A stretch of DNA of 64,000 nucleotides, from the NCBI GenBank assembly GCA_036172245.1, contig JAYWIR010000002.1:4526001-4590000 (forward strand), given 5' to 3'. The DNA is from Raillietiella orientalis (Eukaryota). The notes beneath the pieces were generated by a model that had not been told where the DNA came from, did no database searches, and was given only the letters and a program-made list of their open reading frames with translations. Shown one piece after another: positions 1 to 64,000 of this stretch. The number at the start of each line of letters is the position of its first letter. Position 1 is the stretch's first letter. The translations under genes were made by a program, and so were the position numbers.

Positions 1-2031
1 CTTTGTGAAAAGAGATCTTCCGAAGGTCAGCCGTAATTCCCGTCGTGGAAGGAGCTCCCGTGAGAAAGAGTAGCAGGGTGCGGCCATGCATCAGCCTCGC
101 CGCTTCACGCATGCGTGCAGCGCGGCATTTCGCAACCGACTCCTTTGCAGAACCGTGGAAGGCTGAGACGAAAACCAGCCGCAATCCAAGGTGCATGGTG
201 CACCCTTGCCATCTTTGTTATACGATACCGGAGTCTTCATGAGGAGACGCACTCTCGGAGAAGCAGACCTGGCTTGGAAGAGTGTTCCTGAAAAGATGCA
301 AACGTAATGCACTGACTGGGAAACAGCCCTTGACGTTGCTAGCGCACGAGAGCCAAAGGAAAAAAAAATTCATTGATCAGTACCAGACAAAACGTTAGTG
401 AGATACTCTGGATCCAAGCAAAGAGAACCCAGCTTCACATCTTCTGGAGTATCGGGAATGTGAAACCTTGCCTGCGTGGCTTCGGTAGGGACAGCCGGCG
501 GCGCGAAAGCTGGGGAACCGAGAGCTGCAGGATTGGGTACGACTTCTCAAAGGTGGGTAGCCTCGATCTTGCAATTCCCCGAGCCGTATGCTGAATTTCG
601 GGGACACACTGCCATCCCGTCGCCAACGATACGGACAGATGCATGTTCACCCGAGAATGCACACAGGTGCAAACGAAGGAGAAAGAGAAGAGGAATGTGT
701 GAGAAAGTAAAAACAAACGGAGGGTCCGATCAATGGTGACTCAGCAGGATGGGAGGAAGCTTGCGATGCCCGAGGACAATTTCATGCAATTTCCTAAAAT
801 GCATCGGAACAGAAAAGTAGCCGGAATGAAGAAAAGATGGCCACAGCCGTCAGCAAGGCAATGGCATTCTGAGAACTCAGAGGAATGCCGTATCGTGTTT
901 TTACGTATGAGTGTGCATATGAAAGTAATCGCAGAGTCCACCGAGCAGCGCAAGAACTCACGAAAAATGGAACGAATGGCTCGTAGAAGCAAAGATTTCT
1001 TACGTTGCTAAACAATTACTGCAACGTTATTTGTCGATCTCTTAAAAAAAAAAATGCCGAAAAGAAAGAGGAAAGATTCGCTGTTCCGTTCTTGTTTCAT
1101 AGTGCCGTCGATCTCGTAAATATAAACAAAATAGTGGATAAGCGCCATACTGCCTGTCATCTTTGGTGAGAGATGGAAACTGATGCCATTCATCGCACTT
1201 CATTCTGTAACGTGCAGTGGAGTAAGCACTTCGCAAGCTCTTTAAGGAGCTACGAACCAGAAATGTCCCTGTATTTCACATGTAAGCTCACGAAAAAAAA
1301 AAAAAAGAAGAAGAAAGGTACTGGAATTTCACGAAGTGAAGCGCTATGAGAGATTTCAAGATGGCCAGCAAAACAGGATGTGTAGCGCCATTGACCCTAC
1401 ATTGTCCGAAAATGCTCGGAACCTGCCGAGTAACCGGCATGTAGGCCGGTACTCGGCAGGTTCTTAATCTTCCAAGAATGATTTTTTCAAGGTAATAATA
1501 GCAGAATGATGTTTACTTCCTCGAAAGCGATGGCTTCGCTAAGGTCATTCACGGACACAGCGATCTTGCAAAGTGCGACGTCGAGAACGAAAAATCATTC
1601 AGATCATTTCACGTAGCTCCACAGTGCGATGTAATCCCAGTTTCCGCCCAAGTGCCATTCATTCGCAAACAACCCACTTCCAACGCGATGCAATTTCGGG
1701 GATCATCTTGATTTGGTCCCGCAGATACAAGATTACATGCGTTTATGATGAGATCGGTCTTCAGGCTGCATTTCAGCCGGCCATCTTTCGGGATTCATTG
1801 ATGGATTCGGGGCTGATGATTTCGGAGAGGGAGGAACGCTGCTTATGTACCGAAAGCAAACTGGAAAACTCCCCTTTCCTTCCCACCATTCTTCCCATGT
1901 GTTGCGCATCTTCTTGCTTTCTACTTCATACATTTTTCTTGTTTCTGCTTTTTCGTTTGCTTGTGCAACCTCTTGAGGCGCATCCCACTCACTGCCTCAC
2001 AAATAAGTAATCGGTTATTCGGTGTTTCCAG

Positions 2032-5000
2032 TATCACTACTACCAACCTCTGTGGACTCTCGTCGGAGCTGGCCTCGTAGATTTTAAAAAGACTGTCCGT
2101 CCCATGAGAAACGTTGTGCCCAAGAAAGTCCGCTGGTTCAAAACTCATGTAACCGGCTTCGATCCAGAAAACAACTTGGTGTTTACCAAAGATGAGAACA
2201 CAATCAGCTACGAGTACCTGATCATCGCCCTGGGAATCGATCTGAAATATCAGCATGTGAGTTGCAATCAGCATTTTGTGTCCTCAATCCCCAGAATGGG
2301 TTATTTGATTTTATGCTGTAGATCAAGGGATTACCCGAAGCATTTGAGACTCCAGGGGTCTGCTCCAATTATTCTCCTCTTTATGTACACAAAACCTTAG
2401 AAGCATTGAAAAATTTTAAAGGAGGAGAAGCGATTTTCACGTACCCTGATTCTCCTATCAAGTGTCCTGGCGCTCCCCAAAAGATAATGTACTTGGCAGA
2501 TGATTACTTCAAGAAAGTAAGTTGGTTGTTATTCAACTGCAATCCGTCGAGTCACTTTTTTGTGCTCTGTTTTTTTTTTTGTTTTGTTTTGTTCTTGACC
2601 GAAGAGGTGCTCAAAGTCTTGTTTAGAATGAATGCAGAAAGCAATTTCCAAGTCTTGAATTGGTTCTCCCGTATGAAAGGCACAGATCTTGTACATCTGA
2701 TCGGCAAGTTTCCCGTTGCGCCCTTAACTAACAGAAAAATGCATTTGGAGTGCGCATTCAAGGCGATCGTTTATTCCAGAATATCAGAAGACTTCCCGAC
2801 TGGCGGAGGAGGCAATGCGTAGCTTCCTGAAGTTCAAGAAAGACCATACTGCCCCTGTCATTTTTCCTTCCATTCCTTCGGTTTGGTGGGATTCATCTCC
2901 ACAAGTCTGCTCAGTCACTGACGAGTTTCGCACCCCAATTTACGATAACCTGTACTCTGCAGCGTAAAGCTGGAAATGTGCGTTCGGGAAACATGCCAGT
3001 CCCGCAAGAGCACGTTGGGATGTGGCAATTAAAAGCGCTAACCGCGGTTTACCTATTGACCTGTACCGGGTTTGCACACAGTCCTATGATTCCGTTGTGA
3101 GACATCGGATTGCTTTAGCTACCACAGCTCTTATCGCTCGGAGAGCTGTCCGTTCTGTTCCCTTGTTCCAAGTTCCCCCAAGCGCTCACTCCTGCACTTC
3201 CTTCTCACCCTCCAAATCGCACGAATACCCCGTCCACTAGTGACGAGAGAGGAGACCAACATCCCGGACAGAGTTCGGGAAAGAAACTTTGGACAGTGGA
3301 TTCAGTTTCTTGCAGTTTCCTCGTACTTTCCCCGGTTTCCTTTAGAAGCGCGTGCCCACTCCTCACGACAAAGACTGGCCACAAAGGAAAGCTGGTTGAA
3401 GGCTGGACCACTCCTCCTTCCTGAAACGTACGAAGGCTTGGCAAGTGCAGCCACATACATCAACGTATCCGAGATTTTCCGCACGCTATGTAAATCCGAG
3501 CTAGAAGATAAGAAGGAAATGTGAACGCAGAGACTCATCTCCTGAGAGGAAGTCAGCGACCACTGGCTTACATAACTCTTTGGGATCTCTTCATCGCGTT
3601 CATGTGCCCAGGTTTCAATGCAAACTGCTTTCTGGAACCTCTACCAGGAGAATATCAACCGCGGAGCAAGGGCCTGCCTTGTTTCCACGTGATTCGTTGG
3701 GAAGGCCGGATACTGAATGGACGTTCAGCTGACGGGGCTTCTCTGTTTCTCCCCAAAAGAAGAGATCCGATCTATTCGGAATGCAAATGTGAAGAACCCA
3801 CGTGCGAAGGTCCTCAACTGTCCATTCGTTTCTGCGCCTGACCTGTATGGTGGAGAAGGTTCTGTTGCGCATCCGTCTTTTACTCTTCAGCATTTCCCTC
3901 AGGCGATTTTCAGCCCTGTCGTTCTCCCTCGGAAATTTTGTAAAGAGCACTTTGCACTTCTCTAGCCAGTGTAGATTGGGTGTCTCAGTAGAAGATGCCG
4001 TCTTCCCTTGTTCCGAAGCTTGCCTTCTTACCAGCACCGTCAGGAAACGCTTTCTTCTAGGTTTGGTCTTACTAGAATCGAGAGCTGCTTGCGCGATTCC
4101 TCTCTCCGTCTTTCGCGAAAGTTGCATGTGAAATTTTTGTTTTTCGGAATTTGGGAGGAATGAAAAAATAGAAACAAAAAAAGCAAAAAGTCGTTTCTCT
4201 CATGCTTTTTAGAAAGGTCTCACCGATTACCATATAAGGTATAACAGCTCCCTTTCAGTTATATTCGGTGTTCCGAAATATGCCAAGATTTTAGAAGAAA
4301 TAGTCAGCAGACGAAGGATTCAAGTGAACTACAGGATGAACCTGGTCGAAGTAGATCACGTGAATAAAGTCAGCAGGTTCAGGCGTCTCGATGGTGACAA
4401 CCAAGCAGAGGAAACGTTCATGGTAGGCACCCTAGCTCCCCCTCTCCCTCTGGTTCCTTTCACAGCTTACTCGCCCAGTATGACTTCATACATGTCGTCC
4501 CATCCATGGAACCTCGGGAGGCGCTCCTGAACCAACTGGATCTCGTGGACCCGTCGGGCTACCTCGACGTCAACATGTACACCTTGCAGCACAAAAGATA
4601 TCCTAATATATTCGGCATCGGTGACTGCACGAACTGTCCGACGTCGAAAACGGCCGCGGCAGTCGGTAATTGTTCTGCCTTGCCTCTCCCGGTCTCGTTG
4701 CTTAGCGGCAACCTGACAAAGTTCCGTTCGCCATAGGAAGCCTTCCACTCGATCCGATCGTGGTGGCAGCTGCACCTCGAGAAATGGTCTTTTGTTGGAC
4801 GCTTTTTCTGCCAACACGAGCCTTTGTGCACTCATTCGCTGATGCCCACTGAGCTCGGGCTGATGGCGGTGTTTTCGACTTTGTAAACTCAAGACGGAAC
4901 TGAAAGACGGTGACGGCTCCTTCTGCTGTGTGCTGTGTTGTACTGCGGGAGTGTTTGGGGGAGGGAGTGCAGGGGCCCACGGCGAGTCGGAAAGTGCGTA

Positions 5001-8000
5001 CTGGCTTCGGCATCTGCCGAAAGTCTTCCGTAGCGACTGCAGAACGTTCGCTTCTTCCACACTCCTCCCAGATGTCGGTTGAGATACACCTATTGTCTTC
5101 TGGTCGACAGCAATAGCTAATGTCTTTCGAGCTCGTGGCTAAGGTGCGGGCGCCGTTGCCGAAGATTCTAGATTCTGAGTAAAATGACGCATGAATTGGA
5201 AGCAAATCGTCTTGTTTGAGTAGAATGCGATGCTGCAAATCCTCCGAACTGCCGCATGATCTCGAGAAGCAACAGCGGTCTGTACGCATGCGAGCCAGAA
5301 CTCATCAGTCAGCAGCCGGGCAAAGGCTTCGGGAACTACGACAGGACATTCGTATCGCGGTCACGTGCCGGACGAGCGAACGGCGCGAGTCTGGACCATA
5401 CGCCCAGGGGAAAACGTAACCGTCTTTCCTGATTCGAGTGCGAGTCTTTCTTTCTATGCCTCGTGTCCTCTCATCTGTCGACCCTCAGTCACCTTCGTCT
5501 GTTGAACGCATATTGGCCGCATCGTTATGCGTGGGAAACTTCCGAAAAATCGTTTCCGAAATTCCAACTTCCGAAAAACTTTCCGTCTCGACCTTTTCTC
5601 TTTTTCGGCATCCTTGCTCTTTGAACGAATCAGTTCTTCCCTTTTTTTTTTTTGAATAGCTCGTTTTCCACCTTCCTCCTCTCGTGTCTTCTCGCGTTTC
5701 CCCTTGGTCTTCACGTTCCTCTTCTCACAGCAGTTCGAACCTAAGCGATTCCATGACTCTGGGAAACCATCTTTGATCACTAGGGAAACTCCGTTGAACG
5801 CGGCTTTTTCGAGCTGCATGCTCTGGTGCTCTGTCACTCGCAGCAACCCTCCTCCTCCTGCTTTGGGCTGCTTCGCTGCCCTGGCCGGTAAGAGCCTTCC
5901 ACCTTTCCACTGCTCCGCCTTCCGCCGCTGCGAATCCGATCTTGTCTTCTCGCCTTTGTATTCCGCCGGAAGACCTGCCGTTCTCTTCTCCTCCACTCTT
6001 CAGTTTCGCTTCTTCCCTTAGCGCCAGGATTCCTGGTCTCCCTATCGGATGCCGGCTTCCTTCGGGAACTTCGGAAAGCGTCGGCAGATGTCCCGGTCGC
6101 TTTTGGATTTGAACGGAATGTGTTTTTGCTTCAGCTATCAGTTAAGAGTAATAGTAGTAATAGCAGTAGAAGTAGTAGCAGCAGTAGTAGTAGCAGAAGC
6201 AGCAGCCGTAGTAGTAGTAGCTATTCAAAGTCGCAGTCGTTACTATTGCAGTGCAGAACAGCCAGAGTGTTTGCATATCGCTTCCTTCACATTTGCCGTG
6301 TTCCGTGTTGCGTCACCGGTCACACGCAATTCAGCGTTTCCGTCTCTTCCATCATAACACGCGCTTACGATGCTGCATGCTGCTTGCCTTACGAGCGTAC
6401 GATGTGTACGGAGGGGAAATACAAAGCGAGACGCCTGGTCTCGATCGATGGGAGTCGATCTCGGCCTTTTTGCATTTTTCCATCCGCGGAGATGAGGGTG
6501 CGGCTGCAACTGGCCTGTTTTCCGATCAACTGATGCTGGAACATCATCCTTCGAAACTGATCTTGCTGTTTCTGTTTTCAGCCGCTCAAATGGGGATAGT
6601 GAAATCCAACTTGTGCGCCATTATGAAGAGCAAAGGATCCTTGAAGCATTACAATGGATACACTTCTTGCCCACTTGTTACGGGTAAATCATTTTTGTGT
6701 TGCTCCAATCATCTCTTTGCACGCGCTCCTCCCCCGTTTCTCAGCAACAAGCGGTTTCTCGGACTCCCTTCTGCTCCGGCGTTTTTCCCGCAGCCGAGCG
6801 GATCGATTTGTCTGAAGCTGGGGCGTTTCCTTTCCCGAGATCTCCTTGGACCGATCTGCTCTGTGAGCGGTCCCGGAAGCCCCGAGCGATTTCGAGGGCA
6901 GATTCGCGAGAGTTTGCCGCTTCCCGCTCTTCTCTTCCTCGGTCTCTCAAGCTGAGCTCCGAGACTGCACGGGACAATTTTCTCCGAATGTTTGGTCGGC
7001 CTGCGACGAGCACGTCGAGTCGTCCGCAGCTCTTTCCGCGCCTGCATCCAGCAACCCGGGGCCAGCTCCCCTTGGCAGCTGCGTTCTCCTTCGTCCTATC
7101 ATCCGCTGCCTCCAGCAGTTGGCAACGGAGTTTGGGATGGCGGTGCAAATTTCCCCTCGCTGCAAACTCTAGCTCCGTGAGCAGAGCCCGAAGGTAAGGT
7201 CGCCGTGGGTGTCGTCGTGAAACTCCGCTCCCCCGAGCGCACCAGCACCCGAACGAAAGACGGCCGGTTCCAGTACTTCATTGTCGGTTCGTGGACACAC
7301 GCTTGCCATCCGGAACTTCATCTGGTCAGCCAAGAGCATCCGTTTCTTGTCGTCCGTTTGCTTTCCTTGGAAGCGCATGAGTCTTGGCCTAGAGGAGTCA
7401 TCAGCGGGTCGACTTCCGCGCTCAGAAGCCGTTCTCGGAAGGCGCGGCTTCTGAGCGCTTCTTCGACCGGAACTCGCCTTACAGAGTGAGCTCTTTCAAC
7501 TCCTTCCGCTTTCGAAACTTCTCGTCCCAGCATCCGTAGTCCAGGAGCCTTCACGGCATCAGCTTTTCCGCTCTTCCTTCCACCTTCCGTTCTGGAAAAT
7601 TCGGCTGTTCCTCGCAAGGGAACCGCCTGCCCTCGGACACTCCTTGATCCCTTCGCAACGAAGCTCGCCTGTGACCATCCTGGAATCTCGAGCGACTTCG
7701 AAAGAGCCCGGGTAGGGCCCAATCCTTATGCGAGCCTTACTCGGAACTCTGGGGACGGAAGCGTGGTGTCTTGCCTCTTCCGTCTCCCGCCCTCCGCGGA
7801 GGACTTTCGATTGGACGGGAGGACGGCCGGTTGCACAGGGCGTTCGGGAACTCCCTGCCCAGGAGGAGTTGGACGGCTGTATCCAAAAGCTGCGATGAAC
7901 CTCTTTCCGGGAGCCGCCGAAAGTGGCTCGCGCGTGCGCGCGGGTGGGCGCAAAGAAGGGTGCACCGCCCGCGAAATCGAGCGACTCGGGAGAAAAAAAC

Positions 8001-8936
8001 GACACGCGTCCGACACCCGCGTCTTTCGTTTTGTCAATCGCTAGCGATCTCTCTGTGCCCCTGCTGTGGAGGAGCAAAGCTGCCGCCACTGCCTCCCTCC
8101 CTCCAACCTTTCCCGCTTTCACCGCTCCACCGACAAGGTTGCTGGACCAAAGATGCTGCTTGCCATGGATTCGCTGGACCTCTGCGGATTCTATCGGATC
8201 TTCCCGACTGCCTTGTCTCCCCGATTCCATGAATCCTAAACGAAGGCGTTTCTTTCCTATTCTGCCGTCCCTCTCGTCTCGAAGTCTCTGCTGAGCTTCT
8301 GTGAGAGTTCCATCCTCATCTCGCTCCTGCGGAGCCTCGGAGCAGTCCAGAAGAGAGGAAGCTGCGCAACTTCCCTCTGCCCACTCGTCCGTCCCTCGAG
8401 TCACGCGTGCACGGGAAAAAATCTGCGGGAGGACTTTCCCCGAGTGTCTGCCTGCGCGATGGAGTTCGCGCACCGGAGGACCTGGCAGAGAAGGGTAGGG
8501 GGTGGGGGGTGGGGGGTTCTCGCTCCGATCCCCCGTTCCCGCATGCCAGGTCCTCGCCGATGCCGGTTGCAGCCGCGGCTGCACGCTGCTGAGACGCGTG
8601 TTCCAGCGAGGGGTCACGGGCACACACACACCCACACACGCCATGCTCGAACGTGCCTCCCTGCCCTTCAGGATTCAAACGCTGTGTGCTGGCCGAGTTC
8701 GACTACGAGAAGAAGCCCGTGGAGACGCTCCCGTTCGACCAGCGGCGGGAGAATCGCCTGGCGTATTTCGTGAAGAAGAGCGTCATCCCCTTCATCTACT
8801 GGAACCTGATGCTGAGGTAGGCATCCTTCTCCGAGAAAGAGGGAACGGCACGAAAGATCGGTCCTTTTCTCTTTTCAGGGGATACTGGGAGGGACCTTCC
8901 AGAATCAGGAGAATCCTGAGATTCGGGAGACCCTGA
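2032..8936 (+). CDS. SQOR: Sulfide:quinone oxidoreductase, mitochondrial (5'-partial). Exons 2032-2256, 2322-2516, 4213-4422, 4479-4665, 6582-6683, 8672-8816, 8879-8936
   Basis: The GT-AG exons join in frame to 373 aa. Recognisable SQOR segments: HYYQPLWTLVGAG, YEYLIIALGI, KCPGAPQKIMYL (catalytic Cys), [40 protein letters not shown] (second catalytic Cys), LAEFDYEKKPVETLPFDQ, YWNLMLRGYWEGP. Stop TGA at 8934-8936. The N-terminal GxGxxG exon was not found in 1-2031. Confidence 0.95.
3100..3900 (-). mobile_element. Decayed non-LTR retrotransposon RT fragment inside a SQOR intron
   Basis: Minus-strand peptides GNKAGPCSAVDI (like KAPGxDG), SYVSGRRSG (like AYVPGRS) and SSLVDGVFVRF occur in RT order, with stops and frameshifts. 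Boundaries are approximate. Confidence 0.35.
6147..6221. repeat. Imperfect (AGT/AGC)n trinucleotide microsatellite
   Basis: agtaatagtagtaatagcagtagaagtagtagcagcagtagtagtagcag..., intronic in SQOR. Confidence 0.85.
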
Positions 8937-9723
8937 AGAGCGTTCCCACGCTCCGTTTTCCACTTCCTGCTGTGCTTGCTGATTTGTTTGAAAGGCGTCT
9001 CCAGAGCTCAGCATCCTCGGGTCAGCTCGCCGCCGCCGCCACGCGCTGTCCATCGAGCGCCAGACCTAGCTAGAAGACAACAGGACTCCCAGGAATATCC
9101 GTAGAGACTTTGGGAACACGGGTTTGTGTTCCTGTGACTGGTGGGCGGCTCGAAACATGCAGCGCCCACGTTGCCGGTCGCTCCACGCATCCGCTCAGAG
9201 TTTCGAGAGCGAGGAATGTGACCGGGCGTGCTTCTTAGGTTCTGCTCTTAGCGCGGCCAGGAGTGCAATGGAGCTCTCATCTTTTCACTATCATCACCGC
9301 ACTGTTCATTGCTTTGTGGAGAGACGCCTGATTATATGCTTTGCATTCATAACTCATGATGAATGTTTATGGGAAGGGGGGAGGAGGGAGAAAGGAGGGG
9401 AAGGAAAATAGAATCCCTGACTCGCCCACACTCTTTCTAATACACCAGCGCGCGCATGAGAGAAGAAAAAGCTCCACCGTACGTCTTCAGGCACGAAGGC
9501 TCGAATTAAGTAATGAAAATAATGATTCCAATTGAATTTCTGCACCAGAGTCCCACGTTCCCAGACGAGGGATTCGGACGGAATTGGACAGTCTGCAAGG
9601 CAGGGCTCACCGCAGCAGATCCAGAATGCTGCATCAGATCCCGGAGATGAAGCGAAGCTTTCAGATTCGATCTTCGTGCCAGTAGCTGCGTTGCTGCTGC
9701 TGCTTTCGAGCTGATAGGAACAG

Positions 9724-10914
9724 CTTTTCTTCCAAAAAATCACATTGCAAACACTTGAAAAACACAACACGAACTGAATGGCTCTGCTGTGTCTCTTTCT
9801 TTGGCTAGCAGACCGTTTAAACTTCATGAGCTAAGCGAGAGGCTCTTTTCCTCTACAGCTATTCCTCCCACCAATAGTACCATCCTCCAGATGACGCATC
9901 AATCTCTGCAGATGTCCTCGGCTTACCGTCTAGAAACATCTGGAGGATGTCCTAGATGGTGCGTCGGGTAATCGAGTAGGTATGCCTACCGTACTGGGTA
10001 CATGAGGCCACCATCAAGTGCCTCATTGTATCCGCATACCGCCTCGGGATAATTAACTCCCAAACTACTGCATCGTTGCGAGGGTCTTACGATCCTAATG
10101 CACCTACGATGAATGCACGTGCTTCAGCCTTTTTTCGTGAGCAGCAAGGCGATCCCCTGACACCTTTTCTCCACTCTGGCGTGACCAAGTGCCTCTTCCG
10201 TGTTATCAAAAGGACAGGAGACTTCAAGGGCGACCGTTCTATTCGCCTTCTGCAGCACCAGATCCGGGTCTGAGGCTGGAGTCTCCCTCTCTCTCTCTCT
10301 CCCCCCCCCCCCTCAGGCACAGTCTTGCTCGCCGGCACCAACTTCCATCCTGCAGTATCCTTCACCGCTGCCGCTTCTATTATGGCATCACGCCGAGCTG
10401 TGTCTAGGAGAGGATGCCCCATGCAGTGATTCGAAATTCAAACTCTCGTCCCAAGGTACACGGCTCCGGCATGGTCTTTCTCCCCGGGGCCTCCTAGCAC
10501 GCCCCGAATCGGAAGCAGGTTTGGTCTTGCCGCATGGATGAACCGGAAGTCGGCGAAGCGAAGGCTCTCTCCACTGGTTGGAAAGTAACTGCACGAACGA
10601 TGAAGTCCTGCACGTTGTATGGCCTTTCCTTGATCCGGGTGTTCGTTGATCATCTGCAGCCATGAGCTTCCTCTTCGTTCGTTACGCAGTGCCGCGGCAA
10701 ACTTCCTCCTCCTCGTTGCTGCATCGAACGACAGGTCTCCAGCTGGAATCCTGGTTGGAATCCTGAAGCTCCAGATTGCCGACATGAGATAGGAGGCTTG
10801 TCTTTCCCTGGCCATGCTGCTTTCGACCACGTACACCTGCGTTCGAAGCGAGGATCTCCGTGGTGCCCACGAGCGTGACCCGAGGTCGTGAGTCAGCTGA
10901 CGTGCATTTAGCAC
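9724..10914 (-). mobile_element. 5'-truncated, decayed R2-group non-LTR retrotransposon with a restriction-like endonuclease, NeSL/Utopia clade
   Basis: Minus-strand peptides in the expected order: PDQGKA...RFADFRFIHAARPNLLPIRG, then a zinc-knuckle remnant and ARRDAII, then PDLVLQKANRTVALEVSCPFDN (PD-(D/E)xK core), then AFIVGALGS*DPRND. Frameshifts and stops are present. Confidence 0.8.
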
Positions 10915-12717
10915 TTACTTTCGCCTCTGCTTACTTTGTTAGAACTTGAAATTCTGTGAACATACAACGTGTACATCTAAAGAAGGCGACTCTCGTCCAT
11001 AGAGGGAATGCAAACGAATGCAACAGCTCCTGTACGTTTACCGGAGCTGTACAAAATTACATAAACGATCTTGTAAGTCGAGCACTACATGTGATTAAAG
11101 TAGACTTCGAATAGTAGCCGTTTCCAGCTCAAACCACATCCTCTACGGATGCCCTGACGAACACCTCAGAAGTTCTGCATAGAATGGTGACGGTGGAAGA
11201 GATGTTCCCTTATTCTTGTCATACAAACGATTTTAACATACAGAAGTGTCGCGTAATACTAAATTGCGCAGCATATTGATGTGCAGATAATAATATTGGT
11301 TGCGCCCAATGAAGAGCGGTGACACAAACCAAAATAGCGACGAAAAACCTTGCAATCCCTTAGAGGCAGCATCAAGGAAGTCCACCGTCTTCTGTTCCCC
11401 TTATTTATGCAATGGTCTTTCTCCTGCATTTTACACATTTTCTTCCCTCCCGCGTTTTCTTTGCTGTTGGTTCCTTATAGTGGGGGCCACAGGTTTTTTT
11501 TTTTTCTTTCCATGTGAATAACTACTATGTCTTCAGCGTTTGGTGAGGAGACACCGTCATGCAAAGAGCTTCTATTGGCGACGCGCTTTTTAAAAGTTAA
11601 ATCTTGAACGTGTGCATTCCTCCTGAGACCAGGAATCCCCTAGGTAATGTGCCTTGGAGCTCTGAGGGTTTCTCTCAGTTTGTTTCAAGACAAATCACCT
11701 CCTCTAACATTTGAGCATTTTCTCAAGGCGTCTTTAGTTGAGGAGAGAGAAAGGGTGTTCGACAGCAAGTGACGAGGGTGCAGGATCCGTCTCATGAGAA
11801 GGACTAGATTAGCGCTAGCCTCCTCTGCTAGGGGTGCGGACCACACTGCTAGTGTTCCCTTTCAGAGAGCGCTCTGATTATCACAGCTTCGGAAGCTGTG
11901 CTTTCTGTATCTGTGATTACCAGCGTGAATCGCCAAGCTCGCTTTAAATCTCGTCTTCGGAATGCGTTCCAGAGCGCTGCTCTCGGAAACCGGAAAGTCT
12001 TTCCCAGCAGCACCGGCCGGCAGTCGAACTGGGTGTGGTGCTCATGGTGTTCACTCGGAACGTGAGTTTTGCATTGGTCGGTTGGTGAGCAGCAGTTCAT
12101 TTGGGTCCTGCATGCGAGAAGCAGCATGTGCGGGATAACAGGATGCCTTTCCTGGAGAGCGCATGTCCTTCAGAAATCTGATTTCTCCCCAGGTTCTCGT
12201 GGACATCTCTTCCGGTTCTGTTTCAGCCTCGTTCTGAGAGCAGATTTTTTTCTTCCCCCGGTACAGAAACCCAGGACCCTGGACGTGCTCGCCCTTGGAT
12301 TCCGAATAGAAATTTGGATTCGTTGACAGCTTTGAGGATTTCTTTCTCTTCATGTGCCTCTGCTTTTGCCTTTGGAGGAGGTTTTGGTTTCCATCTAAGG
12401 TTGTAAATGGTGGCTGTTCGACTTTGGTGTCCTGGAGATCAATTGAAATTCAGCGCAGCAGTTGCGGTTTCTGCTCCTGTGTCTACTGAATTTAAATCAA
12501 AAGCTCCGCTTCCTTCTTTAGCCGGTCGAGAGAAAATAACACGCAAGATTCCGTCTCCCTTGGCAACGTTTACATTTATATTTTATCCCATTTCAGTCTG
12601 CGTGGCAAACGTAACTGTTGCCTGTTGGTGTGTCCTCCGAAAGGACTTCACATCTCACATTGAAGGATGAACAGTTCCAGAAAAAGGAGCCCCCGGAAAC
12701 GGGCAAATGTCATAGGC

Positions 12718-13098
12718 CAGTGGTGGAGAGTCTGAGGCACGCATGCCAGTCTACTACTGGCACGTGCGAAAATTTTGCTGGCGCATCAATAAGTAAAAAA
12801 AAAAAAAAAAAAAAATCACAAAAACAATTTTTACTTAGTCAGTTGGCATCAAAAATACAACAACAAAATTCCCATTAATTATTAAAAGATGTACGTCAAG
12901 TTCTGAATCTTTATGAAATTCTTACTTTGGATTACTTTGTCTTAACTTTTAAATTATTTCAATAAAATTCTGCAATAATCAACCTTCTGCTTTTTGTTTT
13001 TGTTTTCTCTCGTTAAAAACACCCGGGCACTTCAGCATCCTGATAACTATTATTTGTACATTTTTATTGCGCCCGTACAAAGAGGTTCGCCACCACTG
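12718..13098. mobile_element. Non-autonomous hAT (Buster/Charlie-type) MITE, 381 bp
   Basis: Left TIR CAGTGGTGGAGAGTCT; right TIR (reverse complement) CAGTGGTGGCGAACCT. 8-bp TSD TCATAGGC (12710-12717) / TCGTAGGC (13099-13106) with central TA. Subterminal GGCACG hairpin. Confidence 0.85.
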
Positions 13099-13603
13099 TC
13101 GTAGGCGAACTGGGTTTCTTCCCGTGCATGCAGCAACACCACAAAAAACACGGAAAGAAATTTTTTGAGGTGTTCGATGCAGGGCTGCCATGATGACTAT
13201 GGATCACGTGCTGTTTTGCACATCGGAAGCACATCCTGTGATGCTAGATGCACAGGGCGATCGGAGAAAAGAACTGTGCCGTGTCTTGGGTTTCCCCACG
13301 CATTGCAAGTCAATGGGTTCGCAGGTGACCTGCACTTTCGGAGTGACGTCGAGACAACAAAATGTTTATTTTCCAGAGCAAGATCAGGGCGTGTGGTTTG
13401 ATTATCTACCAAGAGCAGCACGTATGCGTGATCCAAAGAAATGCCTCTAAATTCTTTATCTTATAGCGAGATCCCAATTCTTTGTTAGCCATGGAGTTTT
13501 CGATCAGGCAAATTGGTTTTCAACCGGATATCCACTAAGCTCAGAGTGGAAAAAATATGTATCCATGCCTAAAACACAACCATTATCCTGACTGATCGCT
13601 AAC

Positions 13604-13870
13604 TATATGTATTATGTGCATGCATACATATTATGTAGATAGATATATATGCAACATACTGTAGTGTAAATACACAACATATATATAGGTATATGCATAC
13701 ATGCACAATGTACATGTGTATAGTAACATGTATTACTTTAAATTGGTATATAGTTTGCATAGATCCGTACATGCATACAAATATTTTCTATACATACATA
13801 GATGATTGTATACTTTCTATGTATATGTACATAGAAAGCATGCATGTATTTTGTGTGTGTATGTACGTGC
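13604..13870. repeat. Low-complexity TA/CA/TATGTA repeat
   Basis: Degenerate runs of tatgta, catata and tacatg. Confidence 0.7.
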
Positions 13871-16800
13871 ATTCTAGCAAGCGTCTTTCAAGGAACAAGG
13901 TCAAACAGTGGGAGTCTCTGTGTATCTGCGATGAAGATTTGTTGGGATGTTGAAAAATTTTGCTTGTTACGTGCTGTTGTGTGGGAATCCCTGTGTACCA
14001 ACGATACCATCGAGAGGTATTGAAGAGATGATCTTCATGATGTCGATGATTCGAGGAGACTCGAGAGGGTGTGCTGATACTTCTGGCGACGGAGAAAATT
14101 AATGAACTTTGAAGCGATCTTTTACCACCACTCCTGACCTCATTGATATGAGGTTGAGAACAATTTTCTGACGGGCGTGTGCCGTTCTGTGGGAACCGGA
14201 ACTTGAAAAACCAAAAGTGAGAACAGAACGAACTTTACCAGAGTTTGCTGTTGTTCCAGCAAGAACAACGCTGTTTCGTTGAGTTTCTTCCTTCCCTGGT
14301 TAGCTAATCACTCTGCATCTTTCGGGAAATCCACGCGTTGCAACGGATATCAGCCATCGTTGCACCAGCAATAAACTCAAAATACCCTGAAATAGAAGTC
14401 GGCACACATCGAACGCAGGGCCTTGAATTTTTTTTGGCCGATTCTTTTCTCTAGTGCGATTGGAGATGTCGAAATCCCAATCAAGTTTCGATTAAACGAC
14501 TCCTGTTCGCCAACTGGGGCTGTCAAAGAAAGACACTTGTTCCCACCCCACAATACCTTTTAGGCTTTGCGAGGGCTTCTTGTTCCCCAATGCAGAAAAT
14601 CCCCATATGTGGTTGGTACATTTAAGCTTAAACTCTTCCAAATAATGGGACGCTGGATCGAAGCGTTATCTTGACAAGTCGACTTACAAACGGTGTCGGA
14701 GGCTGAAGGTTTATCAAGCCAGAAGCAGTGCCGATGTTTCTCCCTTCCAAATTGAATCTGCTCTCGTGGAATTCCCTCACCGTTTGCATCCGTGACAAGC
14801 TCTTCTTGGAATTCACAGTTGGATGAACATGTGTGAGATTCATGCTCGTGGAAATGGACATGTTGAACGACTCGCTTACAGTTCTTCAAAGAACAGCATC
14901 TGTCATTCCTGCATTACTCACCGCCTTCCTTCCATATGGATAAGGAATGAACAAAGTTATTTCTGCCTCTGTACTTATCAACTGATCGGAAACAAATCCT
15001 TTGGGATAGGTGGGTGCAAGAAGATGCAAGAAGGCCAACTCTGCTGTGCGGATTGATCTCTCCGATAATGACAAGAAAATTTTCCGAGGAATTTTAGGCA
15101 AAAGTACCTATTATGGAACCCTTTGAGCACGTTCTCCCGCGTTCCCCCAATGCATTGGCAATCTCAACTATCCGTTGACGATGTTTCACGTGCCACTTTC
15201 TAAAAGAAAATGCTTTTCGGTCTCTCTTCCCATGAATGTCTTTATAAGCTTCAAGGATCGGTCGAGTTTCTTGGTAGTGGTTTTGAGCCTCCTGTGGGCA
15301 CTTCCGACACACGAGTTCTCATTTAAGGCAAATAACTGCGATTGCTTTCGTCTTAGAAATGCGTTTTTTCTCTTAGTGCCTTTGTTTATTTGAACTTTTT
15401 ATCCACCTGGAATTTTCGGTGTTTCCACGGATTACGTTGTCGGAGTCCGCCCTTGTGCCAGCGACTGTCTTCTGAGGTCTCTCTGATGCCCGCTGTCAAT
15501 GCATTGGGAAATTACGATTGCAAGTCGACATGACTGCGTGATTTCTTTCGGATCCATAAGGTTTGGACGGCCATTTTAGCTTGTTGAGGAATTACTTCCG
15601 TATTCTGCTTTCTTTTGAGGTCTTCAGTAATTTCACTGAGCTACTGAGCAGTCGATTTTTCATCTTAACACCTCGTTTGCTCATCACGTTAGCCACATAT
15701 CTGAAAGTGTATTCCTTTTCTAATTTCATTATGGCTTAATTTTTTTTTTTTTTAAACAAAAAAGACATTCCAGGGAAATCTTTCTTATCTTGTTATCCTG
15801 TTCTCTTACACTGTTTGCGTTGATGACTGATGCTGAACGATGAAGATATGCTTCGCGTTATCTTAATATCTGAGACATCACTTGGGATTTAAATGGATGC
15901 AGGATCTTGAAACGATGCAGGATGACGAAGCACACCGATGAGCCCGATCGATGAACTTATGAGAACATTTCATTCTTGAGCACAGTTGCGCTCCAACGAC
16001 TACGTATCTTTCTAATAGTGTTCCGAGGAAATGTGCTTAGATGACTTACCATTCATCGCCTCGAATCTTCACATCCGAAGTTGCCTCTTGCCTCTAATGA
16101 TTACGCAAACGGATGCTTCTCTTTCATCGTCTTTTCGCCATCGGAATCCCATTGTCGCTAGAAGAACGGAAGCCTGCAAATGGATGCTGGATGATTCTTG
16201 CAATCTCTAAACATACTTTTTGTTTCCCCATGTTATCGGACGCAACTTTGGTGTAGTCACCTATCTGCCAAATTCCGAGTCACGTGAGTGGCACCCTCAA
16301 AACGCCAGCAATTGAAACCTTCAGATTCTTTTGAAACGTCACCGGTGTATCTCTAAACGTCGCCACGGATGTGCTTTTCACGCCACGCGGAACGGTAGAC
16401 GTCGTGAAGCAACGCATCCTGAGAACTCGAAGAATGTGCCGAAGGATCACCCAGGGAACAGAACTGGCTTCAGATTCATGGAAGATTCCCTTCCTCCCAG
16501 GTAATGCAGCGAAGGCTGACCATCTTTCCAAAGACTAATGAAATATTCCCCACTTAGGTGACTCCTCCTACAGACGAAATCGGCGCTCAGCTTGCTCACT
16601 ACACGTATCAAGTCATCAGGAGTTTCGCGTGCCGTTTTGCCAAAGGCTCTTCGGAAATGAAACTCAGCAAGGAACCAAAACGTAAAATGGGGAAGAAAAG
16701 GGCCGTAAACGTTTCGACATTTCCTTCCGCCTATATGCGAATCTTCTTGGCTTCGGCTACACAGCCCGAATTCAATCATTGTGCAAGTAGGGGCAGAGCC

Positions 16801-17556
16801 TAGTCCTACTTGCACAATGATTGAGTAGAGATGGATTCAAATGGATTCACGCTGCCCCTTAATTTCATCGGCTTGACAAAGTACTGCAATTCGTCATGCG
16901 CTTCTCTCACTGAAGCTTTTTTCCCCAGTTTCCAGTGTCGTATGGCATTCCGCTTTCCTGCGCCGTGGAAAATAAAGTGAAATAGGGTCACAGTGACACG
17001 TGTCTTTGCAGGATTTCATTCCTGGAGAGGAAGACGATTATCTTGATCAAAACTCTTCCTCCTGAGCCCGGTTCGGTGGGACAGCGCCACTTTAGTACCA
17101 TTTGAAGGGGAAGTTGGGGCTGTTGGCTTTTCGAGGCAATGGGATTGGTTTCGGTTAGTTTTTGAGTACGACAGGCGGTTGCTCACCTGCTGCTGCCGAA
17201 GTTCGTTTGACGCTACATTGGGCTTGGGCCCGCTTTCGCACTTCGAAGTGCGCGCTGCCCCCGACAGCACAGAACCGGAACAGCACTTCTTCAGAGTTAT
17301 CCTGTTAAAATATTCCCACAAGTTTATCAGCTTTTACATGAGGAAACTCGACATCTGAGAACCATACATTCATAAGGATGGTGGGAGCTTTCTGAGCAGC
17401 CTTCATGCTGCTGCCTGTGCGACCCATTTTCCGAGCCTTTCCAAATCTTCGCCTTTAGTTAAGTTTAGTTTGCCTTCTATTTGATCCATTATTGCCTCCG
17501 TTTTCCGCAATAATTGCTCATTATATCCTTTCCGTATTACTTTCAACACTTATGCG

Positions 17557-17661
17557 CAAAGATTAAAAGAGCTCAGGAAGATGATGGATCAAGTAAAGAG
17601 TGGTGATACTGTTGTTTCTTCTGGTGGGATAGTAGGTGAGCAGTTTATAATAGAAATAGCT
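17557..17661 (+). pseudogene. yajC: Bacterial yajC-like fragment (Wolbachia/Rickettsiales type), putative nuclear insertion
   Basis: Translates to QRLKELRKMMDQVKSGDTVVSSGGIVGE-QFIIEIA. This matches the YajC core (KxGDxVxTxGGIxG...xxIEIA), with about 9 aa apparently deleted between GE and QF. No start codon or intact N-terminal TM helix in frame. Confidence 0.7.
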
Positions 17662-20468
17662 CATGAAAGCTGTAAAGGAGACAGACTAAGAAGCAGAAAA
17701 AATTTCGGGAGAACTGAATGGCTTTAAAAACAAAACATGCATAGTCACCGCGGTAAGGAGTTAAAGATATTCCAATCTTATGCTAGATATACAGTGAGGT
17801 TGACGTGCATCTGTGTGTTGGTGTGCGGCTTTAATTTAGAATCAGTGCATACTGATGCATATTGAGCGATGCTGTTTAAAAACGGAAACTGACACTCCCC
17901 CCCCCCTATCTACTCTATTTTTTGTTTTTTTTGGGCTGTGGTTTTAAATAGCACGATTGCCCCGTTTCGGGTTTTCGAAATATGTCCAGGATGCCTGGGA
18001 GAGAATCCTTATTGCTTGCATGTATGAATCGCTCACTGTAAGGATTATAAAGGGATTCGTCATTTTCATCTGTATTGGTTGCATGATGGGCAAGAAATGC
18101 GCGAGGTGACGACTAATGGTCGCATAACGCTTGGTTTCGGTAAGATCATTTCATCCGTCATCTCAACAAAAAAGTCTGGGATTACATGTGGGTACACACA
18201 GCCTCCCGAGCCTTAAAACTGACAAATCTGCTCTTTGCGTGAAAATTTGAATTACCTCCAAACAAATTCCGCCGTAATTTTAGGATCGCGCGTGGAACAA
18301 AACCTCAGAAAGGATAGGGGACATCGTTCAGTTTGCAAAATACGTTTTGGAGGACAGTTGCCGATGACCCCGAATCCCCATGGGTTCAAAGGAATTATTT
18401 AGAACTTCCGATGTGTGTAAATGGATGAAGTTCATTTTGTAATCCTTTGAGCACGAAACTCCAAGACTCAGAAGTGGGAGAAGGCGGATCGCAGCCCAAG
18501 ACAGTTCATTGGCTTTGTTGCCAAATCTGTCCGAATGAAATATTAGAACTAAACACAAACTTGTCACCTTTCAAATGATCCTCCCCCCCCCCCCTCTTCT
18601 CCCCTTTTCTTTTCGAATGGGAATAATTCTGAAATCCGCATAAGATCGTTTGGCTCTCGTTCGTCCCAGGAATCCACGCTTTTCTAAGTTCGTCTTCAAT
18701 ATTTTTGAAGTCCCATTAATGCAAGCGGCACTTCTGAAATGTATTTAGCACGAACGCCACGCGAAAAAAGGCAACTCGAGAGACGTCGGTGAATCCTCAT
18801 GAACACCTTCGTGCTGGGGAAGCAATTTGCAGAAGAATGAATGCTTCGTGTGCTTTTTTTAACCTCTGATTTTCACAATGGTTTGTCATTCCCCATCCAC
18901 CACAGTTTTCAGGGAACGGAGTCCGTTGTCACTCTGAGGACGCTGGCATTCTTCTCGTATGCCACTCAGGGCTAGCAAAATGTGACTGACTATGAAAATT
19001 CAGAAACGTTCGGAACAGAACGGAATTTCAAAGCACACACAACCTATTATTCGTCGCGATTTTACAAAGTGCAAACAAAGAAGGCAAATTGAATGGATCA
19101 ATAATGATAATAATTATGCTGGATTGACTGGTCAGTTCATCCCTTTCTCGAAGAAAAAAAAAAAAAAAAGAGAAGGTAAAGCGGCACCATGCAACATAAA
19201 ATAAAACATTGCAAAGATCATTGTATGTTTGTCACCGGTTGATTATTTATTTGATTGACCTTCATTTTTTTTGTTTGATAGGCTGTGGCAGGGAGTGAAT
19301 GATTTTTTCTGGATTTATTCCAGGTATTTCCTCGCAATACAAGTCAGAAATCCCAACTATACTCAGATAACTAAATCACACTTCCGAAAATTCAAGCATA
19401 CCTTTACATATAGTAATTTTTTTCTTCTAAATCTACGAACGCAAAAACAGATGATTGACGTATCAGATGTACATGCGCCAAGTATACCTTTATTGTACAT
19501 ATCCTTGAATTCGGTTGAAAGTCTAGCGATCTGATGCATTATAATGCATTATGTACTTGTATACTTCCATAAGGGCTCCTAATAACTTTTGGGGTTATAG
19601 CAATTACCTTCGTGCTTAGTATTATACATTTGCATATTCAAGAGTGCATGTGGTTTAAATTGGTTGGAATATGTACAACATTTCACCCTGGAATCATCCA
19701 CTGCTGCCACTGCTTGTTTGTTTGTTTTTTGGGGGGAATGGATAAAACTGGAATGACAAACCTCCGTCCCCGAGTTTCTGTGCACAGAGTCCAAAAGTGT
19801 TTTAACGTTGCTGCAACACATGGTATTTCTCAAGACGTGTGTGTGTCCACTGTTTCCTGCGATGACACTTGCGTAAGCAATGGTTGCATCTTTCTGATGA
19901 CTGGATGTACAGTGTGCTAAATCTTCACACTCTTTCCAATCGAATAGTGACCAATGAAGGGCGGGGGGGGAAAAAAAAAAAAGAAGAAAAAAAACATATG
20001 TGTCCGAAGCATGTACGAACGTGCCAACAGCTGAAAACGTGCCTAGCTAGCTGGCGTAGTATTCAATCCTTAAACGATTATCGAATATCAAATAAAGGCG
20101 CCAAAGCAGTAATGTTTGGTCACGTGATCCCGTGAATCGATGAAGATATTTTGGTGCTATAATACCATGTGAGCGTTCTTAAAATGCTGCTTACGCTCAA
20201 GGCTCATGGTGTTGTGAGAACATTTGCCGATTTGAATTTTATAACGGAAAAAATTGATTGAATTTATACAGGCGTAGCGAGTGGGTCCACGTGAATGCTT
20301 AACCTCCTGTAGTGTTGACTGATTTTCAGTTTGTGAATAAGGTAAGCGTTTTCAAAAACGGTACTGGTGCGTTCGTTAACGCTGAATGAAATATCGTTCG
20401 TGGCTGGTTACCTCTAACGTGTGCTCATAAAATAATGTCAAAGGGAGGTTTATGTGATTACCTCTAAG

Positions 20469-22064
20469 ATGAGGCTACGAAGAAGAAGAAAATGCAATGC
20501 AGATTCCGTTTCAATCGCCAAAATATCCACGCTTTCATCAATGTTTAAAAAAATCAGCAAGACCGCGTCGATTTTTGGAAGATCAAGAACTCTGCCTCAT
20601 TCGAGAAGGAGCAAATGCAAATATGAGAAAAAAATGCTTGAAACTAAGGTAAGTTCTGACCTTAAAATGGTACTCCTAGGAGCTCTGTAGACCCTTTATA
20701 ATTCATCAAGCGTGGAGAATTCTCTGAAAAGCCATGTACAGTTATCACATGAAAGCCAAAACCAGATTAAGAAATTCTTTGCCTTCACCGATATGTTTTT
20801 GACATCTGCTACTGTGCAAGAAAGTCTGCATGCAATAGCAAGTGAGGAACATTCAAAGGAAGCTGAAACAGTGCATCTCGAAAGTATAGATGAAAGCAAA
20901 CAGATTTTACATTCAGAACATAATGTATCGGAATCATGTTATATCATTGATGGTATGCTAAGGCTTTTATGTTCAGTGATGATTATGTGTACAGATGATT
21001 GTAGAGAGGTGCCAAGAACCAGTAGATGTTTCCATGCTCTTTAGCCCAAATTATGATCCCCCTATGAGCACAGCTCTTGATTTGGAGGAGATGGCCAAGC
21101 AGCTAAATGTGGAAGATGTAAAAACGGTCCTACAAGATGAATTTCTGAAAGCTGCTGGGACTCAAGCCTCTGGATTTGACAGCAGACAAGAATTTGAGGA
21201 CACAACTTCAATGCATATGCCCCAGCATCTAGAATATTGGGATACTTTTGATCCTTATTATTTTATTAAACACTTGCCACCTCTGACCCAGGAAATGCAG
21301 GCTCAGTGCCCTGCTCTTCCATTGAGAACACGGAGAAGTCCTAAATTTTCTTTAGTGCTTGATCTGGTAGTAATATTTAAAAGAGATTATTATTGATGTC
21401 ATGTTTAGGATGAAACATTGGTTCACTGCAGTCTTCAGAAGATGCAAGGCACCACTTTTTCTTTCCCAGTGCATTTCCAAAATGTCAACTATGAAGTGTT
21501 TGTTCGAACCAGGCCCTTCATCCAGGAATTCTTGGAATCCGTGTCCCAACACTTTGAAGTGATTTTGTTCACTGCATCCAAGCGTGTGTACGCTAATAAG
21601 CTGCTGAATCTGTTAGATCCTTGCCGCAAGTGGATAAAGTAAACACAGTTTATGTGTTATGCAATATTTTTTTTTTTTTCTTGTATTTCTAGGCATCGCC
21701 TTTTCCAGGAGCACTGCATTTGTATCAATGGGAATTATGTTAAGGATTTAAGCATTTTGGGTCGTGATTTATCTAAAACAATCATTATTGACAACTCTCC
21801 TCATGCATTTGGCTATCAGGTACTACTGTTCTCATTTATTTGATTCACTTAATTTGTCTTAGCTTGAGAATGGTATCCCAATTGTGTCTTGGTTTTGGGA
21901 TAAAGATGATTGTGAGCTGATAAAGTTGCTACCCTTCCTGCAGTCTCTCATTGAAAAGGTTCTTAAAAACTTTCCATTATTTTGTATTATTTTAGTTGTA
22001 GGAGGATGTACGACCTCCGATCAGGGAGCGTTATCAGCTGCACAGCTTTTTGCCACCTGACTGA
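20469..22064 (+). CDS. CTDSPL2: CTD small phosphatase-like protein 2 (SCP4), 439 aa. Exons 20469-20648, 20691-20952, 21005-21366, 21409-21638, 21693-21819, 21863-21958, 22002-22064
   Basis: N-terminus MRLRRRRK. Conserved blocks [36 protein letters not shown] (HAD DxDx(T) motif split by an intron), [40 protein letters not shown] and C-terminal EDVRP...LPPD*. The exon 2/3 boundary is the least certain; 20924/20995 is also in frame. Confidence 0.95.
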
Positions 22065-22067
22065 GTG

Positions 22068-23174
22068 TCATTGTAACAGCTGACTATTCAGAAAATTAAC
22101 AAACAGTGATTCAGGGGAACTCTTGTTAGGACAGCTTTGAATCAGTTTCAAAAACTGACGTCTAAAAACTGATAGCTGTGCTAAAGTTGGACGATAAGAC
22201 AAAATGACTTTTTCCTCTGTGCCTGCAATGTGTACTTCACAAGGAACATTCGATGCTGCCAAGACTTGCTATAATCTTTACTTGACACCATTCCTAGATT
22301 GTGTGGAAATACCTGAATAATTTGCTGAGTAATGAGGTCCCATGCAGGCAGCTCCTGTGTGCCTTCTGCCGAGTCCTACAAGTATAAGTGCAGTTATGAG
22401 TAAATGGCATTGTGCTTACTGGAAGAGTGGATGCATTGGGTTTGGGAGGAGGTTTCCTATAAAGAGCAGTGAATATCTCAGTTATTGGTACATGTGCATT
22501 GCCACCCTTATAATCAATACAAAATAAAGGCGAATCCCAGCGACTCTTCAAGTTAGGTTGTTCATAGCGTGCCACCAAATCATCAAAAACCTATTCCTCC
22601 ATGATACATGTTTTCAGCATTAATAAATTACCTGTCTGCTATACTGTTTCTCTTTGGGCTGATTTAAATTCCAGGACCATGCTTGATCAGTGGATACAAC
22701 AATACTTACTGTACACTGAGTAGTCTTGCATGATTTAGTCAAACAATAAAGTTCATAGCGATAACCTTAGGATAAAGTAACTCAAGTTGACTGTAAATCC
22801 AGTTTACCTTTTATATAATTGCCTGCATCAAAGATGAGCAATTTATCTAATTGTAATTCCCTGAAATAGATGCAAAGTGAATGAGACTATTTAGCACTAA
22901 TCAATCTAAGCAACTTAATCCACACATACCTTTCTAGTTCAGCTCTCATTCTGTTTCTTAATTGTTTTTCATGCTGTGGAACTAACATGGTCTTTTTCAA
23001 ACAATGAAAACAAAGTCATGGAATACCTGAGAATGTCACATTTTTGTCTTCATAATAGTCAGAATCACATATAATTTTGGCAAGGATTCCAACATCAGAA
23101 AATCCAGCTTTTATTCTTTCTGCAATTGTGCTTTTCCCAGATGATGGAAAGCCACTGATGATGATTAAAGGCAT
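22068..23174 (-). CDS. KTI12: KTI12 homolog (Elongator-associated P-loop NTPase), 273 aa. Exons 23174-23027, 22981-22930, 22860-22808, 22765-22632, 22590-22420, 22375-22313, 22268-22068
   Basis: MPLIIISGFPSSGKS (P-loop), IFDAGNYIKGYRYELYC, LVARYEQPNLKSRWDSPLF, PKPNASTL, LSVFRRQFLK, FVNFLN. Six GT-AG introns keep the frame. Confidence 0.93.
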
Positions 23175-26100
23175 GCCAAATTTTGACTATAGTTTAGTTA
23201 TCATCATGCAAAGTCATTTAACGGATATGAGAAAGGCTCTTCAAAGGCCTGAACCTTTGCAAGGCAAGGACAATTATATTCACATACAACCTGCATGCAG
23301 AAAGAATTATGTTTGAGTCATGATTCACTACATAGAACAATATTTAATACATGATCCCAGACTGGAAGCAAATGTATGCATGAGGCTTTAACATTTTTTT
23401 TTTGTCCTGCTGCAATGCTATGTTTGCAAAAACTAATGTGCTTTTTTACATTTGTTAAGGTGTAAGAATATAACAGAATGGGCAAAAAACTGTATTTGAT
23501 ATGGAAATTACGTTTTACAAATTTTGCATTTCAGAATACTCGACATTTTGTTGCAGTTGTAGTGATCCCTCTGATTAACCAGTTTAGCATTCCTACACCT
23601 ATATAGCTCCTCAATTATTCTGATGTTTATTGATGTTGAAAGCTAAAACTACGTTAACACAATTTTCGTTAGTATCAAGAATGGACATACTTGAAGGCAT
23701 AATATGTTTAAAACTATTTTGCTTTAGAAGGTTTGAGTATGCATTTGGTAGATGGAAAACTTCACTTGGTAAGTCAGAAATTATAACAATGAACACGTAG
23801 GATACATGAGGAAAGAATCAGTTCATTGAATAACCGAAATGCATTATAAAGTCATAGTAATAGGAAAACAGTGAAAGCTTATCACAGCATGTGCAAAGAT
23901 TTTGAAAAAAAACACCTTTAAAAACTAGGCAGGATTCACAAATCCATGACAGTTTGCGCACTTCATTATGTTGCTGTGAAAACTTTTGTCAAAATCCACG
24001 AAGGGCTCTCTTATGCAGCCTGCATCGGTAAGGCCCATTTACTTTTAACACCTTGCTCCATCACATGGCTACACAAAAGCAAAAAGGCGTGGTGGTCGTC
24101 ATTATTTAAATCATTACATGTGATGTACGGGTGTACAACTATGTTTACATGCTAAACCACCTTACAAACACCAGAGAGATGCAATGCAACGTAAGAAACC
24201 TATTTGAAACTCACTTAATGGTAATATAATATGTAATAGCACGCTGGTGACATTTTCCTTAGTAGATAAATGAAACAAAAAGTAATGATAACCGAAGTTT
24301 CATCGAATTTTGCTGCAGCGGATGGGATCCCATGCCGGACTACATTGCCTCCCTCTGCAGCTCCCACGCGAAGCACACAGCGACGTGCGAGCACGGCTGG
24401 GAACCAGAAAGCCCCCGCCAGAACCGAGAAGTGCCAATCCGTCAAATGCTAAAATAACTGAATCTCCATTCAAGTACTTTAATTCGAAACATGTCATTAT
24501 TATAAGCACCCACTCTCTGAGAGGGAACCACCTTTAAATCGTTTTTGTCTTATGGGGTTCAAATTCATTCTACATCCAAGTTTTCAACTCTTCATTCGTA
24601 GTTCAAATTCTGTTGAAGGTGTTTCGAACTTTTCTTGTAAAGAAATTCTTGTAAAGAGAAGTTGCAAAAACACTTGCAAAATCTGGAGAGTAATTATTTA
24701 TTTAGATAAGCGTATCAACTTACAAGAAAATAAGAGGATTGTACGCTATGTGTCAAAAAATACAGCGGATGCAGTTCTAAGTGAGTTTCTTCGGGGATAT
24801 CTTAGGTAAAATAACAGTAGAAATCACTTCAAAGCAACTTTCAAAGCAAATTCCACTGTTATTTTATCTGAAGCATACCGACTGTTATATTGTTATATTC
24901 GCGTACGCATTCACTTTCTCACATTAAAGGCCTTCATTATAAACCAAAAGCATCCTGCTGTATTCCATTCGTTTGTTCAGTTATTAAGGACAAACTCCAA
25001 ACTTTTATCTATACCTGAGAATGAAGAAGATTCAGTCAAGATTTAGCACTCACAGCTTGACAGCTGAGTGCTGAATTTTATTTGAGATCGAAAGTAGGCA
25101 TCTCATTACTTGTTTTATCAATTCCATCTGTTAACTTCACAAATATTTAATAAAATCACCAGTTTGTTTATTATAATGAAGATTTTAATATTAGCACATT
25201 CACTCCAAAGAGTATTCTATTTTAGCAATTACCATAACACGACTCGATCCGGATCCACGTCCACACCGCACCAGTGTAGGAAGAAATCGTACAGATGGGT
25301 CCTGATATTAGTTAAGATCTGTTACATGTTTTGAATGCAGAAGCACTTTCCCTGATGCAGATAATTTACAGTCTTTTATCACACTTGAACGAACATTTGA
25401 CAACTGTCTGTATTACGACTTTACAATACTATTACTGTCGTCATTGCCGGTTACGTCATTGTATTAATATACATGCAGACTGTTAACATCATCAAGCATT
25501 GGAACTAGCAAACATGTACTGCAACGGGCAGCTCGCATGTTTTTCTGTTTATGAATAATAGAGTAATTACCACTAGCATCAGCACTAAGATCATGGAAGT
25601 AGGAATAAAAGGTGCACGGCAAACTCTCTGTAATGAATCTGCTCCCCCAATTCAGAAGACTTGCCGTCACGATACCTTAACTTCGACAGCCAGCACGTAC
25701 TGAAACAGTTGAATATAACCAGATCACTTAGCTGCAACTTGGTGATAGTGATTTGGTTATTTGCTGTATGTTTTAGTGGACTGCCCAAGCCGACTTGAGT
25801 GAGATGCCAATCATGACGAATCGAAATACCGACCAGGAATGGGTATTCAAAGCTGGGATCATCGTAGACTTCAGAAGCTGCTAGGTTGTAGGGCATAGTG
25901 ATGACTGCAACTGAATATTGGACTGTAACTCACTGTAACGATTCGCAACACTTTGAAATTTCGATGTTTATTGCAGCTTTTCAACATGATCTACGTGCAA
26001 CTGTATGTCGTCCACATGAACGGAATACGGAAACGTATTGCTTGATATTCTTTTATTTTAATTCTTTCTGTTTTGTATCGGACAAACTATATATATGAAA

Positions 26101-26498
26101 ACAATCAAACTCTCACTAATTCCTGATTTGAAGTTCATTGATAACCGAAGTGTTGATCACAGTACTACCGAGATCTCCATCATGGTAGATGAACTGTTTC
26201 CGATTACAAGCAAACTTGCTTCAGACAGTACCCACAAGAAGAACGTGGCTTTCAAGATTTCACGTCTGGAATTACAGTACTTCTGCTGGCACCATTTTTA
26301 AAGGTGCTAGAAGATATGCAAAAAAGGAAAAAATTTCACCACTTGAGATCAAAAAATATATTTTTTTCATTATTCCATGGTCAGTAATAATAACGAATTT
26401 CTTCATATAATGCACCTTTTCCAGATACTGGTCTGGATAATCACGAAAATAAAACAACTCAGACATCTAGGGGCACTCTATTGATAAAAAAACCTGGA

Positions 26499-30153
<3,655 letters not shown>

Positions 30154-33100
30154 TTAGCAAACACGATGCACATTCACAACCATTCCAAACAAAAATTTTG
30201 TGCAAGTCACCTTTTTACAACATTCCTGTACCTAATTTCAACATTGACACGTCACTTTCTGAGCATGATTGCCAGGCTCTTTAGAACACGCTCATTGTCT
30301 TGGGAAGATGGATTGTATTGATGTTCTTTAGAATTTAGTTTCTAATGAATTGAATTTGATTCTGAATTCTCGAATAAGTAGAATTTTTAAATATTGATTT
30401 TTTCATGATTGTAATTACTTCATAGCTGATTTTGGAGATATGCTCAATGACTTTAGGTACTGTTTATCAGTGCTTAGAATAGTGAATAAATATATGGTAC
30501 AAAGAACCAGTTCTTTATACTTTTAGTGGTTATTTTAGACATTACTCTTTTTGGATTAAATAATTTTTTTAGAGATCCTTGGAACAAATGAGTAGACTGA
30601 AAAACTATAACTCCAAAAACTCTCTTCTAAACATCTAAACTGTGATGGTACAAGAATTGACGATTCTGATGGTGATACCTCAAGAAATATTACCGTTAGT
30701 GTATTTGTATGAGGTAATCTAATTATGATTGAGAAGACTGACTGCTGACCAACAGGTATGTATTGACCTAGTATTGACCTTCTAGTATTGACCAACAGGG
30801 ACAAATTGCAGGAGTGAAGATTTTCGCAGAAATTCCTATCTTTGAAAAACTTACATTTTCGATAAAAAAAAAAGTGATGAAAAAATCAAAGTGTTATGGA
30901 TGTTTTATTTCTTTTCATTGGACATTTTCTAGTTCAATTGATGTTATTGTGCCGATGTATCATTCAGTCAGTTGCCAACAAATTTTCGAAAATGCACCCG
31001 GATAGTGACAGGAAAATCTCTTTCTAGTACTGATTCCAAAACAAAAGACCTTTCCATTAGAAGCTATAAGAACTTCTGTTTCTTTTGCGAACCTTGTAAT
31101 TTTAGGTGCTGATAGTTATGTTCATGGAAGATACTCAAGAGAGCTTTTCAAGTTTTGGTTGACATTGGAGAAAACATTAGAGGGTCCAGTATTTCTAATT
31201 TGCTTTGATCCTATTACATGACGTCATATTTTATGGAAAACAAAAACAAAAAAAAATGATTTTCCAAACAAAGTTTTCTTGCAAAGCAAAAGGAGCACCT
31301 TTTTTTTTTTTTTTTTTTTGCTAATGTAGCTTCTTTGATATCTTTCTCTTTAACTAACATATCTCGAAAGAATACTATTAATGCGTGCAAACGTTGCTGT
31401 GCACATTTGTGCTAGTTCATGCTTCTATGGATATGATACTTGGTTTGAGTTAGAAATGTCTCTCTTTATGATGAGGAATGTTTTTTGAAGTTACTTAAAA
31501 AAAGCTGAATCTCAAACCCAAATTTCAACGCAGATAATGACCGTTATTCTGATTATAAACCATCAACATCACATAATGCAAGTCCCGGAACTTTATTGAA
31601 GGTCACTTATCTTCCAATGTCCATGCAAATTTCTGTGCAAATGGGTCAAATTCATCCTCTTAGTGTCAACAAACAAACAAAGACTGCTTCTTCAAATGCT
31701 CTCTACACTTTCACTGAGAGAGAAAAAAATCCTAGAGGTAACTTCATATCTTTGGTGGTGCGTTTCATGATATCCAGAGATGTTCTGGAGAGACCAACGA
31801 AGCACGAAACTTTCCAAAAACGCAGCATCATTCATCTGGCAATCCGACTGATCTTCAAAATGCTGCTACTGTGTGGAATGATTCACGAGGGAAGAAACCT
31901 AAAAACACTCCATGCATTTGAATTCACGCCTGTAAATGTGGAAAATACTATCAAAATATGCGATGCATCATGGACGTCTGCTTGTATGTTTCGTGAAGAA
32001 AGCTTTCTTATGTGTGAGCTTTCGTGGAGATCCGTTGTTAATTTGGGACTGTCTATCATTTTTTTTTGGAAAATGGGGTCGTTTCTGGTTTAGCGTATTT
32101 ATCCTGCTCTCGTCTACCTTCGAGCAAAGAAAATGTCCTGGGAATCAAGAACATTGGGGTAAATCACAAGATTTGATTTCCTCCATCACGAACCCCCATG
32201 GTGGAGACATAATCTTTGAGCGATTTTCTTCAAATATTACCCTTGAATATTCCACGATTTAATTGGAAGACTTTTTCAATTGTAAAAAAAAAAAAAAAAA
32301 TATCTTTTCCTAGGAGGACTTTCGGATTCCCTTAGGTGCAGGCAGCATCTACTGCTAGTCTCGTTTCCTTTTTGCAAGATAATGTTTATTTTAGCAATGA
32401 AACGGTAAATTTCACAAGGGAAAAAGGACATCCAGGCTCTTTATCAATAAATGTGCCTAACATGCTTTCCTTTTCTGCTCATTTCATTTGAATAGCTATG
32501 CTTTCAATGCTTTTGTCATTATTGTTTTGTGAAGGAAAACTCGGGGAAATATTCAATATTTCATCCAAGAAATGAAGTACCTAATATGACCTGACCCTTC
32601 TTGTTTGCATGGGATCTGTTGTGGATCTTCGGTCGATTTACAGTATTCTGTGTAACGAATGTATAGTGTTCCTAAAAGAAAAAAAAAAAAAAAAAAAACG
32701 AAGATGCCCGAGATCGTCCTGCTTAAACCCAGTTATCTTCACTTTTTATGCATCGATGGCACCGTACCATTCAATCGACTCGAGTGCTCAAGAACGAGGA
32801 CCTCTGCATCAGGGAATCAAGAGGAAATAAATACCGAATAAATTTCAATGAACAAACTGCTGCTTTAGTCTCTTGGAGATCAACTTGCCGTCTTCCAGAG
32901 ACAGCACAGTTTCTCCTAAAACTCTGTTTTCAGATGCTCCGCATCAGAGGATCTGTATCGAGAATCTTTGTTATTAATTAAACTCAGTTCTCACTGAAGG
33001 AAGGATGACGCTGTTAGCTCATTGAGGTGGCATTTCTCGAGACACTACAGAATGGCACCCTCCTGGTAACGCCAGTTTATCCTAAATATTCAAAGTGTCA

Positions 33101-35659
33101 TCAAGTGTTTTTCTTCTATGAAATAGGTCACTTCACACTTTCACGTTTACTACACTCGAGTAAAAATGCCCCGACACAGTGCTGCCAGCATGTTGTCCTC
33201 AAGGAAGTGCCGGGATGAAACTATATATTCGCAGAATCGGAACGAACCTTAGGTGACCTCCGAACTGGGAAGAGTTTGGACTCTGCACGATGAAAGCAAA
33301 ACAAGGGAAATGCTTAGTTTTTGCAAAAAGCAACGTCCTTAGAGCTCACACTTCCATTGCTTGAAAGACTGCTTCCGTTTTGGACATTTGAAATAATCGA
33401 TGTGTTTTTAAAGTGAAATTTGTTCATGGAAAGAACCGAGAATCATTCTAGACGAGAATGGATGCCTGACTGAAATGATGAAAAGCAGAGCAGCTGTTCA
33501 GAAGCAATGAATAAAGGAAGAACACGGATCTAGTCCTAAGGCATGCATTCCTTTCCGTGGAAACGGTTTCTGGGGTGACTGGAAAGAGTGACGACAAGTG
33601 ATTTCCACACCGGGTTCGTTTTCTTTAGGGTAATGGTATTGCCATTCCCCAAGTAGAGAAGTGCTTCTTTCACTAAAAGGCGTGATTTCAGGATTCTTCA
33701 AATCACTTCCACAACGAAGAACACGCACTGCGTCCGATGATTTCCACTTTCCATGACCAATTGGATCCTTCATTGGCTGGTCACTCTGCTTTTCATCACA
33801 CAGTGATCGCGCACGCTTCACGCAGTCCATCCCTAAAATAGCAGAAGGAAACCTTCGATAATTTGAATAAATTGGAAAGATTTGGCGAAGTGTCTGCCGT
33901 TTCTCTCTTGGAGTCGCGGCAAAGCAATACTTGCAGATATTCTCGAAGCAGCCAGAGATGAAGCAGAATAATGGATCTTCTTTTCTAGAGAAGAAAATAT
34001 TTTCTCAGAAACCATTCCCCAACTTCTTTCCTGAAACTATGTTTCCCGGAAGGAATCCAACGAAGGACCTGCTTGAAGGTTTGTGGAGCTGAGACAGCGG
34101 ATGGTGGCCACTTGTATCCGGTACTCAAGCGCCATATATGCAACCCACGCAAAGAAGAAAACCGACAACCAGCTCGATCCTCTAGATAATGACCTCCCTC
34201 CGGAGGAATCTGAGCAAATCAACGAAGCCCCGTTAAGGACGGGGAGGAAATAACAACTGCGGAGGACTCTCCAGAGCCCCTTGCATACAAGCTATGTAAC
34301 CACACAAAACGAACGATAAAATTTCGAATAAAGGGACTCTTGTCTAAATCGCTTCTATTGACACGACCAGCAATTCAAATAAATGAGGGAACTCAACTTC
34401 ATAGAAATTCTGGCATGAAAAGCGAAGGAGTTGCTTTTGTGATCTCGAACGTGGATCCGCAGTCTCCGTTTCTTGTGCTTTGTGGAAAGTGCAAGCAGTA
34501 AGCATGTTGGAACACACTTCCTCTTCCAAGTCAAGAGCAGCATTTGTTCCAGCAAATGGAACTTTTGACCGCCATTTGCATTTGTATCCATTTCTATCTT
34601 TCGCTGTGCCCACTTTCTTTGTCCGTCATTGCGTAAATTTTTACCCTTTCGACCTCATTTTCAACGAGCTTTATTATAACTCTTACGTTGCTGTGTATGT
34701 GTAATGGGAGGAGGACGATCTGTAACAACACGTCCTCCGCGGTGGTTCCATTTCGTTGTTGCGTTGTTTAGGTGCAGCGAATTCGAAATTACGTATGTGA
34801 GTTCCAGTTTCCATGATGACCCAGCACTAGAGGCAACAACCCGACCGAAAGCTTGAGCAATTCAATTTGCCTCGTTGCAGTTGATTCAGGCATTCTCCAT
34901 GGAAGTGTCCGTTTGGACTCTTCACCCAGCATTCCCGAGAGATCCACGGACTGTTGTTGGTGGGAAAGTCCTGTTTACCATATTCCAAATCATTGACGAG
35001 TTATTTATGCTGCTTGGAATGGCGTTCGACTCACTGTGTCTCAAAGTGCCAGTCCTGAAAGACAGCTCGCTTCCATACCATGTGTCGGGTCGACAAAACG
35101 GGTTGAAGACCGAATGTTGTTTATCGCTCTTATGCCCTTAAGCACGATGGCAACGTCGCTAAAGGTTGTTGAGTAAACATGCTGAGGAGTGGCGAATTGT
35201 CATCATAACGACGGAGGGAGATATCGTTTCATAGCAAATACCAATTCCACGAGTTGCACAGATGGGTGGAAACTGATGCGAAAGTGATATTCTCGGTACG
35301 CTAGACAGCCACGAAGCTGTCTGACGTTTGGTGTGGACCAAAAGCGATCAGGAAGGAACGAGACGCTCTTGCAAGGAGCAGGTACCACTCACTGTGAAAA
35401 TGCAATGGATGGCCGGATATTGCGTGCGAGCACGCACAGGAACGGGAAATCAGAAATCAAGGAACACCGTCAGATAAAAGTAGCACGCGTTGCATCCCCT
35501 GGTTCGGTACCCTGCAACAAAAATCCATGCACTACGGCCAGCTGAAGTGGGACGGGTATCGGATTACCCCCCGTGTAAAGCTAAACCCAGTGCAGAAAAG
35601 TGAGCGTCTTCTGGCCCGTTGGAGGTTTCCAGTGCTGCATCCGGATGTTGCTGGAAATA

Positions 35660-36012
35660 CAGTGGTACGTCGGTACTCGAACTCGTCAAACTCGGTACTC
35701 GTCGCATGTTGACGAGAAAAAGAAAGTTTCGACACTCTGCGCATGCTCGGAACTCGACACCTGATGAAATCAGTAAACGCTTTCGTCCCATGGTGGCTCG
35801 CGAGCAGTGCCACCGAACACTTCCATAGGGTGCCTCCCGGATCGTTCCTTTTTTTTTGTGTGCCTTCCTTGCATTTTAAGCGTTAATCACGGGTCCTAAA
35901 ATGGTTAAAAATATACCACGAAGCCTAGAAAGCCACTCGTTCGGTACTCGTCAATATCGGCACTCGTCACGCGTTCCGGAACGAATTACCGACGAGTACC
36001 GAGGTATAACTG
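35660..36012. mobile_element. Probable MITE with CAGT-initial terminal inverted repeats (hAT-like)
   Basis: Left CAGTGGTACGTCGGTACTCG vs right (reverse complement) CAGTTATACCTCGGTACTCG, 17/20 identical. Subterminal TCGGTACTCGTC copies at 35692, 35941 and, inverted, 35991-36002. No clean TSD. Confidence 0.55.
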
Positions 36013-36159
36013 CCAAATAGTTGTTAAAATTGAAACCATAGCGCTCTCCGGAAATATAAAAGAATCTCGGAAGCTCTTTTTAGATTTATTGTGCTCAGGG
36101 GTTATTATGATTTACCAAAGAGTTCCATTTGGTCATTACTGAAAGGTAATCCTTCTTAG

Positions 36160-37400
36160 TGCTTAATAGTGTTCCTCATGGTTACCCTCGTCACAAGTAG
36201 GGTTACTTAAGTTTTGCTCCATTCTTTTTTTCCAGAGTGAGCTCCTGTTGCTTTTCAGCATCCAGTCCTTGACGAATTTAGGATTCTCCGTGATGGCTTC
36301 AATCCGTGCTGGAAAGGGCGTCCGATAGGGAACCCGTGGAGTCGGAGGGTTTCCACTGTAGGCTTCACCAGGGTGCAACAAAGTGAGCAGCAATGAATTA
36401 GTCAAAAACGCCTAGAGGTTTGTAGGGAGGGCGCTGTCGAACCGAGAGCGACTGAACGCTGGGCAAAATGTGTGATATCCAGCTTGAACCTTGGTGGTCG
36501 CAGTGGCCTCCCAGTCTGAACCTGAAGGAAGGGGAGCTATTTCGGTAAATGGTGCAAAGGGCGACCACTACATTCGGGTACGAGTTCCCGGAAATATCCT
36601 ATCATTGCCTGAAAGGCGTTCGACCAGAGTAGAAAAATGCGAAATGCCATTCTGTCGCAGGATGCTGTGAGACTGCACGCTAGTTTGCAGCCATCAGAAG
36701 CCAACGGAGAACTGGAGCTGATCTCCCCAGTCCTGGACATTCGATCTTCCCATCTGCTTGGAGAAGGCCAAGCTTTTGACGGGGAAAGTTCAAGACGCTG
36801 ACGAGATCGTTAAGGATTTGATGGCGGTTCTTGGAATTTTACGAATGCAGAACGAGAGCTGCCAGGTGGCGGAACTTCGAGAAGAGGGCATCCGGACCGT
36901 TCCTACGTGGCATTTCAGTTCGTTCCGTTCCTCTCCGTTTCTCAAGGAAGAGGGAGAGCGAAAGAAGGGTGCACTGGCTTGCTCTCGTTCCTTCCCAACG
37001 GATCGAATTGATCGATCAGTTGGATAAACTGACGTCTCCTTGTGACCTATTCCTCTTCTGTAAGAACTGAGTCTTTCAAGCCCGCAAACCCGACGCCACC
37101 AGTTCCCATAGGTGGATCAGTTTCTGCCAGCTTCATGTTTGACGCAAGTGCCTCTCGGACACGCTTCTCACAGGGATTCCGTCGTGACCACCGTCCTAAA
37201 TCATAGCCGTCGCATTGACGCCAGCGCTGGCAGCTATCCAGACCGGACCCGGCCACCATCTTCGCCGCGCGCAACTTTCACGAAACTTTCTTCGGTCTTG
37301 CGGGCGTGCATCACGCTGGGACGCGCCTTGATCCTCGAAAGAGTCGTTTCAAGACATCTCGTTCAGGTCCAGTTCGAACACATCTCTCTCTCACACGATT
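36160..37400 (-). mobile_element. Decayed L1/Tx1-like LINE, RT and post-RT fragment
   Basis: Minus-strand remnants KMVAGSGLD (like KAPGxDG), SSPLASDGCKLACSL (like F...GVRQGC) and SLQTSRRFLTNSLLLTLLH (like LSLxGRxxLVNSLLLS). Confidence 0.4.
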
Positions 37401-38749
37401 TGGCGAAAAAAAAAGTTTACGCTTCCGACTGTAGGCTGCTTAGTAGCCATGCATTCTGAGAATGAGAGCTAATGATGCAAATTAACATCATGCTAAGGAG
37501 CGAGTTCCTATTCCCTAACACAGCGATATCCGCACCTCCTTCCCCCCTTCCCCACCCCTTCCCCATCTACTCTAAAAGAACTTTCAGAATATTGGGAATT
37601 CACCGACTTCGTCCCTGTTTTTTTTTTTTTACAAAGATGAAATCCAAGAAACCACAAACAAACAGACCCTCCAAAGAACCCTGTCTTAGGATTCGTGGTT
37701 TCTCTCGACCCATCCTACCCACGACGCGGAATCGTGGGGTAGGTCACCGAGCACCCTTCCTTCACACCTTCTATCACAACCGATCATCTTCTATCAACCC
37801 CAGTGCTTCCCTTCACCCCGAGACCTCCTTCCTAAGCCCTGTGCTCGACCAACTCCACTTTCCATTCACATGCGTTGGGATCGACCTCGTTGTCTTTCTC
37901 GAGGAACATTCCAAGGGTCAGGCAGGATGCCTCGCTGCTGCTTGAATCACCGAGTTGGCCGGAAATGAATCCAGAAAGGGCTCCGGAGGGGGAGGGAGGC
38001 CGTTCCTCTCACTCCTGGGGAGGGATCCCCGAAGGAGCACCCCTACCCTGGTTGTCTCCGAAGAAAACCGCTCCTCGTTTCCTCCTCTGAAGAGAACCCC
38101 TAAGGGACGCTAACGAAATTTATCAGCAGGGTAGCTCCCAAAGGGAGCAGCAAGCTTCTTTGCACTCTGGAGGGGTACCACGCCAGCTCCATGGTACGAG
38201 GAGGTCCGCCCCTTCTCGAAGGAAGAAGGGCGGATGCCGCTCCTTTGCACAACAGGAGTTAAACCCCCATTCCTTGATTCTGTTTCATGGAAGGACCCGA
38301 CGAGTAGACTCCCAATCCCGGCCACTCATCGGGGGCATCCGGTTTTAACCGCTGCCAGTGCCCCGTTCTCGAATGAATGGAGGCCAACCAGCGTCATCTC
38401 GCGGGAGGAACTCGAACCAACGAAGCACCCCCGTCCTTCGGCGTCCATTCATTCCGAGTATTCGAACCGGCGACGCTTGGTGGCGCCCACGAGCGAATAC
38501 CGAAACTACATGTTCTCCGACGCGGGCATAGTTCGCTGTTAGGTCACTGGATCACGAAATCGTCATCCCTTTCTCGGGGTTTATCGCCCCTGAAAAAGAT
38601 TCCACGACTGGGAACCACGGATTCTTTTCTCGTCGGGGGCCGTCCGGAGGGTCGACTTCCAATCTCGGCCACTCATCGGGTCATTCATTCCTCCTCGCAA
38701 CCGCAGCTTGGTGTCTCCTTGGATATTTCGGAGCACTCATTTTAGCCGC

Positions 38750-40720
38750 AGTGTCCTTCATATCCTTAAAGTTTCACGCCCTTGCTGCCCTTCCCAGCTC
38801 GTGCCCCCCCGGCACACCTGCCATGCCGGGCTGTAGCGACGATTTTCTGCTCTTGTCATCCACGTCAGCCCCGGCAGCATCGCTCGAAGAATTCCTCGAG
38901 CTGATCCGCTGGGAAGCAGGCATGCGCAGAAACAGGGCGGAGTCGACGACCGTGCTTCCCGTTGTGCAGGGCAACCGGACCGGATCCTTTTGGGGATCGC
39001 CACGGTCAGGTGCTTGAATTGGCCTGGGAGTCCCGTTTGGGGACTTCTGCACAGCACAAGTCTGGTCCGGCCGTCTCCAGAAAGCAGAGATGGCTCTTGG
39101 CCCCATTCCTGGAGGGCAAATTTTACTTGCTGGAACGGATTGTCCTGTGGTACACGTTCGTGGCTCCCTTCCTCCGACCCCTGCTTTTTGTTTGACCCTC
39201 TCCTGGAGATGTGACAAAGAGGACCGAAGACCTTCTGCGGGAAGCCTTCTGGGGGGGGGGGGGAAACCAGAGGTTCTGGGTCCGCTTGAAGGACTAGCGT
39301 GCTCGCTCCGCATCGAGAGCTGGAGAGGATGAAGCGTCAGCTCCAGTGTAGACGATTAACCCTAATGGCGAAGTTCTGGACCACCCATTAGTGTGTCCCA
39401 GCCAGACTCCTGGTCAAGTGAGCAGCCGACGCCAAGGGACTCGGTGCGTTCCTCGTGCATGATCAGCGAAAGTTGCCCCGATGTGGGTACCAGCTCCGGC
39501 AAGTGGTCGCCTCGGTCCAGGAGAGCAGGTGGATTTCCTGTCGACCCGCCAACTGTGGCGCCTGGAAACAAGAAACGGTTCAGGCATAGGCGGAAAGAAA
39601 TGTCACGAGGCCCGAAGCCATCGCGATGCCTGCGGTTCTCAAACTGCGCTCGCTCCTCGTTGCAGGAAATCGTGGGCTGCCCAAGGGAGACCACCTGGAC
39701 ACGGAAACCTTGCCGCCACTCTCCACGCAATCCAACAAAGTGGACGTGGCGATGGCATTGCGAGATGGGAAGCATCTTGCGAGATCGCGGGAAAAAGGAA
39801 GCAGCTGGGATGCTGGATGATGAGTCAACTGGCTGACGCATGTACCCCCTCCCCCCTCCCCAAAGGGATTCGTCGCTGGATGGAACTCCTGGACATTCCC
39901 CCTGGAGAAGCAGAAATTCTCCCAGCGTTTGTGGGCAGCTCCACGCTCTCCCTGAAGTGACAGGGCTCGGCACTGAAGTTGTTGCTCTGGGCGATCCCAT
40001 GCAACGCGCGAGTCCACACAACAGGGAGACAAGAGGGAGTGCAACCCCAGACTGTGACAGGTGCGGGGAATGGGAAACCTTCCCGCACCAGTTTCTGGAT
40101 TGTGCGATTGCCCTGCTGAGTGTCCGGGAACGCTTTACTGCGGCCCTGCCACTCCCGATGGGCAACGGCGGAGAGGTCTTGCGGCGCCTCTTCAGGTGCG
40201 ACTCGATGTCGCCTGTAGCTTCCCCCCTTGCATCTCCGTGCTGTCTTCGTGGGATTACGGCGGCGAGAAATTGCGCCAAAAAGGAGCTAGTCGAACAGTG
40301 AGGTCATCGCAATCGTCCGCTCGTCCGTGAGCAAGTCGGCAAGATGGCCACATCTCTGCCAACGAAAGGAGGAAGCGGTCCACATCCTCCAGAGGGTGCT
40401 GAGGACACCCGGAAGAAATCTGCGGTCCCTTCCCCTCTCCCCCCTTCAAACATTTTCAAACTGAACTTTTGTGCTTTTTTTTGTTTTTGTTTACCCCTTT
40501 CCCCACTCCTCCTGTGCGGACTTCATCGAGGGAGCTGCGCACGAGAAGCAGCACCTCCGAGGAGTTTCCTTTCGCAGTGGTGCTGTGAAGCCACTACGAA
40601 GAAAGACATTTTCGTATTTTATGTAGCTCTTTTTTTTCTTTAGCAAATATTTTGTTACAATAAACGCGCTGGCGTGACGGGTGAAAACAAAGTTTCACGC
40701 TGACCCTGTTAAGAATAAGG
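38750..40720 (+). mobile_element. Decayed L1/Tx1-like LINE, 3' half (element A)
   Basis: GCSDDFLLL...EFLELIRWEAGMRRNRAES (degenerate YADD...SG.xN..KS), then FYLLERIVLWYTFV, IRRWMELL, and zinc knuckle CDRCGEWETFPHQFLDC. Followed by a T-rich 3' UTR and AATAAA at 40659. Confidence 0.7.
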
Positions 40721-42115
40721 AGCGAAGAAGGTTACGGAAAGTAACGTGTCTTTCGGGCAAGAACCGGCAGTTCCCGGTTGCGCTCCAACAGCAGCCTGTA
40801 GCTCTCTTCCACACGCATGTACATGAGTCACAATAGGTCACAATAGCTGTAACGAGAGGAACGTCTTCCCTATTCTGCCGGAAGTGCGCTCGGACAGGCC
40901 CCTTTCGCCGGCCACACAAATGCTTCGAATGCCCTACTTCCTTTTCTCCGTGAACTGTTAGCTGCCAACAAGGACAACGGAATTCATTGCTGCCGAGGAC
41001 GAAAGAGCCTTTCCGAAGGAAACGTCGAGGAGTTCGCGTGCCGATGTCCACGAGAGACATTTTTTCCGCAAGCAAGCAGCAGCAGTCAATCAACAGTGAA
41101 CAAGGGAGGAGAAGGGAGCTGGGGGAGTGCTCGTTTCCCTGATCAGCTCTGATTGCGTGCTTCCTGTCGGTTTGGATGCTTCTTCTCCCGGATTTATTCA
41201 GAGTCAGTAAACGTAAACGCCTCCTCTTCTCAGATTCTAAAAATATCTCTCCATGAACACACAAGCAATCAGAGAACGATCATGATCTCTCAGGGACCCC
41301 TACCTGCTGCCTACTTTCTGATTTGATACGAAAACGGAGGAAATGTATGTCATGAAATTGAGGAAAATCAGAGACGTCCTCCTTCTCCCGTCTTCGCGCC
41401 CAGCCTGTAGAGACGGACTCGTTCATCCGACGAGAAGCAAAAAATGATCAGCGATAAGAATCAAGGCGCAGGTTTGGCCATGTTCTTCCACGCCGTCCGC
41501 GAACATGATTTGCATGCTGACTTTCCAGAGCACCGAGAAGAAAAGTCGGAGCATCATCAGCGTGTTTTCATGGTTCTTCCGAAGGATCTCGTGCGGAAAG
41601 ACGAATCAGGCCGTAAATTCGACCTGGCAGGCAACAGTGTGGAGGCTCCTGAAAAAAGAAAAAAAAAAATCCACAGGATCCAGGAGGCATGTGACTACAG
41701 GAAGTCAGGAAGGAAAATGTCCTGCAGGAAACTGAGGCAGTTCGGCAGGCTGATCCCCAGGGATTTGTTTTGTATTTGAAACTCGAAATGGCTTTTATTT
41801 ATGGTTTACGAAAATAAGGGCCGTGAGCTCTATGGAAAAGTAGCCAGAGTCTTGCTTATGGTACTTACCTTAATCTAGAAAAGAAGAGCTCACCGAATAC
41901 AAGGGATTTTAGTGCATCAACGAGAGAGCTCCCCATCCCAAGATTCCCATCAGCAAGGAAGGACCGCTCCACCTTATTATGGAATAAGTGCTAAAAGGCA
42001 GAGTGAATTCCTGCTGTTCTATAATCCCAGAAAGACACAGTCAAAGGTTTGATGGATGATTCTTCCAGCTTTCCAATGGCGAATTTGTTCATCAGAGATA
42101 AACCTAACTTCAATA

Positions 42116-42230
42116 CCAACAACAACGAGAACAACAATAGCAGCGAAACAAAAATAACAACAAAAACAGCAATAGCAATAAGAACAACAGCAATAGGAAA
42201 AACAACAACAACAGCAAAAACAATACTAAA
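42116..42230. repeat. Imperfect (AAC/AAT/AGC)n microsatellite
   Basis: caacaacaacgagaacaacaatagcagc...aacaacaacaacagc. Confidence 0.75.
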
Positions 42231-45200
42231 CACCGGAACTAACATCAGTTCTGCGTTGACTTTGATTCTATCCATTGCTTGATGCTCTGGCAAAATAAAC
42301 TTCCGCCAATGGAGCATTGTGCAGATTTCTCCACTCTTTTGTCAGGGATGATTTTTGCAATCTTAATTCTCATATAAGGGTTCCCAAAGATGTAGAATGC
42401 GACTGTTCAGTCCAATAATGGCGCCTTGCAACAAAAAAGGAAATGCTGTAATGCAAGCTGCGTACAGAGGGAGGGAAGCTGCGGAAGGGCTCTGAAAGAC
42501 AGAAGTTTGTGCATGCAGAGCTATAATTTGGTGATGCTTAGTAGATATGCATGACGGTTCTTCTGCGTGAAGCGTCATCCATTAATTAGTGAATGCACAG
42601 ATAAATCTGATTTTCCCGTTGCCAGCAAGAATGAAATGACGTTCACTAGGATATTAGAAAAATCTATCGAAGCCATCTGAATTCATCAGATGGAATGCGA
42701 GCGCATCACCCGTTCGATGCGTAGCTTCGTTTGTTGGTGATTGGGAAGAAGAGGAGACAGAAAAATGCATTTTTATTCCACACATGTAACATAAACCTTC
42801 CTCTCAAGTGCGTCTTGCGAATGAAGGGGGCGCTGCTGGCATCTCAGAAACGGTTACCTTGGCTATCTGAATCATTCCGAATGAAGGGCAGAATCTGTCG
42901 GGAATTCTTTGTTTCATGATGCGCCGAAGCAGCCTGCAGCAGTCCCACATGAACTTATTTTCCGGCAGCCACACGCCATGATTTCTTAATCGATCACCTG
43001 TGGCAGAAACACTAACGCAATGTGTTTTCCCGCTTCGCTCCTTCCGCGTGCGGGTTCTTTGCAATGCGGATGGCACTCGCAAGTGGAAAGTCATTGCCCC
43101 TGCGAGGCAAGGCTGCCCACCGGAGATAAGGACAGATCCGAGGTCACGGAAGAATTACAGAGTGGACCTGTTCATTGAAAAAAGGAACACTGCAATGTCT
43201 TTGCTGGTGCGTCCGCCTTTTGGATCTGTTTTCAGAACGGGTTCGTCTCCGTCAAAGTTTTGGTTTCTGGACGGAGCTGCCCTTTGGGGCGGGTTCGGAG
43301 CACACAGGAAAGAAGTCTGCCTTTGTCGCGTATCCAGTGCTCTGTTACAAATGACTGGTTGCAACTATCATAAGGGTTTCCCACGTTGCGACCATGAGAT
43401 GAAATCACCTGAAGTTGGGATGGATTTTCACTTCTGGAGCTGCAGATCGTTGTTAAAAGTCCGCTTCTCATACTTCCAAGTTGTGCATCCGGAAGACTGA
43501 AATCTACTCAGCTTGTTTTATGCATCGCAAGGGCTTTTCTTGTAAGAATCGTGGGGTGTGTTTACATCGCTCTACATGCCGATCGCAGGATGTGCGTTGC
43601 TGACCCACTTCGGGGAAAGCGGCGCACCCATTTAGAGACCTTTTCGAGATTAGCAGAATGCGTCACTGAAAAGGCAGAGATGAAAGTCTGCCTATGAAAG
43701 AACACTTGGATTGCCATTCTTGATTTGCTATGGAATGGGAACTCTGCCGATCATTCATTCTGTGGTATTCCCAGACAACAGTTTTCGAGAATTTCATTTG
43801 CACGGACTCGGGGTAAGGGCAGCCATGCCCAGAGATCATCTTGGTGCTACATTGTACTACTTTCCTGCACGAGTAGCGGAAGGCAGCAGACAGCTCTTCT
43901 GATCTGATGGAGTCACTGGTATCTGCTTACTCTGCTGCCACTCCCACTTATTTCTTATGCAAAGAGGAAGAAGCCTTCGTGAGTTCTCTCGGTAGATTGA
44001 GATTTTCTTCTGCAGCAGCGGAAATTCTTTTCTGGTAGAACATCTCCTATCGGATTTGTATTGCTGTTCAGTGATTCTTGAAAATCTTCACTTTCCTAAG
44101 TGAGCAGCAGCTTCTTCTTCGGGCTGTCACTTCCGGTACGTCAATGCCTTTTTGTGGCACATCTGTGTTTCCGTGTTCCCCGTCACTGAAACGTGCATCG
44201 TCTCGTTGGACGCGTTCTCAGGCAGGCCGCACGTGTTTCTTTCTGGTCAGTCTTTGAATCAGGCCGAGAACCCGAATTCTCCTAAGAGGAAGTCAAATAC
44301 TCATTTTGCTTACTCTTCACTGGAGTTTCGCATAGTCTTCTTTTTCTTGCTGTCTTCCTGAGACTGCTTTGACTCTTTGGGTTCGGCTTTTATGACTATT
44401 CGACAAGAAACTGAGGCGAATTTTTCTTAATGCGAATTATCAGAAGCATCGGATTATTTTCTTCTGCCCAAGAGAATAAAAGTGCAGCTGAGGCAGCCAT
44501 TGAAGTCTTCTATGGAAGCCCCTTGACGAGTTATCTGTCTTTTCTTCGGCTGCTTCCGTTTTCTGTTTTAGCACTCCGACACAGTCCCTTCTGAGGACGT
44601 TGGTTTCGCGACAGCGTCGTTGCCGTCTGGTTGAGCAAAAAAAAAAGAGCTCCAAGCGTTCTAGAAGGCCGATTCGTAGTCTGGAATTTGAACTTTTTCA
44701 CCCAACGCTTCATCATCCGGGACACTGGCGTTCCTCACCGGTACCGATCCCATGAGAATGCTCTGAATGAGAGGACTCCATTCTGGAACCAAGCGACGGT
44801 GCCCCAATGGGGGTGTTTCGGAGGAAGACAGGGGGCAAAGGAAGCTCCCTGCTGGCACTTACGCATCTGAGAACATGACTTCCAACACAGAAGACTTTAG
44901 CGACTGAATTATCCCTCGGATTACAAATGATGCGGGGCTAGAAGTCATCCAGGAGTAAGGCAAGTGGGCGGCAATCCAAACGGGTCAGTGAATCCACAGA
45001 TCCTTTCAGGACAGTAGAAAAGAGGAGTAAGGCCTCATCTGTGAAGGTTTTCGGAAGAAAGGTCGAGCTGTCATCCGTCGGGAGTGTGTGCAACCAACCC
45101 GGAAGACTCAAGGGAATGCAGCAAAAATGGGAAACATTGCAGCCGTGCCATGTGCTTGTCTTGATGCAATCGTGTCGCTGCAGATGTTCGCATCTCAAAA

Positions 45201-46134
45201 GGATTCATGACACTGCGGTAGGAAGAAGATGCATACTTGAGGGCCAAATTCATCCGTCAGAAACTCGGAGGCAGTCCTGACACCGGAGCTGCGTCTCGGA
45301 GAACCATGGGACGATTCCAGCAGCCATGATGCCCGGTTCAGAGCGGGTGAATTTTGAGCATCCTCAGATGGTGGGCTGCAAAGCGTGCTGGATTCACGAG
45401 GAGATCAATGCGATCAGGCAAACGGTCCGCAAGCTGCGACGAATCAGGAAAGTTTTCCGTGATTCAGCGAAGACGAGCAAGAGAAGGAAACGAACTAGAG
45501 GTGTTTCCGCAGAAGGCATGACCAGAAGAACGCAATGTCATCTTCCCCCGGCCAAAACTTCAGGCTATGAAGAGCTAGATGAAACAATGCCAAGGGAATC
45601 TAATGATCTTGGGATGTGCATTCGGAGGTCATTTGTTTCAGAGCTCCTGTCAACTGGTAAGGCAGATTGAGTCGCTTAGAAGAATGAAGACCATGTGCAG
45701 CAGCGTTCAGCATACTTAAGCCGGGAATCTTGGAAAATTTTCAAGAGTGGAACTGCTGCAGGAAAAATCTTAGGGGCGTCGAAAAGAAGGTTGGTTTGCT
45801 TAGCTTCCGGTTGCCGTTGCCATTGCTTTTTTTCTTTCCTGATAGATGAATTTCTTTCTTCCTCTGCTCCCTTTTCAGATGAAAAGGGAGCAGAGTTTCC
45901 TAAAGGAAAAATCTCTGACACGAAGGATGCTTTATTCTTTTCTACATGCACAACATCTTTGCTGATTTCCGAAAGACAAATACTTTGAAAAGACTCCTAG
46001 AGAAGGGAAGCCGGAAACTGGAATTCTCGGGAGAAATTTCGTGGGAAAGAATTTTACTTTTTGTCTAGCAAACCAGTAGTTTTTCTCTAAGACAAACGAA
46101 ACGGGATGCATCATCACGTGAGATGCCGATGGGT

Positions 46135-47067
46135 TTAATGAACGTCTTTCTGGAGATGGATCACTTTCTTGCCAGTGCATGTTCTTATCAGAGTGTCCAG
46201 ATTGTTCGAACTGATTAAAATAGCGCTCAATAGAACAAATGTCACTCCCGTAACAGTGTATGCATTCGGTTCTTCGTCCCAAAACAAATGGCCCCACGTG
46301 TAGGAAAATGCTACTTCGACGGCGACAACGATAACCAGTGTCCCACACTGTACGTTTCTGGTAGCCAAGCTGATGAAGAACTGCTCGAACATTCCACAAA
46401 TTGTGAAACACAGCAGCTTGAGCATGTCTATCGGACACGAAGGAAATTGGAAGCTGCTGAGAATGAGGCTCATGAAGGACGTCAGCAGCAGCCCCATGGC
46501 CGAATAGGTCACCAGGATTGTGTTGATTGCCACGTGTCTGAGCTTCCTCATGAGAATCATCACCGCACCCGAAGCTAAGAGAAAGCAGAGGCTTGCCGCA
46601 ATTCCAAGCAGGTACTCAGAGTTGAAGGTGTCGGAGACACCAAACAGAAACGGTGGCTGAATGACCAGCACGGCGCCGGTCATTGAAAGGACAATGCAGA
46701 TGCCTTTCATCGTGGTGAACTTTTCCCTAAGAGTAAACCTGGCTAGGATCGTTACAACGACCGGCCTCACGTTGGCGATTGTGGCAACCGTGCCGAGAGG
46801 TATGAGATGGATGGCGTAATACTCCATCCACAGAGACAGGCATCCCATCAAGCCTCTCAGAGATAGCAGAGATAAATCCGCTTTGGAAAAAGGATTTGTT
46901 TTTAAACAAAGATTAGGCATGCAGGAAGATACGAACATGATTACAAAACGACACATGAGGAACTCTTGAGGAGAGTGAGATCCCAAAGCTTTGACCAGCA
47001 GGTTAGCCAGAGAAGAAGAAAGAGAACTGCATATTCCGCAAACTATCCCAAAGATGTGGTCTTTCAT
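46135..47067 (-). CDS. SLC35G1: SLC35G-like EamA/DMT-superfamily transporter, 310 aa, CDS uninterrupted
   Basis: About 10 hydrophobic segments in two EamA-like repeats (LLSLRGLMG..SLWMEYYAIHLIPLGTVATI, ILARFTLREKF, GAVLVIQPPFLFG, ILMRKLR, LFWDEEPNAYTVTGVTFV). The ORF-track N-terminus (47160-47096) looks like a polypyrimidine tract ending in TTCAG, i.e. a splice acceptor at 47097-47096. The first ATG after it is 47067. Confidence 0.85.
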   Translation of the reverse strand: MKDHIFGIVCGICSSLSSSLANLLVKALGSHSPQEFLMCRFVIMFVSSCMPNLCLKTNPFSKADLSLLSLRGLMGCLSLWMEYYAIHLIPLGTVATIANVRPVVVTILARFTLREKFTTMKGICIVLSMTGAVLVIQPPFLFGVSDTFNSEYLLGIAASLCFLLASGAVMILMRKLRHVAINTILVTYSAMGLLLTSFMSLILSSFQFPSCPIDMLKLLCFTICGMFEQFFISLATRNVQCGTLVIVVAVEVAFSYTWGHLFWDEEPNAYTVTGVTFVLLSAILISSNNLDTLIRTCTGKKVIHLQKDVH

Positions 47068-48229
47068 GTTGAAGAACTTTTTTTTCCGCTCCTTCCTGAA
47101 ACACACAGAGGAAGAAAGGGAGAGAGGGGGGAGGAGAAAATTAAAATCAGAGAAAGCCATCAGCCGGGTAATCTCAGCAAATTTATCTAGTCATGCAATT
47201 CTTTACATCCTGGTTTTCGGCACCGAATTTCACTGATCGGAAGCCAGTGTGGTTGGCATCTGTTAACTTCATGGTCTTCGGTATCAGTGACTTATCGATG
47301 CGGAGATTCTGTCCGTTAATCGCTCATGATCCTGATTTCTTTGCTCCAATTAACTGGTAATTGGAACAGAGATACTGGATCACCTGATCGAATTTCGAAA
47401 ATTTCGAAACCGGCGGGAAGACGAGACGGAACATGCATAATTTATTCGGGACTGCAGATGCCGCATTTTTCGCAAGCACCCCGAGTTCACGAGTCGGTTT
47501 TGGTATGTCTGGGAGTTTCCGTGATTCCCCCACCCCACACACGTGCCATCCTGTATGTGTGGGGTGCAGCGAGTCGATCAGCCACCGTCGGTGGAGATCA
47601 GGAGGACGTTGCAACCTCACTTTTTCCAAGCATACGGTACGTGGCGGGGAGAAGATGGAGACAACTATCGGACACGACACGCCGAAGAAAAAAAAAGGGG
47701 GCAGGGGGGATCAGTGGTTTCAAATTCAGCAGTGATTTTGCAGGTGCTGCAGTTTGGTGGTTTCTTTAGGCGCGTGGCCACTTGAGGCGACGCGCGTAAA
47801 GAAAAGAAAAACGCATCGTTCTGCGCTTGTCGACCAGCACAACTCCAGCAAGTCCAGCCATCGAGATCGGCATTTATCCTTTTTTTTTTTATTGACGCAC
47901 GCGCCATGTACACCCGGCAGAGGGAGCGTTTTTTCACAAGCCGGGAGCTAAGCGTGTTCTTCCCATCCGGAAGTATGGAGTAGCGATACTCAATCTACGG
48001 CCCACCAAGCTTCTATGCGAGGCCCATATCATTGTATTGAGAATAGCATGTAGCAATTACAATCTGATTTATCTAAAATAGTCAAAAAGTCCCAACATTA
48101 AATAGTACACTATAGTCTTTCAGACGCTTGTTTCTAAGCTTCTAAACGCTTGGTTTCATTTAGATTTTGGGTTTTATTATTTACATGATTGTGTTGTAAT
48201 ATATAACGTACTATGTACAGCCCGCGTAA

Positions 48230-49460
48230 TGTTGCAAACTTATGTGGGTGGCGCGAGAAGAAGAAAGGTTGAGTATCACTGGTCTAGAGGAACCCGTAGA
48301 GCTTCCATCGGGAGCAGAGTTGGAGGTGAGCGCCGTTCTTGGTCTCCCTGCTCCACCACACATCCCGATGCACACTCGAAAGGCCGATCGGGAGGATATC
48401 AGGGAACCCCCTGTTGAAATTTCGCTTCGTTCCGCGCCACCTCATGCGTCCACGGAGGAAACGGATGCTGGGTGAAGCAAGGAGGGCGGGGGAAAAACAC
48501 AAGTAACGCGAGGTAAACAAACTCGAGCGGACGGGAAGTGGAACCTGATTGCAGCGGGCAGAGGAGGAGGAGAAGGAGATCGCAGGAGGAGAGGGGGGAG
48601 GGCGATCCCAGTGATTCCGAGAAAGCGGCAGGCAGTGCAAACCACTTACTTCTCCGATGCAGTCCAGTCGCAGCTCGGCGCGATGAACCAGGGGTTTCTG
48701 GCCAAAGTCGTTTTTTGTCAGGAGAGGGAGGCACTCTTCCCGAAGATGGACTATTTTATCCAACAATCCGTGCGAGATCCGCCTCCACCATGCACAGTTG
48801 CGCAATCAGCAGGGATGCGGGGAGCAAATCGGCAAAAAGGTCGCAGGAAGGCGGGAGCCCTGGGGCCAGAGAGAGACTGAGGTGAACGTTACTCGGGTCG
48901 ACGACTCGTTGCGGACAGCACAGCAAGGACAGAAGAGGACATGGGGTGCCTACCTAATCCGGTTTGCCGGGCTACACGGAAGTGTGTATACAGCCTGTGT
49001 GTTTCCACACTGAAAATCGAAGGGCCTGTTTGCCTGCCTTTAAAGCCTTCGCCGCATGACGGCGGAGTCCCTATCGGAGGGCACCTCCAATGGGGGTGCG
49101 TTCCGATAGAGGCTTGTTGCTCCTGCAAGCCGATTAACCACCGTTCGACATGGAGATCAGGAAGTGACAAGTTCCGAATTCTAATTGGATGGAATCCCTC
49201 CTGGGCAACCGTCTCATTCCGTTCGCCCCCGGGGTTGTCCAACCTTTTGTTTTTGTTTTTCTTTTTCTTTTTGTTTTCTCCCCCATCCCCTCCGCTGCCG
49301 AGGAGATGGGGGAGAAAGCATCAAGCCGGTCTGCGTACCGGCTTCCCGGAAGGCCTCACGATCTATTGGTCGCAGCGGGGCCTAGTACCGCAAATGTACA
49401 GTGTTTAGCAATAAACACCCCGGCGTGAGCGGGTGGCACTCCCCAGCGTCCACTGGTGGT
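48230..49460 (+). mobile_element. Decayed LINE 3' end (element B)
   Basis: A GC-rich degenerate coding-like stretch followed by a T-rich 3' UTR and the AATAAAC-N5-GGCGTGA motif (49410-49428) shared with elements A and D. The 5' boundary is approximate. Confidence 0.5.
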
Positions 49461-49769
49461 GGCGCGCGTTGCAGGGGAGACCCCAGTGCAACACCAGAAA
49501 CGACGACTCCTGCCACTTCAGAAAGAGGATGCTTGAATCGTTTCAGGAAGAGGGCTTTCCAGGAGGAGGTGGAGGGCGAGATGAGCCTCCCGGATGGCGT
49601 CCTTCTTGGGGAACCCGGAAGACGTCTCCTGGGTCCCATTCAGAGGAGGAGGAAATGCAAGAGGAGGAGGAGGATGGAGAGAGAGAGCTAGAAGGGGACA
49701 AAGGAGGACCTTTGTCCCCTTCCCTAGTCCGGTCCCCTTTTATCCTGTCCTCCCTCTCCGTCACGGTCA

Positions 49770-52700
49770 GGCGAACTGGGAGCGCCGTGAGGATGCTCCG
49801 GAACGACCCACGGAGGTTCCGTTCGCCGCCTTCCTGGAGGGCGGGAACAACCGCGCGCCGTCACGCATGGCGGGGGAGGTCCGCCCACCGGGTGGGGGTC
49901 GGCCCCGCGAGACGAGTCGAGCGCGTCCAGCGTCAGGGGCGGTCAGCTCTGCCTGAGGGCGGGAACGCTCCCGAGGTACGTCGCCGCTTGCCGATCTCAC
50001 CACCAGACAGGGGGCGGTGTCGGCATCTGCACCGGAAAGACTCTCCTTCATAAGGGAGCTGCAGAAAGGGGAATTCGGGATCCTCTTCTCTGCTCCTTCC
50101 CCCTCCTGACGGCCTTGCACCTCCTCCTGGACCCCTATCTGGAGACGGAGAAGAGGTTTCTCCTCCAAGCAATCCATGGGGCTCCGCCCGGGAAAGAGGA
50201 GCGCACCTTGCCCTCTGCTCCCGACGGGCACCGCCGCCACCGCTCTAGCTGCAGCTCCGGGAACGGCAGCCAGGACGCTCAAACTCCCTGCTCTCTCCCG
50301 GATCTTCCGCAGGGAGATGCCCTGTCCTCCTCCGGCTACGGGATGCTCGTTCCCGCTCCTCCCGTTTCCAGCGACCCGCTCCGTCGGAATCCCCCGGGAA
50401 GGGAGAAGGACTGGCCTGCTTCTGGACTCCCCGGGGCGCTCCCTGCGCGTCGCGGGGACGGGAGGAGGGGAAGACTGCTCTCCATCGAGTTTCCTGCCGT
50501 GGAGACCAGCCACGCCCACCTCCGCCTGCTCCGAGGCTCGGGGGGAGGCGGAAGATTCCCGCCCAAAGCTCTGCGCTCCCTCGGGAACGAGCCTCCCGTG
50601 ACGCTCGTTCATTCTTGTTTCTTAGGCGTCTCGCCCGGTACTCCTTGGAGCTCAGAGCATTCCTCCTCCCCCCTATTCCAGAGGGGGAGCGAGGATCGAC
50701 TCTCCTTCGCCCTGCATCACGGCGCGCTCGTTGGCGAGAAGGCGCCAGCAGCCCGACCACGGTCCCTCCCCTCACTTCCTTCCTTTTCGTCCCAGAGGGC
50801 CATCGGATGGGAGCCACGCCGCGATCAGACGGGAGAACTTTCAGCCCTCTTCCTCCTGCGGGTGTGTCCTCTCGGTATTCTCTAGTCCCTCAGGTGATGG
50901 CGGGCTGTTGTCTCCTTGGGGGATGCTGTTGGGAGGACTTCAGACCCTTCTTCCGAACTTGCTGGGCAGTCATCCCGATCCCGATTTCCGCCTCCTGGTT
51001 CAGATTTCGGACTCGCACCCATTGGGGAAGCTCAAGGCAAGTGCCATGCATAGTGCGGACAAGGCCACAACCCCAAGGCCGCGCTCTTCCTCCTTCACCA
51101 AAAAGGATACGGCAGGGCACTCCTGGATACCTCACGCCCCTGCGGTAATAGGCCCTCATTCGGAAGGGAGCGCGGTATCCAAGACGGCAGTCCTCATTCT
51201 CGTCTCCACTGTCTCCCATCCCCACCGCCCTATCGAGTCCCCCCTATACCGACGGTAACGAAAGCGACAATCGACATGCTGACGGCGGTGGCGCACAGAC
51301 GCAGGGAGTGGCATCGAGGAGAGGACGTGGAGAATGGCGACGTGAACGGAGCAGAGAGCGGAGAAACACGGAGACTTCGAAGAGATGCTTACACCCCTGC
51401 TTGCTTTCTCTCCTGCCAGGGAACCGCCTCCACTGCGGGAAATCAACAGTTTTTTTCATGAACGCGCGCCCAGGAGGGTGCCGTCATATTCACCGTTTCC
51501 CCCCGTTGCAGCTGTTGCCGGTTCCCGGGGCAGAAATTGGCGCAGAACTCCATCGAAGGGCAAGGGGTATCTTCGACTTCGAAGACGAGTCGGTACCAGC
51601 AGCCAAGAGCGGCTCTCCCATCGGCGGAGACGGTGCGATCGGCCGGTCAGATTCAGGAGGCGGGCCGGCTGACGGAGCGGCGCGTGACTCCGTTCTCGTG
51701 GAGGCCAGGCGGTCGGCCTCCTCTCGAGTCTCGAAGGCCTCCGAGAGCGGCGATGCACGGGAGGACAGATGGGAATCTCCGCCGTTCCGACCGTTCTTTC
51801 CCAGCGATCTGTCATTTGGTCTGCAGCCTAAGATCACCTCCGTCTCGCTCGCGATCCGACACGCAGCTCCCTCATCGCGGATGCCAAGGGACGGGTATGC
51901 CCTGTGCTTGGCAGCCTCGTGCCTCAGGATGTGTTCTGCTGGGGACCGGCAACACCCTGAGACTGAGGATTCATCCGCGCGCCGCAGCTCAGCGTGCCGT
52001 CTGCGGGTGCAACCTCCACCGGAGGCATCGGTAGGGGTCGGGGAGGACCCACCGCGGGAAGAATTTTTCAAGGGCATTCTGGATCACTGCACCAGCAGCC
52101 CGGATGCGATCGCCCGAGGGTAGGACGAAGTGTCCTCTCCGACTACTAAGAGGACTGCGCAGGGACATACTAGGGGCCGCTGTCCCTAGCCAGTCTATTC
52201 CGGGTGTGCAAAGCAGACCCGATGCTCCAGAGCGGTGGACAGGAGAATGCCTCCTGGCCTTTCGGGGGAAAAGGGACGCGGAAGAGCGAAGACGAGGGGA
52301 GGGAGGGAACACCTAGGAGTAGATGGCTCCGAAGGAGAGCGCACGCGCCAGCACAAGAGATCGCCTCAGGGTCCTTGAAAGCCCGACATCGAGCGAGCGA
52401 AGGCGTGACGAGAGAACTAACAAATCTCTAGGCAACGAACGGAGCGGGCCGTAAAGGAAACGGGCGTTTTTAAACGTCCCGTGCTCCGGGTCCCAACGCT
52501 CCAAAGTCGAAGGTCGGGTTACCATCGCGCGCGGCGCAAAAAACTGACTTTTCGGAGATTGGCTGGTGTCACACGCGAGCTGACTACGTGCTCCTCCACG
52601 AGAGCGCATCTCGCCTCGACACGTGCTCTAGTGATGAGGACTTTGGAGACTCCTCCTCCTCCTGAAAATCCTGAAAGCTGCTTCTGGGGCTTCGCAACCT

Positions 52701-55680
52701 CCGTGGGATCCTCCGAGATCCTTACGGAGGCGGACCGAGCGCCTGTGCAAAAGTTCGCCGTAGGGGTCCCCAGCAACCTCTGCCACTCACGTTTGATCCA
52801 CTGGGCGTAGCGGATGAGCGACCCCTTCGTGTCAGTTAGCAGAGCCATCTGTTTAGAATCAATAAGTCAAGGTCAGATAGCTGTGGGCAGAGAAGGACCG
52901 ACGTGCCTCGGCTCGAACCCAAAGGGACTACCCCCGCAGGGGGAGTAACTGGGAGAGATCTCAGGGAGAGGAGAGGGGGACGGTGATAAATAGAGATGGG
53001 GTGGACCGGCCCCACGGCATTCCACTCGATTCCCGAGGGCCTGCGTCAGGCAGGAAAGGAACAGAATCTGAAGGGAGAGTGGGAGGTGAGGAAGGAGTGC
53101 TCTCACCGATTTTGGGTTGGCCCGCCCACCAGTGTTTCGAAGGTTCCCTCGCACCCCACTTCCCTGGGCCAGGTCATGCACCAATCTTCACCGGATGTTG
53201 GGAGAAAGGGGGGGGCTCGCCTTTCCTCCATCTAGATCACTGGCAGGGCAGTGTGGTCAGCGACGAGGCGACCAGCACGGCCTGGATGCGCAGGCGTCTC
53301 TCCTCGCTTGGGGGGAAAGAGTGCCCCGCGCGCCATCAAGGCAACGATCTGGCGGTACCGGAGAGAGAGACACCAACTGGGAAGAAGCACAAGATCTCGA
53401 AGTTCTCCTGGGGATCCGTCCCCAGGAATGCCACCTGTCTTTCGGGATCCCTGTGCTGGATCTTTTGGAGCAGCCTCGTTCGCTAGGAAAGAGAGGTTTC
53501 CACTGGCCAATGGTCACCCGGAGCCCGGAGGTACGGCAGACCACCTACCACCCTGCAGGGGCGTCTCCTTCCTCCCGATCCAATGACGAAGTGGGTAAAG
53601 AGTGTCATCCTCAATGGCCATGCGCTGAGATCAGGGGGAGCCGGTTAACATCATCCGGCAACCCTGAAAAACGTGAAGTCTCTCCTGAAGACTGATGGCA
53701 CTGCTGCTCGGGGGAGTTGGGGACTTTCCATCCGTATCTCTGTTTTCCGATGATTCCTGCCGCCACGCGTCCCTCTTCAGTGGACGGCGGGAACACCACT
53801 CGTGCTCCTCCGCCAGCAACGCTCAGGAGAACCTTGGAAATTCTCAAGGCCAAGCCACGCGGGTCAGATGGCATCGCGTGCGATGCCCCTCAGGAAAATC
53901 GAGGAACCGTCGAGGTCCCTATCTGCCAGCACCACCGAACGTTGCTGCGCGTTCTCCGTCTGCTGAACCGGGAACCATTCTGCGACACGAGCATCGGAGG
54001 AGCCTCGGTTGGACCTCTTCCAGCAGTGGGGCGATCCCTCGTCCGAGGAAAGAAAGCATCAATCCGGAACTTTCCTCATCGCGTTGAACGAGAATCAGGA
54101 ACAACCAGAGACTTGGGGCGGAAGATTCCAAGAGCTCCATCGGCCGATCCCTCTCTCGTTTCATCGCGATCTGCTCTGAAACATCGGCTTTCTGTTCCAC
54201 AGCACGAAAAGAGGATGGGGAGGGGCGTCCTTGAAGCTACGCAGGCATCATTCTCGCCGACGTCGTCACCGCCAGCTCACCCGGGGCTACTGGAGCTCAA
54301 GGGGGAGGGAGAGGTGGGATGCTCAGCTGAGAAGATGCGAATGTGAGGAAACGCGGGGGACCGTCCGCGGCCTGATAGGGAGGGAATCGGACCCACAAGT
54401 CGTGAAGGTGGCGGGGAGAGAACGTTCAGGTTTCCTGGAGATTCGAAGTCCAGGATTGGCTTAAATGAGGAAAGGAAGGAGCAGAGGTCCAGTGAGCGAG
54501 CGGAAATGGAAGCGAGCAGCGGGAGATGCTGGAAGGATGGGCTCCTGCCACCCCGGGATCCTAGATCTCAAACCAAGGCGACGCTACGCCGCCAAAGCGT
54601 GCGCTACAAAAACGTAGGGGCGAGAGGGGGGAGGAATGCATGGAAAATGCTCTGGACGCTGGATAAGAAGTAGCAGGGAGCGCCCGGAAGAGCGTCCGGA
54701 AAGCGCGCACAGAACTCAGTTGGAAGGAGGAGATGCTGGACATCTGTTTGGAGTCAGCCAGCCAGTTCATGCGCGCGCACTCTCCTTCGTACCTTTCGCG
54801 CGGACCCTCCTGAGACAAGGGGAGCCTCCCATCTGCCATGGTAACCGCGGATCCTCCTTCGTCTTCCAGCTCGCAAGGATTCGGTCAGGTTCCAGGGCCA
54901 CTGACGCTGGAAGCGCACCCGACCAGACTCCCGAGGAGTTAACGTCCGCGGAGGCGGGTCCGCCAGATGGAGCGCAGGCGTCGTACCGTCCGCTGACGCG
55001 CGATGCCGAGATAAAGCACGTCGGAAGATTTGCGGCGCTTAGCCCTGTTGCAGAGGATTCCCTCAACAGTGGAAGAGGCCTTCGAACCTCACGCAGATCC
55101 GTAGAGCGAAATGGAAGGAGCCTCCGCCCAAGGCTCAACCCATGGGTTCCAGCTCGCCTCGAACGGCACGTTCGGGGGAAGGTGGGTAGCAGACCGCCAT
55201 GCTAGTCTTCCCAGAGCTCTCCGCGCTGCTTCGAGTGGAGTACATCATGCCTCGCCTAATAAGATCTTCGAATGCGCTTTCGCAGTCGGAAGTGCATCAG
55301 AAGATCCCGAAGCATCAAGCTTGGGAAGGACACGAGACTGCTGAGCTGTCGAAGTTTGGAGAAGGGTTGGCAAGAGTGAGTCTCTTGCAAACCCTTCTCG
55401 AGGAGTTTTTCGAGTCATCGGGAAGTTAAAGGGAAAGGTTCAGAAGGGAAATCCGTCGCGAGCCGCATCGATTTGCGCTCCGGACACATCTCCTCCCTTT
55501 GGCGATGGTTGTCAGGGAAGCAACCGCCGGACGATCAAGGAGACTTTGCAGCACAGGACCGCCGCTGCCCCTAGCCGATGATGCAGTGGGGTAAGAGCGA
55601 ACGGCGGAATCGCTCAAGGAAAGGAAGGGAAAGTCGGGAGAGCCCCTGATCCGCATGGGATGACAGAAAGGTAAGGGGTT
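49770..55680 (-). mobile_element. Long decayed L1/Tx1-like LINE with ORF1-like, APE-like and RT remnants (element E)
   Basis: In order on the minus strand: HLPPNVPFEA (ORF1-like, about 55180), LRVTIGQWK and VAFLG (APE start, about 53500), LSDL (like SDH, about 52875), TPGIDWL (like PGxDGL, about 52200), LSEAFETR (about 51740), PWIAWRR (about 50170). Heavily frameshifted. Confidence 0.55.
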
Positions 55681-55686
55681 CATTCT

Positions 55687-57400
55687 CGGTTACACAAGGA
55701 CATTTATTTTGAAAACAAACAAAACATAAACAAACAATAAGTCAGAGTGAAAAAGAATCCCTCAGAAAAAAGAAATGTCAAAAAAAAAAAAAAAAGTCCT
55801 CCAGGTTGACCACCGGCCCGCGAGCTGGCTTCCAAAAAGTAGGGAACGGAGGAAAGAGGGGACAGTGAATAAGTGCAAAAAGACGGGAGGATGGGAATAG
55901 GGGTCTTTAGTATGAAAGGTTCCTTAATTTGTAGAAGCGGATCTGGACAGTGGCAATTTCTCCGGAGACTTCTTCTGGCAGATGATGTCACCTTGCTGCT
56001 GTCCTCATGAGAGCTGCTGCCATGCTGGTGGCCTCACTTCGTCACAAACTTGATTCCAACACGTAGCGGACCGTCACCATGGTCCGGTTGCAACAGATCG
56101 TTGCGATCACAGAGCCCTTCTGCAGTCCGCCTTCCGTGAAGAATCGCCGCAACAAGTTGGCTGCAGTGTCCTGCGGTCGCCGGAGCGCCAAAGCGAATCT
56201 CCTTCGAATGTCCTCCAGGGAGTCCAAAAAAAGAACAGTTCGGGAAGGCAGTTCCTCCGGAAACCAGGTGTCTGAGCTGATTGCACTGGAATCCCCAGTG
56301 CAGAAACAGCAGAACATCCTGTTTCCACCGGAACGGGAACACAGAGGTGTCCAGGCAAAGGGAAGGGACCACGAGTTCTTCGGGAGACACACCAAGCAGT
56401 TCACTCCACCGAAGGAATCCCTTCGCCTGGGAACGAGTAGCGCGCCGTCCACCAATGCGCTCGTCTTGCAGCCGTCGAGGAGTTTTTCGACTCCTTTAAT
56501 GTTTCAGGACAACTCTCACCCCGCCGGTCAGCTGCTGTCACTGCTTGTCGGGCAGACAACGCTGCGGCAAGGGATGTGACGGCTATCCGGGACCACTGAG
56601 TCCAATACTGCAAAAGATCTCCCAGCGGTTTGCGTAGGAGACCCTGCAGAGATCGCAGTTCCTTTAGGCGCACTTCCAAAGAGGTAGCCCAGGACTCCAG
56701 TGCCTCCGCCTCCGGACCCCCTAGTTTGTGGGGTGGCAGGAGATCAACGGGTAAGCTGCCAGTAGCGAGGACAAATGCATCAAGGGGTAGCCGAATCCGG
56801 TCCTCCGGCGTAGGATGCGCGGCAGCAGCGAAAGAAGCCCAACACCAGGAAAGGAAGGTGGAAGACGTCAGCTCTTCAAGGCGTCTTTGCGAACCAGAGA
56901 AGAAGAAACCTGTTGCTTTGATTGAATTCTGATTAGGAGCGAGAGCTTTGGCTAGAAAAGCCGCGCAAGTAGGAGAAAGGGAAGACAAGAAAGTGGCTGG
57001 TAAAAAATGGAATTATTTATGGTGTCCGGAAAGGATCGAAAAAAGTGGCGCGCCGGCGCGACGAGACCAAAATACTGTCAGATCCTTGTAGGGGGACGCT
57101 CAGCCGCTGCATCCATAAATTTTAAGGAGCTCCGCGCATACGGGGACCAGGCTGTGACAATCCTCGGTGGAAGACCGCACCAACCCAGGCGCGTGCGCGG
57201 TGGCTGCGGCGGCGAGAAAGTGGTTACTTTTCATCCCCTTCCCCTCTCCCTTCCCTTTGCGAGTTCCCCAAAGCAGCGGAATCCAACCACGTCCGCATGA
57301 GAGGGAGGGTCCCGTTTTAGGTTCGCTGACGATCAGAGGGTGGAGGGGGAATATACACAGATATGAATGTATTTAATCTTGTGTGTATTTGAAAATTCGA
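55687..57400 (-). mobile_element. Decayed L1/Tx1-like LINE 3' end (element C)
   Basis: Peptide IRRRFALALRRPQDTAANLLRRFFTEGGLQKGSVIATICC resembles the C-termini of elements A and D. T-rich 3' UTR, with AATAAA at 55708-55703 followed by a transition-decayed copy of the shared motif. Confidence 0.6.
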
Positions 57401-58399
57401 AAATTCACCCCCCTCCCTCCCCTCCAGCTATGATCTCAGCCGAAGAGCCGAGAAGGTGCCCGCTTCATAGGGAGCGCTTCTTCCTGCAAAGATGGATAAC
57501 GGAATCTTCGGGATGTGCCTCGAGAAAGAAAGCGGAAGAAAGCAGCTGCTCCCACTTGAAGATGGGCAGCATGACGAGGGAGATTCTCGAGATAGCCAAA
57601 CAAGAAATGCAGGAATTCCCCTTCCCTTCCTCCCTCCCTTCCTCAAGCGTCTCGATGGCGGCGCGCACAGGTGCGGTGCCGCCTGCCAGTAGGCGCAGGA
57701 TGCAGGCACCGCACTGCACGCACTCTCAGGGTTTCTTTTCGAAGTCTCCTGGACCGGAAGGAACGGGCGGATGTCGCCGATCCGAATGGAGTGCGCGGAA
57801 AAACGCGCATAGGGCGCGCGCAACAGGGCGGCGTTCCTGCAGAGGGGGAGAGTCCGGTACAGGTGATCCATGTCGCCAAGACAGTTTCAGGGGACTCAAA
57901 TCGGACCATTCGACCAAACACGGGGAAAGAAAGACTCACGGGATGGAACCGAATTCGGGAAACCTATCCTCTTTCTGGTCATGTGAGAGCAGCAGTTGGG
58001 AAGGAATGCTCAGGCAAACTCCCGTCATTGAAAAGGATGAGGGATGAAAAGGCACGCTGAACTCCATGGAGAACGCAACCAGGATTGCAGACTCATTTTT
58101 TCTTTTTGCTGTTCCCACTCTTTAGATGTTATCAGGGTACAAAGAGTTGCAATGCTTGCTGCTCAGCTGCCTCCGAAACTACTGTCGGCAGAAATGTGAT
58201 TTGCTTGTCGAGTTTTTCGCTCAAGAATGACTTATGAGCAGTTAAGAGATCAAGTTTCTCAGGCGTGGCATTCTAAAATTAACGGGATGCATTATTCTTG
58301 CTCTGAAGAGGCCGCCGATACGAAATCATAGGAGAACGGGAATGGCTGCTATGGGAAGACGAGTGGCAGCAAAAAAAAAAACATCGTGCTCGAACGATG

Positions 58400-59100
58400 C
58401 GAAGTGAGGCGGGAGAAATCTTTCCCAGAGGCCAGAGACGAGACGCGTTCGCGATCGTCCAAGCTCACTTCGGAGGAGCTATGGCCTTACTAAGCAAGGG
58501 TTTACGTATTGAGGTTTGGAAGGTGCCTCTGGGACTTCGATCAAAGTTGCGATGCAGACCCAATCGCTAGCTAGAAATGCGAACACCGATGGCCGTCTGG
58601 TCATGTTGCAGAGACATGTCGGATAAGATCGATTCCGATGAGATGTCGGACTGCATAAGATATTGGGTTGCTATTTCGGAATCGCCTTTATGCGGATGAT
58701 ATTCACTCGGTTTTCTGTTCCAAAAAACCTAGTTCAAATGGCGTGCATCGGGGGAAGAAACTTGAAAATTGCGGTGCAGAAAAGGGGTGCGGAAAGATCC
58801 TCCTTACGTTGGCCACAGTCTGTAAAGAAGAAATGCTGAATAAGCAGCAAGCGACTTTTGGATGTTTTCAGGGTTAGACGTCGTAGGTTAAAAGCCGTAC
58901 AATGAGGTGGCTAAGTTCTTGTTCAGAAAGAGCCGAGCTTGCTTCGCATATGATTCACCGTGATCCTCCATGGAAAAAAACGGCCATCAGTCGATAAACA
59001 TGGGATGTAAGCACCAGGAAGAATGTCTCAGAGTTTCCATGCTGATTCCGAGGATCATTGCGATTCATAAGATGGAGAGAAACCTCGTGTACACATCCCA
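58400..59100 (+). mobile_element. Decayed reverse-transcriptase fragment of a non-LTR element
   Basis: RLYADDI at about 58683-58703, preceded by WDFDQSCD (like DFxKAFD) at about 58530. Confidence 0.45.
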
Positions 59101-59899
59101 CAGCATTCACATTCTGAAGCGCTCTCGTCTCTAGCAAGAAGGATGTCAGAACTGGAACGAATTCACTTGAGGGATTTAGCTTGCGACGGCAGCCTCTCTG
59201 TCGTTGTTTGGGATCCTTTCTTCCAGGGACGCTCGATACGCTGACGTCAGAGCTCCTGCTACAATCCCTGGAATGAGTATTCTTGCTTCTACTCTTGTTC
59301 TACCATGCCTGTAAGGCCAAGTCAAGACCACTCATTCGGGAACCCCTCTTCTTAGTCAGCGCAGGCTACGGAGACTTGCCTCCTCTCCAATCGCATGATC
59401 TCCTAGCACTTTCAAATCTGTTTTTGGACATTTCCAACTCTCTTTCTTGTCTTCTTTCCAGGAAAGGAGTCGCGTGTTCCCTGCTCTTCCACGGGTAACA
59501 GAGACAAGATCACGCCGGAGAGTTCAGGAGACGTCGAGCATACGAAGGAGTGGCAACACCTCAGAGAAGAATTTCATAGAGGAAACCATGCATGAAGGTT
59601 TTCGAGTGAGCCTCTCTTAATAAGGACAAGAGGAAGCTAAGTCTTAAGGTAATATGTGAAGGATATGTGAGGATTCCCCGGCATTTCAAAAGGACTCCTC
59701 CGAAGGTGGCAGAAAGATTTGCCTTCCATAATTTGGCTTGGATGTGGAAAGTTAATTGTCTCGATTTTTTTCGAAGTATCCCCGAGCACCACGCATCGTT
59801 ATCACTTACTGAAACACATGTATATGCGCGATCTCGGGGGACTAACCAGGCTTCGAAATTGAACCAGGAATGGCCAGAGGTAGTCTGCTGTTGAAAGCC

Positions 59900-62800
59900 G
59901 CTGCCGCCGGATAGCAGCCTGGAATCTTCCGCCTTCCAGGGCGAGGCACAACAGAAAAACTTCCCCCCAAGGCGGGAGCGTGGAGCTGGACGGAGCAACC
60001 GCTTTCAGCAGGCGCTGCTGGAAACGCTTCTGACTTAAAGGGATCGCGAGAAAGGGAACGTTTGAACAGCTGCGATTTTGCGAGCTGTCTGCCAAGGTCC
60101 TCTGCCATTCCTCCTCCGACGATGGCCGAAAACTTCTGTTGATTCGAGGGGAAACCGGACAAGTACGAGAAGTTCCCTCTCTCTTCGCTCGCACATCATG
60201 AAGAGATCTGCTCCGGGGATCCTGCGAGGAGAAGGAAGAGCTCTTCTTCATCCCGAATCGGTAGAGCGAGAATTTGAGGCGGATTCCTTGGAACAGAGCG
60301 GTGAAGGAGCTGCTCGCAAGAGAAATGGAAACTTCGCTGCATTTGCATACGCTCCCATTCGGGTCTGCAAGCGTCACCAGCCGACAGCGGGAGCAAAGGT
60401 CATTTGTCTGTGCATCTTGTGCTTTCGGAAGAGTCCATGTTCTCGATACAGGGACTCTCGCCGCTTTCTCTCTTCAGGACGGACGCCATCTTGAGCTGCC
60501 AGAGAATCTGGTAGTAGAGGGGGAAAGTGCACTGAGAGCACTGTTAGGAATTTGAGTCGATAGTCCGAGTGAACATCTGGATCCTTCCAGCATATGTAGA
60601 CGTGTGAAGAGATGCACATTGAGAAAGATGACATATACGATGGAAAGATGTACGTATGATGAGGAAGATACGCTATATATGTGATGCTCGAGGAGAGCAT
60701 CACGCACTTTCGGGTTGCGAAGGCCTCCATCACGCTTTGGAATTTTGCCCGGAAATTAAGCGACATGCCAGGTGGCCAGAGTAGAATAGTTTTCAGCATC
60801 GCCAGTACGACAACAAGAGCAGAGGAAGAAAAACTCTCGGAAAACTCTTATTCTCCAGAGGACCGGCTCATAACTTCTGTTCCTTTCTTCCCTGTTCATG
60901 AGGCATTTTGATGGGAGCAGCTGAAGAACGAGCTTCAGTAGGTGCGGGGAAAACAAGTGCAAAGTTGAAAACGACTGGCTCCTTAAGAATGGCTATCTTG
61001 CAGCTGTCCCACGGCGGATGACCTGGAAGAATCCCTTCCCTTGAAAGGGTGTGCTGAATGTGTCGGCTTCGCGCTCTCACGCACCTCTTAACCCGTCTTC
61101 ACTGCAACCTTTGCCGCCTATCATGGCGAGGCGCGCGATTCGGCAGGTTGAGACAGGGGCGTTCCCTTCTTCTGTGCAGATTCAGATTCGGATTTGTACC
61201 GCGGATGGGGAAGTGTCTTTGGCACGTGTCTTCTTCCCCGGTGCTCACTCGGCATTCCAGACTGAGCGCAGCACTTGGGTCGCTGTGGTGGTGACGGCGA
61301 CGCGGCTCGGCCCGCGTGCTGACTGCGCTTTCCGCATTCCGAGGATTCCGTCAGATGTTCCCTTGGTGGTGGTGGTGCACTTTGGCAGTTTCTGTGCCCC
61401 GAAATCGAGTCTCCCTCCGGTTTCCAGGGTCCGAAGTCAACTAGAAAGTCTCATCCGAATGATGGAGAAATCCTTTCGGGTCCTGTTTTCGCAGCTATCT
61501 TTTCTTCAGGTGTTTCTCTTTTTTTTGGGTTCTCAAGGAGTGCTGAAGAACCGTTTGCCTCCTCAGGAGGAGCTCACGAAGCTCTTTGACACCACTCATG
61601 CCATCAGAGGGTGAGCGTGACTCTTCAAGTTGTATGGGGTTACCCCTGAGGGACTGCTGTATGAATCCAGGAAGACTCTGGAGGAAGGAGTCCGTTCCTC
61701 TGATGCTTAGCAGGAAAACCCCGAAGGGAACCACCTTTTCCTAATTCTCTCCGGAGAGGTCTTCCCGAAGGAGCCACTCCTCGCTTCTTTTCCTGAGGGA
61801 CCCTCTGGGAGGGACCCGCTCCCTGCTTCCTCCTCTGAAGAGAGCTCCAAAGGGATGCTTCCCATTTTCTCTAAAGGGCGCTCCTTGAATGGACCAGAGG
61901 GTATCTGACACTCTGGAGAGATACCAGATAGCTCCATGGCATGGCTTCGTTTTCCTAAATAAAGTCCCGAAGGACTCCTCGATTCCTGGAAGTATCCCGG
62001 ACTTTCAATCCCGACTACTTAACGTGGGCATCCGAGGTGTCCGGCTTACACCAGTGCCTCACCCGAAGCCACGGCTAGATGGGAGATTACTTTGGAAATC
62101 CCTGCAGGGGAAAAGGACTGGCGAGTGAACACGGGCCAGCTCACCGACACTGCGACCCTGATTGCTCCACCTCGCGGACTTTTGCACTGGGGCTTGGAGA
62201 TTGGGTATTCCAGAAGACCTGAAGTGGCCCCGGTGCTCGTGAACACCCTCACCCTCCCCTTGAAGTGGCAGCAGTCGGCATTGATGCTGCTGCACTGGAC
62301 CCTTCCGTTCAACGCCCGCCGGCATCGTTGAACAAGGGTGTTTGTGGATCCCAGCTGTGCAAGGTGCGGAAAGCGGCAATCCCTCCCGTGTCTGCTCGTG
62401 GACTGTGTTGCCATCCGGCCCCTTTGGGAACGCTTTGCTGCGACCCTTGGAACCCCCAGCGGCAATGTCAGATATGTTCTTAGGCGGCTCCTCCTGGAAG
62501 ACGCCCTCACTCCGGCCCCATCCCTAGCAGCACTGTGCTGCCCACGCGGCGGGACCGTGGCTGCATGGAGCAACGCCAGAGGAGGCCGGAACGACAGTGA
62601 CCCCATCTATTTTGCTGTCCTCCTCGTGAGGACAGAGCCAATATGGCCCATCTGGGAACCATTAAACAGGAACTTGCCGGCATCCTCACAAGGATGCAGA
62701 GAACACCCTCCAGCTCACGAGGATCCCTTCCGGAATCCCCTCATTTTTTCAACTATATGTTTTTTGTTTTATTTTTTGTCTCCTCTTCCCCTATGTTGCC

Positions 62801-62990
62801 GAGGCAAACCCCGCTGGCCTGTGTGCTAGGTCCCGGCAGGTTCTTTTTAGTTGCAAGTAAGTGGCAGGATCAAACGTCCTGCCATTTTACTTGCAACTAT
62901 CCACAGAGATTTATGTTTATTTTTTATAAATAAACGCCCCGGCGTGACTGGTTATTAACCACACCCGAATAGGCCGACCGTAGTCATCCT
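59900..62990 (+). mobile_element. Decayed L1/Tx1-like LINE, 3' part (element D)
   Basis: Zinc-knuckle remnant CARCGKRQSLPCLLVDC followed by LWERFAATLGTPSGNVRYVLRRLLLEDALTPAPSLAALCC. T-rich 3' UTR and AATAAACGCCCCGGCGTGA at 62929-62947. The 5' boundary is approximate. Confidence 0.65.
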
Positions 62991-64000
62991 GCGAGGGGGG
63001 GGAGGGAATTGAGACCTATGACGCACCTCCATATCTCAGCATCGATCCTCCACGTTGGGAATTTGAACCCGCGGCGCTTTGTGCCTCGTGCGGGCACTGC
63101 AGCCTCGGCCGCCGCCAACGCGGACGTTTGGAGCGCCCACACCGTTTAGAGCGTTTGGAATCCGCTTTCGTGCTGGTTTCGAGTCAGCTCCTAGGAGAAA
63201 GCGTTTTTTCTCTACTAAATCGATCTGCGGGAATCCGAACAGACCGACCCGAATCACATTTCTGGACCAAAGCGACCAAGCGAGTGAAGCTGTGGTATGC
63301 AAGAGGTCAGACGCCGTTGGGTGCAGTCTTTTCGGTCTTCGGAGTAAAAATTCGATCCCCAGCCGAAAGCGAAGCGAACGCGCGTTCCCAGAAAACCGGA
63401 GATGTGGTTCCGGAGAGCGTCGGGGTTCTTGGTATGGAGTATTCCATGCGGCGCCAAAGAGAGCGCAGGACACCGCCTGCTGCTCGCATTGAGGAGGACG
63501 ATGAGCTGGATGCAAAGGACTCCATCCACAAGGAAAAAATCGAACGCTTGGTGGACATTTTGTGCTTCTTTAACAGCACGCTGCTGAACAAGAGAAGCGA
63601 AGAAGAAAAAAAAAGATCCAGAGGACGGATCTGCTTCCGGAGCGGACGTTTCGCGAAGGAAGAGCTGAAACCTTCCAAGGCGAAAGTGCGGCATCCGTAG
63701 ATCCGAGTCCGTCCTTCCCCCTTGGAGTCTGGGAGCATCCTTTCCGATCTAGAATTTCTTTCCTCACTATGGAGGATCACCGGGGACGCTCTCGCGGTCT
63801 ACACATCATTCACACTGGCGCTACATGATCTAGATCCAAGGCACATGGACGACGCGTACTGATTCAAAGCCGTCTTCTCCGGAACCCCGTTGCTTCTTCT
63901 TACTATTCCTCAGCTCCCATGAGTCACGCCACCGACTTCCTGGAACCACGGAAGGCTCGTGAATCTGCGGTGATGAAGAGTACGTGATTTGAATGTGTCG

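Follow-up and report, generated by a model that had tools for sequence, protein, structure and literature searches.

Positions 17426-17749 of the 64-kb stretch of DNA analysed here (the window) hold a 324-bp insert that, judged by sequence comparison, is very probably a complex nuclear Wolbachia transfer (nuwt), made of several fragments, decayed and without function. The insert is composed of the end of an IS element, a broken yajC and a fragment of znuA. These three F-like pieces, apparently unlinked in the donor, lie end to end in single-copy host DNA, are disabled, and have counterparts in similar patchworks of different ages elsewhere in the genome. No function is likely for the insert. 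In itself it is an ordinary kind of fossil, of interest because of the animal that carries it and because of how extensive the patchwork is. On balance, we favour the reading that a tongue worm carries some thousand or more shattered-and-stitched supergroup F fragments (64-98% identity), laid down over a long span; if so, Pentastomida would have their first indication of Wolbachia.

Composition and setting of the insert

An earlier note on this DNA had read positions 17557-17661 as a remnant of a Wolbachia-type yajC, and the plus-strand frame it quoted is present there letter for letter. The identification is sound, as 17557-17664 matches only YajC among 24,736 Pfam models (PF02699, 27.6 bits, model positions 24-50 of 78), although the score falls just below the family cut-off of 28.2. 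The NCBIfam family TIGR00739 is likewise matched at E 1.1e-5, with 25.5 bits against a cut-off of 44.2. The fragment falls short of a full YajC: the start, transmembrane (TM) helix, nine codons and C-terminus are missing and both scores lie below the curated cut-offs. A Wolbachia origin was also upheld. Among 386 candidate stretches from 185,579 species genomes, the yajC of wTis was the only confirmed locus, and a search with 17440-17700 matched 42 of 98 genomes of Wolbachia's family. Positions 17558-17636 are 90% identical to genome G077, and 17641-17660 correspond to wTis 4118-4137. Between these two parts lies the nine-codon in-frame deletion that had been proposed, seen as 27 missing nucleotides (3 window bases against 30 in the reference). 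Searches with the 80-residue frame gave no candidate among proteins and no match among phages, and the Pfam YajC search of the whole host genome (0 of 5 candidates at E 0.001) was empty because the fragment is too short for a search at genome scale. In another Wolbachia genome, G081 (L024), yajC carries a frameshift near codon 90, which is either a real lesion or a sequencing error.

Table 1. Features of the insert and its flanks (window positions)
Feature	Position	Strand	Evidence
Left host flank	16926..17425	.	GC 0.50; single copy; without Wolbachia or mitochondrial match
Piece A: left end of 1,227-bp Wolbachia IS4-type element	17426..17554	-	122/139 identical to L011, one gap
Unassigned 3 nt between IS terminus and yajC	17555..17557	.	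Ungapped match to yajC or IS absent
Piece B1: yajC, from after the TM helix to the GG-I-x-G motif	17558..17639	+	PF02699 E 2.6e-6; 68/79 identical to wTis
Piece B2: yajC resumed after 27-nt deletion (QFIIEIA), then stops short	17640..17660	+	18/20 identical to wTis
Piece C: internal Wolbachia znuA fragment with in-frame TAA	17663..17749	+	86% identical to G077
Right host flank	17750..18249	.	GC 0.43; without Wolbachia or mitochondrial match

The hydrophobic stretches upstream of the yajC fragment had been taken as a possible remnant of its TM helix. Two such stretches do occur at 17485-17550, in frames 1 and 3, but across the 98 family genomes about 130 bp at this place match a multicopy IS element, not yajC. 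Because this DNA matches the IS end on the minus strand, with its terminus at 17554, the supposed TM remnant is antisense IS DNA and that proposal is rejected. Piece A comprises the terminal inverted repeat, the leader and about the first 25 codons of the transposase frame, which has a 1-nt deletion at the start codon, so only 129 bp from one end of the element are retained in the window. In Wolbachia genome G095 the element is multicopy, has matching inverted ends, and terminates at the identical base in 9/9 copies, to which piece A is 88-89% identical. The larger ORF of the G095 element is a DDE_Tnp_1 transposase (E 5.6e-16); elements with this domain (PF01609) go by the label IS4. Target-site duplication is not evident at the G095 copies (L011, L041-L048), which are mostly located in or beside other short repeats, and one of which is flanked by inverted copies of one and the same sequence.

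The third piece, which the earlier note had missed, derives from a gene whose G077 copy is recognised as ZnuA, a zinc ABC binding protein (PF01297, E 3.1e-48); its identity to the wTis genome is 84%. Over 29 codons it differs at 7, 5 and 3 sites in codon positions 1, 2 and 3. In Wolbachia genome G068, yajC and znuA are 382 kb apart. The decay that had been claimed is evident in all three pieces, as a stop codon in znuA, the 1-nt deletion in the IS piece and the 27-nt deletion in yajC. The description 'ancient' holds only in part, since the 83-90% identity of the insert sits mid-range within the 64-98% seen across the genome.

The animal nuclear setting was confirmed. The stretch with the yajC fragment is single copy in an assembly of 210 Mb and 491 contigs, on a host contig (C2) of more than 4.59 Mb, and the GC content of the insert is 0.37, lower than in either flank. 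No target-site duplication was seen at the flanks. The place of the yajC fragment, called intergenic in the earlier note, is only putatively so: none of the three ORFs checked within 1.1 kb upstream has a Pfam match, but the surroundings may be intron or UTR. An inverted repeat with perfect 20-bp arms and a loop of 13 nt, which is not Wolbachia-like, lies 600 bp upstream of the insert (16772-16824). Apart from the three pieces, no Wolbachia DNA was found in 8000-27000 against five Wolbachia genomes or in 27000-46900 against 98 genomes of Wolbachia's family, nor anywhere in the window when it was compared with G068 and with 1.79 Mb of Wolbachia DNA. The reversed window gave zero matches to the whole G068 genome, so the yajC match greatly exceeds what chance would give.

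There are also several likely host genes in the window. A eukaryotic sulfide:quinone oxidoreductase (SQR) gene with introns is located at 2011-6690 (+), on the same contig as the insert. It formed a long, unplaced branch in a quick tree whose rows held no pentastomids, and a Soboliphyme SQR exon matches it at 65% only. Exons of a DUF719 gene are found at 26787-30153 (-). The gene at 46135-47190 (-) encodes an intronless EamA/SLC35G-like transporter of 350 aa with a best match of 25% identity, and a bacterial origin is not indicated because eukaryotic clusters rank first. An exon at 20983-21396 (+), which on the right-hand side is the likely gene closest to the insert, has no Pfam match but resembles CTD small phosphatase-like 2. 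Similarly, an ORF at 62332-62829 (+) with a C-x2-C motif has no Pfam match, and we take it to resemble the end of a non-LTR retrotransposon ORF.

Patchwork inserts across the host genome

A search of the assembly for other Wolbachia fragments, as the earlier note had suggested, found very many patchwork inserts. Wolbachia probes of 8.1, 15.5 and 20 kb gave 20, 21 and 60 matches in the host genome, and the IS element as a probe gave 6, in a search that scored best candidates only. Wolbachia pieces were present on at least 36 host contigs (29 from the 8.1-kb, 15.5-kb and IS probes and 7 more from the 20-kb probe). With donor repeats excluded, each probe yielded roughly one piece for every kb of donor DNA (16 in 15.5 kb, which cover 22% of the probe); extrapolated to a whole donor genome of 1.2-1.5 Mb, this would amount to a thousand or more pieces. 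When 30 host stretches, picked because each contains a Wolbachia match, were compared with the whole of G068, 20 carried at least two Wolbachia pieces. Three control loci with cuticle genes gave no Wolbachia matches against G068.

Many of the patchworks consist of 50-600-bp pieces from far-apart donor sites with mostly blunt joints. The densest, on C56 (12000-32000; L055, L131), has 38 pieces of 59-1,043 bp in 20 kb, mostly 85-96% identical to G068. A 548-bp stretch of C47 (439879-440426; L134:3879-4426) strings together, almost without gaps, eight pieces of 49-102 bp, each from a different donor site, and seven of the eight are 91-98% identical. A 44-bp yajC 5' end, separate from the insert in the window, is fused to a different Wolbachia locus on C7 (4400064-4400297; L053:1565-1798), and the IS piece occurs twice on C82, inverted.

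Clean joints were counted where the gap was at most 12 nt, both pieces were at least 82% identical and the donor copies numbered no more than two. By these limits, 27 of 31 joints connect sites more than 40 kb apart in G068, whose gene order may differ from that of the donor. Shared bases were absent from 18 of the 31. Microhomology at the joints averaged 0.97, whereas a shuffled null gave 0.71 (P 0.09); this is not above chance, and microhomology-mediated joining as the main route is therefore unsupported; for the same reason the repair pathway is a matter of inference.

An alternative origin for such arrays is a single long Wolbachia insertion that was whittled by host deletions and rearrangements until only neighbouring scraps were left. 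The 27-nt deletion in yajC and a 77-bp collinear gap in a Wolbachia insert on C34 show that deletions happen, and the relative orientation of yajC and znuA in the window agrees with that in G068. However, genome-wide the joints are random in order and orientation (18 inverted, 13 same-strand), and the young C47 patchwork already consists of 50-100-bp pieces. Moreover, whittling predicts that the oldest inserts should be the most chopped, whereas the old pieces on C227 and C15 are among the longest. This origin is thus unlikely, though it may hold for the insert in the window taken by itself, and the joining of separate fragments before or at integration is preferred.

The divergence of the pieces bears on whether the DNA is nuclear at all. 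The divergence of host pieces from G068, taken over some 26,000 coding sites, is 11.4, 11.1 and 18.1% at codon positions 1, 2 and 3, so that the ratio of third- to second-position divergence is 1.63, compared with 2.9-4.5 in five living genomes. Changes from AT to GC outnumber the reverse (2492 vs 1476), while living genomes are balanced or reversed, and the divergence is rich in transitions (3168 vs 1472). Identity also varies by locus (Kruskal-Wallis P 8e-6; 11 loci, each with three or more pieces no shorter than 80 bp), the extremes being about 68% (C227) and about 91% (C56). Some young loci keep an excess at third positions, such as C47 with a ratio of 5.3 (124 codons), which would be expected of a recent insert or of a live strain. 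Indel counts were not used as evidence because living genomes, intergenic DNA included, also gave many frame-breaking gaps. In the three probes (43.6 kb in total) no long, near-identical Wolbachia contig was found, the longest match being about 1.2 kb at 64%, and no bacterial 16S was found at full score in the host assembly in a strict first-pass search, which sets a floor. A 1,843-nt match to SSU rRNA on C360 is, from its score and length, probably the host 18S, and a weak 929-nt match to bacterial SSU rRNA positions 9-873 on C23 (26780-27708) is either a decayed Wolbachia 16S or a copy of the mitochondrial 12S.

Taken as a pattern of substitutions, the pieces fit neutral decay after repeated transfers and not a co-sequenced live strain. 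The corresponding artefact, in which DNA of a live Wolbachia from the animal, its food or its host was ligated or template-switched into reads during library preparation or assembly, is very improbable. Blunt joints of random pieces are typical of ligation chimeras, the joints are known from the assembly alone and some patchworks are on short contigs (C227, 23.5 kb), but locus-specific identities, AT-to-GC-directed and transition-rich divergence with flattened codon positions, and the stop codon within the znuA piece all stand against it, as does the lack of a near-identical contig and of a full-score 16S. Least credible is co-option by the host of the 80-codon frame at 17485-17727 or of a regulatory element: the yajC deletion preserves the reading frame, which is open across 80 codons, but antisense IS, yajC without its anchor and znuA read out of frame form it by accident, the eight private changes in 100 sites of yajC fall 4/1/3 over codon positions 1/2/3, and none of 5.8 billion proteins showed three-word sharing with it.

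The donor clade and the host animal

Several pieces point to one part of the Wolbachia tree. The nine best of 15 matches to the znuA piece (25 genomes) are all in the wTis clade, at 82-86% compared with 75-82%. For a 1,042-bp piece on C56, identity is 91-95% with each of the ten wTis-clade genomes and no more than 87% with the remaining 15, and a 1,394-bp piece on C6 is 85-92% identical to seven clade members, three having no match, with full-length matches outside the clade reaching 81% at most. In trees, a glmS piece on C31 nests inside the wTis clade with support of 100/90. A ruvAB piece on C34 falls with the clade on a long branch (0.21 vs 0.01-0.07); this tree was built without the lineages closest to F and can place the piece only as 'F or next to F'. 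By itself, the 103-site yajC piece falls outside the F clade at the base of its sister group, with weak support (83.7/71), and is almost equally similar to G077 in the F clade (89/100) and to G083 outside it (88/100). The wTis YajC and ZnuA clusters include strains of Cimex, Mansonella, Madathamugadia and Melophagus, which are assigned to supergroup F in a published study (PMC12693587). By these comparisons the pieces nest within Wolbachia diversity, and we take the donor to be a supergroup F or F-like Wolbachia.

The host is a pancrustacean arthropod by its cuticle proteins and by the position of trnL2. Its genome has 14 matches above cut-off to Chitin_bind_4 cuticle proteins and no match to the nematode Col_cuticle_N in a search run without a positive control, and a nematode host was rejected on these grounds. 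On the mitochondrial contig (C282), trnL2 sits between cox1 and cox2, described as the pancrustacean state (PMC10355681, in part). This contig is tied to the host genome by its nuclear copies, which match it at 94% on C50 and at 80% on C33; both span the degenerate region between cox1 and cox2. In that region (L063:1745-2300) there are two copies of trnL2 and about 500 bp of degenerate DNA, and the duplicated trnL2 with the shifted nad3 and tRNAs looks like tandem duplication with random loss. Nuclear mitochondrial copies are plentiful, with 54 COX1 matches on many contigs, many of them with stops. Neither the window nor 30 loci contained a mixed mitochondrial-Wolbachia insert when compared with 9.2 kb of the mitochondrial genome.

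Three mitochondrial features point to a pentastomid as the probable host. In the host, cox2 directly adjoins trnD with trnK missing between them, an arrangement also found in Armillifer (PMC12202648) and in Argulus (PMC10999652), as far as the available sections of both papers go. Furthermore, the 9.2 kb of mitochondrial DNA has a GC skew of -0.62, an AT skew of +0.12 and an AT content of 64.5%. Six pentastomids have GC skews of -0.575 to -0.648 and AT skews of 0.049-0.116, compared with a GC skew of -0.31 in Argulus japonicus, and very strongly negative GC skews are noted for pentastomid mitochondria in the accessible text of a preprint (10.1101/2020.05.09.085712). The absence of trnK, the skew and an AT content of 60-65% are suggestive, fitting pentastomids though not being unique to them. 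Gene order, with tRNAs identified from anticodon stems since ARAGORN at relaxed settings gave noise, differs from that of known genera. The host has C-Y-W-cox1 where Armillifer and Linguatula have W-C-Q-Y-cox1, and nad3 after G, N, A and S1 where they have G-nad3-A-R-K-N-S1-E-F, so that it would be of a genus other than these two, or a non-pentastomid. The best COX2 matches (47-48%) are an earthworm, a wasp, Sacculina and a beetle, with no named pentastomid among them.

Formation of the insert and comparison with known systems

In the proposed sequence of events, the germline of the host lineage would have carried the symbiont long-term or repeatedly, and the DNA of lysed bacteria would have been broken into pieces of 50-600 bp. 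These may have been ligated together, mostly bluntly, by host end-joining and captured at a chromosome break, as is suggested for complex numts and nupts. The insert would then have decayed neutrally by drift towards the higher GC content of the host, a stop codon and the 27-nt deletion.

One of the joints could be older than the transfer. The IS terminus and yajC are 3 nt apart in the window, and a second, older IS end (80%) on C227 (11254-11454; L125), the only other IS-end piece with a readable flank, also ends at the terminus and adjoins another Wolbachia stretch, a tandem repeat with a 126-bp period in G068, within about 8 nt. Near-exact ends in two of two cases are unlikely from random breaks, so these joints are probably the work of transposase in the bacterium, unless excised IS ends were captured. 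We therefore lean towards an IS|yajC joint formed in the bacterium, where the IS element was inserted into yajC or excised beside it, and only two pieces may then have been joined by the host. Against this, the IS copies in G095 are mostly within other repeats and yajC is intact in 19 of the 20 Wolbachia genomes read.

That the infection is still alive, and possibly nutritional in a blood feeder, is doubtful, though the youngest pieces would allow it; if true, dependence on the symbiont would become a question, as it is in filariae and bed bugs. With a pentastomid as host, Wolbachia would be extended to endoparasites of vertebrates, some of them zoonotic. Supergroup F, the sole supergroup common to arthropods and filarial nematodes, would gain a new lineage of vertebrate parasites as hosts, which would bear on its movement between arthropods and vertebrate-parasitic worms. 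The patchworks are also ready data on the breakage and joining of symbiont DNA before chromosomal entry, and preserve bits of a donor genome that apparently had IS insertions in genes. The 324-bp insert has value as a marker and almost surely does nothing itself.

Compared with functional YajC (PF02699, TIGR00739), an accessory subunit of the Sec translocon, the window copy is homologous in the cytoplasmic segment after the TM helix but has no TM anchor, start codon or C-terminus of its own and is not a working member of the family. Nuwts as such are well known, including those that survive as fossils of infections since lost (PMC12693587, PMC2882956). Those of filarial nematodes and arthropods are likewise short and decayed, number hundreds per genome and record infection (PMC12693587, PMC3849323, in part), and in Brugia two adjoining nuwts come from different parts of the Wolbachia genome (PMC3849323). 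In contrast, as many as eight pieces crowd into 548 bp and 38 into 20 kb in the patchworks described here, and the host is pancrustacean, probably a pentastomid. Patchwork nuwts on such a scale were not found described in the literature, nor were reports found of Wolbachia in pentastomids, in a search that left most subscription journals outside; one paper mentions both without connecting them (PMC10911609), and the accessible part of one study on crustacean infections gives them as B-related, with Pentastomida unmentioned there (PMC3335409).

A close parallel is the clade F 'palaeosymbiosis' of the cattle lungworm Dictyocaulus viviparus (PMC4046930, in part). Disabled F-like fragments are likewise spread genome-wide in that animal, with no known live infection, and form a long terminal branch inside F. 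However, D. viviparus is a nematode, and its insertions were confirmed by read pairs and PCR in a second isolate, compared with the assembly alone here. The pieces described here reach 95-98% identity, and transfer would thus have continued until fairly recently.

Similarly, complex numts and nupts, the mosaic organelle insertions of plants, bring together distant fragments at joints that are blunt or share a few bases, which the accessible text of PMC6215612 ascribes to non-homologous end joining before or during integration. The difference is that the donor here is a bacterial symbiont and not an organelle.
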